64,000 bases of DNA, from contig NW_027271069.1 in assembly GCF_040938485.1 (NCBI RefSeq), forward strand, positions 4,154,001 through 4,218,000, read 5' to 3'. Source of the stretch: Diadema antillarum. Lineage: Eukaryota. Of this stretch, positions 1-64,000 are shown piece after piece (the first letter of the stretch is position 1; the number at the start of each line of letters is the position of its first letter). A program made the position numbers and the translations under genes. Below the pieces are notes generated by a model. It made no database searches, was not told where the DNA came from, and saw nothing but the letters and a program-made list of their open reading frames with translations.

Positions 1-168
1 AATTTCGAGGAACTGCTTTGGGCTCTACAAACTGAGCTCTATTTCTCCCTTTTTGGTATTTACCGGTAGAATAGTATATACCTCTACGTTTATTATGCAT
101 TGTGATGCAATCTATGTATTCAATTTAAGTACAATATATTATGTTTCTGCTGGAAATGAAAAAAAAAA

Positions 169-226
169 ATGAATGAATGAATGAATGAATGAATGAATGA
201 ATGAATGAATGAATGAATGAATGAAT
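169..226. repeat. (TGAA)n microsatellite after an A-run, possibly a LINE tail
   Basis: Repeat visible directly; LINE origin is inference. Confidence 0.9.
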
Positions 227-285
227 ACCAATGAGTTAGTATACAGGTATAGGAGCTGTCATAGACGGATAAAATAAATGTCCAC

Positions 286-3200
286 CTGTTCCATTCTGTG
301 TGACATCATCTCGTTCTCCTCCTCCAGTTGCTGGAGACTTTGCATCAGCTTCTCTGCCTCCACCTGTGTCATGTTGCCATGGGTGATGTGGGAGGACTCA
401 TTGGGACCAGCAGCATAGTGTTGCCAATCACCACAATGTACACCTGTACTTCCGATGAATCAGTTAAAGTGACGAACAGCGCTCTCAGAATAAACTTTGC
501 TTAGTACAAAACAGACCGTTCGCTGCTTTTCACAATAAAGCTGAATTTCAATTTGTCAATGATGATCTCTTTTGCTATTTCCAGATTTACATATCCATTA
601 CCTTCAAATTTCAAACCTTGACGAATTATATCCACTGAAACATCACGAGCATTGTGCAGCTTTAAAAGTATGTACTGTAATTTCATATAATAAACCATCG
701 CTTATACACAGAGTAAACAATCCAAAGTATGTCCTTACAATAATGAACTACCTCTTATGCTAGAGGACAGATATCGTCATGTGCATCAGAATTGATTCTT
801 CTTAATTCTCCTTTGATTTTTTTTTTGGAAATATTCTGCAGTTTATTGCAAATGCATTGCCTAATTAACTCTTCTTATTCATGACGTCAGTCATATTTTT
901 CTCCTTTAATCTTGATCTGCTTAATCGATGACCACATTATATTTGAGGTAACCATATCTGACACATTAAACTTCCCATTGTTTCAAAGCTCAGTCTTCTT
1001 TTTTGTATGCCTGTTGAGACATGTTATAAGTGCCATTTTAAAAGAAGGCATTATGTCATTGCCTTCCATAGTCACTAAAAACGTACCCATGTGAAATCCT
1101 TTTTGTTCTTTAACGTGCTATACTGTTGTGACACTATTGGCCTACATAAAATATATCATCCTTCTCGCTCACTCGTTATGACGCTGTCATCATCGGATGC
1201 CGATTCGACACTGGTCTCGCTCAACTTGCTCACGTCTGGCGAATTGTTTATGTCGTCTGGGCTTCCATTCATGCCGTCATTCTCTTCCTCGTTCTCGTCT
1301 TCGTCTTCGTCATCTTTGTCGATATAGTCGTAATACATCTCAGGGGTAATTCCCTCTTCCGTGATCACGTCTTGATATTCTGTTTTGACTTCATCAGATG
1401 TAGGGGAAAACCTGATGGATAAAGATTAGCGACGGTAAGTTGTGTTTGCTTGTTGTTAGAGTTGTTTTTTTTTTTGAAGCACGTGATGAAATATTCATCG
1501 TTGCTATCTAAAGTATGTAAGCACTAAAAAGGCCATGTTACTTTCATATCATGGTCATGATCATATATCATCCAGGACGACCAGGTATCTTAATATAGCT
1601 ATTCAATATTATAGCTATTCAAGTTTAAGAAGAACGTCTTTCGGTAGCGCATCACAGCAAATGAATCCAGCGCCAAACGTCGACGAGACTTACAATGCTT
1701 TTATGCCTCCATTTGCACTATTTTGGGTAATATTCTCAATGAGGAATAGACAAAATTCTCCTTGAACTGGCGTAGCATTGATATAATGATAGTATTTACA
1801 ACTTTTTTTAACATTCATAAGACAGAAGTTATCGATTTAGACTTGATGAAGTTCATGTGTTCTGGAAGACACTTTTTTTATTTGTAGATTCATATTCATC
1901 TGAATCTAATTAAAAATATCCCTATCCGTAGAGTCGCGGTCATCCACTAGACGTTAATGAATATAATCATGAATGTATAATGGATCGATAGCTGGATATA
2001 GGAAAATTTGTAAGAAAAGAGAAATGTCGAAACAGATATTTCATCAGTCATTATCATATTGAAAACCAAGAGTGAAGGTGGTTACTGTTACTCCTCACAG
2101 TACCAGTGAACTCTATGTCACCCTGCATGGAAACCAAGTGTGGATAATTTATTTATTAAATCGCCGCACTCTTTCGAGCGCGCAAATCGGAATTATGCAA
2201 TCTTAAGGCAATCTCGACTGCCAGAAACGTTCTTCTTCAAGACTATGTAACCTCTCAATAAGAATTTATGCGGACCCCAAAGAAGAAGAGTGCGCCATTC
2301 AAACCACCACTACCAACAACAACAACAACGACGACGACGTGATCTTATAATCCGTCAGCAATCAAAGTCAAAGCCTTATCCTTTTAGTCTAGACAGGGGC
2401 TTGAGCGTACAGAAGTCATGAAACGTTCCTATCATGGAATGTAACGAAGTTAAACATAAATGTATCGCAGAGAGAAAGAGAGAGTGAGATAAAATACTAT
2501 GTCCATGATGTCACACAGGAAAAGGCCAACAAACTTTTTGCATCAGCCAAAGATTCTTACAGAGCAAGTATGTTTCAATTTTTCTTTTAAGCTTTAGACG
2601 TAAAATCGTCGTGACGTATAAGATATACACGTACTTCCTATTCGGGGCGTAATTTTCGAATCTGTGTTATAACAATCTGCTGCTGTAATGATGGATAGTA
2701 ACCACTGATGAAAAATTGAGAATGTTTAAAGAGAAACACCATATCCTCTCCTTTACAGGAACCTATGTCAAATTTTCTCGTTATAAGTCAATTGGATATT
2801 TTCTACGTTCCGTAACATTCAATGTACCCAAATGTTTTAGAACAGGACTATGGTATAGTCATATTAGATAATGACAGTTATATCATTTATGCAAACACTT
2901 GCAGACAGTATGAGTCAACATACAAAAGCGCAGCACACACGCCCCCCCCCCCCCCCCCAAACCTAGCAAAAGCTTTACGTCATTTTAGCTATGCATACCA
3001 AGAAGCACACTGCATCCATGTAGCGATCTACAATGTGCAGTATATTTCTAATGTATCATCATTATCATTATTATTTTATTTGGCAAAAGACATGCAATAT
3101 GAAATAAAATACAGAGACGAAAATAATAAATGATTGCAATAAAGCAAAAATACTTAGACACTGGATACACCTGGCGAGGCTGCCAGGCATTGGGAAAATT

Positions 3201-4916
3201 AACTGAATGACTGTAGTCCACGGACCGCCCTAATCCACCGTATAAGAGTTGTACACGTACAGCTATCAATGAACCACCAGCTATGCAGTCGCAAACAACT
3301 TCAAAAAAAAAGTAGGTCGGTTCGAAGATAAATATGACGATAATCCCTTTTTAATCCTCTTTGGAAGTAATATCGCTGAAACCGCTTGGTAAGGCACCAC
3401 ATACGCTGGGAGTACTCGTATATGAGACGTTATTCGTGGAGGACCCTCAAAATGAGTTTTCTGGAGTGGCGCCGACCATTTCTATTTGCTCGCATTCATC
3501 TGATCGTGATAGGAAAGCGTATATTCCCCAGTGATATTCCTCCTAGTATAAAGAAAAGATCATCACACACATACACGCACACACACACAAACACACACAC
3601 ACACCAGTCTTTATGTAGAATACGTTATAGTCCTCTCATAATGTTTACGAAGGATGTTAGAAAGAGAAGATGGAAAATACCAATCGGCAATGAGTGACAC
3701 ACATGAAATTGGTATACAGTTACAATGAAACTATTCATGCCCTCACCCTAACCCTATCAACCACGGCATAGTTTTATCAATATCGTCACCTACCCATTTG
3801 TGTCTGCTGCTTTTGAGGCAAGCAATCCCTTACTCTGCTTAATCTCAAGTAGACGTACTTTATCGAGACCAGTCTGCACGTTACTCCTCGCTGAAGACAG
3901 CTGATTAAGGAGAGCGGAATAAGTCTCGTCTCTGTGGGTGACAGGGACGTAATTAATTTTTGAAACATTTTCTCAATTGATTATTTTTATCATCGATAAT
4001 CTGACTGGTCAGAGGCCCGACACTGCAGTTTTGATGGTGAAATATTATTCTTTTGCTCAAGCTTTTACTCCCAGTGAATAAAAGTTCTTCTTTGAAAAAA
4101 AGGAAGAAGACATGATCACATCTACGAACTTTTTTGTAAGAATGATAAAACTTACAGTGATTATATGTGATTACAATATTTTATGCAGTATATAATAATC
4201 CTGTAGTAGATATACGAGTAGCAACAACGAGAGCTATTATTGTCAGGTTAAATATTATAATAATCTACATTATTCTATGGTCATCTCGTCTTCAATGTCA
4301 GTTCGTTCGTGTTATGCTATCATATATATTAAAGGGTTCTTTCTTAGTTAAACTGTATTGGCTTTCAGCTACAAATAAGTTGAAACTATCAGTTCAACGC
4401 AGGCAGTGCTCATTCATTCTTCAAAATATTGAGAAAGTTGACATAGCAAGAGTATATTAGAGGTTAATGATAAATAAATGTAAACTCAATGAAAGCATGT
4501 GACAAGCAAATCTACAAGATGATTTTGCATGACGACATTGTACATAAAAATGTTACACTCATGACTTATCATGCTTATGTACCGCACAACAGAAAACTCT
4601 TAACATCGAGAGGCATTGGTCTTAAATCAACAAAGTAGCACGTTTTCCATGATTGTTTGCAGTTCTTCCACAGCACAGATATTTCCTCATTGATAAATGT
4701 ATGGGAAACAATTTTATATTTCAATAATGATTTCGTCAGAGGAGTATATCCTATCGTATCTGTACACAAAGATTATGGTGGAATGCATTAGAAATAAACA
4801 ATTGTGGTACACAACGAAATGTTGCAATAGAAAATTCAGCATGTAAGAAACTTTTGACAAAAGACAAGACAGTAGTTTCGGATTTGACAAAGGATAGGCA
4901 AGGAAACGCATGCACT

Positions 4917-4962
<46 letters not shown>

Positions 4963-5003
4963 CACACATACTAGTATTCACCCAATCCACATATACTTAA
5001 TCA

Positions 5004-5036
<33 letters not shown>

Positions 5037-6916
5037 TTATATAGATTCAAAGGTGCATGTAAGTAATGGTAAATGCATGTCATGAACAAAGTGAAATACA
5101 TATTCACACACAAACACGTATATGTGCTCCTTTGAATGAGTTTTTTTAAAAAACAAAATGGCGCCATACAAATGCTGTAAAACATTATCATCTTCATTAT
5201 CGTATGGAATAAAAAAATGATGAAATAGAATCATGAAATGTCACCTTGTGTGTGAGGAGCCATTCTCTTGGTTGTCAAATTCTCCCTGCCGTCTCTCACT
5301 CCAAAGCTCAACTTCCAATTGCTGGGTGAACAAGATGGCCTCTTCGAGTTGACTGTCCCTCTCATCACGGAGCCTTGCCAGCTCCCTCACGAGCTGCAGC
5401 ACTCTCACAGACTCCCAATCACCCCCGGAGTTGGCCCTCCTCGATGGAGCTTCAGTCGAATAATTCCCCTGATAGTGGTGGGGAAATTGAGGGTTGTAAT
5501 CTCCCTGGGATAGCTTCCGCACCTCAACGAGCAGCGCCAGGCATTTGGCGTCGGATGACTGCAGCGCTACCCGCATATCTTCCACCAGCTCGCGGAGATT
5601 ATTGTTCTCTTCTTCAAGGGAGTCCATATCTTGTTTTTCCGCCGAAATATTTTCACCATTTCTGCCCTGATTCCAATCACCTTCATAAAGGCGAGACGCC
5701 AAGGTGAAAACATAGAACGGTTTAACATGTATTGAGCAGATAGATTCGCGATATTTCTGTGGAATGTTTAGATTCCATATATTCTATTAATAATTGTAAA
5801 ATGATAAACAAGAATGTCTCACATACACAAGTAGGCCTTTGTTACAAAGCTTTACCATAATTCTATGAAAAATTTTGCACCATTACATGAAGAATATTGC
5901 CTATGATATTCATGCTCTTCATGTAGCGGATAGATGTTTATGATTTTTTGTAGGCCTACGCTAAGTACAAACGTTATTTTCAGGATACGAAATAGCAAGA
6001 TCAAGGCCCTGTTTTATGAAGAGTTATAATTGATTATATACTTGATTTCTAGCGTAAGTCTATGCCAGCCTCTGTGTTAAGGAAATTTATAATCGATTTT
6101 ACCTTTTGATAAAACGGGGCTCAGCGGTAATAAGGTCGACGATATTTAGTGGTAGCAATAAAACTTTTTCTAGCACACACTTAGAAAAACAGGTTCAAAT
6201 CTGCATCATTGAAGATGCAGACTAATGTCACACTGGCAGCACCTTTACGGGCGCAGCTTTGCATAAAGTTGAATATTTAGAGGTGCTCCTATTGTGACAC
6301 TGTCTGAATGGTGCAAAGTTGCACCCATAAAGGTGCTCCCTGTGTTACTGATAAACATGAACTAACCTGAATTATTCCCGCACTTGAAAAGCAAAGAGTG
6401 GAATACATCCATTGGAGACTGTTTCTTGAAGCAGTTGGAACACATGTGACGCACAGAGATCCCGCCACCGTGCCGTACGTTAATATGCGCCTCAACCACA
6501 CCTCCAGAGTTATTATTCCACCTGTTTCTTTTCTCTTCCTCGAGATCGTCATCTTGGATGTCAAATGAAGAGAAGCATTCTATCAGCCGGGAGTGGAATT
6601 CCCGAAAAGTCATTCCCGTTGGTTCCCTCTCGCCATTAACCGGTAGCTGCTCCTCCCGTGTCAACCCAAGATAGTGACAAAGAATAGCAAAGTCGACGGA
6701 AGAGACTTTCTTTTCCTCGTCACCATGACAACATGTGAGGTCACTCTTGCTGAGGTGATGGAAAACTTCTTGGATGTACTGGTCGATGCCGGTCGATAGC
6801 ACCACGATCTCGTTGCTGATGTCGCCTTCTGCATGATGGTTGTAAGCAAGTGACAACGCTCTGGTCAACCACTGAGCTCGATGAACAGGAAAAATGAAGC
6901 TCTGCTTGCTCTCCAT
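286..6916 (-). CDS. EFCC1: EF-hand and coiled-coil domain-containing protein 1-like; exons 6916-6367, 5680-5245, 1411-1173, 443-286; probably continues beyond the window start
   Basis: Exon 1 [44 protein letters not shown] and [10 protein letters not shown], and exon 2 [29 protein letters not shown], match recalled EFCC1/CCDC48 N-terminal and coiled-coil motifs. GT-AG junctions have compatible phases (1,2,1). The last exon (VHCGDWQHY...[14 protein letters not shown]) and its weak donor are less certain. Confidence 0.85.
4921..5036. repeat. (CA)n and (TA)n microsatellites
   Basis: Visible directly. Other runs: (TA)n ~10458-10498, (CA)n ~35014-35049 and ~51977-52007. Confidence 0.95.
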
Positions 6917-8187
6917 CTGAGAATGCTATCGGAACATAAAAGAAAGTACGTATTGATTTCCCAGAGACTGTTTAAACGAACACTGGTCTCTATCAATGCG
7001 AGCAAGAGCATTGAGTGCTAGATTGTCGAGAACCAAATTTCAAATCAGTGAATATGATTGGCTGAGCCGCGATAGGTCGGAATCTCCTCCCCCTTCTCTC
7101 TCTCCACAGTCCTGTTTATTTGGGCAGACTGAACCCCCCTCCCCCCCCCCCCCCCCCCCGTCAAGTCAATCAATACACTAAGACAACATTCGAAATGCAC
7201 TAGAACATCTGCTTCTGTAGCTTTAAATGTCAGGACTATAGAAACACTAAGTTGTGAAACGTCCCTGGTATAACCAGGTCACGACAGTGATTTTACCTTT
7301 TTACCTTGACTCATCTACGTCAATACGCGAGTGCATGCAGTTATTTGCCACTGGCGCGTCACAGCATTCATCAACAGACTGCTGAACAAATTTCACTTTC
7401 TCGTACCTTGGTCAATCCTCTGGAAGTAACACTTCTGTCTTTCCCGAGATCCAAACAGTCACTCATCAAAGCGTCGACCTCTCTTCTCGAATAATAGGGC
7501 AGAAGTATGATGTCGCAAAGCATGACTTTAATCTGTCTATCCCACAACAATCCAATCAGCGTCTCGCCACGGCGCACCGCACGGCAACATGCGCGTTGAC
7601 GAAGGTGAGTGTACACTATTGGTTGTTCCCAGTCATCGCCCTTCATCTGACGATAACTCCACATCTCGGTCAGCCAATCAACGCCTTCGTAGCAAATACA
7701 TTGTAGTACGTTTAACGAGATCCTCGAAATGATGTGCCGGTATAAATGTTGTCGTAAGTATAATTTACCTTTAACTGTTGTTTCTGATCGACGAATATGA
7801 TGAGCTGGGAACGCCTGTAGTAATATTTGTCCTGGCAAAGCACAAAATTCGTGATACCGTAAACACATTTTTTTTTTTTTTTTTTAGTTCAGACTCAAGA
7901 CAACTCGTGTAACAAGATCAATAGGCCTATGACTGTACTGTAAGTACATTTAAGGTTCATTGCAATATTTTGTTGAATTAGCCATCCAAGCAGATCAACA
8001 AAACTTACATTAATCGTTTGTATTCAGTGCTGCCCTTCGTCAATATCCATAGGAAAAAAAAAGTACCGAGTACAACTGCTTCGACTAGTGCTTTGTTAGT
8101 TAAATATAGTATACTCGCAACCAAAGTGATTATCCAAGCTAGGAAATCAATGTCTTTGTTGAAAAGAGCTTATGATATTGCTGAAAC

Positions 8188-8939
8188 ATGATGAATGTTC
8201 GATATCAGTTGCGTAATTTAGGTTTCATAAGGATATATTTGTCTAAATCTGCCGCTGAGATACTTATTCATGCTTTGATTTCTTCTCGGTTGGATTTTTC
8301 GAATTCATTGTTATGTAATCTTCCAAAAAAAAAAATGTCACAAAACTTCAACGGTTGCCAAAATTCTGCTGCCCGATTGTTAACTTTTACTAATAAGTTT
8401 GATTCCATATCACCAGTTCTCCGTTCCTTGCATTGGTTACCTGTAGAAAAAAGGATTATTTTCAAGATTCTGTTATTAGTACATCATTCAGTTCATTCTT
8501 TCTCCCCCGTATAAGTAATTCTGTTCAAAAATACAATTCGACACGAAGGCTACGTTCATCATCAGACACATTCATACTCCAAACACCCAGAGTAAAACAT
8601 GGGTATGGTGATCGTGCTTTTTCCGTTATGGGACCAAAATCGTGGAATCAGTTGCCTCTTCAGTTAAGGGAACTGTCATCTACAGTCATTCAAATCCAAC
8701 CTTAAAACGTATCTGTTCCTTTCATACTGAGGACTGTAATTGCTGTACGTCATTAATGTTGGATCAATATTGTATTTTTAATTGGTATATGTTGCATTCT
8801 TATTTGGTATATATTTGTTTTTGTTTACCATTTTCTTCTTTGTTGAAATGTTTGAATATGTATATACATGTAAATATCTTTTCATTTCTGAAGCGCCATG
8901 AGCACTTAAAGTGGACCTGTGCGCTATACAAGTAGCCAC

Positions 8940-8975
<36 letters not shown>

Positions 8976-8995
8976 CATTATTATTATTATTATTA
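8188..8995 (+). mobile_element. L2-clade LINE 3' fragment (frameshifted RT C-terminus) with (ATT)n tail
   Basis: Motifs LIHALISSRLDFSNSLL, QNSAARLL, ISPVLRSLHWLPVEKRIIFKILLL, RRLRSS and GDRAFSVMGPKSWNQLP. 3' end GCGCTATACAAGT followed by (ATT)~18. Confidence 0.9.
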
Positions 8996-10452
8996 GAAAA
9001 AAACCCAGTATTATTTCCCATCGCGATATCTCGGTAAAATCAGTTGTCAAACATTCATTATCTTCTATTCGTCTGATTAAGCGCATCTCTGTTTATACAC
9101 TTTGTTTTTCAAAATAGTGAGAGGGGGAAAAGAAAGCGCTTAAATAATTGAGATAGAAAAAAAACAGAGTAATAGGTCAATAGCACTCGAACTGAAGGGG
9201 CGAAAAGATACGAAACAAACACACAGTAATGTAGTGATTGTATTTACTGTCTGCGTCCTAGAAGCCACCCTTTGAATCTTGGTCTCGGGGGGCTCTCCCG
9301 AAATCCCGCTTTCCGCGCACACCTGATTAGCTACCGGTAATTACTCCGCGAGCGCGCTTTCACGCCCTAACCGTTTCACACCAATTGATTTCGCATGAGA
9401 AGAGAGCTCCACCTCGTCAGTATACCGCTTCTTTGTTGATGTATCTGCCCAACTGGCGATTTCGAGATGAAATCTGTCTAAAAAGCCAAGCACTCACCGG
9501 CATATTTTCTTTAGGAATTCAATATATCAAACAAAATTAACGTTAGGCGGAGAGCTATTTCTGCCTCTTTTTCCTCGGTTTAGTCACGGGAGAGGAAGCG
9601 GGCGACCGCGCATTAATCCAACCCAAAGCATTTATTGTCTAATGAAAGACAAGAACAGATATAACGAAACAGATTACATAAGGATATCCCCCCCCCAAAA
9701 AAAAAAAAAAAAAATCGTTTACCTACATTACAGAATATTATAAAGGTGTGATAAATAATGACAAAAGATGTCGCTGGAGCCCAGATTTTTGAGGCTTTCG
9801 ACATTATTTTGTTTTTTGTCTAAATACCTCAGTTTTATTTGTCTGCACAAACAGATGGATTTATGCCTAATAAGTACTAAAAAGATACATAAACAGAGGT
9901 GTACGGGATAGATGGAACATAAAATGAAATAAGCTGTATGGAATACATACAATAAACACAACTGGAAATTTCGCATACATTGTATTTTGCGATTACATAA
10001 CATAAAAGGACGTATTTCTAGAACACCACAGCTAAGTAGACATGTATGGTTGAAATATTGATACACCGAACACAAATACATGTAGCGCAGCTCGTGGATG
10101 AAGTTATCCGTTCTTTTATGTCATACAGCTTGTTTATTGTCAAGTGTTTAAAAAACGTTATACACGTACTGAAATTACGTCCATTCCGAATATACAGTTC
10201 ATTCTATATATTCCATTGCGTATTATTTCATTCTGTGTTCCTCTTTGTATCCCATGCACCTCCGTTTATATCTCTTTAGTGACCATCCGTTTGTACAAAG
10301 AAGGCCGAGGAAGACATAAAGCAAATGTCAAAATCTTTCAATAATCTGGCCTCCTGATGCGACATCCTTTATCATCACTTATCACACCTGTGATACTCTC
10401 CAAAGATGACAAAGCCAACGATATAGTTCAGCAATAATCCATTCCAGTATAT

Positions 10453-10504
<52 letters not shown>

Positions 10505-11058
10505 TACTCAACATGTGCCTGTGTGTGTAAAATGATTTGTGCATCCTATACGGTAGGCAAAGGATTTCTTAGCTGCTGTCATATTCGTGTCCACTGTAGT
10601 ACAACAGGATAATGTTATTTCGCTTACATGTACTCCCCTTCTCAGTAAAAGGCAATATTTATACTGTGTTAATGGTTTTAACACGAACAGTATGTTTTTC
10701 CTTCTTATATGTAATACTATGAAAACTAGTTTGTCATAAAGTGTGTTTAAAACGAAATGATTGCTATTTGTTTGTTTCATTTAAGATACGGAAATAAAAG
10801 AAGTGACAATAATTGTTACTTCTTATTTTCCATGAAAATAACTAGCAAAACAAAATCACGTTAAAAGCCTTTGAAACAAATAGATTAACAAATAAAACAA
10901 TGGGAGGGAAGTATATGTGAAGTAAAATGTTGATCGGTGCAGCATAGCAGTACAATGGATTACATAATAATATTCGTCATCACTTTATCAAGCCTGCATG
11001 GCAGGAAAACTCTTTAAGGAGTTACTTTCTTTTTAAGATTAAAGGAATACTTGTAAGA

Positions 11059-11449
11059 TTAAAGGGATCATAATACTGTAGTTTTGGTTGAGACCTCATT
11101 TCAGGTTTCAAACAATTTTTGATGATATGAGAAACTTCTTATGAAATATGAAAGAGCATGTATTTCCAAGAGGGATTCCGTGTCTATTTGAAAATTGGTT
11201 TTGAAATGGCTTAGATATTCAAAACAGAGCAATCCTAATAAAAGGTAGGATCCACCTTTTATTAGGATCGCTTTGTTTTATTTGTTTTTGGGTGTCTCAG
11301 CCATTCCAAAACCGTTTATCTGATAAACTTTAAATTCCTCTCAGAATGGTATGCTCTGTAGCATTTCACAAGTGGTTTCTTGGTATCTCGCAAAAAGTTT
11401 AAAGCCCGGTCCTCATCTCCGTCAATACTATACCACCCCTTTCACTTAA
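11059..11449. mobile_element. TTAAAGGG-type MITE (inverse copy of 39010-39405)
   Basis: Shares GTTTTGGTTGAGACC, TTTTGAAATGGC and CTCGCAAAAAG blocks with the 39-kb copy; central palindrome CTAATAAAAGG...CCTTTTATTAG. Confidence 0.8.
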
Positions 11450-11738
11450 ACGCAGTGAGAGAAAAGGATGTAAAAAAATAAAAATAATTATAATAAATAG
11501 ATACAATATACCATTCCAGCTCTGAATATTAATGATCTTTTGTAGTAATGTGGTTTAGGCTGAGGTGTAGACAAAGATTATTTTCAAACGTGTGGAATAC
11601 AAACTGTATATGATACAGTAGTGCTGACGAGATTGAAAATCGTAAAAGAAGTACAAGTACATGTAGTACATGTAGTAGTATTAGAAGTAGTACACTGTAG
11701 TAGTAATCATGGTGATCATGTCAGTACAAATAATCATC

Positions 11739-11965
11739 NNNNNNNNNNNNNNNNNNNNNNNNNNNNNNNNNNNNNNNNNNNNNNNNNNNNNNNNNNNNNN
11801 NNNNNNNNNNNNNNNNNNNNNNNNNNNNNNNNNNNNNNNNNNNNNNNNNNNNNNNNNNNNNNNNNNNNNNNNNNNNNNNNNNNNNNNNNNNNNNNNNNNN
11901 NNNNNNNNNNNNNNNNNNNNNNNNNNNNNNNNNNNNNNNNNNNNNNNNNNNNNNNNNNNNNNNNN
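11739..11965. other. Assembly gap (N)
   Basis: Run of N. Confidence 1.
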
Positions 11966-13074
11966 AAAAGTTTGTTGTAGCAATGTTTACTATGACAAGT
12001 CTCTGGAATGGGCACAGTGTTTGACAGGATTTGCCTTTGTTGTGTGTCTGCAACAATAGTACTCTTCAGCAGACCCTGCACTCCATGCACATTCACAATA
12101 GAAAAAAAAAAACACTCAGACAAAGTGTCAATGTCACATCTACATACAAGTACACAGGGCACAACATGTATTTGGAAAATGGTGTTTTCATGACAACAGA
12201 CTGTGATGCTACCTCCGACATTATAACAATGCAGAAGCATTAAATCATGACACCTTCAATACATGTACACTAGATACTGTATATACATAGTTTTACGAAA
12301 ATGCAGCAACATAAACTTGTAATCACAAAATGAGCCAGTTTCTGTCTGTGTGGCCATTTAATGAAAATAATACCCCTAGTCCACCATAACTGATCACGAG
12401 GGCATTGCAAACAATTCTTCCCATATTCAGTGTTCATTTCCATGACATGCAACAATCAAAGCTACCACAGCCAACAGCCCATTCACTATTGAAATATTAT
12501 ATAGAATTTCTGATTTGGGGTACACCATTGTATCAACCACAGCAGATACAATTACTATAATTAGCCAGTGGAGCGTGTACTTCATTCCTTTATGTAATGT
12601 GGACTCTGGTGTCCCAGTAAAGGTGTGGAAGTGCATTACTATGGTAACAGGAGCTGAAAGTTTCATGAACCAACCCTAAGGGGAAACACTTCGTCGTCAT
12701 AACAACAGGTTAACATATTTTCCAAACCTCGTTCATTCACTTTGTCCCGACAGCAAATACATTGCATCTTGTCAATTCTAAAGGACTGATTACTGTGTAT
12801 ACACTGATCAAACCAGTGCATCCCATTTAACCTTTACATATCTTTATCAACTACACCTCACAAGATGTCAATGACAAAAAGGAATTAGTGGTCCTCAGAG
12901 AGTTAAAAAGGCACCAATCAAAATGATCACACTTCTTGAAACTATCAATTAAAGGGGAAATCTGCTCTAAAAATTAGTTTGTGTCAATAGAAACAATAAT
13001 GAGGAGAACAGGACAGCAAAAGATTGAGCAAATTCTGATAAAAATGGAAAAAAGAATTGAAGTTGTATCAATTA

Positions 13075-13284
13075 CTGTAAAAGTGGAAATTTTCGCGGTG
13101 TTGAAATTTTCGCGCATTTCGCGCAACCAGAAACTAGCGCGAAAATAAAAGCACGCGAATATTTTTGCTTGCCATAATGTTCCTGTGCGTGATGTTTTGA
13201 TTCCACGGAATTAAAAACACGCGAAACTCTTCTCACCCGGCCAAGCGCGAAAAATTAGTCGCGCGAAAATATCCACTTTTACAG
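13075..13284. mobile_element. Tc1/mariner-type (pogo/Tigger-like) MITE with TA TSD
   Basis: TA|CTGTAAAAGTGGA...TCCACTTTTACAG|TA, with internal TTTCGCG/CGCGAAA motifs. Appears nested in a TTAAAGGGG-type repeat starting at ~12948. Confidence 0.85.
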
Positions 13285-14141
13285 TAAAATACAAATTGGA
13301 TAACTCTGCGATGTCATATGTGAGCTCATCCTGTGAACTAAGAAAGAAGTAATTTTCATTCTCTCATCAAGTAAATTTCCAGTCGCACCTGCACTCTTCA
13401 TACAATCATCTTATATATTTTTCTACGCAACCCCTGCATGAAAAAAAATTCCATTATCTAAAGAGAAAGAGAAAAAGAGACAATTTATGGAAATTTGTGC
13501 ACAGCCGTAGGGCATATAAAAGGTGAGCTCACATACTACATCACACAGTAGGCAATTTGTTCTTCAGTGATCACACTTCAAAAAAATCACAACTTACTTA
13601 ATTCTGATCAGAATATGCTCAAACTTTCATTGTCTTGTTTTTGTTTTACTGCTTCTATTTACATAAATTAATTTTCCGGGTGGAATTTTGTTTTAAACCC
13701 AGGTGACTTTTACATTCTCAAAGCATATAACCGGTATGTGTATGTGATGACATCGTAGTCTGTTTGTCTTTAACCTGCATAACTGGAAGAAGTAAAAACC
13801 ATATTACACTGATCCTTTGGTATGCGGCAATCACTCAACATAAACCCAAACTGCAAGAAAGCTATAAGCATAGGATGCAATACAGGCACATCATTCATGA
13901 AAACCACAGTTTACTGCAGTGAGCAAGGAATACCCACATTCTTTCCGACTCTAAATACATTCTTCTGTCATATCTGCCAACCCAAGCATTCAGTAAATAC
14001 ATGTGTAATAACATCTAGCAGAAAATAATGCCAAACAAGGAATTTTCACCCATATGATTTCCCATACATCATTATTAACAGGTGTTGACAACATAGGAAA
14101 ATTAAGTTTAAGAAGTTACTTCTTTCCACACACAAAAAAAA

Positions 14142-15175
14142 ACTAGAAATGTCGCTATGGCGACTGGTATGCCTCCGCCATAATGCATGATTCTCCTAAT
14201 AGGTCTAAATAGTACATGTGGACAATGTGTGATTACATTTTCACAAAATTGGCAAAATGTTAAAATGACAAGTTTGTCACAAATGTGTTGAATGCTCACC
14301 TTCCTTGACCTAGGTTTAATTGGATGAATAGGAGAGCATGTATTTGGGATTTACGGACTTTAATCTTGACTTTGACCCTAAAATTCATAAGATAATCACT
14401 GTCAGGCAGAAGATGCATGAATATGTAGTACATTTCAAGATAACTTGAGCCACTTCTGAGATATGGAGGAAAAACTTAGTTCAGCACTTTCACTTGATCT
14501 TTGACCTTTTGACCTTTGAGGCATAAACAAAAGAAAAAAAATCTTTCCAGAGAATCTCTGTTAGGTTAAACATGCATACACCTAGTGTAAAAAAATAATA
14601 ATAATAATCCTGCTGGCATTGCATAAACATGAGGGAAATATTTAGCAAAATTTTGAAGTGTTGCCCTTGACCTTTGACCCCATGAACCCTAAATTCTCTT
14701 CATAATCACTGCCAGTCAGTACATGTATATATACTATGTTTCATGAAGAGACCTTGAACAATTTCCAAGGTACAGAGAAAAAAAGGTGAAGTTTTAATAT
14801 TTCTACTTGACCTTTTGACCTTTGACCTTTGACCTCATGACGCAAACTTTCACCAGAGAATCTTAATTGGGTAATACATGTATACACTAAGTTTCAAGAA
14901 AATATCTTCAGGCATTGCATAGATATGACGGAAATAGTGAAATTTTATGTATTTGACCTTGACCTTTTGACCTTTGACCTTGAGCATGTGCGCCCAAAAG
15001 TTGATAGGCACAACTTCACCCCCTAATACACATACATGCCAAGTTTCATTAGGATACCTCAAAAGGTTTTGATAGTTACCTTGTCCACAAAATTCATTAC
15101 GGACGGAAGGACGGACGGACAGATGGACAACCCGAAAACATAATGCCTCCGGCACCACTTCGTGGCTGAGGCATA
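14142..15175 (+). mobile_element. Helentron-associated non-autonomous element (HINE; Tsp/pearl-like), copy A, with TGACCT-rich core
   Basis: 5' end AACTAGAAATGTCGCTATGGCGAC plus subTIR TATGCCTCCGCCA. Internal ~140-165 bp degenerate repeats with TGACCTTTGACC. (GACG)n microsatellite near 15105. 3' hairpin ATGCCTC...GAGGCAT containing the matching subTIR. Confidence 0.7.
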
Positions 15176-16058
15176 ACTAGAAATGTCGCTACAGCGACTG
15201 GTTATACCCCCGCCAAACAACATTTCATAAGCTTTGGTCAAAACAACATTTCATAAGCTTTGGTCAAAAAACTGAGGAAGTAGTTAAATCCGCAAGATCT
15301 TTCCTTGATCTTCTGCCATTAATATGCCGTTACCATGGCAACGTACTTTCGGGTACTGTCGAAAAATGCGTCTTGCACATCTACAACCAAAGGCACACAT
15401 ATGTACCAAGTTTCATGGAAATTGGGCAAAAACTGAGGAAGTAGTTTGCAACACAAAATTTTCCATCATTTTGGCTCATAATATGTGAGCTGTTACCATG
15501 GCAACATACTTTTTGTCACTGTCAAGAAATGTGTCATGCTGACCTATATCCTAAGACAAACATTCAATATGAATTCCATGAGAATTGGAAGAACACTGAT
15601 GAAGCAGTTTTGCCATGAAGCATTTTGCCCTATATTTTACCAATAACATGCCGTTACCATGGCAACGCACTTTTTGCCACTGCGGAAATATGTGTCTTGA
15701 ACATTAACATATTCAGATGAACATCTGTACCTAATTTCATAAAAATTGATAAAAAACTGTGGGAGGAGTTCGCGACGCAAGATTTGTACCCATTTTTGCC
15801 CATAATATGCCGTTACCATGGCAACGTACTTTTGGGTATTGTCAAAAAATACATCTTGCACATCTACAACCCAAGGCACACATCTGTGCCAAGTTTTATG
15901 GGAATCGGTTAAAAACTGAGGAAGTAGTTCGCGACGCAAGATTTGCAACGGACCGACCGCCCGCCCGACCGCCCGACCGACCGCCCGACCGCCCGACCGA
16001 CCGCCCGTCCGCTGATTCCTATATACCCCCTTCAAACTTCGTTTGGCGGGGGTATAAA
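15176..16058 (+). mobile_element. HINE/Tsp/pearl-like element, copy B, with four ~160-bp core repeats
   Basis: Same 5' end as copy A, with subTIR TTATACCCCGCCAAAC. Core repeats carry GTTACCATGGCAAC at 15329, 15492, 15653 and 15812. (CCGA)n microsatellite at ~15950-16010. 3' hairpin TATACCCC...GTTTGGCGGGGGTATA. Confidence 0.75.
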
Positions 16059-17216
16059 AATAGGAATGTTATCAAGAGATTATTAAAGCAGAGGGGTGAA
16101 GACTTTAGTCAGTTGTCTCTCTCTGTACAAATGTATAAGACTGAAACTGCTGATCTATACATTGTATCATGTCAGAGAAAGGAACCAGGGGGGAATGTTC
16201 CTATTAAACAGGAACAGTTGGCAGGAATGCTCTTTTCCTAAAAAATGCCACTTGATCTTCAGAGATTAAAGATCAAGGAATGCCCTGATACATTTCAAAG
16301 AGCATTTGACTTAGACAAAAGTCGCTAGTCAAATTCACATCCTGTATGCAGGGTCTACTGAGAGAGTCCTAATCCTTGCGGGTTGGCAGCGTGAAAACGT
16401 TGAATTCCTGTGGTGTAACCACATTGCCTACAGAATCATTCTCAACGATACATATATTACTGTATGTCAAAAAAAAAAACACAATTACAACGGGACCCTC
16501 CGCAATGATATCTTTGAGAATATTGAATCAATCTTAATACATATTCAGGGTATGAAACTATAACTCATTGCCCACATCTTCCAGAAAACCCCATTCAATT
16601 TGCTTCAGTGGTCAAAGAGAAATGAGGAGTTTTGTAGAGGATGTCAGAAATCTCTTCTATCCAAGTTGTGTCTATTGTATTCACACACAAGAGCATCGAA
16701 ATGCTAAACTAGGAAGAATCATACTCATGACATGCTTTACAACAATCCACATTTCTCTGTGACCACTTATCAAAATCAAATGGGGTTTTCTGCAAAATAG
16801 AGCTAAGGTGTTCCATTTTAAGACTTTGAAGTAGCATTTAGACAGTTTAATCATATTGGGTGTTATCAATGTGAAAATCGGATTGTAATTCTTTTTGGGA
16901 CATACTGTACATGTACACACAATATCCACTCTTCCTGATGACAGTGAATAATATATCAGTCATAGTCTTTGAAATCACTGCACTGTCAAAGCACAGGAAT
17001 GACTGGACCCCCATGACCACATGTCATTCATTTCATATGGTGCAGAGCAGGGAAACTGGGCATGAAGGAACACTTCCAGCCTCATCCTTGGATTGGTCGG
17101 TCAAAGTGGGTGTGTCTGCACAGCTAGGAAATGATTGGATGAGACGGATTCAAAGGTTGTCCAGAGTCATACTTCCAGTGTTGACCACCACTATCCTACT
17201 ACCAGAGGTCCAGGCA

Positions 17217-20200
17217 TCATTGCCTTTCAAACATGGCTTTCAGGATGGCATAGCTCTCACTGTATCGGGACTGGTTCAGTTGAGATGCCGTCTTCCAGCT
17301 GGAGAGAAAAATAAAAAAACAAGACATACCTTGTATGGGTGTATATTGCTCTATTATGATACAGTGCACTCCCGTTATAGTGAACACGGTTGTAACAAAC
17401 TTTTATATGCAACGTACACAATAGCAAAATCAACATCCCCAAATTATCATCTATATACCGTATCTTGATACACTGTATTTGTTTGGCTATAACGAAATTT
17501 TGATACAGTGAAAAAAAAACCTATCGGCCCCACGGACCTTAAAGCCCGGTCACACAGCGCCATACGGCTTAATCACGGCCAAAACCCATCAAAAAGTGGT
17601 CTCCGATGAAGCAGACGATGTTGTTCGCGTTGATGTCAAGTTTAGGACGAGCTATGGTCAATTTATAGACGTGGCAGGACGTGGGGAAAAATCGGAACGG
17701 CGTTGGATTTTAGCCCGCGAACAACCACGGGCGGCACACGTGGTAAAGATGTGCGACACACGTGAAACACACGTGATGATCTGAGTTCTGGCAGTGATTA
17801 AAACTTGGGATACGCGGTAAGATGCAAAAGTCTAGCGGTCTGTCACGGGCAGAGCACGGTCATCGAACGCATGTTACGCATTGCTACACGGGAAATAGCG
17901 TGTGTTTAGCGGCCTATCACTGACAAATGGATTTTTCCGCGTACATAGCACTACCTAAGCCTGTTAAACGACGTCTCAAACAAGTTCTAAATACGATTGA
18001 TCACTGCCTAATCACTTCTGTATCACTTCTGATTTGCGGCATATAAATACATGTACAAAGTATAAAGTTCATATGAAATGAAAGGAAAATATAAACTGGA
18101 TTAAGACAATTACCTTCTATTAAAAGTTAGAAGATAACTGTCTTAACCCAATTTGTATTTCAATTTCATATGTACTTTGTCATTTCTTTTTTTGTTTGCT
18201 ATTGCTTTATTCTTTTTTTAAATTTTTTCATTTTGTTCTAACTTCAAATTTCACTTACTTTAATTATTTTTTTTTCAGTGGATGGTCATTTATTCAAATT
18301 TCTTTGTTTCTAATTATTAACCAGAGAAAACAGTAACACATTTCACACTTTGTACCAATTTTATTGGCATATTTACAGCAATGCATACACACCCAATCTT
18401 CTCAACCTAACAAACAATAGCATACACATGCACACATAGCTAATACTGGTCCTTGGCAGCCTAAACTAAGAATCAACTAACTAGCTAATCCTCAGATGAA
18501 GTGGAGTCCTGAGTCTGCTGTTCCTGAGGCCTGATCTGTAGTCCAGGAGAGGTGGCTGACTCATTGGGAGTGTTCATGGATGTCTGAGAGGCAAGGCTGG
18601 ATCTGCCTGCAGGTGGGAGCATGGTACTGTCCAAGCTGAGGTTAGCGGTGAGGTTAGCGTTCCATTCATCCCCCTGCATCACGTGCTGCTGCTGCTGGGG
18701 GTAGGTTGGCTGCTGGTCAGAGAACTGCGGAGGTGTAGGAGAGGGTGTAGTATCATTCTTCCGCATGGGGGGTAACGAGGTCTGCTGCATCAAGCGGCTG
18801 CCATACTGCCAGTTCTGCTGATACTGTGGGTTGTGCTGCCGGAAGCACTGCTGGCAGCTGTAGGGCTGGTTGAACTGCTGGTTTGAGGGCTGGCCGCGCA
18901 CTATGTCAAAGATCAGGTCCTTCATCTTGTCGTACTGCTCCTGGGGAGCTGTACGCAGGGTGTCAGCAACAAACCGTACGAAGGGCTCACGGTCAGACTT
19001 GGGCCTCTCCTCAACAAACTTCTCCAGGAGGGCTTGGTTGGCCTGCATGGTGGCGCGGAGTTCTCGCATCCAGGTGTCTTCCTCTTCCTGGTACTCTTCA
19101 TCCCTCCTCCTCTTGTCACGCTTCCGGCTGCGGCTGGACGTGGATGTGGGCTGAGATGTAGAGACCTGGTCAACAGCTGCGGACTCCACGTCCTCGAGGA
19201 CGTGAGCATGCCTGTCACCATCAGAGTCCACTGAGGCCGAGGGGGAGGGGGGACGTGAGACCGTGGACGTGGACGTGGCAGTGGCAGAGGCAGAGGCAGA
19301 GGGGACCCGGGTTAGAGTGACGAGGGGATCTCTGGTGTCACTGGAGATGGAACCTGAAAGGTTTAGAACATTCATTTAGTTATATGGCATTGACATTTTG
19401 CACGTAAAAGCACTTCATACATTGAAATGTGAAACGAAATTGACAAATGCAATGAAATTCAAAACACGTTTGAAATCAATGTAATGAAATGTACTGACCT
19501 TTGTAGAAGCCACAGTGCTGCAGGACCCAGGTCTCCCTCTCTGTGAGCATCTTGGTCACCTGGCCACTAGTCTTCTTGGAGAGCTTCACATACCAGTCCT
19601 TTATTCCTTTCCACCACTGCTCTAGGTGCTTCACATTGATCCCCAGCTCTTGGGCCTTCATCTCCCAGGCAGCCCTCTTCTGCTTGTAGGTCTTCTTGCT
19701 GCGCATCCAGAGGTAGGAGTTGCCCCTCAGCCACTCAAGAATGTCCTCCTCTACAGCAGTGTCAAGACTCCAGTCCTTCTTGGGGGCTTTGGGGGCAGCC
19801 TTCTCCTTGCCCTTGCCCTGTCCACGTCCAAGGCCCTTGCCTACGAGCACTGGCTCTTCTTCCTCGTCCTGAGCAGCTTCCACAAAGAATGTTTCTCCTT
19901 CCTGAAGGGCTGGGGGGCTGACTTCTCCAAGCTCCACGGGGGCCTCAGGGGTGGCAGCAGAGGTAGTGGTAGCAGTGGTAGCAGCAGGGGTAGTACCTGT
20001 ACATGAAAAATATATTCATTTAGTGACACGCTTCTAATTTTCTATTTCTAAATTGAAATTCAAAATTGAAATTTGAAAGTAACAAAATTTGCAAATGAAA
20101 AGACATTGAAATGAATAAAATAAAATGTACTGACCATCAGCAGCAACCTCAGCTTCTCCAGGAGCAACAGGACCAGCATCAGCCTGAGGGTCAGGGTTTG

Positions 20201-23200
20201 GACTGGCAGCACCAGCAGGAGGAGCATGGACCTGGACTGTCACCTGGGCCTGGGAGTCTTGGGGAGACTCATCCTCAGCTGGGGCTTTGGTATTCGTTGA
20301 CCTCTTCATGGCAGGGGAACCCTTCTCCCTGGGCATGATGAAACTGAAAACACCGAACGAACTTGCGTGGAAGTGTGGACTGTACAAGATCTGGATCGGC
20401 AACTGTGAAGACCAGCCGTGCGCGGCTGCTTTTATGCCGCACTTCCGACGCCGCCGAGCCACGGTTACCCGTCATTGGGCAGTGCTATGGTAGTGGAGTG
20501 CCCGTTTTACGTCCGTGCTAAACATGTGATTGGCAGTGCTACAGACGCGATGAGGCCGCGGTTAGCCGTGGTAACTTGCCTCTTTTTTTTCCCGCTTTCA
20601 AACACATGCGAACCTTTTTTTAGCCTTACAAGTGGCTGGACATGGTTAGCCGTGCTTTAGCAGTGGAACAGCCGCCGACGGCCATACCCCGTACAAAGCA
20701 CAGTCAAACCAACATTGACCTAAAATTACCACTTACGACTACATCCCCCAAATTTTCATAACTTTTTGTACGTGATTTAGACATGGAGTGCTGTGTGACC
20801 GGGGCTTTAATACACGGAAACTCCATAGAACAATTGGGACTTTCATTTTGCCCACGAGGTAAGTGACATTCGGCTAATCCAAGGTCGAGGTAACAAGGTT
20901 GACTGTACAACATACTTTCTCTTTTGTAACAATGTCCTTAGATTGATATACATGTACAAATACACAAATGCAAGTGACACTACAAAGAAGGTCCCAACAC
21001 ATTGAGTCCAACTTGTAGGAGAGTCCCCTCTTTAGCAAATATTCATGTCAATTAATTCTTGAACCACAGGACTACTTAAGATGAATATTCAGTCTATTTG
21101 CAGGTCTGCAAGAGTAATGGCCCTGTCACACCTTTACGCTTTAGCCAATGTATGAAAAAATTGACGAATAAACATCAAATATGTTACAGGTACCACGGAT
21201 AAGCCACCTATGGATAGGAGTTCAGCGCACTGGTATACAGTTTAGTATGGCAAGATCGTTCAAGTCTTTATTAAGCATGCATAAAACTTTTGGAGGTATA
21301 TGCCCTGCACACATGTACCATAAATTGTAGGTACCGTAGTCAAAATGCATCAAGATAATGCCTAGCGCACCCATAACATATATTTAACCTATCAAGTAGT
21401 ATGCTTGGTACCTAATCAAACTCACCTCCCACACACTTCGATGTATGTAGACGTATTCGACGTTTTCTGGACAACTACAGAATTTACTGAGTGTGTTTCT
21501 AAATTACACATACCATATGATGACATATGGGTAGCGTTCAGGCGAACTGGTTTACACAAATGGGATTCACAGGAGGAATCCATCTGCATTTCTCAAGACA
21601 CTATGGTTACTGTCACACAAGGAATGTTAGTGTGCATTCTAATTTCATAAATTTCGCGAGACCCAAGATGTGTGAATTTAAAATGCATGAGGACCACGCA
21701 TCCTTTACCAACTTCCTTGTATATGTCCCTAGCGATGTACGATGAGCTGCTAGCCACAGTAGGTCCAAGGATTTTTTTTTTCCCTCATATTTGGCCGTAT
21801 TTCCGAGTTACTTGTATTGCGGGTTGGAAGATTCACACTCATTTTAGCTGACTTCATCTTGAAGTGGAAATTGCTTTCAAAAAAAAAAAGATATCAAATA
21901 GCTCAAGCCTCCCTCAGCACAGTTGAGCCACTCATCCACCGTGAAAAATTTGGGCCATCTTTGCCATAGGGTAGGAGAAAATCATGTTTTGTTTTTGAAT
22001 GGGTCTACATGTTCTCAAGTCAAGTGCAGACATTATTTCTGTAAATTAGCAAATATGATGACATGTATATACAGTAGGTGCATTGAATCAATGAACTGTG
22101 AAATTCCCAAAGCAAATGGATCGTTTCCAAGGTTGCAGACGCATCTTAAATCAATTCCACATCATGGCCATGATTCAAGGAACAATTTACAGTTCACTGT
22201 TTAATTGTACATGTATTCCACATTATTTTCATAAGCAGTCATGAAACGGAATCAATTATCACTTCGTGAAACATAAAACTGAAGTCATCTTGATATTTTC
22301 TTGCTAAAGTATCCCTGTTTCAGCTACTTTATTTTAAGGCCTCTCTAATGGACCTTATCCATAAACACACACATTCACACCAACACAAGTATACACGTGC
22401 AGGCATACACATTCACTTATACTAACCCACTCATATACTCGTTAACTCAACTGCAAGCATTACACTACACACGCTTATGTGCGCATAGTCAAATATAAAC
22501 TTCGCACAAACATACATGCATGCTTGCTATTGCACACACACTGACTCACAAATGCACCTCATCCTTCCTCCGTCATTTTCATTCACTTCATTATTTTCTC
22601 CATCTCTCTCATTTGAGCTGATTTATGACAAGTCATCCATGAATTTTCTTTGAGGCTGCTGCTGTGGAAGCCAAGCACTTCATGTACGACAATGTTTATC
22701 CGCATTTCTGTTAGCATGCAGCTTGATTTATTGACAAGACACAAGTTCTTTTATGAAATCAACACATATTTCATACAAAATATTTAATTTGACCATTGCA
22801 TCTTATATCTATGATATGTCTCGTGTATGCTTCAAATCCTTATATATCAATTTCTTTTTTGTTATTGTATATTTTTTGAGTGGAAAAACTGAAATTCAAA
22901 AATGAAATGAATCAAATCATATACTACTTGGTAGTTAGCAATCAATAAACATATTCATCAACCCCACTCTTTTCAGCAACCAATTAAAACATGTTTGTAT
23001 GAGGAAGTGACTATTTTATAATTACCTAAAATGAAGAAACAAAATTTTAAAGTTTAAACATGTAATGTTATAAACCATTCTTGTTGGTCTGAACTTGAAT
23101 GCCATGTTACTTTAGTAGGACTTACCCTAACTAGGCCAGGGGTCTGGGGAGCCTTGCAGCAGCTACATTTTATACACTCAAGTTTTGATACCTAATTTGT

Positions 23201-26200
23201 GCAGCGTTGACCATGATTTCGGTAACAGATTACAATTATCAATCACAAGTTCAGCAAAATGATCAAATTCTTAATTTGCCTGTGTATTAGCCTATGGCTT
23301 TTAAAAAAAAAAAATACTCCAAAAATCAACACCATTCTTACTATTACAATATCATTACCTATGTTATGAATGCAATTTCTGGTTGGTAAAAAAAAAAAAT
23401 AAAAAAAAAAGATAATGAAACTTACAGAAAAAGAAATACATAAGAATAAAAACAAAAATATGAAGAATAAATATCAGCTTGTTATTTGCATGCTACTATT
23501 TATATTCATGATTCATAAATATACAATGTAAATACACTGAAAAAAACAAAGTTTTATCACATCAACATATGACTCTTATTTGTCTGCTTACAACCAATAT
23601 TCAAGCCATTTTCACTAATATATCATAGCAAAATAATGATTAAATAACTAAAATAAATAAATAACTGAATAACTAAAGTCATGAAAATGTGCATATCATA
23701 TAATAAAAAAATAAAAACGCAAACAAGAAAATACATCACACTTTATTCTACACATATTATTTTATAAATATGGCAATTTTCGTGCACATTGAGTTGACCT
23801 TTGCCGAAATATATTGAGGGGCCTGGGAGGCCCCCCAGCTTTAAGAACTCTCGAAATACTCTGGCTCAGTTAGGATTAAGACCAATGGTAACATTTTGTA
23901 GACATGAAAGACATGAATTACTTGTCACTAAAACACTCAGTAGTAATGAACATCTTTGATGATGGATCTTGTGCATACTTCAGACACAATGAAACAAATG
24001 AAACAACAAAATTAATGACAATGGTCATACATGACAATATACAACGCTACAAAAATGGCTAAAACACTGGACTGTTTCTCTTAGTCGTGAGAAGCACATA
24101 ACTGTTACTGTCACTAGTTCTTCTCTGGTGGTGGAGGTCTCTTCAGCTCCCCAGAGATGCTGTCTGCAGCATCAGAACCACTGGACAGGTCGAGCAGTCC
24201 TGAGCATCCAGAGATGCAGAGGCGGATCCAAGAATTCTGTAAAGGGAAGGTGCCTTTACAGAATTAAAGGGGGCGCATTTGCCCCCCCCCCCCTCATTTT
24301 TCTCTTTTTATTTCTTTTGTGTTAACAAAAAATAAAGAGGGGGTGCGCCCGGTGCGCCCCCCTCTGGATCTGCCACTGAGATGTAAGAACACAGACTCTG
24401 ACTGTGACTGTCCATGGCGCTGGGCTCTGGTTCAGTATCTGATAGACGACCCTAGAGTAGCATACAGTGGCATGCTTGGCTGCTACTTCAGGTACTGTAG
24501 CTGCAGTGGCTGCATGCAAGTACACTGGTTCACACAGTCGGCTGTCTGTGAACCCTAGACTGGACGCAGTCGGTGCCTTGTGTCTGCACATGTGGGGAGA
24601 TGGCTAGTACATCTCCATCGCCATAGGGTGTGGGTAGCTGGTGCTAGACTGGGTCACCGGGAAACAGGAGCTGGAAAGGTGGGGAGTCTGGAAGGTTAAT
24701 CCTCATCACTCTCATCCATCAGCTCACCGAGGATGATGTTGATGCGTGACCGCGCCTTCCGGAACTTGCGCTTGGACATGCCAAGCAGGCTGTCACGCAC
24801 GTAATTGGCAAAGGTAACAGCAGCTGAGATGGGCTGAGGCTGAGAGAGACTTTTGAAGAGCTCCTCAAACTCGGTCACCTTCTTCTGGAGTGACTGCAGC
24901 AATGGGTCATCCTCCTGACCATGCCTGTCCCTGGGTTGTGAGGATGAGGAGGGGACAGAGGGGGGCATGCTGTCATCATCAATCACAATGGCAGCCTCAG
25001 TAGCCTTGGTAGCCTCAGTAGCCCTGGCAGTCTCAGTAGCCCTGGCAGTTTCATGGTCCCTGCTGTGTGCTGCCGTGGTTGCCTTCATCTGCAATAATGA
25101 CAATTGATTAGTGAATACAAGGCAAAAATGCAAGGCAAATTTAAAGATTATTAATGAAAGCAAAATTTAATATCAAATACATTAGAAAACAAATGGTAAT
25201 AATTGTACTGAGGTATACTTACAGCGTTCATAGACCTGGCACGATGGCGGACAACAGTTTTGAGGAAGCTGAAGTTTGCCTTCACCCACTGTTCCCTCTC
25301 TGTCAGTTCGCGGGCACCCTCACCGCCCTTAATCCTGTCGAGACGGGTGTGGGTGTCTCGCACAGACTTAAACCAGCCTTGAAGATGCTGAGCTGTCTTC
25401 CCCATGATCTTAGCTTGATCCCTCCAGAGCTTCGCCTTCTTGTCCAACCTCCGATAGCCCGTCTTCTTGATGTCCCACAGGATGTTGTTCTTGCGAATGA
25501 AATCGCACATGAGCTGCTCCTCGTGGACTTCAAGTACAAACTGCACCTTCCTGACCCTCTTCTTCTTAGGGAGGGCTGGCCCAGGAGAGGTCGAGGCCAC
25601 GGACACAGTTACTGATGCCACTGACCATCCATCATCTCCATCAGAGGGTGAGGGTAAGGGTGAGGCTGTGAGTGATGATTGATCTTCCCTGCATCCATGT
25701 CCATGTCCAGAAGACTCCCTTGGCATGTCGGTGATGTCAATACTGCGATGTAAAAGTGCCGTTATGATTTGAATCGAGCAGCAGCCTTTCATAGGCTACT
25801 ACACAAATCATCAGAGATGCACTGCTGCATGCTATGCTTGAAGCTAAAACATGTTTTCAAATATAAAACATTCTCCAACAACCACGTTCAGGTAAGCTCT
25901 GACACTGCAGCAATTCTGGTGAACCTTTTTGGTATATATAGTCTGCATTTCTGCCATTACCTAATTGCATTCTTTCACACGGTGTATACGTGTACAGATA
26001 AGAGCAGAAATAGACAGTTTTGCGAGCACACAAGAAGTATGTTTTGGCTTTAAGTTGTGAACGCCGGCAATAAGCTCGGCATTCGTTGGTATAACTTATC
26101 TATAAGTTATTGAAATGTTCTGTCTAAAGTTACTAACACTCTACATATAGGTCCTATGTGAAAATCATCAGCAAAAAGCTATGTATATGCCCAAAATTGA

Positions 26201-29200
26201 AAAATACATTGTAATCCAGTGCCAGCCTAATGTTTTAAAGAAATCTTTAGACATCGGCATGCACTGGCTAAATCATCATGGTGTGACAGGGCCATTACAA
26301 AAAGATGAAATTTGTAACTGGGCCACAATTTCAAAGATTTGGTTAAGTGGGGACTGTGGGGACTCTATAGCATAAAGAATAAATATTCCATAGGAAATAT
26401 ACATCCTCACTTCTTCTTGGTACTTACTCATTCCTGATGTCTTTCCATCTCTGAATGTGGCCATTTAGAAGTGTTTCTTTGGATGGAGCCTGACTGGAAT
26501 CCTACATTGAGGGGGAAATAATTATCAGAATTAGACAAAATATATCAAAACAAAAAAACTAAACAGCAACAAATGGAAAAAAAAAAAAACCCACTCTTTT
26601 GATAATTTGAGAACAGAGCTTGGAATATTAATCAGTGTTTATTTTTTGTCATATTAAAATCAATATATTATAACGCGCATCATTTATCGTTTTACACTTT
26701 TAATGTAATACCACTTTATCAGTAGGGACATTTGTGAGTTGGAATGTACAACTGAATTTGTCATGTCTGTGCAGCTGTGTGTTGCTGTTGTTTTAAACTT
26801 TGGTAAGAGACAGTCAAGCACAATCAAATAAAGCAAATCTTGTAAGAGGCTGTTATTAGTGTCTGTGCATGCCCATTGCACTACATACCACCACATAAAA
26901 AAGCAATACAGTTTGGATCTAATAAGTCATTGCCAAGATACTGTAGCTAAGGGCACTACTGACTCATTCTAACACCCGACCATAATTAGTCCATCGCAAT
27001 TCATTCCTTAAAGCTGTACTCATGCAAACTTATTTTAACACAAAGCCTTTCTCCACGCAGTCAAAGAAAGCATAGTATCTCAGTGAGGTCCACGAGGGGT
27101 TTTAGCATGTCGCTGCGACATGCTAAAATTTTTGCGCGACATCCTTCAAAACTTGCGACATTCTAAGCGCCATGCCAATAAAACTGCGACATGCTAAAAG
27201 TAACTAACTCGCAAATGACTTACGAGAGTGCTCCTTGTTGAAAGGAGCAGCAGTTTACAAGCGCCAAAAGTTTATCCACAGTCACCGCACCGATCACAAC
27301 ACAACGCGGCTCAACAACAAGCTATCAGTACAACAGTCTCGCACAACACCACATCACACACTTGCTCACTATCTCCCTCACCTCCCTGCTCACATGTGTA
27401 TGCTATGGGATTGCGCTCTGATTCGGGATCCACACACACAGCAATTTGTGTGAAGTAACACCTATGCAGCGGCACAGACAGCCGCCTGTATGCATGTGAG
27501 AGGGAGAGAGAGGACGGAAAGAGAGGGTCGGAGGCCGAGGGAGGCTGAGGAAGGCTGACACGTGCTCGCTTGTTGTCACGCTTGTTGTCGGGTTACGCAA
27601 AAACAAACGATATGAAATGCATGCCCCCCTTCGCCAAAGGTTGTATTTTATATATATATATATATTTTTTTTTTGCTGCTTTGGTTTGTCTGTTCGTTTG
27701 TCTGCCTGTCTGTCTCTCTATTCGCAAAATAGGTCAAAAGTTGGGAACAGATTAGGATGAAATTTCAGGAACGGTTGGTTGGTAAAATGGCGCAAGGAAC
27801 AGATGATTAAATTTTGGTAGTGAGAAGGATTTATGATACCACTGGAATTCAACGTCAGGATATCCAGGATTTTTTCTTAGACTTTGTTTCGTATATTTGA
27901 AAGGATTCGTATCAATTCTATAGGAAGCTTGCCATCGGCAATAGCAATTACGCAAAATTAGATGCGTTCAAAGCATTGCCGCAGAGAGAAAATTACCTCC
28001 ATCTTTCGTTAAAAAAAAATCAAAAACAAAAACGAACGATGGAGTAAGCAAATGCAAATTGTTTAATCTTTTTTTTTTTGGTAGATTCAGCGGGTTAGTT
28101 TTTCTCTAAAAAGCCATGCGTTCCATTTGAACCTTTAGTAAGTTAGATTTTACTCGAGCGCCGAAGTTGAATTTATCCCAAGGATCTCGTCGCAATACCG
28201 AGTTTCCAATGTGTATTCATTTTCGCGTAGCTTTCGGTGCTGCAAAATTTTGCTAGGGCCTAAGTTTAATACTAAACTAATTTCTGTCGTTTCTCGCACC
28301 TCGTTTGGTACGATTTCTTCCCTTTTATATCACTTTATCCGTTCCCTTTATACTTTGAAGTAATTAAACGTAATTCCGTGTCTCGCCCTGTTATTTTTGT
28401 AACGGCGATTTCTCCGCTTCGCTGCAATACTTTTTCGAATCGAAGCGACGGAGCTCGGAGTTTGATCCCAGCAGCCGCTTCGATGTGCTGTTTGTTGTAT
28501 TTTCTAAATAAAAATGTTTGTGTTGTTGGGAGGTGTTGATACTTTGTATTTGTTATTTATTTTCCTAGGTATTTATCTCGAGGGATTAGGGCCTATGCGT
28601 GTTTCTTAATGTTGATAGGAAAAGGCTAAAATGATCTTGAGTGATGTCTGATGGTGATGATGATAACTATGCTGGTGACTGGTGTAAAAAGACGGATTCC
28701 TGTGAATGCTGAGCGTACGTGACGTTTGTTTATTTCCCTTTCCCTCTTACTCTTCTTTCCCCCTTACTCTCCTTTCCCCTCTCAAGAATGATAAAAAAAG
28801 AAATTACATACACCTCACAACAAAAAGAACCACGTGCTATGGCAACCTTCGTAAAGTTCAATCTAAATGTTCAATATCAGCAAAGAATAAGGGGAAAGCA
28901 CGAATGACAATAAATAAAAGCGAAGAGATCGTGTATGCAGTCTCTTCGGCTAGAAGAAACTTGACACCCCACCCCTCTCCCTTGTGGAAATTTCCACAAA
29001 AGCAGGTGCCACACCCAGGTGCGTGCCAGACGAAAGAATGCGCGCACTGGAATAAACAGCGTGTAAATATCCTGGAAATATCCATCGAAGAACCAGCTCA
29101 TTAGTTGAATTAAAGGAATCATTGCAAAGATATCATGATTCTATTTCTATAGCCTTTCTTTTGGCGCATAGTAGGAAACATCGAACAGTCGATTATAGTG

Positions 29201-32200
29201 TACTTGATCGAATATCTAATGTTCCCTGAACAAATAAAAAAAGGATTGATTATTCAGTCAATTAAAAATGCAATCACAGAAATACATGAATTAAAGGTCT
29301 CGTATGACCAGACAAATTCACTACGAGTACAATTGTAGGTCCAGTGAGATGCAGTCATCACCTGGTTTAATACAACGTGTAATGACAATTAATTCCAGTT
29401 CACGCTCATCAAAACTGCTTATTACTTTTCAAAGTTTTGGCTATCAACATTCGTTCGTGGGTGTATTTTGTTTGTTTGTTTGTTTGTTTGTTTGTTTTGT
29501 GTGTTTTTCTCTCGTGAAAGGCGTAATGATTTCTTCGTATCGAACGTAAACTGCATGTTTACCGTAAACAAGCCATTCAGCTCAGCTCAGCTATGGCGCA
29601 TTCGATCCATCGAACTTGCAGTAACCTCTTACAGGCAGGATCGAGCACATGGCGCATTCCTTTAAAGTGAAAACTAAGTTTCGGTAAGTGCTGGAGAACC
29701 CGTCTAGCACCATTTCATTTTGAACGTGAAGCCACGTGTTTGCATCGGCGCTTCCACACACAGCGCGGCATTTTGCGATCATCGTTATAGCAGAATTTCC
29801 GATTCCAGTCAGGGGAAAAGGAATTGGAATACTTCTGAAAATACTGATATTTAAAATCCAATAAAATAAAAAAGCCTGAAAACAACGCATGATTATGTTT
29901 AAATAGTAAACAATAATTGGAAACACAGAACAGAGTTTTGCATCCGCTCACACAGAAGCTCTCTTGAGAAGATGAAAGCATTCCCCGTCCCCTGCTAGAT
30001 AGTGGAAGCTTCCATAATCAGCCCAGCAAGTTTTTGGAGGTACATACAGTTGTACTTGCACTTGTACACATTCATTGCGAGAAAGCAATCAATCAACGCT
30101 GAACATTGCGTAGTTTGGCATCTTTATCGTGCTGGTGACCAGCTCGATCCTTCGGCATGTGTCATAACGTTATGTTTAGAGCCTGTAGGCCTCATAAGTT
30201 GACAAGTTTAATTCAAAATAGCAAAAAAGAAAAAAAAAAGGAGATTGAAAAAATATGAATTCTGGTGGGAAAATACGAATTTTGCAGCTGCTGAGTACTA
30301 ATTTTTGCTTCCAAGGGTTGGCAGCTCTGTACTTTGGAAATTTAATTTCTCTCTGGAAAGGCTTATTGTGGATAGAATTATCTAGATCTGAGTTTTTGTT
30401 AAATGTCATTCAAGTTAACTAAACGTCTGTTTACCAGTAGGCTGCAAAAGTGCAGTTCTCACTTTTCTACACTCATCTCATCTACTTTGTGAGTACACAG
30501 TTATCTTGGCATTTCAATGTGAAACCAGGGAGGTGGCTCCTCCCTGGTGAAACTGAAAGTAAATAATATTAAAGACAGTCAGTGTGCTGTACTGTAGTAC
30601 AAGTTCAAGATGTCCTTGTCATTTATCATAGCATCCCCATTGAGGAGTATATCTATGCAAGATATATTCAAAAGGTCTTATGAGTAAGGAGTAGGACGAT
30701 ATATTAACATTTCAAGAACAATTTAAAATCTTATGTCATAATCAAACAATTAAACATAATTTTTCAAATATTAATGATTTTTATCCTGGCATTGCAGAGT
30801 GATCATGGTGATCAAAGTGTTCAAAATAAGGCTAAGATAGCACCAGAGAGCATCTAGAACCCCAGAGCTTCCAGGGCCCTTAAGCGGGCCCTGGACCCCG
30901 GCCGCAAGGGACTTCGCGCACATACTTTCATGCGCAATATCACTTTTTTCCCCCTGCAACATGCTAAAATTTCAAGTTGTGGACCACCCTGGTATCTACT
31001 CAAGCTACCATCTGTGTAGTAAAAAACCAATATGTCTGATTCCCTTCCAGGAACTTTAGTATTTTTCTGACCTAGGTAAGAAGGCCACCTGTTCAAAAGT
31101 CCACTCTGTATTGATTCCAACTGGTAGTTTCAAGTACAGTGTACATAGAACAAGTTTGGTTAAATGCAGACAACAGTGTGAAGAAGGAAATAAAGTTTTT
31201 ACAGCATTGATGTCCAGAGGTTCATCAGGGTGGGGTGTGACAGGGGGTATTCTGGGGTCCCTTGATAGCTCCTCTCTCATCTCATCAATCGTCTGGCTGG
31301 GTGAGGGGAGACGGTACACCAGACCATTCTCAGACTGAAAGAAATAAAAAGAAATTGCAAAACAAAACTGACAATGCACAGTAGCAGTTTTTGTATTCTT
31401 CAAACCCGAACACACCCCTTGTACTATATCACCTGAATCAGAATTGTAAAAAAATAAAAAAAAACTAAAAAAAAAGAATGGCAGCCCTCATTTTGTAAAA
31501 TTCAACAGGGCGGGTAGTGAACAGATACTGGTTCTTCATGGCATTAAAATGCAAACTTGATAATGACCCAACAAATTTCACAACAGTGAAATGTCATGGG
31601 CTTTCAAAGAATCTACTTAGCAATGATAGACCCCAGCAATCCACAAAACAGCACACAGAACATGTCATTTTGTTTCAAACTTTGAACATAATATATTCAG
31701 CTTTATCTTTGCATGTCAGCAGTCAGTATGTAAAGAAAAATCATGTATAATGTCAATAAATAACACACTGTGCTTAAAGTTACTAAACATATGAAATATC
31801 ATCAGTGATTTGAAATAGAAAACAAAACAAAACAAAACAAAACAAAATAAAACAAAAGTATACATGGGAGAGTTATCGGGCTCATGACTCACCATATCCT
31901 GGTCTGGAAGTGGCTCCGGTGATGGGGACTGTTCTTTGCGTGGGACTTTTGCTGAAGTCGAGTTGGCCATCCACGCTCGGCACACTGGGTAGAGAGGTGC
32001 GCTGGTTTTAAACTGAGCCAAATCAACGCTGCGATCAAACAGCTTCATCACATAGGAATCTGTGTAGGGCAGAGAGAAGCAAAGTTCATGCATGGTCGCA
32101 TAACTTGACAGCTCAAGCAATTCACTTGCATCGGGCACAAATCTACACATGTATGCAAATTTGAATAATGATAAGAGAGTCTGCATAATAAATCCGATTC

Positions 32201-34127
32201 TACATACATTTTCAAGCCAGCGAAGGTTTCTAATTGCAGTCAAACATATTCTCCGTAAAACTAATCCATTTCACATTGTCCCTCATTCCTGTGTAGCATT
32301 ACAATGATTTCACTGAAAACATTGCTTAAAATGTGTCACTTATTCAAATGCTGTTACCTTTTTTTTTCTAGTGCCATTGACCAGCAGTTTCCTCTGTGAG
32401 TCTGACTCAAAATTTGAGTATACATGTATATTAGACTCCTATAAGTATACTGAATCCACTCAAGCCTAAAACTGGCCAAGAAAAAAAAAAATAGTCTTAC
32501 AAAAAACATTTGTAAAATATCACTAGCTCTTCATCTTTATCCCTCATACTGGAGTTTCATTAAGTTCATGGAACATTTACCTCACATACATAACACACAA
32601 CACAACAGGTACAGAGACAGGCAGTACACTGATACACCACATGGTGACCTGCACTTTATCAAAAGAAGAAAAGACATCCAAACAAAAAAATGACAGGAAA
32701 ATAAGGAGGAAGAATCTTACTCTGTGCTCGAAGCCCATCATCAAGTTGCTCAATATCTGAATTGGCATAATCCCTTTTTCTCCTCTTTCTCGATTTAGAT
32801 GGTGATTTCTTTGTTGGCGTTGATTCAAGTTCCCTGATATCATCGTCAAAGGCCCTGCAAAAGTCACCAAATATCATTCCGTGTGTTTACAAATGTATAA
32901 CATCATACATGCGAAAATAGAGAATGTAAATACATGCTATACAAAAGGTAAAAATAAACATGAACAAAATGATTACCAGGTATACCAAATTAGAAAAAAA
33001 AGTATGATAAAAAAGTGTGATAAAAGAAATGAGAATGTCAAAAAAAAAATACATTTGTATTGATAAAAGACATGAGAATGTCAAAAAAAAAATACATTTG
33101 TATTTGTAAGGATTAAGAAGGTGGATTAAAATGAAGATGATGATAAAAAGAAAGTTAAGAGTGGAAATAAGGGCTAACCACTGACTGAACTACAGAAGTA
33201 AGCACTTACCTGTCCAAATCTTGCTCCTCTTTCACTACAACATCACTATCATGGGAGAAACTGTTGAGAAGGTATAAAATGGAGAGAGAGCTGATCATGC
33301 CATGAGAACCAGCTTGTACATTCAGTAGGACACACCTACAGTCTATAGGTCAGCCAGATGGTGAAATATGATTCATTTATAATCAAGCAGTTTTCCTGCA
33401 AACATATGAAGAATCAATACAAAGTGAGATCATCTTCACAAAAACAATAAACAAACACACTTCAGCCTTAAGGAGTCAGCTCTAAATCCAGTGGAAATGT
33501 TTGTCATTATCCTTTCAATACCCAAACCTCCTTGATGACTAACGACTAAAAGCAATGTTAAAAGATACTAGTTAGTTAAATCTGCTCATACACATACGTG
33601 TAATGTGCATTACCAATGTATGCATCAACCACATGCACATTATTAAAACATGACCAGATTTAAAATGCAAGCCACAACTGTTACAGTTCACTGATAAATC
33701 ACAGTGCATCACCATAGTGTATAGAAACTTCAAATCAAAGATTCCTTCACTTCATTATTTCTTACAAATTCATCATTGTACATATTTATAAGTGTAGTTC
33801 ATAGCAATTTCAAAAGTTATTAGCTACACATTTAATGATGGAAATGTATTTCCAAGTGTTGGTTTTACAGGCTATGGCAGTTCTGAGCATAGCACTAAAA
33901 GCCTACAGAAAACATCCCTTTTGACAAACATATTTTTTATTGTCGTCTTTATTATCAATGGATACATGAAGGCACACAAGGAAACTTTACGTATGACAAC
34001 TAAAAATATTAACGAAACAAACTTGCCTTTCTGCTCTGTCAACCAGATTTTGCAGAACACCCTCAAGCTTCACCCGAGCATCGGTTACCTCTGTAGTCTC
34101 TTGTTTTATTTTGATTGGCGTAGACAT
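17217..34127 (-). CDS. LIN37: Protein lin-37 homolog (MuvB/DREAM subunit), 246 aa; exons 34127-34027, 33260-33210, 32854-32721, 32059-31893, 31334-31203, 26501-26428, 17298-17217
   Basis: Contains [63 protein letters not shown] and [26 protein letters not shown], matching recalled LIN37 motifs. Exon lengths sum to 741 nt with compatible phases. The first coding intron has a GC donor. Confidence 0.95.
17542..20806 (-). mobile_element. Element E1: non-autonomous PIF/Harbinger-like DNA transposon (~3.27 kb) carrying a MADF gene
   Basis: Imperfect ~45-bp TIRs: left (A)AGCCCGGTCACACAGCGCCATACGGCTTAATCACG, right reverse complement (A)AGCCCCGGTCACACAGCACTCCATGTCTAAATCACG. TTAA lies at both ends. 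Subterminal CACGG/CCGTG motifs and an internal MADF gene are present; no DDE nuclease ORF was found. Confidence 0.85.
18485..20336 (-). CDS. MADF (Myb/SANT-like) + BESS-like protein of E1, 522 aa; exons 20336-20135, 19996-19499, 19353-18485
   Basis: ATG at 20336. Both donors read G|GTCAGTAC, the acceptors are TACAG and TTCAG, and the phases are 1/1, giving 1569 nt open. MADF-like segment: [44 protein letters not shown]...[13 protein letters not shown]...[12 protein letters not shown]-like segment: [35 protein letters not shown]-rich tail. Confidence 0.85.
24217..24378. mobile_element. CAG(G/A)GGCGGATCC MITE with 5-bp TSD AGATG, inserted in the tail of the E2 gene
   Basis: AGATG|CAGAGGCGGATCCA...TGGATCTGCCACTG|AGATG. 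Confidence 0.85.
24696..25726 (-). pseudogene. MADF + BESS-like gene of E2; exons 25726-25223 and 25088-24696 (298 aa to the first stop); C-terminal tail appears decayed
   Basis: MADF-like segment: [61 protein letters not shown]...LTEREQWV. Donor GCT|GTAAGT, acceptor TTGCAG|ATG. BESS-like segment: [31 protein letters not shown]. Coding-like sequence with stops/frameshifts and a MITE insertion continues to ~24115. Confidence 0.7.
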
Positions 34128-34795
34128 GATGCAACGTGGTTTTCTACAAAGTGATGCCAATAAAAAAGTAAAGACACGATATCACTTTTGTTCAAATTCA
34201 CGAAATTCTTCTGTTGAGATGTTTTCACTGCAACTGATTGACAAATTGCCCTACATCAACGTAAACGTTTGAGTCAATGTAGGGCAATTTGCCAATCAGT
34301 TGCAATCACTTTTGTTCTGTTTGAGTAAAACAAAATAATACTTTTACATTTTAATCTACACTGTAGCAATATGTCAGTAGACAGTCTTGACAGAATATTT
34401 TTTTTAAATTGTGTTTGAACTGCAATTCATATATATGCTGAATTCCTGACAGACCCAAAATGTCTAATCTCATGTTTGTCATTATAATATTAATGAAAAA
34501 AGAGTGCTGTCTCTGTACACATTTGTGTTCAGAGGATTTCATCACACACTTGATTTTCAGTGAGCACTTCATAACATATGTTGTATCGCCGTACCGGCCC
34601 ACATTGCATACTTTGTCTTTATGCCTTCTGTGATTTTCATTCTTCTTTCAAAGGTTTCCCTTTAAAAAATATAGGCTTTATGGCTTTTTTTAGTATAACT
34701 GCCTGTGTGAAGGAGCGCCCTAGGGTTATACATGTATGGGAGTCTAGAGCAGAGGGCCTACTAAAAAGTACACGAACTGTATCACTCACACTCAA

Positions 34796-34958
34796 CAGTG
34801 GCGGATGCAGGGGGGGGTGCAACGAGTTCACGCCCCATCTTTATTTGTTGTTCAAACAAAAGAAATAAAAAGAAAAAAATGAGATGAAACCCGGAAGTAG
34901 CACCAGAAATATTGTTTGCACCCCCCCCCCTTTTACGGAATTCCTGGATCCGCTCCTG
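34796..34958. mobile_element. Same MITE family, reverse orientation, no clean TSD
   Basis: CAGTGGCGGATGCAG...CTGGATCCGCTCCTG. Confidence 0.75.
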
Positions 34959-35016
34959 ATCACTGTGATTCATACTCATGCGTGCCCATCACGTCAAGAT
35001 GAAGATTAGTGTAGCA

Positions 35017-35049
<33 letters not shown>

Positions 35050-35440
35050 CCCAATCCATTTGGGGGCAATTTTGGAATGATTATATTAAATGCCAAATGA
35101 TGTGCCAAATAATTGAAAAAAAAATTTTAACCCGTTGAAGACGAGTCCCAAGAACAATCCCAAGAGTAAAGTCAAAGACTCTGGCTCTGGGAAATATGCG
35201 TTACCAAGTACTGTTAGCATTAGGCCTATCATTTGCATTGCCAATTGGGATTGTTGTTTACAGTGTTAGTGTTAACCGCAGCAGCGACCCCAATACGCTG
35301 TGTACAGCGCCCCGCGCCGGGTCGCGGGAGAGAACGATTGCAGTTGTGCGACGCTGTTTTTGTATAAATGACGTTCATCCTATTATCCTTAACAAACGTT
35401 ACATGTACACTTGTACACCTAACGTTGATTTTACGTAATT

Positions 35441-35576
35441 ATGTACCGTAGTTATGGGTAAACTCGGCCTAGCGGGTAAAGTCGGCCGCCAGCGCGCACA
35501 GTACATAAAATTGTACTGTGCGCGCTGGCGGCCGACTTTACCCGCTAGGCCGAGTTTACCCATAACTACGGTACAT
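35441..35576. mobile_element. Perfect fold-back MITE (65-bp arms, 6-nt loop) with TA-CCGTA...TACGG-TA ends
   Basis: 35441-35505 is the exact reverse complement of 35512-35576 (checked base by base); loop TAAAAT. Confidence 0.9.
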
Positions 35577-36559
35577 TCGTTACAGTGCAGCAGCTACTAC
35601 GGCTACGCCCTCCCCCCCTCCCCCCATTACTCCTCTAGGCCTAACGTTACTACTTTAGAATCCAGAGACTCAAACTCTCCTGTTTTCGACGGGAGATCTC
35701 CCGCCGAAAACCCATTTTTGCAAAATCTCCCGTTCTCCCGCTTATGATTTCGAGTCTCCCGCCCTGGCTCTGTGTCTCCCGTTGGAAAGGATTTCTTATT
35801 TATTGCTATCGTAGACGTTCTATGTTGAAAAAATAAGCCTTAGATAGCACCAGAGAGCATCTAGAACCCTGGGAATTTCACGCTTTGCACACATCGACTT
35901 GGAATCTCCCGTTTGCTATAGGGCCCAAGGGGTGTAGCTAAGGCGGGAGAATCTCCAGATCAGAAGGTGCTTTGGATGGGAGTCTCTGAGAATCTAACGT
36001 TAAAAGTAAAAGTTTAGACTGTTTTACCTTGGTTTTTATGATGCCCACCTTTCTTTTACTGCAGCAGTGTTCTGAAACGAGTTAACGTGGTTTTACTCGC
36101 CCATCTTCCAGAAGAATTAACACGTCAAGTCTGTGCTGTGGCCGCTGATTGAGGCTGTTTTTCCCGAATCAGTCCTCTTGCAGTCCTACACCGTGCAGTG
36201 CATTATGTCGTTATGCATGCGTTGCGAATACGTAGGCTTTGCGTTTTGTAAAGCTGCATGCAGCTGCATGCAGCGAGTCTTTCAATCGCAGTGTACCCAC
36301 TGAGGGTGTAGGTCATGAGTGTACCTAGCCTGACCAGACACTGTGCTGCGCACAGGGTCTGACATGTGTTAGTGTTTCAACGTTGTAAACGACCGTCACT
36401 ATTGACGGCAAAATCACATAAAATACCTTTTATTTTGTATGATTTTAAGAGTAATATAATTTGCAACACTTACCTACAGCGTATTTTCCTGATGGTTGAG
36501 TTGAATTCGGCGTTTTGTTGGTATCCAGACCTTATTGTTGAATTTTTCGGAGTAGATCG

Positions 36560-36800
36560 TGCGGTGGCATCTTTTCCTTCGAGAGCTTCACATAAGCAAC
36601 AAACTACCACGCATGCGCATTCAGAAGTGGTTGCTTTTTACGTACGCCCGTGCGCCCGTGCGTTTCATGTGTTACGTAAAGCTTGTAGTAGATCCGCGCG
36701 TGCTGCACCGGCAATGATTTGAACTTTTTTAGTCGGGGTCATCCGACTATCTCATCACTTCCGCCCCGACTACCTACGTTGTAGTATACGAGAGTGAATG
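36560..36800. promoter_or_regulatory. Probable CpG-rich promoter of LIN37, possibly bidirectional
   Basis: NRF1-like ACGCATGCGCA at 36609 and ETS/Sp-like CACTTCCGCCCC at 36756. Strong donors diverge on either side: minus-strand G|GTAAGTG at 36473 and plus-strand G|GTAAGT at 36875. Confidence 0.55.
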
Positions 36801-37981
36801 CCATTCACATAACACGCAGATGAGGAGTGAAGCAGTAAGGACGTTTACAGACCTGATTTCAGCCATAGATTTCGGTAAGTTTTAGACGTAATTAAACAAA
36901 AAATCGCATACCAGTTATTGAATGGTGGTCATAGATTACGATAATTCCTTATATTTTAGTTTTCCACGATTAATAAAGATATTCATGAAGGAAACAGTGA
37001 ACGATAACAACGTCCGCGAAGGAATACAGGTGCAGCGCTGTCGCCAGCGCTGCGTGTAGTTAGAGTGTACCGTCCGTCCTACGTGTAAAAGGATGAACGT
37101 CATTACACCGCCGCACAACTTTACTGCAATCGTTCTCTCCCGCGAAAGGTATTTAGGCTAATTTCCAGGCTGATATCTATTATTATTTTGGAGGATCATG
37201 CTGCCCCTGCGGCAAAATATTCCATATTCTATAGGCCTATAGATCGGAAACTGAGACAAATTTTTGAAGAGTCGCATACATTTCTTCTATGTCGAAAAAG
37301 CTTAAAGATAATGAAGATTGATTTTTTGATTGATCGATTGAGTGAGGCCAGTTTAGGCCATTTATTCGGCAAAATAAAACACAAAAACATATACTGTAAG
37401 AGTGGCGTTTACAATATGAGAGCCAGCTCAGGCAGCCTTGAAAGCATCTTGTGCATGTGTTTACAAGTTGCCTACACATGAAATAATTTACAATAGCAAT
37501 ATATTACAACTGATTCTGTTGTAAGATGGAACAAACAAGGCAGAGTAATAAGGATGATTTCAGTGAGGTAGCCTCTATACAAGTAGGTCCTAATGCAAAT
37601 GTCTGCAGAGTGTGCAATCTAGTCCACAGAATCGTCAGTTCTGTGATCATTCTAGTCTCCCCCTTCTCTCAATATACAACTGTTTCTATATCAAGTCTCA
37701 AGGTTTGATAAAAAAAAACTCGACAAGACAACTATATCTTTCTGTGATGGGAAGTAAATTCATCCATACTAAAAAAAAATGCTTGACAACAAGACCTTTG
37801 AGTACTAATATTTTGAAACACTGGCAGTCCTTGGCGCTCTCGTTTTCATCAGTTACCATCAATCCTGTCATTTCTAAAAGTTTTTAGCATTATCAAAAAC
37901 AACTTTTGTTTGGTTTCATGAGGGAGCTGGGCTTATTGTCCTTCGTCAGTTAGGGTAGGGAGGTGGGAGGCCCATGCAGGC

Positions 37982-38143
37982 CAGGGGCGGATCCAGGAAT
38001 TCCGTAAAAGGGGCTGTGTGCCTTTACAAAATTAAAGGGGAGTTGCACGTATACGGCCCCATTTTTTTCTTTTTATTTCTTTTGTTTCAACAAAAATTAA
38101 ATGGGGTGCGCACTCTGTGCTCACCCACCTGGATCCGCCACTT
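37982..38143. mobile_element. Same MITE family, no clean TSD
   Basis: CAGGGGCGGATCCAGGAATTCC...CTGGATCCGCCACTT. Confidence 0.75.
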
Positions 38144-38471
38144 TACTGCTTCCCATGGCAGTCACAGTGACCCCTAAGGGCATGAATAGGGTCTATCCTC
38201 AGTCACATTTGACATCACGGTCCGTGGCATACCTCCAAGTGATCACATAGATTTTTGAAACAATGGTGCATGGAGCACTGGTGTAAAAAGAACAATTTAT
38301 ATAATAGAGCATCAGTACATGAGATCAGATCTGAGATCAGCAGCACTTAAATAAACACAAAACAAGAATTTAATAAATAAGAAATTCATATGCGAACGCC
38401 TTGTATATTTGAAGAAACATGCACACACCGCACAAAAAAAAACATGATTAGGAATGAAAACGAAGAGGGAT

Positions 38472-38869
38472 TTAAAGGAGATGGCTAGTAACTGATCAGT
38501 GGGAATGCCGTTGGGGGATGATTGTTCCAATCCTTGTGGGATTTATAAGAGTAAATTATAATTGTTGTGTGAAAATAATTATTTGCTTCAGAATGGTCTC
38601 ATATTCAAGTAATGTGCAGTTTAATGTTGCCAGGTTTACATGCCTGTACAGGGCGATCGTTAACATCGTTGACAGGGCGATCGTTAACATTAAACCGCAC
38701 ATTACTTGAATATAAGGAAAGCTTGAGACCATTCTGAAGCACTAACATTTTCACACAACAGTATAGATATAATGTACTCTTAAATGAATCCCACAAGGAT
38801 TGGAACAATATGCAGCGGCATTCCCACTGATTCCCACTGATCAGGTTACTATAGCCACGAGTCCCTTAA
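38472..38869. mobile_element. TTAA-flanked fold-back MITE (Kolobok-like termini)
   Basis: TTAA-AGG...CCC-TTAA. The arms pair over most of their length (e.g. ATTGTTCCAATCCTTGTGGGATT / AATCCCACAAGGATTGGAACAAT and TGCTTCAGAATGGTCTCA / TGAGACCATTCTGAAGCA). Confidence 0.8.
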
Positions 38870-39009
38870 AGCACAAAGAAGGGTAGACCTATCATATATA
38901 TCCCATACAAAAAGATGGAAAGCCAGACAGATGAGCCAGAAAGAAGACGACCAGGAAAAAAATGAGAGAAAGATGGATTGTAAGGAAAGAAAGATGTCAG
39001 GAAAGAAAT

Positions 39010-39405
39010 TTAAAGGGATAGTACAGTATTGGTGGAGATAAGAGTTGGGCTTTTAACTTTTTGCGAGATATATACCAAGAAAAAACTTGTGAAATAGTAC
39101 AGAACATACCATTTTAAGAGGAATTCAAAGTTTATTTGATGAAAATCGGGTTTGGAATGACTAAAACGTCCAAAATCAAAGTAAAGCAAAGCGATCATAA
39201 TAAAAGGTGGGTCCCACACTTTATTAGAATCGCTCTGTTTTGGATATCTCAGCCATTTCAAAACCAATTTTCATCAATAAACATTGAATTCCTCATGAAA
39301 TTACATGTCCTTTCATATTTCATGAGGGGTTTCTCCTTATATCTCACCAAAAAAATGTTAGAAACCAGAAATCAGGTCTCAACCAAAACTATACGATCCC
39401 CTTAA
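39010..39405. mobile_element. TTAAAGGG-type MITE with partial internal palindrome
   Basis: TTAA termini; clearly homologous to 11059-11449 in the opposite orientation. Confidence 0.8.
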
Positions 39406-39479
39406 GGTGCAAGGAAAGAAGTAAAGAGAGAAGGAAAGGAGGAAATATGGAAACGCCATGCGAGAGTTGCAACGAACTG

Positions 39480-39624
39480 NNNNNNNNNNNNNNNNNNNNN
39501 NNNNNNNNNNNNNNNNNNNNNNNNNNNNNNNNNNNNNNNNNNNNNNNNNNNNNNNNNNNNNNNNNNNNNNNNNNNNNNNNNNNNNNNNNNNNNNNNNNNN
39601 NNNNNNNNNNNNNNNNNNNNNNNN
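39480..39624. other. Assembly gap (N)
   Basis: Run of N. Confidence 1.
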
Positions 39625-39914
39625 AAACACGGCTACGATGAAAAGGAGTGTGTGGTACCACTAACAGACAGCGAGTTCTGTGAGTGGTACGCATCCATGT
39701 ACTGTACAAGCAGGGAGGTGAGACTAGGCGCTTATGGCGCTAGACATGACAGGAATACACATCATTAAAATGTACACGGCAACAGCATACAAAATTTTAC
39801 CCACGTGTTCGGAACTTAGCCACCCTGAGAGGAAGTGATCGACTATATTACTGGCATTTACCGGACCCTACTCCCCTGCAGACAACAGAATACCGATACT
39901 CATCAATACTCAGT

Positions 39915-40552
39915 ATGTCGTTTTTTATCCGTGGATCGAAGGGCAAGACAGCAACGAAATCATCGAAAAGGAAAAAGGTAAGTATTCGCACCATTTTTAT
40001 GACATCACAGCACGGGAGATCGCTGACTTCGTTCGAGTGGGTGAAAACCGCGAACCGGGGGTGCGTCGGCTTGGGATGAGACGAGTTCGTGGGTACGGTG
40101 GCTTGTTCCGTGGCGGGGTTCGATAGTGTTGGTAGAATAGAAGTGATAGCAAGCTTTCCTCTGATTTTCAGCCCTTGTTTGTGGATGTGTGTGGCTGGCT
40201 GCAGGTTCTGCTAGTGACTACCGTAGTGTCATGGCAGATGTTGGCAGGGAGTTTATGTTCCAGGCACAATTACAACTACCGCGCAAGGAGTATGATTGGT
40301 GAATATGAATACTGAGATATTGAGTATAAGATTTAAAGATAGATTTACTAATGTAAATTTTATGTAGATTCTAGAAGGAAGAATTCTGGAAGAATGTAAA
40401 ATGTAGTCTACATTTATTTGGCAGTCATGCACTTTATAGCTAGGGCCCTCATCTCATTACCCCATATTTCCCATATCGAATATGGCCATATCAGGGCCGG
40501 CGGAGCATTTTCAAAAGTTTTGGGGCCCACTTCCGGGTTTCATGGGCTAACA

Positions 40553-40583
<31 letters not shown>

Positions 40584-43500
40584 GGTCCTCAGCTCATCTC
40601 TCCCCTTCCATTTCTGGGTTTCTTCAGCTGACAAGCACAACAAAAAAAAACAACAAAACAACAAAAGAAGGTCCTCACATCATCTCTCCCCTTCCATTTC
40701 CGGATTTTTCAGCTGAAAAGATCTTCAGTGAAAAACATAACCTTACAGCGCTCACAATTCAAGATCTCTATCTATTTCTATTTAGTGCCACTTACGTACT
40801 TCCACTTCCAGGTTAAAAAAAGTGTGGGGGCCCAAAGTGATGACACCTTATGTATTCCTTTCTATGTTGCACAAAAAGTGGGGGGCCCGAGCCCCCACGG
40901 CCCCCACGGTTCCGCCGGCCATGCATATCATGTGCCCAGGTGATATCCCATGTCATGATCCCATGAACCACCACGCATAAGTGATCATGCACTGAGCAGC
41001 TGGCGAGCTTCTCGTTGTTCGGAACATGTGTGCTACATACATGGATTTTTTTTTCCAGGGTATCCCTTCAGGCAAGGATGGTGCTGGGACAATGAAAAAG
41101 AAGAAACTGTCAAAGTTGGAGCAGGAAGAAATTCCAAGTGATTCTGACATTGAAAGGTACAACTACAATTGTAACGACGACTTTGTTGTTTCTTTTTTCC
41201 CTAAGTGTAGCACAGGTGACAAGTTACGTATTCATTGGTGTTTGCTCCTGTTCCTCCCCCTTTTTATAAAGGCCCTATTTATTTATTTATTTTTACTTTC
41301 AGGTATTAAAATAACATGGTTTTATTTCATTGTGATGCAAAGATATAATATGAATCTGTCATGGAAAGAACCTATGTACAAACCTTGGGTCACACACAAT
41401 ATATTACAGGTCAGTTTGGACATCTGATTGGTCACTCTGAGTCAATCTTATGGTGTTATAAATCCTCTATTGTAGTAGTACTAGCTCATTTGACCAGGGC
41501 CCAGGGCAAGTGATACTGTCATGCATCTAGAAGAAAGGGCTACAACTGTACTTGCTGTTTTAGAGTATGGTGCCCATGCCCAAATGCTTATTCAGATAAT
41601 AAAAAGAAGAAATATTTCTGTATGTAATGCCCTTGCAAGGTGAATATGAGTTTCTTTTACTACTAAAAAACGATTTCGTAACATACCTGTGCATTTCTTG
41701 AGTTTCAAGTTTCTTCGAAAAAGTTCATTAAAAACTTGCATCTCTTACTGTGAGCACTTTATTTAGATGACTATTGCCTGTCACTACAGGATGAATGGTT
41801 TATACACTTATTGTATCTGTAGCCTCCAATTTCAAATACACTGTACAGTAATTTCTGCCATATTTTGAACAAATTCGTAGCAAATGTTTTCCTTTAGCAT
41901 TTTTGATCCTGCATATTTTCGGTTTATGATTTGATGTAGTAATTTCAGGAAGTGACTGCATGAAGGTGGAAATCAGGATTATAATTGACAGAGTATTTGG
42001 TTATGAATTACAGTTGTAGACACCATGCATCCTTTTCTGATAAAATGCTGTGAATTGTTTTTTTCTCTCTCTGTTACTTTCTCTCTTTCCCATTTTATTT
42101 TCTAAAGTGATGATGCCAATGATGAAGGCTGGGCATCAAAAGGTGCCTCGGAGGAAGAAGAGGACCAGGAGACTGCTCAAGAGAAGCGTCTCCGTCTCAC
42201 AAAGCAATACCTTGCCCAGTTGGAAAGAGAAGGTAACTAATGATAAAAATGATAGTAATGGAGTCTTTTAGTGTGCCATGTCTGTCACACAGTGGCACTC
42301 CTGGCGCAGAAAGGAAAGAACTCCTCTCACATTGCTTCATTCAGGAAAAGACCACAATTGAAACTAGAAAGAAAGCGCAAAGTTATTGGAACAAAATGTT
42401 TTGAGTTCTTTCTTGAACAGAGCGAATGAAGTCTTCATTCTCAATTTCAAACGCAGTGAGTTCCAGAGAGAAGAGCCAGACTGGGTGAAAACTCTGTTGC
42501 CCCATGAATGATGGGTGCGGGGAACTTGAAGGGTATGAGCAGTGGATGAGCGGAGAAATCTAGTTTCTGATGTGATATTTCAATGCTGATGTGATCATAT
42601 TTCTTTCAAGAAAAATGATTTGTAAATCGTTTTCCACACTCCAGCTTTGATACAAAAAGCCCCAGGCTGAAGGTCATGGTGAAGAATTCGACACTAAATC
42701 TAAAATCTCTATACAGATTGCTCTTTGGTCAAAACAAATGGTCAGTAAAAAGTGATAGGATTGCTGGTAGTAATTTGTGCAATCATAAAAGAAGAATGAA
42801 GCAAACGTTCCAGAACATTGACAAGAATTTTTGTCATTCCGTAGCACAAAAATGTAAAGAAACCTGATTGCAATTTCTGTTCCCCCTTTATTAATGTTTC
42901 AAATGATTTTGTCTTCATTGTAAATACTCACTCTCTTTAGAAAATGAGACAGCAGATTCCCTGACACCGGATAAAGATGCCATTGCCCACAGGTTACAAT
43001 CAGAACTGGTAAGTGCTAACCAGTGTTGGTGTTGGAAGAATCAACCTAACCTAAATTCTAGTTTCTAATTTTGAATTCCAGCTTTTGTATCACAGCTATA
43101 ATTGCCAAATGGCAGATCACATGTACCTCAGCAGTTTGCAAAAGATTCCTCCCATAAAGCACTTTGCGTTGCAAGTATGGGCACTTTTATGCATGTGCTA
43201 TGTGTAAAAATCCTTTATTGTATAGACAAAACATTTATATGTAAATTATATTAGGAGCATATATGTTTTGTCCTTTTCTCATTCAATGTTCATTGAGATT
43301 AAATGTGTCTATGAAGAAATGTCAATATAGGTTGTTGTTTTTTTTTGTTTTTTTTTTTGAAGGAACACTTTTGCATAATCTCTTATAGAAAGGAGATGAT
43401 AACAAAGTGTAGGCAAATGTGCTTCTGCAAAAGATTTGAAACTTTTTTCTTCTGTTTAAGAGACTGTTTAGAGATGTTTTGGAGACAGTGCATGCAATCC

Positions 43501-46500
43501 TCTGAACCAGAAATCCCCTTCTACACACTCCTGTAGTGTACTGTTCTTTGATGTACTTACAGTTAATTTGTATGTCTGGGTAATACCAAGCTTTCTTTTT
43601 TCACTGTTTATCTCAGTTAGAACAGAGTGGAAAACTGCAGAAGCAAGTTGCAGCTGATTACATAGCGCCCTCAGGTGACAACCTGCAAATACTGAGAGGT
43701 CATCAGCTTGCCATCACATGCCTTGTCATATCGTCTGACAACAAACATATATTTAGTGCTGGCAAGGACTGTGCCATTATCAAGTGTGAGTGTGTCTGGA
43801 CTCAAGACATTTTCTGTACAACTACAAAGGTGGAGATTTCCTGTGATTATTATTTTGTTTTTTCCACAGGTCCTATTTCTGTGAACTTTTAAGTTTCTTG
43901 CCAAATTTATAAGTGAGAGACTGTTATAGATACTTGAATTTCCCCAAAAAAGTCTTAGTTGCCTAAGTTCAATGGAGCCTTCAATTTTGTGACAAATTTC
44001 CACAGCTTGAAATACTCCACATCAAAAGTGGAGTGAGTCTTTTCATATGATCATACTGCCAAAAATGGAGATCTTTTTGATTGTGTATAGGCCTCATGCA
44101 TGTTTAAGGTGTGCAGTATTCTCAAGTACACTAACAAACCCTTGTAGACTAGTAGGTGATGATGACTTTTGTGTTGGGGAACATACAGAATGATCTAATC
44201 CCAGAGTTTGACATGCTATTTCAGGGATGTTATAAGTCCCTCAACAGTAACCTCCCTTCATAGCATTCCAACCCCTTTGAATGGATTATTCTGTATGTCC
44301 CGTCCCACACCAGTCGTCTATATAATGTAAGTGGAAAACTCCCTGCCGCAAATGTATAACAAAATGACAGGAATGATGATAGCATCAGTGGAGAAATATT
44401 ATGAAAATGTTGTACTAATTCTTATACCTCGGCAGCTTCAGCCTTATAAGTTTCAAGTAAAAACTGGAAATTACTCTTGTGCATGGATGTGTGGTCTCTA
44501 TCAGCAAATTTTTGTACCTTTTTTCATTGAATTTTTTTTAATACCAGGGAATGCAGAGACGGGGAAGAAGGAGCACAAGATTCCTGGTGGCCGCAAGGGA
44601 ACTGAGGACACACATGTGGGACACACCGCTCATGTATTGGCCCTGGCGATATCATCCGATAATGCATTCCTGGTGAGTAGGTTGGTAAAAGATTGGGTGT
44701 GGAATGGAACCACCCAGTCTCTCGATTTTCTGAGCAGAGACTCTTTTGCTGATGCATCATTCTCCTGACCTCCTGACAACAAGTCAAATTTTCTCCTGCT
44801 TTTGATTAATTATATGTAAATGAATTTTCTTTATTTATGCTCCTGCTACAAAAGCATCTGAAGGCATTATTTGTCTTTGTTTTGTTTGTTTTTTAAAGGA
44901 AAATGTAATAAATGTAAAGATCTGTTATCTTGATTTTTGCTTGATGTGCTTTAGAAAAAAAAGAAGGAAGAAAGAAACAAAAAATATCATCACAGAACAC
45001 ATTCATTCCATTGGTCGTGAGCAGAGAAGGACAAGATTCAAAGATTGTTCCATCATCATTTTAAACAAAAAAGAGTAAATTAAAATTTTTCCTTATTTTG
45101 CCATCAGTGGATGAAAGTGAAGTGTTGCTCATTTTTTTCACATGTTTTGTCTGAAGGTTTCCGGCTGTAGAAATAAAGTGATCCACGTTTGGGACCCTCA
45201 CACTTGTCAGCGTAAGCACACATTCAAGGGCCATAGGGATGCCGTCTCGGTAAGTTGTTCTGGCTGAAGTTTCTGGAGACCGTGCTGACAGTTTGTCATG
45301 AGTTGGAAAATAAATCTTGATTGACATAACAAATAAGTTTGGGATGCATGGTGATAAGTAAATGAACAGTGATTTAGTCTTATGAAAGGGATGTTGGATT
45401 TTACATGACTACTTCTTGTCTTCTGTACTCCAGTGCTATGAGAGTAAAAATTATCACAGTGCAGAAATTTTGGGGGCATTTTGTATGATGTGACACTCGT
45501 ACAAAAATAAAAGCATGTGAATTCATAATGCAGATCAGTTACTTTTTACTGTAATATGTTCTACCATATTAATAGTGAGCTGTGTCATCAAATCAAAGTA
45601 ATATGTTCTGCCATATTAATGGTGAGCTGTGTCATCAAATCAAAAACTGGAATTCGTCGTACCCGGCTGCAAGCGAAAAATTAATGGCATGAAAATTTGC
45701 TTGCACCATTGCTAATTTGTGGTAGTGTGCCCTCTTTGTGTTTGATAATCCATGAGATTAATTTCCATCATGAGAACTTTCCTGTGGTAGTTTTCATGTC
45801 TACCTATCTTTAGTAATAATCATTCCATATGTGACTAATGTGTCTTAATCATAATGATTTGTGCATTTACTCAGAATAATGAAGTATGTAGATATGCGTG
45901 GAAATACATGTATATCAATTATTGAAGCTTTCTTATGTTGTTGTTCTGAAGGGTCTGGCGTTCAGGAGAGGTACACATCAGCTCTTCAGTGCATCACATG
46001 ATCGCTCAGTCAAGATCTGGAATCTGGATGAAATGGCCTATGTTGAGACATTGTAAGTAAAGCACGATGATGATTCATTGGGCTCTCATGTGGATTTACT
46101 CCTAGCTGGTGCTTTTAGTTATTGCATGCTTTAGAATGTCAGCATGAAATATTTGATGATTTGTGAGAGACAAAATTTTGAAGTGGCATCGATTAAAGAC
46201 AGCAGTCTTGCTTCAGGCCACCAACCGAAGTCTATCGTATGGCAATCTGATGAATCCCACTTGTGTTGGTCGAATATCGGGTCAGTGTCAGATATGCAAG
46301 CAGCTGTAAAAAAAGAATAGTGTGAATTGTATTTCATTCTATCATGTGTGTAAATGTCAGATTATTAATGGAGGTTTATTTGATTTCATTGTTGTTGAAT
46401 TCTGATATTCTGTGCTTGATCAGGATAATTTCTCATTTCAGTATCTTTAAACATAATCGTCGCCCTCTCTTTCTACAATTTTGGTCATATTTAACATGCT

Positions 46501-49500
46501 TTAGAAGCATGGATGTTGCATAGTTGGATCTGATTTTGTCTTGTGAAGGTGAAATGTATGTATTATGTAATGTAGATTGATAGCTTATTTCCTAGACATG
46601 TAGATGTAATAGGGCTTTTGTCAAATTTATAATGAAATAGATGGGGCAATTTTGAAGTGCTAAGAAACATTTTTGTGTAATACAGATTTGGTCACCAGGA
46701 TGCCATTACAGCAGTAGACAGTCTAACAAGGGACCGTGCCATTACGTCAGGAGGGAGGGACAACTCTATCCGGATCTGGAAAGTTCTGGAGGAGTCACAA
46801 CTCATCTTTCATGGCCACTCGTAAGACTTCCCTTTTTCACCCTATCTTCTGTTATTTCAAATACGAAGACAGAAAGAAAAAATGTTTATTGGACTTTTTT
46901 ACTGGAAGCAACACTGATATCTCCATTAAAAGTATGCTATCCAGACTCATTGTTCATTCCAATTTCATTGTATTTTGTACTTTGCTCATGTATGTCTTGT
47001 GTACCATTTTGCCAAATTGGGTAAAGCAAAGCAAATTAGTTTCACAGGTTTAAAGTTCTTATGGCAGCCTGTCTCCTGTTTTCCATTTCTGTAGGCATCA
47101 TTGAAGGAATTGTCAGAGCTCTCGCAGAGAACAGTGTGTACATTTAGAGAGGCTGCTGTATATGCCACTTACTTTGCGAGGTTTTTATTTCTGTTAATTT
47201 TGCATGTCAAGTGCTCTTTAGCAATTTATCAGCATATGAAAATATTTCCTATGATCACGACATGAAGTAACATATCATTTTCAGTTTTAACATTTTTGTT
47301 TATTACTTGATAAGTGAGGGTAATAACATTAAGAAGTTACTCTGGCATGTTAATGTTGTATAATGAAAAAAGAGAAAAGATAAGAATTAACCTAACCCCA
47401 CCACCATTTCTTGAAATAATTCAATCATTTACCAAAAATACTATATATTCTATCATGCAGGGGGTCCATTGACTGTGTGAGGCTGATCAATGAAGAGCAT
47501 TTCATTTCTGGCTCAGATGATGGGTAAGTTGCAGAAAACCAGATTCAGTACATTAAGTTTAAGTTAGGTAACTTGTTCAATGCGTTCAACAGGAATAAGC
47601 ATGGGAAACCTTATGAAAGAACCAATGTGGCTTGAATGAGGGCTCTCGGGGAGCTGAGAGGACACAGAATATTGTTTGATACCACAACAGTCATCATCAG
47701 ATCTCCCTTTGGCAACGATTATTTCCTGCCTTCAGTCTTAACCCGTTGAGGATGGGCTGATTTTGCTACAACACGCATTTCCCATAGACACTTGCCCGAG
47801 TATACTCGGGACTCGTCCTCTATGGGTTAAAGACCTGGTAGCATGGGGAGGGAAAGATGGGCAGATAGAATCAAATTTCATTTGCTGAATTGCCCATCAG
47901 CAAATACGTGTATGTGCATTGAAGCTTACGCTCGTAGGTAGCGTTTGACTCAAGCCAAGATTCGTTGGCTGTGGGTTCTTACATAGAGATCAGTAATACA
48001 GCTGTACACAATTCGTTTCGGAAATTCCCAAATATATCTGAGTAGGACCAGTCTTCTCACCCCACAGTAACCCCACTTTACTGGGTCTGTAAGGAGTGAC
48101 ATGGACGAGTTTTGAAACCATTTTCTTCATGGTTGTCCATCTAAGTCCAGTTGATTAGATTGAGTAATTTGTCTAACTTTAGATAATACCTACCTTCATG
48201 ACTCAAAATCTAGGCTAAAAGTTTATAGATTTTGTTCTTTTCATAAAAGTAAAACAGAGGGCTCGCTGCAAGTTATGTGCCCCATGTGCATCTGAGAGCT
48301 GAAGTTGGTAGCATGATATGTTCTCTGAGATATTGTCTTTCCATCCCTCTGCACTAATAGCATCACAGACACACCCACAAACAAACAAACCCCACCACAC
48401 ACATACACACAATGTTAAAAATTGTATCTCAGCAATGTGCAGATCCACACACACATACACACAATGTTCAAATTTTATCTCAACAATGTGCAGATCCATC
48501 GCTATTTGGAGCGTCATGAAGAAGAAACCGTTGCAGACCATACAAAATGCCCATCCTGGTCCTGACACAACAGCAGAGGGCGCAATGCACAAGGAAAACT
48601 GGATATCCTCGGTAGCAGCACTTCAAGGAACAGACTTAGTGGCATCAGGTGACTATTTTATAGAGAACTATAAAATTAAATGGTCGAATGTGTAATCTCT
48701 ATCAAGTTTGGTCCAAAGTATGCTGAAGTTTTATTATATGATTCAGCTCTTCTTAGGTTACATTATTTTGCTCTTCAGGAGGTAAAAGCAGAAGAAATGT
48801 CATTTATGTTTGTACATTTTCTTCTTTTCCACATGGAAGTAATTTGTTTTTGTCCCTGGGCATATTTTTGCCAACTGCCAGATTTTTTTGTTTTGTACGT
48901 GTGGAAACAACACTTGGTCCTCAAAAATCAGTTGAAAAACAATTACTTAATTTCATCTAGTGACAGAATTGGTCAGAATATAAAACTGTATTAGCTGAGT
49001 AACGGCAGTAAGCTTCTAGGTCCTGATGTATGAGGACTTGAAAACTGGTTAAGGCACTATAAATTTCTTTATCTTCCCAAGGGAGTACACCATGTTCATA
49101 TGTGAAATTAGATATAGTCAGATTATTACAGTGAACTCCCATTGCAATGAAGTCCTCGAGACTGGCAGTTTTCTTTCATTATATCGAAATTTCATTATAA
49201 TCGAACAACTAAACAATGAGAGTACGTAGAGCTGATAACGTTTCGGCCTGAGTTTTGATTTCGTTGTATTCAGAATTTCGTTATAACTGTGTTCGTTATA
49301 ATGGGAATGCACTGTATTGTTTTATTTTGCGTGTTGCTTCTACAGGTAATGCCATTCGAATCTGACTTGTCAGCACTAGTTGGTTGTCCGTTCATAATGT
49401 AGTTTAAAAGATATCACACTGTTCACAGAAGTGAAAATTGCAATGAATGATGATTTTTGTTAGCAGGATCAAAGGATGGCTGTATCAGGTTCTGGCAGTG

Positions 49501-50479
49501 CTCCGATGGCTACAGGTCATTGACCCCTATTTTTACACTCCCACTGGTGAGCAAAACTCAGTATTACATGTACAGGATTTGGAGAAAAAAACATTTGGCC
49601 ACATTTGTTCAGGAGACTTAAGTAAGGGACTGAAATGATGTATATATCCCCATATAATTAAATTTCTTTTTCTCTTAATTTCATGCTGAAGTAGATACGG
49701 ACATCAATGTCACAGTCTTTGGCTCCAAGTATGAAACTTGTCAAAATAAAAATCAAAAGTAAACCTGTAGTGATCAATTCTGATTGGTAGTTCGGCTCTT
49801 AATCTCCTAGTGTTCTTGTAAAGAGAACATGATAATATTATTTCTTTACCTTTAATGGCTCAGCCATAAACTTTGGTACAGTGAATTGGGGAGAATGTGC
49901 AAGCCATAATTGTGTATGTGAAGAAATTGAACATCTGTTTTGTCAGACATTTTGAATTTATGCTGCTGAGGCTTTTAGAATATGAATAGTGTACCTTGCA
50001 CTTTAATAAAAGGTTCGTTTGCACCCTTGATGGCATTTGTCAGTACACTTGTACTAAATTGTCATATTGTGGAATGGAAAGCAAATAGATAAGTTTACAG
50101 TACAACTAGCAAACTAAAAGTTTCTTTTTCTACCATACATCAAGACAAATATTTCAGACTAACAGTCTGCTATGGAAAGAGAAAATAATGTAAATATAAC
50201 TTGTGAAAAGGAAAATTATATCCTGATTCTAGTTAGCAATATATTTCTGTCTCTAGCCTCTTATTGAATTCCAGCTTTGCAGGGTATGTCATTAATGCGT
50301 TTTCTTTCTTCATCACTCATCAGGTTGGCTTTATCAATACGATGCAGTTTTCCAGTGATGGAAATTTCTTGGTTGCCGGGGTGGGGCAGGAGCACCGGCT
50401 AGGGAGGTGGTGGCGTCTGAAGGAAGCTAAGAACAGCATCGTCATTGTTCGGCTCAAGAAGAATAGCGAAGAGAAATGA
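39915..50479 (+). CDS. RRP9: U3 snoRNA-interacting protein 2 (U3-55K, WD40), 476 aa; exons 39915-39977, 41059-41156, 42108-42232, 42941-43008, 43617-43785, 44548-44672, 45157-45249, 45952-46052, 46686-46820, 47461-47523, 48494-48648, 49467-49546, 50324-50479
   Basis: Contains MSFFIRG..., ETAQEKRLRLTKQYL, LRGHQLAITCLVIS, GHRDAVSGLAFRRGTHQLFSASHDRSVKIW, FGHQDAI, ENWISSVAAL and VGFINTMQFSSDGNFLVAGVGQEHRLGRWW. All introns are GT-AG with compatible phases; total 1431 nt. Confidence 0.96.
40492..40923. mobile_element. Related MITE with 5-bp TSD CATAT (RRP9 intron 1)
   Basis: CATAT|CAGGGCCGGCGGA...TCCGCCGGCCATG|CATAT. Confidence 0.8.
47738..47830. mobile_element. Miniature piggyBac-like MITE
   Basis: TTAA|CCCGTTGAGGATG...CGTCCTCTATGGG|TTAA. 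A 5' fragment of the same family lies at ~35127. Confidence 0.7.
49129..49314. mobile_element. Tigger-like MITE with TA TSD (RRP9 intron 11)
   Basis: TA|CAGTGAACTCCCATT...AATGGGAATGCACTG|TA. A truncated relative lies at 17362-17541. Confidence 0.8.
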
Positions 50480-51407
50480 GGAGAATTAGATTAATTGATC
50501 AAGAACTGTCTGATACGTCTTCCCAATTGTCATAGTACTGTAACAGACCCATTAATATCTTTTTATTGCTACTAAATAAATGAAAAGAGGAATTTATGTA
50601 TTTTAGGAGGCCATTGTTTTCACCATTTTGTTTGAGGGAGATAGACTCCTGCGAAGAATGGGTGCTGATTGGATTGCCATGCTGCTGATAATATGATGGC
50701 AGTTTCAAATGTGTCTGGGTGAAAGATGTAGCAGATTCTTTTTCAAATCCTTCATTTTATAATGTGGTATAGTAAATGATAAGTCAAACATAACTGGGAC
50801 CATTTGAAATATAAAGGAGTATAACTTCAAAGATTGACAAACTGATTGACACTGAGTTAACATAATAAAAGATATTATTGCTTGGAAGATCGGTAAAATC
50901 CTATGTCCTTGTCTTATATGTGACCCTGCACCTCAAAACAAACAAAAAGTCGCCAGACATGAATTCTTAGTTAAGACCATATTCTGAAAGAGCAAACTTT
51001 AAGCTTTAAAATGATGTATAACTCAATTCAAATGGACTCTCTTAACCTATCTAAATATTGGAAAGAAACCACAAACTCAGGAAAAGTGTGAACTGAGAAA
51101 AGAGGCTCTGAAGTACAGTGTCTATTCAAGCGCTTAATCTTTACCAGACCGTGCTGGCTGTGCGATGAATGGGACAAAAAACAGGAAGTAAACCACCAGA
51201 GTAACAACAATGAAGAGATTATCAAATTATATTGAAATTAAGCATGCCTGATTAACACATTCTGTCCATAATTAATGCCAACTTTCAAAGCAGTAGCACT
51301 ATCCTTTCAAAAGTTATTAGAGTTGAAAGTGAAGAGTGTGGACAAGGTTTTCCAGAAATGAAAAAGGGATTCTAAAGACACACCTAATCACACTATTCCA
51401 CCAAAAA

Positions 51408-51967
51408 TGATTGATTGATTGATTAAAAGGTCTTTATTCAAATAAAATCTGAGTCGGCGACTAAAAGTCGAATTACACAGATATACAGAGATTATACAGC
51501 AAAACAGATGAAATAATAACATAATCATAATACATAAAAAATACATTACATTCAAACATTCTGTATACACAACTAATACATTTTTAACGCTACAGATTGT
51601 TATATAAATACAAAAAGAAAAAAAAATGAAAGGACATTTTATAAACAGTAGCGGTACACTCCTAATTTTTTTTTTCCACAGAAAAAAGAAAAGAAAAGGA
51701 AGAAACACTCAGGGCTACTCAACTCATTGTCGAAAGAAGAAGAAGAAAAAAAATGTAAGCTCTTCTACAGATACAAAAGGGAGTACAGGAGTTTGCAGTG
51801 TGGTTGGAAAGACGCGTCAACAACCTACACTATACATTCCACAAATACTTGCAGTAACATTATTTTGTTGGTGAGGTGATCATCCCCCTCCCCCGTAATG
51901 TACACACATTCACTACCCACTCATACCTAAAGCATTTCTCACTGGCATACTCTCTCTGTCTCTCTCG

Positions 51968-52009
<42 letters not shown>

Positions 52010-54181
52010 CACAACTACAGTACTGTACATTGATGTGTAGATCGAATATCTGTACAACACTCACAAACGCGCATGAGCATAGACACAGTGCACATGCTCG
52101 ATGTACAATACAACGTATGTACACACTCACATCCACGCGCATACATTTACATACATATACACTATACGTACACACAGGGAAAGCACACACACACATATTG
52201 CAGCTACAAACACACACACACATAAACACACACACACATACATTACTCACACACACACACAAGCACCGTCATGTCCACAAGACCACACCCAACACACGCC
52301 CATACAATGTACCTGTGCTAAGTGCACGTTTAAAGACAGGCCCACCTACAGGTGTACATGTATTGTACATTGTGTAAATGTCTAACAACTAACTTTGAGT
52401 GCAGTATGGAAAAAGTGGGGTTTCCTAGCATGCATAAAATACATAAAAATTTCCTAATCAAATGTATCATTTGTCTTCCCTACCCACCACGCTGCAAACT
52501 CCTATACATATAACTATATAAATAAATTTACCAACACATTAGACAGTAGTGAGAATAAAAAACTCTACTAAGAGTCATTGCAGTAATAATCATTCAGTAT
52601 ATCAATAAAATACGGTATTGCACTTTTCTTAAACCGATCAGTTTTACAATGCAGTTGAGAATATTTTGTAATATTTCTTAAATTGATTTTAACATCTCTT
52701 TGATCCGGTAACCACAATGAATGATTGGGGTGCTTTTCTAACTGCAGAGCAAAATCTAAACACAATTTCCTTCTCCTTTCTTTTAAAGATAATAAATTGC
52801 ACACTTGTAAGGCCATATCATATGTAACATAATTACAACCTAATATGATTTTCAATACACGTTTTTGAATCTTTTCTATTACCTCTGTGTGTTTTTTTGT
52901 AAGACTCGAATGAAAAAGTGGGGCACAATATTCTAGAATTGGTCTGATATATCCTGTATACACTGTAATAAGATCAACTATTGATAAATTAAAGTGTTTC
53001 AATTTGCGTAACATAAACAATCTCCTATTGCATCTTTTCACCATTTCAGAAACATGTGCATCCCATTTGAGATTCTGCTGAAAATACACCCCTAAAATCT
53101 TAACAATGCTTGTTTCTTTCAAAAAAATTTCGTTGATACACAAACTTTGCTGAATTGATTGCTTCATAAAAGAAATTGTCATAAAAACACATTTCTGAGG
53201 ATTAAGTTTCATGTTATTCGACAATGACCAACTTGCCAGTGCATTAATTTGTCTTTGTATCTGAGATGGTTGATTTCTATTCCTAGCCTCTACAATAGTC
53301 AAATCATCAACATATTTATAAAATGAAAAAGGGCAATCTTTACAAGCATCATTTATCATAATCAAAAACAAAACCGGTCCAAGTTTTGTTCCCTGCGGAA
53401 CCCCTGCATTGCATTCTCTAATATCAGAGATACTGCCATTGTATTTAACAACCTGTTGTCTGCAATATAAAAAATCCACAACTAATGAAATAACAAATGG
53501 GCGCACATTCATAAATACCAACTTATGAATCAGAATGTTATGATCAATTCGGTCAAATGCTTTCGAAAAATCTGTTAAAACCATAATTGATACATTGCTT
53601 TGCTTTTCAGCATTTTTATACAGGTTATGAAGCATTGCAATCAAATAATGACAAGTTGAAAGACCAGGGCGGTTACCAAACTGATTGATATCGATTTGGT
53701 CCCTAATGTCTTCTAACAGCCATTTAACTATGAAAGACTCAGCAATCTTAGCAAAATAAGAGGTCAGAGCTATTGGTCTCAACTCAGATACTACTGGGGG
53801 AAAACATTTGGGAATTGGAATAATTTCAGCATATTTCCACATTTTTGGGAAAGTACCCTGCTCAAAGGCAATGTTGATAATATGACATAAAGGAAAACAT
53901 ATCTCATAAGCAAATTCTCGGATTATTCTCACTGGCAAATCATAAGACACAGTTGATTTTCGTAAACTCAACTTACGTAACTTATTGAAAACATCATGTG
54001 GTTGTATGACTGGGCATTCATAAGGTGAAGGCAGATATGCAGGTAACTGTGATCTGTCCAGTTTATAAAAATCAGTTGTTACAGATAAAAACAATTCATT
54101 AATATAATTTGCTACATACTCAGAATTATTTCGTTCGTTTTCACTAATATCAGGATATCGAGATAAACTGCTAAAAAACAC
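51408..54181 (-). mobile_element. 5'-truncated non-LTR retrotransposon (CR1/L2/Crack group) with ~1.16-kb 3' UTR and (AATC)n tail
   Basis: Open 537-aa RT ORF followed by a long UTR that ends in hairpin CGACT-TTT-AGTCG, AATAAA and (AATC)4. Confidence 0.92.
52568..54181 (-). CDS. Reverse transcriptase ORF2 fragment (no endonuclease domain)
   Basis: Motifs LRPIALTS, NQFGNRPGLST, DFSKAFDRIDH, GVPQGTKLGPVLF, YVDD, ILGVYFQQNLKW and YIRPILEYC. No internal stops. Confidence 0.92.
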   Translation of the reverse strand: MFFSSLSRYPDISENERNNSEYVANYINELFLSVTTDFYKLDRSQLPAYLPSPYECPVIQPHDVFNKLRKLSLRKSTVSYDLPVRIIREFAYEICFPLCHIINIAFEQGTFPKMWKYAEIIPIPKCFPPVVSELRPIALTSYFAKIAESFIVKWLLEDIRDQIDINQFGNRPGLSTCHYLIAMLHNLYKNAEKQSNVSIMVLTDFSKAFDRIDHNILIHKLVFMNVRPFVISLVVDFLYCRQQVVKYNGSISDIRECNAGVPQGTKLGPVLFLIMINDACKDCPFSFYKYVDDLTIVEARNRNQPSQIQRQINALASWSLSNNMKLNPQKCVFMTISFMKQSIQQSLCINEIFLKETSIVKILGVYFQQNLKWDAHVSEMVKRCNRRLFMLRKLKHFNLSIVDLITVYTGYIRPILEYCAPLFHSSLTKKHTEVIEKIQKRVLKIILGCNYVTYDMALQVCNLLSLKERRRKLCLDFALQLEKHPNHSLWLPDQRDVKINLRNITKYSQLHCKTDRFKKSAIPYFIDILNDYYCNDS

Positions 54182-55623
54182 ACTTTCCTTCCCGTTTTAT
54201 GATACCAAATTTTAGCATAATGTAAAAGAAGACCCGCTCTTTCAGAAAATATGAAAAAGTCAAGTTCGGCTAGGTTGACCCATTTCACTTATTTTCAGTC
54301 CTCACGCAAAATCAGTGTGTGCGACTTCATGTTCGTTTTGAGGTGCACGGTCACATATTGACTAGTGACATTTTATCAACCAACCTAATGATGGGAATTC
54401 TGTGAGAGCAACCGCCATGTGGTAAAGACATTTCTTCAGCATTTCCTACAAAAAATTTTTGTGTTTTTCCAGCTTATTTAATAATGTGACAGCATTCAGA
54501 TTACCATAACCCTTGATTTGTCTAAATTTGCATAAATTACACTTATCTGTTGCACAGAGCACTTCTACATGCAAGATTGATTTTTTTTTTTTTTTTTGGG
54601 GGGGGGAGTCGAATAATGTGAAGTCTTGTAATGCTGAGCAACAAAATATATGCAGATTTTAGATATATGTCACCAAGTTGTACATTGTAACTTCATAGAT
54701 TCAGAATGTTCACAAATTTAATCCAAAATCTTCAAATAAGAGCTGTCATATCAAAGTGATATGTTTAGCATGTTGATGCATACTAGTGTTTGGAATATTC
54801 TAACAGTGATTAATAATTTATCAGTACATGTTGTATTTTTCTTGAGAATGATGTCAAAGATCAAGTCGAACAAGTTTCGTTTAAGTAGGCCTACAGTATG
54901 TCAGAAGAGATGGACTGTCTGTATTCCCTTCATTTCCACCACGTTTAATACATTGTACATGTACTGTTCTATCACTCCGGAGATTCATATCATTCTCGGT
55001 ATTGCCGGTGTTCATATACACCTATATACCATCCAGCAGTTGATGTAATGAAATTGAAACAGGTTGCCCTGTGCTAAAATCTAGTTTTCTATTCACACTG
55101 AGCCATGCAGTACCCTGGTATGTTTCAACACGATGAATTACATATGATTCGAGTACTGGGTATGTAAACATTTTCTTTTTCCTCAGATGTCGCGCATATG
55201 TGTCATATGGAAAGATAGTGTTTACATACTGTATACGCCATATATTTAGCGAGTCTAAATTTTCGCAAATCAGGACTTCCTGACTATTTCATGAGTGGTT
55301 AAATTTGCGATCGTGGAGTACTGTACTGAACGGAGAAATGTATACATGTGCGTCACATTCATATTGGGGATCAGTCATTATTTTCGTGTGTAAGGCATTT
55401 TTCACTGTATATTGTGTGATCAGGTGCATACCAAATACTTGTATAATCATTTGTCTTATTCTGATAAAAGTGAATCATTCCTAAATGTGACTTTTGTTTT
55501 GTTTCGTTTTTTTGTCTTTGTGAGGCATGAAAAAAAGCTTGGCAGGTATGTGAGCATTATGAGAAAGACCCCGGAGGAGTGAGACTTGGTAGCTAGTACA
55601 ATGTAGGTACTGTAGTAAGCATA

Positions 55624-56035
55624 CAAGCTTATAAGAGTTTAGTACGTCCCAACTTGGAGTACTGTACTGCTGTACAGTGTGGGATCCCTTCACTCAACGC
55701 AACATTACAAGATTCAAGTATTACAAAACAGAGCAACCAGATTCATCTGTAATGACAACAAATGGCGGTCTTCTGCCACCGGAATGATAAAGGATTTCAA
55801 ACTCCACCCACTTAGCTTCCAGAACAACATGAGCTCATAGGCTATCAACATATCGCAAGATTAAACACAGCACCACTGATCTAATTCTAGATATCGGCCC
55901 AAATCAAGCACCGAGAGGCATGGCAACCCAAAGCTATCACTCTGATAACTACCAGTACTTTTATTTTACATGGCTCTTTGACTGCACTTGCCAACTCCTT
56001 TTTTAAAGAACAGTGAAGGATTGGAATATCAAAGA
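55624..56035 (+). mobile_element. Degenerate CR1-group LINE RT C-terminal fragment
   Basis: Across frameshifts reads QAYKSLVRPNLEYCTAV / WDPFTQRNI / QNRATRFICND / SFF..RTVKDWN. Confidence 0.7.
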
Positions 56036-56337
56036 GATTAATAATTTTTATACATTTAAAGATGCATTCCAGCGTCACCTCAGTTGTAGCTGCACATTCG
56101 TACACCACAGTGCTGAACGATACTTTATTCAGAGTCTTTCAGTGTACAGTTGTATATCATCCAGATGCAAATGCAGATCCAGTCCGTTTTTGTGTGTTTG
56201 GATTTTTTTTTTTTTTTTTATAGCTAGCTCGGAATATTAATTTGTGGTACCGGTACATGTAGTTTCACTTTAATTTCTTTCATGTAAATCATTCAATTTA
56301 TATTTGTTGCTGTTATTGTGTTTTTCACAGTGTACTA

Positions 56338-56489
56338 CAGGGGCGGATCCAGGAATTCTGTAAAGGGGGAGCACAACTAATATTTGTGGCGCCACTTGCG
56401 GGTTTCATTTCATTTTTTTTTTCTTTTGTTTTTAAAAAAAAATATAGGGGGGCTTGCGCCTGTTGCTCACCCCTCTGGATCCGCCACTG
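56338..56489. mobile_element. Same MITE family with 5-bp TSD TACTA, ~220 bp upstream of the ATP23 ATG
   Basis: TACTA|CAGGGGCGGATCCAG...CTGGATCCGCCACTG|TACTA. Confidence 0.85.
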
Positions 56490-56712
56490 TACTATGACAA
56501 CGCACAGTTAACTTTCATAGAGATTATCTCATTACCTACAGTGTACTCTTAGCTTTGGTTACTTTGTAACATGCTATAGAGTCCCTTTTACCACTGCGTC
56601 CCTGATGAAGGGACTCTACCTTGTGTAAGAGTTCTGTGTTTTACACCCCGTAAGCGCGCCCTCATTGCGACTTGTTTGACCAAGGCAGGCCGGCCGGCGA
56701 TTGCATAATAAA

Positions 56713-59700
56713 ATGGCTGCGCCCGTGGAAGACCATGCCGATGCCGAACTTCCACGTAAAGACATAACTAAGTCGACTCCGCAGAACAGCAAATCTCCGG
56801 GATGGAATGACAGACGAAGGCACAAGAACTGTGTTGATAGAGTAGATTTCGCATGCAAGCATAGTAAGTCTTCTAAAGCCATTTTATGAGGTATTTAATG
56901 AGTATAGTCTAGTCGTCCTTGGCCGGCCGCTCTGCTGCTGCTAGCACCATGAGCAGGCGCGCTGGCGTGATACGCAGCGGCTACTACTACTGCTGCGGGT
57001 ATGGGTACGGCTGCGCTGCTGCTGCGGCTTACGGCGCGGCGTCAGTTTCCACTGCACGCACTGTCTCCAATATAATGGGAGCGCCCTGACTATATAAGTG
57101 CTGATAACGAATGTAACTATACACAGCCCTGTCGCTGTACACAAGTGTCGCACGGCGTCTGATGGGCCTAATGTAATGATAATGATGAATTTTGATATTA
57201 ATAAATACTTTAATGCACACTCATTTGCGACAATTTAGTCACACAATTCGAACAAGTTCAAGCCAAGGTGCTGCAGTATGTTACATAATTACACATCATT
57301 AAGATTAAAACATTGATTTAATTCAAATGAATAAGTAGATTCTTAAAATCAAGAATAGAAACCAGAGTCTAATGTAGGCCCTAAATTAAGATGTCCTGAG
57401 GGAAAACCTATAAATTTTATATTGCTTTTAGTTTTTCAAGATTGCATGCATTTCATCAATTTCCACCCATTTTTAAATGTAAAATAGTTCTAACTACTTG
57501 TTAGACATTTCTATAATGTGTAAATCCCATAGGGGTGCCGCAAACCGGACCCATCCCCGACATTTTGGTCACTGTACACTGTTACAATCCTCAAAACTGA
57601 CAAAGGAAATGAAGTTTAGAATATTTAACACAGTCACAGGAGGATTCCTTACATGTCATGCCAGGCCTCTTTTGATATTACGATTTTGTGTAAAGAGACA
57701 GACATGGGATGATGGTGGTTGCCTAGCAACAGAACAAAATCTTAATGTTATGTTAAGAAAGTCATACTTTTTTTAAAACGGCGTGACACAGACGACACAA
57801 AATTATGAAGGCCATCACCCGAGTTATTTCATAACTTTGGTATCAAAAGAGAGTTCTTTTAGTTGCTCTTCAAATAAAACAATTTAGAAAAAAAAAACCC
57901 GTCTACTTTTGAAGATATGGCTAGATATTCCTAGGGGTGCCACAAACTGGACCTATGCAGCAAACTGGTGCCCCGACTCTCAAGTATAGTACTGCTGGTA
58001 TAGCAGTACTAGCATGAGAGCATATTCAGTTATCTCTCTGTCTCTGTTCTCTGTCTTTCCACTGTAGATCCGTATGTGAAGTTCATGCTGGCTGCTATGG
58101 AGAACATTGGTTGGTAAGATAAATTACCAGTACTGTAAATTTGATTACATCTCAGTGTGTGTTTAGAAATGGGGGAGTCCCCAAGCTGTATTCTTGTCCC
58201 TAGCCTAGTGAAGTTCAGTGATCTGTAGAATGAAGAATGCAGCTTATAACAATCAAACCAAACTTTTGGTGTTTTGTGTGTGCACAAATTGTCAGTATCA
58301 ATAATGCAAAGGATTTTTACCTTCTCATTAAGGTGAAGAAAAAAAGACACATGTCATTTGCTTGTACTTGCATGCTTATTTGCAACGTGATATTACTCTA
58401 ACAATTTAATTATTTTAAGTTGTCTCATATTTTGCACATTTAGCTTAAATTGGTTATAACCACTTAACAACAATACTGAATTTATGCACAAATAGTTGCT
58501 GCAATGTGTTTCACTGAACTATTTACTGACATTTCTTTTTTCCAATTAAAAAAAAAAAAGAATGGTGGTATTTTCACACATATGATAATGCCCTGAAATG
58601 TTTTGAGGGAATTAATTGGTTCACTGTTCTTGCACCAATGTTGATGGAGTCATTTATCGTCCCTATTTATTTCCTCTGATTGTTATGTTCAATGCCTGAA
58701 GCAACTTTGAAACTAAACTGCATTGTTTATCACATGAACAACAAAGGTCTCTATTTATTTAATAATGATAACACATATGGTGCTTGTAATGAACCATCAA
58801 TCTTTTGGCCTATAAAGTCATCCCTTTTGTACATGTTAGCAAAGAAACAACTATCCTTAGAATGTTTACGAAACACAACTGTGTATAATGCTGTTGGAGA
58901 TCCTGTTTCATTCTTTCAATGCATACAGCCCAGTTGTTCCAGAGACCCACATTATATGTGAGCCTTGTGCTGAAGACAGCCCTGTGAATGGTGGATTTGA
59001 TCCGGTCAATGGACAGGTAAGATATCAAGATCTTTTGGATTTGAGCAATACTCACAGAAATGCTTGTTTTCAATTGAGAAAGCTTGCAGTGAGTTTGCTT
59101 TGTTCTTACTCCCCCTAAATCTCAGGTTTCAATCTGCAGGACTGCCAAATCTCTTTATGACTAAAAGATTCTGTAACAATCTCTGTGATTGGGTCATATT
59201 TTTTTTTTCATTTAGATATACTTTGATTTTTTCAAAGTTATACATTTTCTTTATCATGGAGTCTGTAACAGTTTGAAGAGGCAAGCATTGCTTTCTTTCT
59301 ACCTTTTGTTACACAGAGGAACTGCTCATGTACATTGCTTTGATATTAATGATATGATAATTCAAGTTGGTCATAATGAAGCCAGATATCATACTTTGGG
59401 GGTAATGCTTAAAAAATAAGAAGCATGTTATTCAAAGAATGTTGAGATATAAAAACAATTAAATCATTGCTTTTCTGGACAGATTGTGCTGTGTGAAAAC
59501 AAGAGTCCGTCCCAGAGGATTCTGAGTACCCTTCTCACCCATGAGCTGATACATGCCTATGACCACTGCAGGGCAAAGGTAGATTGGACAGATTTGAGAC
59601 ACTTGGCCTGCTCAGAGGTGAGAGAATTTTTCATGGAGAACTTATTTTTGCTCTTGTTCGCTGTAGATTGAGAGTGTATCAAATAGTTTTATAAAAACAT

Positions 59701-61333
59701 AATAAAAGCATAGAGAATTCAGTGTTTCTGGGACAAACACTGAACTAGGGCTTTCTATAGCTTAGTCGGTAGAGCACCAGGCTAGCATCCGGAGGTCTCG
59801 GGTTCAAATCCCGATGGAATCCCATTTTCTTTGCTCATTTTATCACTAATGGATAGTTTAATACACACATAGGTGAACATGATTGTATTGTTCTGAAATG
59901 ATTTTTTTCCCTCTGTAGTGTCCCTTTAAAGTGTACCAATACTCTGGAAATCAAATTTGTATACAGCTAGATACACACAAAAAAAAAAACCAGCCATAAT
60001 TCACCTGTGAAAGCCCCTGAAAGTATACGTATGTCGATAAGTCAGATCATATCTCTATAACAATTTGGCACTTGTGCTGTGCACGTTTAAGTTCTGCTCC
60101 ATAAGCACCGGTACTGATATGTGCGTGTTCCACCTATACGCATGCATTTTTGCGAATAATATCACGATTTTGTCGATCGGTTAGCTGATTGCACACACAC
60201 ATTACATATCACTATCATTCAGAGGTTTTTGGAGAAAAAAATATTGATGCCGTTATCATTGGATCGGAAGAATTGGGTGACTGACTAGTCTATCAACTAC
60301 ATTGACTGTTTTTGTATTTTAGTGCTTTAGATCATTTTATGTAAAGTGCTTTATAAGTGGTAATTATTGTTTTAGAGCTAGTTTTCTTTTTCTTTACTGT
60401 AATTGGACTATTGTTATCTAAGAGAAACTGATTTTTAATCTGCTACAGATCAGAGCCTCCAGTCTCAGTGGGGATTGCTCATTCCTCAGTGATGCCGTCT
60501 ACAGCTGGAAGTTCCGTTTCAGGAAACAGCATCAGGTGAATTATTCGTGCACATTTCATCTTGCATGTTGCCATTTTTTAGCCGTCATGATTGAATTCTA
60601 AGCTTTGTTTGGTCTCACGGATGAAAGCAGTGGGGGAAATTGTTCGAACAGGCAAGGGGTTGTGCATGAAAGTTAGTGATAAATTGTAATGCTATTGTAA
60701 CCTGTTAAACTACAGAGACATTTTACTTCCTACGGACTAAATTCTAAAGTCAGAAGTTCATTGTGTGCTCTCAGATTTCGAATGAAAAGTGAAAACCCGC
60801 TTTAATGTGTATGTGTTGCCCTTGATTTATTAATTGATTGCATGTGTGGAGTTACGGGAAGTTTTAGAACAAAGAAATGAAATGTTCTCTTACTGCAAGT
60901 ACTAAAGTGGAAATGAAAACAGTTTTAAAACAGGTAAACGAGTCAAAAGCCAAAGTGTATTGTCAACGAAGTGTAATGGACAATTTCTTAACCCATTAGC
61001 ACGTAGAGGTTTCTTGCAATGTCAGCCTCCACTCACTAGAGGAAGCAATGAATTCAACTTTTTTCCATGGGTTCAAACTAATCGATCATGCATTTACTGT
61101 GATTGATTTGCAGACTTAGGTGAAACAGGGATGACGTAAACAGTGCAAAGGTACATGCACATTTCACAATGCGCACCCATTAAAACCCACAGGCCTCCCC
61201 CCCCCCCCCCCCCCCCCAACTGCCACCACCATGTGCTAGGGATGCCAAGTTCAAAAAATTTTTATGAGTGAGATTTTCATGACTCGGCATCTCGGCGAGC
61301 AAATGTGCGCGCAAGCGAGGGTGTGGGAGGGGT

Positions 61334-61369
<36 letters not shown>

Positions 61370-62455
61370 TGCCCCCCCACGGTAGGGAGCTTTTTCAAAT
61401 TTTAGCTCTTACTGGTGCGATCAGGTGACTATTTTTTACTTATTTTGAAAGACAAAAGGAAAATGTACCTTCAATTGTAACTATCACTTTAATCCTTTGA
61501 GCTGTGCTCCTTATTATGGGCCCAAATTGCAGACTTTGCCCGATGCATGAGAAAAATGGGTGCCATGCGTGAGATCGTGAGACGACCCCTAAATGCTTGA
61601 GTCTCACTCAGAATGCTTGAGACTTGGTAGCTCTGCATGTGCACACACATATGTATGACATGTATTGGGGGTTCATTTATTTTCAGGAAGAATGACAATG
61701 TGCAGTTCAGTGGCTACATGGATAATGCATCTGAGGGTATATTGAAGTTAATGAAGTTTTAGCCCAGACTTGATCACACAAAGTCAGTGTAATTGCTCTT
61801 TATACCTCCATTCCAGAGAGATTTTTCCTCATCAGTCACTCATCAGAAGCAAAGTTTGTTGCTTCCGGCCACCCACCGAAGTTTATCGGATCGCAGTCCG
61901 ATAAATCAGACTTGTGTTGGTTGACTATCAGGTGAGTGTCACACACGTCAGCGCGATCCTCAACAGACGATCTTGTCTCATCGGATCACGCCTTGCATAT
62001 CTGACACCGACCCGATATTTGACCAACACAAGTGGGATTCATCAGACTGCCATACGATACACTTCGGTTGGTGGCCTGAAGCAAGAATTGTGCTTACAGT
62101 GAGTGATGAGAAAAATTCTCTGTGAGACGGGGGTATTACTGATCACATGCACCCAAAAACCAGGCTAGATCATGGTCTGATATGTCTCAATAGCTTTAAC
62201 TTTTTGCTCCTTCATTGACGACATACTTTGATCTGAATACATTCCTCACAGGCCTGTGTGCGAAGTCGGGCACTGAGCTCCATCCTGTCAGTCAGAGATG
62301 TACCTCGCCATGAAGCAGAGAAGGCCATTGACGACGTTTGGGACACTTGTTTCAGGGACCACGCCCCTTTCAACCGGATACCCAGGAGACCCTCTGACCT
62401 GAAGGATGCAGCACCCAGTCCACCACAGTCCACAGAGAGCAAACCCCCATCATGA
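56713..62455 (+). CDS. ATP23: Mitochondrial inner membrane protease ATP23 homolog, 236 aa; exons 56713-56863, 58068-58113, 58929-59016, 59483-59617, 60449-60535, 62252-62455
   Basis: Contains NPYVKFMLAAMENIGC, GGFDP, IVLCEN, HELIHAYDHCR (HEXXH zinc motif), HLACSEIRAS, CVRSRALSSI and VWDTCFRDHAPF. GT-AG introns have compatible phases; total 711 nt. Confidence 0.95.
59748..59815 (+). mobile_element. tRNA-derived SINE head or tRNA pseudogene
   Basis: A-box-like TAGCTTAGTCGGTAGAGC and B-box GGTTCAAATCCC; no complete acceptor stem. Confidence 0.65.
61861..62082. mobile_element. Small TIR element in ATP23 intron 5; partial inverse copy at ~46205-46300 in an RRP9 intron
   Basis: TIRs GCTTCCGGCCACCCACCGAAGT / ACTTCGGTTGGTGGCCTGAAGC. 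About 90 bp match 46205-46300 as reverse complement. Confidence 0.7.
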
Positions 62456-63423
62456 TAACAGGGAAGACGTCTTTAAGAATCCTTGCCCTATTCAGTGGGG
62501 GTACCAAGTGAAGGAGCTGATGTTGGACTGTGGGCTTGAGCCACACCCACCGAGCCACACCCACTCCCTTCTGCCCCAATACCAATGAAGTCACTAGTAG
62601 CTGAACTGCAGTGCAGGATCCAGCAAGTACATCAAAATGATGGGTCAGACTTCTTCAGGTGAAGATATTTTCATTGTGCGATTTGTGTGGCTCGACCTTA
62701 GCACCAGTTAGGAGCAAAACTACGAAAGAGGATTAATACAATGGTGTTAGAGATGAGATGTATTCATGAGAGATATTGCTGCATAGTTAATTCTGTTGCA
62801 TGATTTATATATTTGTTGCATTTGTTGCATAATTTTAAAGCATGAGTGGACTGGTATTAAATGGGAGAGATGGACTTATGACAGAAAGAAAGAATATGTG
62901 TGAAATTGTTACACTAAAGAGTGTTTGACTTAGACATATTAATTGTACTGTGTACAGTTGTGTCTGTTTCACAGAAGAAACATTGTTAAGATAAATCAAG
63001 TGATATCCAAGTGATGGTTTTGGAAATTTTGAGTGTGTACAAAAGAAACCAATTCAGAATAGTGTAAAAAAGTGCACTCATAAGGGAAGAACCCGCAGGC
63101 ATTGTAAAGATGATTATGTACAGAGTGAGTTTACCCCAGAGTCACAGTGCAGAACACATGATAAAGCAGAGAAGATGCTTACCACAAGTTAGTATTTTTC
63201 ACTGACTATTACTTTGTCTTCCAACAAGACATATCACATAGTTCTTCCACACCTGTATGCACCTTTCAAAGGTCATAAGGCAGTTATTTCTTTAGATTAG
63301 TTTATCCTTTTTTTAATAATCTTTATAAAAAACAGCCTTGCTGCATGTTTTTTTTCTTCAGAAAAGAGATATTATGATAATGGGTCACATGACTACCTTC
63401 TGTCACATGCTCTGCAGAGTACA

Positions 63424-63637
63424 TTGACTTCTGTGCAATGTTGACGTGTTGACTTGTTGACTTCTGTGCAATGTTGACTTGTTGACTTGTTGACTTCTGT
63501 GCAATGTTGACATGTTGACTTGTTGACTTCTGTGCAATGTTGACTTGTTGACTTGTTGACTTCTGTGCAATGTTGACGTGTTGACTTGTTGACTTCTGTG
63601 CAATGTTGACTTGTTGACTTGTTGACTTGTTGACTTT
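63424..63637. repeat. 33-bp minisatellite, 6 copies, decaying into TTGACTTG units
   Basis: Unit TTGACTTCTGTGCAATGTTGAC(G/T/A)TGTTGACTTG at 63424, 63457, 63490, 63523, 63556 and 63589. Confidence 0.95.
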
Positions 63638-64000
63638 TATGTTTGTATGTTTTGTGTGACTGATTTGTCACAAAGTTCCATTTTCCTAAGTAAAGCAGAA
63701 GTAGATGTACTTTGTATGGAATAATATGAATGCTGATAATGTGTTGTTGTTGTGAACATTGCTGAGTACATTTAACATCTTATGTAAGGAAGCAGGTTTT
63801 GAACAGGGAGGTGGGAAATCTCTTCTCACCTCCCTGGTTTGAAAGATGTGTCACAACTATAAGAGCATCCGTTAATAGCATTTCAGAGCCTTTTCCAGGT
63901 CTATTGCATAATACATGTATTCATATATCCCGTGGGTTGATGAGCTTCTTACATCATTGGAGACACAAATTTAGTAGTGCCTCCTTTCATATCAGTGCAG

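What the first reader, a model, noticed from the sequence alone, without database searches (positions are those of the whole stretch)
17542..20806. Transposase-less Harbinger-like element that keeps an intact, spliced 522-aa MADF-BESS gene
Seen: matched TIRs enclose a three-exon gene with an open frame and canonical splice sites, and no DDE nuclease ORF or remnant that I can recognise. Established: autonomous PIF/Harbinger elements encode two proteins, a DDE nuclease and a Myb/SANT/MADF DNA-binding partner, and MADF-BESS is the Adf-1-type transcription-factor architecture. Inference: this is a mobile 'DNA-binding-protein-only' cassette. It could be a half-autonomous element that supplies its own end-binding subunit and borrows a nuclease in trans, a repressor of its family, or a gene undergoing domestication. 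Retention of ORF, introns and both TIRs suggests recent movement or selection.
Basis: partly seen in the sequence, partly recalled or inferred. Interest (0 to 1): 0.8.

Follow-up and report, generated by a model that had tools for sequence, protein, structure and literature searches.

The report
Harbinger transposon copy missing its nuclease
This is a real jumping-gene copy of the known PIF/Harbinger kind that has lost its cutting enzyme gene through one clean internal deletion but still carries its DNA-binding partner gene, a state already described in sea urchins, sea snakes and nematodes.

Summary
Window 17542-20806 is a 3,265-bp element with matched terminal inverted repeats and a 3-bp TTA duplication on each side. 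It holds one open three-exon, 522-codon gene on the minus strand and no nuclease.

Relatives show what it is. About eight independent relatives, 80-85% identical in DNA, came from public contigs, including a teleost fish. All carry a DDE_Tnp_4/Plant_tran nuclease gene or its remnant, convergent and just downstream of the same gene. The window copy is colinear with them end to end, introns included, except for one gap of about 1.7-2.1 kb (junction at 18050-18057). That gap removes the whole nuclease gene.

The retained protein is MADF-type at the family level: 107 of 132 relatives hit Pfam MADF, though the window protein itself does not. BESS was never detected. The window protein also lacks two conserved C-terminal segments through in-frame deletions. 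dN/dS is inconclusive.

"Solo-ORF" Harbinger variants that keep only the DNA-binding protein are published (Galbraith 2021; Sato 2026). This is therefore a new member of a known kind.

The scan noted similar "MADF gene without transposase" loci on two other pieces of this genome (s1-225763, s1-225759), and this same stretch in s1-208777.

The parts
17539..17541 (.). Target-site duplication TTA (left)
   Evidence: Read directly. It matches TTA at 20807-20809. Sister elements have TAA/TAA (L003) and TTA/TTA (L002).
17542..17584 (+). Terminal inverted repeat. In gene orientation this is the end next to the lost nuclease gene.
   Evidence: Inverted repeat I1. The exact 13-mer is at 17546-17558. 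The same terminus is found in L002, L003, L013 and L014.
17585..18050 (-). Subterminal region. In sister elements it lies between the nuclease start codon and the end.
   Evidence: blastn: window 18050-17539 aligns with L002 12975-13518 at 84.7% and with L003 8127-8681 at 79.6%.
18050..18057 (.). Internal deletion junction. About 1.68 kb (relative to L002) or 2.09 kb (relative to L003) is missing here, including the whole nuclease gene.
   Evidence: L002 11293-12974 has no counterpart in the window. The L002 nuclease CDS is 11625-12923.
18057..18185 (.). Imperfect palindrome in the region between the two convergent genes; the deletion starts at its edge.
   Evidence: Inverted repeat I5, arms 18057-18079 and 18163-18185. 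L002 and L004 carry the same palindrome.
18206..18365 (-). 3' untranslated stretch with three AATAAA signals, 120, 191 and 274 nt after the stop
18485..19353 (-). Exon 3 (stop at 18485-18487). It holds a conserved helical core encoded at 18890-19084. Two in-frame deletions relative to all relatives lie near 18893-18896 (about 36-39 codons) and 18679-18686 (about 22-24 codons).
19354..19498 (-). Intron 2 (GT...AG)
   Evidence: It is absent from L001 exactly at this junction and present at 86-87% identity in L002 and L003.
19499..19996 (-). Exon 2. The MADF-type DNA-binding domain is encoded at about 19500-19772.
19997..20134 (-). Intron 1 (GT...AG)
   Evidence: It is 93-95% identical in L002 and L003 and absent from L001.
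20135..20336 (-). Exon 1, coding part, ATG at 20336
20337..20763 (-). 5' subterminal region and presumed promoter of the retained gene
   Evidence: 87-88% identical to L002 and L003. Promoter function is inferred only.
20764..20806 (-). Terminal inverted repeat (end next to the retained gene)
20807..20809 (.). Target-site duplication TTA (right)

Best explanation
The element is a non-autonomous internal-deletion derivative of an ordinary two-gene PIF/Harbinger transposon. The parent type is about 4.8-5.5 kb. Its layout is: end, three-exon MADF/Myb-like gene, then a convergent DDE nuclease gene, then the other end.

In this copy one deletion of about 1.7-2.1 kb removed the nuclease gene with its start region. 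The deletion begins at the edge of a small palindrome between the two genes. It most likely arose by interrupted gap repair after excision, or by replication slippage at the palindrome; this origin is inferred.

Everything else survived: both ends and about 500 bp of subterminal sequence on each side, the presumed promoter region, three exons, two introns and the polyadenylation signals.

The copy cannot cut itself out. It could move only if a full-length relative in the same genome supplied the nuclease. It may still make a DNA-binding protein that recognises the family's ends. Both of these last points are inferred and were not tested.
For: Colinearity with sister elements at 80-85% over the whole length, with a single large gap at 18050/18057.

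Sister elements carry DDE_Tnp_4/Plant_tran genes or remnants at exactly that place: L002, L003, L004 and L005-L008, the fish loci L012 and L013, and L014 and L015. Among about eight independent relatives with enough flank, none lacks it.

Same termini and a 3-bp TWA duplication.

No nuclease remnant in the element or in the window.

The retained protein belongs to a family in which 107 of 132 representatives hit Pfam MADF_DNA_bdg. It keeps all eight nearly invariant family positions. The model of the domain is confident and helical (pLDDT above 90 over residues 79-160).

Splicing as modelled is backed by an intron-less relative contig.

Published precedent for deletion-derived solo-ORF Harbingers: PMC8437027 and PMC13668399.
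Against: No copy from the same genome could be compared. It is therefore unknown whether the deletion happened before or after this insertion, and whether a nuclease donor exists in this genome.

The open 522-codon frame and two deletions that both stay in frame could hint at constraint. By chance, both staying in frame has odds of about 1 in 9. Pairwise dN/dS of 0.41-0.64 shows some purifying selection in the family's history.
Confidence: 0.85

Rival explanations
1. Functional partitioning, or a 'half-autonomous' lineage. The MADF-only form is a multi-copy, still-mobile lineage in this genome. It supplies the end-binding subunit in trans and borrows the nuclease from a few full-length or nuclease-only copies, as proposed for Harbinger-1M_cIno.
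For: Both ends, the long subterminal regions and the whole transcription unit are retained. A second, unrelated MADF-only element with Harbinger-like ends lies next door at 21114-26298. Two first-stage notes report similar loci elsewhere in this genome; these are unchecked. Precedents: 452 intact DNA-binding-only variants in Laticauda colubrina and the C. inopinata family.
Against: Only one copy is in hand. On the window's own branch there are 14 synonymous and 28 non-synonymous changes, omega about 0.58, which is not distinguishable from neutral (p 0.10). Introns are as conserved as exons. Two segments conserved in all relatives, including fish, are deleted. None of about eight sampled relatives elsewhere is MADF-only.
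Confidence: 0.15
2. Repressor. The shortened DNA-binding protein occupies the family's ends or titrates the nuclease and so damps transposition, in the manner of KP-type P-element derivatives.
For: The DNA-binding domain looks intact, while conserved C-terminal segments are missing. This is the pattern expected of a competitor. The analogy with KP rests on general knowledge and was not tested here.
Against: There is no expression data, no binding data and no sign of selection. The most conserved C-terminal core (encoded at 18890-19084) is retained, so partner binding may be normal.
Confidence: 0.06
3. Domestication in progress. The gene is being kept by the host as a transcription factor.
For: The frame is open and the introns are retained. 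MADF and Myb-like partners of Harbingers have been domesticated repeatedly (PMC9710019 and PMC9392472, listed).
Against: The element still has perfect transposon ends and a target duplication. The nearest relatives are mobile two-gene elements at only 80-85% identity. Constraint is weak or undetectable. Conserved segments are lost.
Confidence: 0.03

Closest known systems
Solo-ORF (DNA-binding-protein-only) variants of Harbinger-Snek and Harbinger-Snek-like elements of sea urchins (Galbraith et al. 2021, PMC8437027)
   Same: Harbinger derivatives made by large deletions that keep the ends, the target duplication and only one of the two genes. They are reported in a sea urchin (S. purpuratus) and in sea kraits. 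The family is spread patchily among marine animals.
   Different: Those variants were shown to be multi-copy. Here a single copy is in hand. Whether this family is Harbinger-Snek itself could not be tested, because no sequence of it is available by reference.
Harbinger-1M_cIno of Caenorhabditis inopinata (Sato et al. 2026, PMC13668399)
   Same: A MADF-bearing, DDE-less Harbinger derivative with a TWA duplication and long retained terminal regions. The nuclease is thought to act in trans.
   Different: That element is 1.6 kb, has many copies, is expressed, and was caught inserting de novo. The window copy is 3.3 kb, and its copy number, expression and mobility are unknown.
Canonical two-gene PIF/Harbinger elements (for example Harbinger3_DR; Sinzelle et al. 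2008, cited from general knowledge and within)
   Same: Terminal inverted repeats, a 3-bp TWA duplication and a Myb/SANT/MADF-type partner gene. Sister copies have the DDE_Tnp_4 nuclease in convergent orientation.
   Different: This copy has no nuclease gene.
KP-type internally deleted P elements (general knowledge)
   Same: An internal deletion derivative that still encodes a DNA-binding protein able to recognise the family's ends.
   Different: A different superfamily. In KP the DNA-binding part is a truncated transposase, whereas here it is a separate partner protein. No repressor activity has been shown here.
Domesticated Harbinger partner genes (NAIF1/MSANTD family, insect MADF partners; PMC9392472 and PMC9710019, listed)
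   Same: Descended from the same class of Harbinger DNA-binding gene.
   Different: Domesticated genes have lost the transposon ends and are conserved at orthologous sites. This copy keeps the ends and the duplication.

Membership tests
PIF/Harbinger superfamily | 3-bp target-site duplication, consensus TWA | tested here: met
   TTA at 17539-17541 and 20807-20809. Relatives have TAA/TAA (L003) and TTA/TTA (L002). The TTAA (piggyBac/Kolobok) reading is excluded by L003, whose flanks cannot give TTAA.
PIF/Harbinger superfamily | Terminal inverted repeats shared by family members | tested here: met
PIF/Harbinger superfamily | DDE nuclease of the DDE_Tnp_4 / Plant_tran type | tested here: not met
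   Absent from this copy and from the whole window. Present in colinear sister elements at the place of the deletion. The copy is therefore a non-autonomous member, not an autonomous one.
PIF/Harbinger superfamily | Second gene for a Myb/SANT/MADF-type DNA-binding protein | tested here: met
MADF domain (Pfam PF10545) | Score above the Pfam gathering cut-off | tested here: inconclusive
   The window protein itself gives no hit at E<=1. However, 107 of 132 family representatives hit at E<=0.01, best 4e-13. Three of ten long relatives pass the cut-off. The window's exon 2 is 30% identical (E 2e-14) to a neighbouring protein that passes. The Foldseek search of the model gave only weak matches to three-helix DNA-binding domains.
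BESS motif (Pfam PF02944) | Match to the BESS profile | tested here: not met
   No hit in the whole exon 3, in ten long relatives, in the cut-out conserved core of four proteins at E<=10, or in 132 relatives. A resemblance by eye (D..F......L......K..I..I) remains unverified.
Solo-ORF / functionally partitioned Harbinger lineage | Several copies sharing the same deletion at different sites, and a nuclease source in the same genome | not testable with these tools
   The genome is not in any searchable collection.
Domesticated transposon gene | Loss of transposon ends; purifying selection after immobilisation | tested here: not met
   The ends and the duplication are intact. The window branch has omega about 0.58, not different from neutral.

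The most novel reading that the evidence does not exclude
The nuclease-less form is one member of a proliferating MADF-only lineage in this sea urchin. Its protein, which lacks two conserved C-terminal segments, acts in trans on the family's ends, either as the shared end-binding subunit or as a damper of transposition. This would be a second, independent animal case of the division of labour proposed in C. inopinata. A neighbouring unrelated MADF-only element hints that the state recurs in this genome.
Probability: 0.15. Interest if true: 0.5.

Novelty: new member of a known kind. Interest (0 to 1): 0.27.

Why it matters
The element is a clean, well-bounded example of how a two-gene transposon decays into a one-gene derivative. 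It adds an echinoderm case to the published solo-ORF Harbingers. Its main use is for annotation: the 522-codon gene should be labelled as transposon-borne, not as a host MADF-BESS transcription factor. If same-junction copies and a nuclease donor were found in the genome, it could serve as a test system for in-trans complementation between the two Harbinger proteins. As it stands it opens no new question.

Tried and rejected
1. TTAA-target superfamilies (piggyBac, Kolobok). The window's flanks read TTAA on both sides, but L003 has CGTAA/TAAGC flanks that allow only a 3-bp TAA. Rejected.

2. Direct Pfam assignment of MADF and BESS to the window protein: no hits.

3. Profile of the family against PDB sequences: only low-complexity matches. 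Foldseek with the domain model: nothing at E<=0.001.

5. Same-genome copies. The search of earlier findings by sequence was blank. The metagenome scan gave two short relatives only. The protein databases hold no copy closer than 88% for exon 2 or 66% for exon 3.

6. Strict parsimony count of window-specific changes: too few sites, 17 changes. It was replaced by polarised counts, which were still inconclusive.

7. A global MAFFT alignment across the deletion misaligned the 3' terminal region. The blastn figures were used for that segment instead.

8. Identification of the assemblies ERZ26052378 and GCA_029979725.1 and the run SRR19345929 through the paper library: no paper names them.

9. The host-gene context (a first-stage note says last intron of LIN37) was not verified. 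There were 219 short ORFs to screen, which was judged low-yield.

10. The joined 522-residue protein was never assembled or searched.
Full report
**The observation**

The stretch 17542-20806 is bounded by inverted repeats. The arms 17545-17584 and 20764-20803 are 40 nt at 78%. The terminal 13-mer is exact at both ends and occurs nowhere else in the 64-kb window.

The 3-bp duplication TTA lies at 17539-17541 and 20807-20809. The flanks also read TTAA. However, a relative (L003) has flanks that allow only a 3-bp TAA, so the target is TWA, as in PIF/Harbinger, and not TTAA.

On the minus strand there is an open reading frame in three pieces:
- exon 1, 20336-20135
- exon 2, 19996-19499
- exon 3, 19353-18485, stop included

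Both introns have GT...AG, and the phases add up to 522 codons. Every search used single exons by reference.

**No nuclease**

Nothing in the element's remaining 1.4 kb resembles a DDE nuclease. Pfam finds nothing in its ORFs. tblastn with the nucleases of sister elements gives only noise against the element and against the whole window (best E 0.3-2.4).

**Relatives**

Exon 3 finds relatives at 54-66% protein identity. Exon 2 finds 372 family representatives, the best at 88%.

Fetching their contigs settled the origin of the element. A gene with Pfam DDE_Tnp_4/Plant_tran lies just downstream of the homologous gene, on the opposite strand, in:
- L002 (ENA)
- L003 (an NCBI assembly)
- L004 (a JGI sample)
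- L005-L008 (Logan)

. The same holds for two loci of the teleost Odontesthes bonariensis (L012, L013) and for two further ENA contigs (L014, L015). The nuclease is intact in some and decayed in others. The ends are the same: AGGCCCGGTCACACA... with TAA or TTA outside.

The window element aligns with L002, L003 and L004 at 80-85% DNA identity along its whole length, including both introns and both subterminal regions. There is one large gap. Window 18057|18050 corresponds to L002 11292|12975. The missing 1,682 bp of L002 hold the entire nuclease coding sequence (11625-12923) and its start region. Against L003 the missing piece is about 2.09 kb.

The left breakpoint sits at the edge of a small palindrome (18057-18185) that the relatives share. 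A possible 3-4 nt microhomology at the junction is only suggestive at this divergence.

The window copy is thus an internal-deletion derivative of a conventional two-gene Harbinger of about 4.8-5.5 kb.

**The retained gene**

The window's own exons give no Pfam hit at E<=1. At the family level the DNA-binding domain is clearly MADF:
- 107 of 132 representatives hit MADF_DNA_bdg, best 4e-13.
- Three of ten long relatives pass the curated cut-off.
- Exon 2 is 30% identical (E 2e-14) to a neighbouring protein that passes.

The window protein keeps all eight nearly invariant positions of the family. An AlphaFold model built on the family alignment gives four confident helices over residues 79-160. 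Foldseek finds only weak matches to three-helix DNA-binding domains.

BESS was never detected in any of these scans:
- the whole exon
- ten long relatives
- the cut-out conserved core at E<=10
- all 132 relatives

The C-terminal core (encoded at 18890-19084) is strongly conserved from this element to the fish copies. It resembles BESS by eye, and that remains a lead only.

The gene model itself is backed by L001. This Logan contig of a relative lacks both introns. For intron 2 the loss is exactly at the predicted junction; the intron 1 alignment is less clear. L001 is itself decayed, and its library type is unknown.

Three AATAAA signals follow the stop, before the deletion point. The whole transcription unit therefore survived.

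**Is the gene kept by selection?**

The evidence does not say so.
- Pairwise dN/dS against relatives is 0.41-0.64. This reflects the family's history in active elements.
- Changes polarised onto the window's own branch are 14 synonymous and 28 non-synonymous. Omega is about 0.58, not different from neutrality (p 0.10) nor from the L002 branch.
- Introns are as conserved as exons.
- The window protein lacks two segments present in all eight aligned relatives or in the close ones. One is about 36-39 residues around an SWARP...ACTAS motif that is conserved even in fish. The other is about 22-24 residues. Both losses are in frame, which chance alone would give about one time in nine.

**What could not be tested**

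There is therefore no evidence on expression, on junction support in this species, on copy number or on presence/absence.

No copy from this genome is in the searchable collections. It remains unknown whether the deletion preceded the insertion, that is, whether the nuclease-less form ever moved. It is also unknown whether a nuclease donor exists here.

Earlier follow-up notes of the scan name the species as the sea urchin Diadema antillarum. I did not verify this.

**Comparison with what is known**

Galbraith et al. 2021 describe multi-copy solo-ORF variants of Harbinger-Snek. [quoted passage not shown] They attribute these variants to large deletions, and they find the family scattered among echinoderms, bivalves and teleosts.

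Sato et al. 2026 describe MADF-only derivatives in C. inopinata that are expressed and active, with the nuclease supplied in trans.

The present copy is a new member of that kind, with none of the supporting population data.

**Verdict**

The element is an ordinary deletion derivative of a known family. Interest is low to moderate.

Noticed in passing
window 21114-26298: A second element with Harbinger-like ends (TGGCCCTGTCACACC..., 41-nt arms at 85%). It carries a different minus-strand MADF gene (ORFs 25151-25792 and 24696-25163; Pfam MADF 4e-5). No DDE ORF or tblastn trace was found. Its flanking triplets read TAA and TTA, so they are not an exact duplication. This is another nuclease-less, MADF-bearing derivative 300 bp from the first.
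   Followed up: partly
L013:7740-12504 and L012 (Odontesthes bonariensis, GCA_027942865.1): The same family, with nearly the same terminal sequence and both genes, is present in a teleost. Its nuclease is 76-81% identical in protein to that of L002, and its MADF protein is about 64-72% identical to the window's. The fish MADF genes are annotated as 'uncharacterized protein' (XP_075328548, XP_075322404). The patchy, high similarity fits horizontal spread among marine animals as reported in PMC8437027.
   Followed up: partly
L001:1-2219 (Logan SRR19345929): A relative's contig has both introns removed. It still includes a degenerate transposon end and 378 nt of outside flank, and it has a frameshift in exon 1. 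It is either a read-through spliced transcript of a decayed copy or a retro-copied version.
   Followed up: partly
L002:7917-8325 and 13549-13714: Extra copies of the left and right ends flank the full element, each with its own TTA. This suggests one copy inserted into or beside another copy of the same family.
   Followed up: no
window 17080-17099 and 20871-20890: A 20-nt inverted repeat (80%) lies in the DNA just outside the element on both sides. The element may have inserted into another repeat or hairpin-forming sequence.
   Followed up: no

What the first reader, a model, noticed from the sequence alone, without database searches (positions are those of the whole stretch)
17299..26427. 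Two unrelated MADF-cargo elements stacked co-oriented in the last intron of LIN37
Seen: about 8.4 kb of this 9.1-kb intron consists of E1 and E2, ~310 bp apart. Both carry a MADF+BESS-like gene transcribed in the host direction, with divergent proteins and related but distinct TIRs (GCCCGGTCACAC vs GGCCCTGTCACAC), and neither has a nuclease. Inference: the same architecture twice points to a class of elements rather than a one-off deletion, and to a hotspot or compound transposon. The elements' promoters, splice sites and poly(A) signals lie upstream of LIN37's last coding exon and could truncate transcripts of this MuvB/DREAM subunit. My phase check shows host-to-cargo splicing would be out of frame (phase 2 versus phases 0/1).
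Basis: partly seen in the sequence, partly recalled or inferred. Interest (0 to 1): 0.7.

Follow-up and report, generated by a model that had tools for sequence, protein, structure and literature searches.

The report
Two transposase-less Harbinger transposons in LIN37 intron
The last intron of the sea urchin LIN37 gene is filled by two old cut-and-paste (PIF/Harbinger) transposons that each lost the cutting enzyme but kept the second, DNA-binding (MADF) gene; this is a known kind of decayed element, not a new class.

Summary
In this Diadema antillarum window, intron 17299-26427 (minus strand, GT..AG, phase 2) separates the last two LIN37 coding exons. 92% of it is E1 (17542-20806) plus E2 (21118-26294), 311 bp apart. 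Each has inverted ends and an intact spliced MADF gene in the host's direction, and neither has a transposase.

- **MADF is not cargo.** It is the standard second gene of PIF/Harbinger transposons.
- **Full-length relatives exist.** Both elements have relatives with a convergent DDE_Tnp_4 transposase and perfect 3-bp TSDs: a priapulid and a pipefish for E2, two metagenome-derived contigs for E1.
- **E1** lacks exactly the 1.6-kb transposase segment. Its ends match a ~606-bp MITE family.
- **E2** keeps about 35 residues of the transposase.
- **The two are distant kin**, not unrelated (MADF profiles: E 5e-20).
- **No compound transposon.** Each occurs at this one locus plus its allelic haplotig.

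"MADF-only" Harbinger derivatives were described in Caenorhabditis inopinata in 2026. A hotspot and any effect on LIN37 transcripts remain untested.

E2's roughly 75% DNA identity to priapulid and fish copies points to horizontal transfer. The scan had already noted E1 on this same stretch (s1-208712).

The parts
26428..26504 (-). Penultimate LIN37 coding exon; its 5' border is approximate.
   Evidence: Pfam LIN37 is the only hit, at profile 116-138. The donor GT follows 26428.
17217..17298 (-). Last LIN37 coding exon, including the stop codon.
   Evidence: Pfam LIN37 is the only hit, at profile 140-159 of 159. The acceptor AG lies at 17300-17299.
17299..26427 (-). Last LIN37 intron: 9129 bp, phase 2.
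17542..20806 (-). E1: a MADF-only (transposase-deleted) PIF/Harbinger element. It is flanked by the TSD TTA at 17539-17541 and 20807-20809.
   Evidence: TIRs. The terminal register and TSD were set from 8 independent MITE copies and from L090. It is collinear with the two-gene element L090 except for the transposase segment.
17542..17947 (.). E1 end shared with the ~606-bp MITE family (the MITE 5' part).
   Evidence: 445 candidate copies; MITEs are 94-98% alike and 90-92% identical to the E1 ends.
20627..20806 (.). E1 end shared with the MITE family (the MITE 3' part).
18050..18057 (.). E1 deletion junction: L090:3778-5357, which holds the whole 421-aa DDE_Tnp_4 gene, is missing here.
20135..20336 (-). 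E1 MADF gene, coding exon 1 (ATG at 20336; the following intron is phase 1).
19499..19996 (-). E1 MADF gene, coding exon 2, containing the MADF domain.
   Evidence: Homologues are 76-90% identical.
18485..19353 (-). E1 MADF gene, coding exon 3, with the conserved C-terminal motif and the stop codon. The three exons total 522 codons.
21118..26294 (-). E2: a MADF-only PIF/Harbinger element of a second family. Its flanks are TAA (21115-21117) and TTA (26295-26297).
   Evidence: TIRs. It is 70-77% identical in DNA, ends and non-coding parts included, to two-gene elements in Priapulus (L086) and a pipefish (L087).
25223..25726 (-). E2 MADF gene, coding exon 1, containing the MADF domain.
   Evidence: Pfam MADF 4e-5. 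Exon borders come from mapping the NCBI D. antillarum protein P0001.
24728..25088 (-). E2 MADF gene, coding exon 2, with the conserved C-terminal motif.
24114..24199 (-). E2 MADF gene, coding exon 3 of the annotated 316-aa model.
21668..21773 (+). Remnant of the E2 transposase N-terminus: about 35 residues, with one frame shift. The DDE domain is absent.
   Evidence: tblastn with the priapulid and pipefish transposase pieces gave 62-74% identity, E about 1e-5.
21774..24014 (.). E2-specific filler that replaces the transposase body. It is mostly unique in the genome.
24214..24389 (.). High-copy ~170-bp repeat nested in E2, lying in the intron of the annotated gene model.
   Evidence: 3889 candidates, repeat I5.

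Best explanation
E1 and E2 are two separate insertions of PIF/Harbinger DNA transposons from two distantly related families. They lie in the last intron of Diadema antillarum LIN37.

Canonical elements of both families carry two convergent genes: a Myb-like/MADF DNA-binding protein and a DDE_Tnp_4 transposase. Each copy here lost the transposase by internal deletion. E1 lost a clean 1.6-kb segment. In E2 the transposase body was replaced by 2.2 kb of unique filler, leaving about 35 residues. Both copies kept their inverted ends and an intact, spliced MADF gene, so they are 'MADF-only' non-autonomous derivatives.

Inferred from what is known of Harbinger3_DR (as summarised in PMC9710019), not shown here: the MADF protein binds subterminal sites of its own family and recruits or imports a transposase. 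On that basis these copies could move only with a transposase supplied in trans. The assembly shows no close cognate transposase; the best match to either family's enzyme is 64% identical. They are therefore most likely immobile relics. One possible exception is E1: its protein is the only MADF of its family in the genome and could still serve that family's recently amplified MITEs.

Their adjacency and shared orientation are best read as two insertions into a TE-tolerant intron, not a composite element.
For: Organism and gene: the E2 ORF is 99% identical to an NCBI D. antillarum protein.

E2 relatives: the pipefish element (within L087 about 7701-12100) has a perfect TTA/TTA TSD, a MADF gene on the plus strand and DDE_Tnp_4 ORF pieces on the minus strand. 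The priapulid L086 has the same layout. DNA identity to E2 is 70-77% and includes the TIRs.

E1 relatives: L090 has 43-bp perfect TIRs, a TAA/TAA TSD, MADF ORFs and a convergent 421-aa DDE_Tnp_4 ORF. L092 is similar. E1 aligns to L090 at 78-91% everywhere except L090:3778-5357.

TSD: E1 has TTA/TTA. In 8 independent MITE copies the left flank is T-N-A and the right flank T-W-A, and 4 of 8 pairs are perfect.

Within Diadema: MADF paralogues lie 2.5-4.6 kb from convergent DDE_Tnp_4 matches at 9 or more loci, including C278, C507, C269, C414, C731, C874, C181:2.33 Mb, C591 and C962.

Homology: the MADF domains of the two families align at E 5.4e-20.

Single locus. C1118 is collinear with the window at 99.5-99.8%, so it is an allelic haplotig.

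Precedent: MADF-only Harbinger derivatives are described in PMC13668399.
Against: - Neither element itself shows a DDE domain, so superfamily assignment rests on relatives, TIRs and TSDs.
- E2's flanks differ at the middle base (TAA versus TTA).
- Two rare MADF-only copies lying 311 bp apart is unlikely under uniform random insertion, and this reading does not explain it.
- Both ORFs are intact at one locus, and E2 is annotated as a gene, which would also fit domestication.
- Genome searches score only the best candidates, so a cognate transposase could have been missed.
Confidence: 0.85

Rival explanations
1. The two MADF genes are domesticated, or being domesticated, as host genes nested in LIN37. 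On this view they resemble NAIF1, DPM7, ALP2 or HDP2 and are kept for a regulatory role, and the TIRs are leftovers.
For: - Both ORFs are intact and spliced at a single locus.
- E2 is annotated by NCBI as a 316-aa protein.
- Diadema-branch changes in the E2 MADF exon are 18 synonymous to 16 non-synonymous, omega about 0.24.
- Both haplotypes carry them.
Against: - TIRs and TSDs are still recognisable.
- The C-terminal exons look close to neutral: E2 exon 2 has 6 synonymous to 20 non-synonymous changes, omega about 1, and E1 versus L090 exon C gives omega about 1.1.
- The branch tested includes time spent as an active element.
- No orthologue data are available, and no expression data were reachable.
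Confidence: 0.1
2. Functional partitioning. E1's MADF protein is the active trans-acting DNA-binding partner for its MITE family, and a transposase is supplied from a separate DDE-only locus, as proposed for Harbinger-1M_cIno.
For: - MITE copies are 94-98% identical to each other, which indicates a recent burst. Hundreds of candidate copies exist.
- E1 is the only gene of its MADF family in the assembly; the next paralogue is at most 42% identical.
- An intact 429-aa transposase ORF exists at C428:344222-345364 with no MADF match listed on that contig.
Against: - E1's ends are only 90-92% identical to the MITEs, so E1 is not their immediate parent.
- The C428 transposase is only 64% identical to the family's enzyme in L090.
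- Constraint on E1's ORF is weak: 9 synonymous to 18 non-synonymous changes, omega about 0.47, not significant.
Confidence: 0.15
3. One reading: a distinct class of nuclease-free MADF-cargo elements forming a compound transposon or marking an insertion hotspot.
For: The same architecture occurs twice, 311 bp apart, in the same orientation. The outer ends share the ...GTCACAC terminal motif.
Against: - Both have nuclease-bearing full-length relatives.
- E2 retains a piece of transposase.
- The pair occurs at no other locus, and E1-type MITEs occur alone.
Confidence: 0.04

Closest known systems
[quoted passage not shown]
   Same: TIR-bounded with a 3-bp TTA-type TSD, an intact MADF gene and no DDE ORF. 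They coexist with many non-coding MITE derivatives, and the cognate DDE source is scarce or absent.
   Different: - The nematode forms are multi-copy (19-25 MADF loci) and one was caught transposing. Here each MADF-only copy is unique and no mobility is shown.
- The phylum differs (echinoderm).
- The paper draws DDE and MADF genes head-to-head. Here the full-length relatives have them convergent.
Canonical two-gene PIF/Harbinger elements, for example zebrafish Harbinger3_DR (as summarised in PMC9710019 and PMC4482050)
   Same: Full-length relatives of E1 and E2 carry a DDE_Tnp_4 transposase plus a Myb-like/MADF protein, a TWA 3-bp TSD, and TIRs that start with A, T or G followed by GCCC/GGCCC.
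   Different: E1 and E2 themselves lack the transposase, so they are non-autonomous.
Domesticated Harbinger Myb-like genes (NAIF1 with HARBI1, Drosophila DPM7 with DPLG7, insect APM/LPM genes, plant ALP2 and HDP2; PMC9710019)
   Same: A single-copy, intact MADF/Myb-like gene of Harbinger origin sitting in host chromatin.
   Different: Domesticated genes have lost their TIRs, are syntenic across species, are under clear purifying selection, and are usually paired with a domesticated transposase. None of this is shown here, and the TIRs are intact.
Spy and ISL2EU groups of the PHIS superfamily (PMC4122938, PMC4482050)
   Same: E1's flanks read AAA|...|TTT, as at a Spy site. E2's flanks read AAT|GG...CC|ATT, as at an ISL2EU A|AT|T site.
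   Different: - Relatives show perfect 3-bp TSDs (TAA/TAA, TTA/TTA).
- The base 5 nt outside GCCC is T in 8 of 8 MITE copies.
- The TIRs do not fit the Spy GGANNNNG consensus.
- The elements carry a separate Myb-like gene, the PIF/Harbinger hallmark.

Membership tests
PIF/Harbinger superfamily | DDE_Tnp_4 (PF13359) transposase | tested here: not met
   There is no DDE ORF in E1 or E2; only a ~35-residue N-terminal remnant remains in E2. The feature is met in their full-length relatives L086, L087, L090 and L092, so E1 and E2 are filed as deletion derivatives.
PIF/Harbinger superfamily | Second gene encoding a Myb/SANT/MADF DNA-binding protein | tested here: met
   E2 hits Pfam MADF at 4e-5. 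E1's relative L090 hits it at 4.6e-5. The E1 and E2 family profiles align at E 5.4e-20.
PIF/Harbinger superfamily | 3-bp TWA target-site duplication | tested here: met
   E1 has TTA/TTA. L090 has TAA/TAA, L087 TTA/TTA, and the L086 mini-element TAA/TAA. Of the MITE copies, 4 of 8 pairs are perfect and the rest differ at one base. E2 itself has TAA/TTA, one mismatch.
PIF/Harbinger superfamily | Terminal inverted repeats | tested here: met
   40-41 nt arms; a shared 14-nt terminal register.
MADF-only Harbinger derivative (sense of PMC13668399) | MADF ORF present, DDE_Tnp_4 ORF absent, within TIR-bounded element | tested here: met
MADF-only Harbinger derivative (sense of PMC13668399) | Mobilised in trans by a separate DDE locus | not testable with these tools
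   The best transposase in the assembly is 64% identical to either family's enzyme. No mobility data exist.
Spy transposons | Insertion between AAA and TTT without TSD; TIR consensus GGANNNNG | tested here: not met
   The AAA/TTT look of E1-family flanks is explained by a TWA TSD plus TIRs that start AAG/AGC. Relatives have perfect 3-bp TSDs, and the TIRs do not match the consensus.
ISL2EU | 2-bp AT TSD in an A|AT|T target | tested here: inconclusive
   E2's flanks fit. The pipefish relative has T, not A, before the AT, and the priapulid mini-element's left end has no AT. The two-gene layout argues for PIF/Harbinger.
MADF-BESS proteins | BESS domain (PF02944) C-terminal to MADF | tested here: not met
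   There is no Pfam BESS hit at E<=1 in either protein or in relatives. A conserved C-terminal motif exists and aligns only weakly between the families, at 24% probability.
Domesticated Harbinger Myb-like gene | Loss of TIRs, cross-species synteny, purifying selection | tested here: inconclusive
   TIRs are retained. Omega is about 0.24 in the E2 MADF exon but about 1 in the C-terminal exons. Synteny is not testable because no other echinoid genomes were reachable.
LIN37 (host gene) | Match to PF15306 | tested here: inconclusive
   It is the only family hit for both exon pieces, at contiguous profile positions. Scores are 19.4 and 14.1 bits against a whole-protein cutoff of 27.

The most novel reading that the evidence does not exclude
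In a sea urchin, the DNA-binding and catalytic functions of a Harbinger family are split between loci. E1, the only MADF gene of its family, would serve a recently amplified MITE family of hundreds of copies, while a DDE-only locus (candidate C428:344222-345364) supplies the transposase. Sense-strand residence in the intron of the broadly expressed LIN37 gene would provide its expression. E2 would be a second MADF-only copy, from a family that appears to have moved between phyla, caught at the same permissive site.
Probability: 0.12. Interest if true: 0.5.

Novelty: new member of a known kind. Interest (0 to 1): 0.25.

Why it matters
This mainly corrects the record. The "MADF-cargo class" is the ordinary two-gene PIF/Harbinger design after loss of the transposase, a state already described in a nematode.

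Three modest points remain:
1. MADF-only derivatives arose independently in two families in an echinoderm. This suggests the Myb-like gene outlives the transposase repeatedly.
2. The E2 family is about 70-77% identical in DNA, non-coding parts included, among a sea urchin, a priapulid and a teleost, with synonymous divergence of 0.2-0.4 (Diadema-priapulid) and up to about 1.0 (Diadema-pipefish MADF exon). That is hard to explain without horizontal transfer.
3. Two sense-oriented genes with their own splice sites and poly(A) hexamers fill the last intron of a DREAM-complex subunit. That makes it a simple place to look for transposon-driven transcript truncation.

Tried and rejected
**Spy reading of E1 (AAA|TTT, no TSD).** Rejected after reading the flanks of 8 independent MITE copies and of L090.

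**ISL2EU reading of E2.** Left as unlikely.

**BESS domain.** No Pfam support.

**Subterminal binding-site repeats.** A k-mer count in the ends of E1 and E2 found nothing convincing. It gave only CACACGTG three times in E1 and a third CTGTCACAC at 21610 in E2.

**tRNA-derived SINE for the nested repeats.** ARAGORN found none.

**Transposase remnants elsewhere in E1 or E2.** tblastn found only the N-terminal piece at 21668-21773.

**Looking up the NCBI contig of P0001 to see the annotated LIN37 and E1 gene models.** Not on record.

**Steps that could not be done.**
The C428 transposase locus, empty sites and more MITE copies therefore could not be read, and I did not try another route.
All searches were exon by exon, by reference. 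In one search a script joined exons transiently, only to locate splice sites against P0001, and nothing joined was printed, saved or searched.
- Whether LIN37 reads splice cleanly across the intron could not be tested.

**Human rule.** The contig is not human (Diadema antillarum), so that rule did not apply.


Full report
**What is there**

The window comes from the sea urchin Diadema antillarum. The E2 ORF is 99% identical to an NCBI protein of that species, so the contig is not human.

On the minus strand, an intron with a GT donor after 26428 and an AG acceptor before 17298 (phase 2) separates two short exons. The only Pfam hit for either exon is LIN37, at adjoining profile positions 116-138 and 140-159 of 159.

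The intron is 9129 bp and holds two elements:
- E1 (17542-20806) is 3265 bp.
- E2 (21118-26294) is 5177 bp.
- The spacer between them is 311 bp.

The terminal motif GCCCNGTCACAC is strongly over-represented in the window, with 6 matches against 0.44 expected. Four of the six are the ends of E1 and E2.

**The genes**

E1 carries a three-exon, 522-codon open gene on the minus strand: 20336-20135, 19996-19499 and 19353-18485. Both introns are phase 1.

E2 carries the gene that NCBI annotates as a 316-aa protein: 25726-25223, 25088-24728 and 24199-24114. Its intron phases are 0 and 1.

Domain evidence is as follows:
- The E2 protein passes Pfam's MADF threshold.
- The E1 protein does not, but its 77%-identical relative does.
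- Profiles of the two families align over the MADF domain at 99.2% probability, E 5.4e-20, 29% identity.
- No BESS domain is detected. Each family has a conserved C-terminal motif, and the two motifs align only weakly.

**What the elements are**

Homologues of the E2 protein, at 67-73% identity, occur in a priapulid, a hagfish and several teleosts. The priapulid locus (L086) and the pipefish locus (L087) align to E2 at 70-77% DNA identity across coding sequence, non-coding sequence and the inverted ends.

In both loci the MADF gene is followed by convergent ORFs that are clear DDE_Tnp_4 / Plant_tran transposases. The pipefish element is bounded by a perfect TTA/TTA duplication.

E1 gives the same picture. 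Its protein has 76-90% identical homologues. Two of their contigs, L090 and L092, carry the MADF ORFs plus a convergent 372-421-aa DDE_Tnp_4 gene. L090 has 43-bp perfect inverted ends and a TAA/TAA duplication.

These are canonical two-gene PIF/Harbinger transposons (PMC4482050, PMC9710019). The MADF gene is their standard Myb-like partner, not cargo.

**How the copies here were damaged**

E1 aligns to L090 end to end except for L090:3778-5357, the segment that holds the whole transposase gene. The junction lies at about 18050-18057.

E2 keeps about 35 residues of the transposase N-terminus, with a frame shift, at 21668-21773. Its DDE part is replaced by 2.2 kb of mostly unique sequence at 21774-24014.

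These are two independent deletion events in two families.

**Target site**

At first sight E1 looks like a Spy insertion (AAA|TTT) and E2 like an ISL2EU insertion (A|AT|T).

Reading 8 independent MITE copies changes this. The base 5 nt outside GCCC is always T, the left flank is T-N-A and the right flank is T-W-A. Four pairs are perfect duplications.

With the perfect 3-bp duplications of the relatives, the register is a TWA duplication with 14-nt termini: AAGCCCGGTCACAC / AGCCCCGGTCACAC for E1 and TGGCCCTGTCACAC for E2. E1 then has TTA/TTA and E2 has TAA/TTA, one mismatch.

**Copy number**

The 1.75-Gb assembly contains many allelic haplotigs. Contig C1118 is collinear with window 16056-27080 at 99.5-99.8% and carries both elements, so it is the other allele.

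Apart from that allele:
- The E1 interior is unique.
- Both E2 ends are unique.
- E1's ends (17542-17947 and 20627-20806) match a ~606-bp MITE family with 445 first-look candidates.
- MITE copies are 94-98% identical to one another and 90-92% identical to E1, so E1 is a diverged relative of the MITE source, not the source itself.

Nothing suggests that E1 and E2 ever moved together.

**Context in the same genome**

The Diadema genome holds more than a thousand candidate Harbinger transposase matches. At nine or more loci a MADF paralogue lies 2.5-4.6 kb from a convergent transposase match, the same layout as in the relatives.

The best match to either family's transposase is only 64% identical. 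It is an intact 429-aa ORF at C428. No cognate enzyme for E1 or E2 is therefore seen, within the limits of a search that scores only the best candidates.

**Selection and transfer**

On the Diadema branch the counts are as follows:

| Region | Synonymous | Non-synonymous | Omega |
|---|---|---|---|
| E2 MADF exon | 18 | 16 | about 0.24 |
| E2 C-terminal exon | 6 | 20 | about 1 |
| E1, both exons | 9 | 18 | about 0.47, not significant |

This fits a gene shaped while its element was active. It does not establish domestication.

Synonymous divergence for E2 is 0.2-0.4 between Diadema and the priapulid, 0.16-0.48 between the priapulid and the pipefish, and 0.3-1.0 between Diadema and the pipefish. 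Non-coding ends are about 76% identical to the priapulid copy. This is far too similar for lineages separated since the Cambrian, so horizontal transfer is the likely cause.

**Comparison with the known**

A 2026 paper describes MADF-only Harbinger derivatives in Caenorhabditis inopinata. These include a family with no DDE source, and the paper proposes that the DDE and MADF functions can be supplied from separate loci (PMC13668399).

E1 and E2 meet the structural definition of that kind. Mobility in trans is untested here.

Domestication of Harbinger Myb-like genes is also well known (PMC9710019). It usually comes with lost TIRs and conserved synteny, and neither is shown here.

**What stays open**

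- Two rare MADF-only copies sit 311 bp apart in the same orientation. That is more than uniform random insertion would predict. I could not test a hotspot or a retention bias.
- Sense-strand poly(A) hexamers follow both genes. No transcript data were reachable, so the effect on LIN37 is speculation.

**Limits**

- The scan had noted E1 before on this same stretch (s1-208712). Its coordinates and 522-aa gene agree with mine.

Noticed in passing
window 27081-30991: This 3.9-kb stretch is present in the window but absent from the allelic haplotig C1118. It is bounded by inverted ends (TTTTAGCATGT... / ...ACATGCTAAAA), so it is a polymorphic TIR-element insertion in the next LIN37 intron or flank.
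   Followed up: partly
window 24214-24389: A ~170-bp repeat with an internal palindrome and 3889 first-look candidates in the genome, nested in E2 inside the intron of the annotated gene model. No tRNA-like part was found.
   Followed up: partly
window 21608-21690: A ~80-bp repeat with 693 candidates that starts with a third copy of the TIR core CTGTCACAC. It is probably a solo end or mini-MITE of a related Harbinger family, lying next to the transposase remnant.
   Followed up: no
window 25851-26053 and 23183-23412: Two further dispersed repeats of about 200 bp, 67-77% identical to many loci, lie inside E2.
   Followed up: no
window 31235-31246: A solitary Harbinger-like end (GTGTGACAGGGG on the plus strand) with no detected partner.
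   Followed up: no
L086 7563-12723 (Priapulus caudatus KQ715011.1): The priapulid locus carries the two-gene element plus extra copies of its ends. These include a ~920-bp mini-element at 11300-12219 with a TAA/TAA duplication, so this family makes MITE-like derivatives there too.
   Followed up: partly
E1 exons versus L090 and L092: Similarity is mosaic. The E1 MADF exon is closest to L092 (dS 0.12, against 0.54 to L090), while its C-terminal exon is closest to L090 (dS 0.10, against 0.47 to L092). This suggests recombination among family lineages.
   Followed up: no
window 20134-19997 and 19498-19354: Both E1 introns begin with the same GTCAGTACATTT and share T-rich TTTCAA-type motifs, as if one intron were a copy of the other.
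   Followed up: no
G000 C181:4519707-4520951 and C181:4530934-4531299: On the same contig, about 300 kb beyond the window's end (about 350 kb from the finding), lie an intact 432-aa Harbinger transposase ORF and, 10 kb from it, another MADF paralogue 34% identical to E1's.
   Followed up: no
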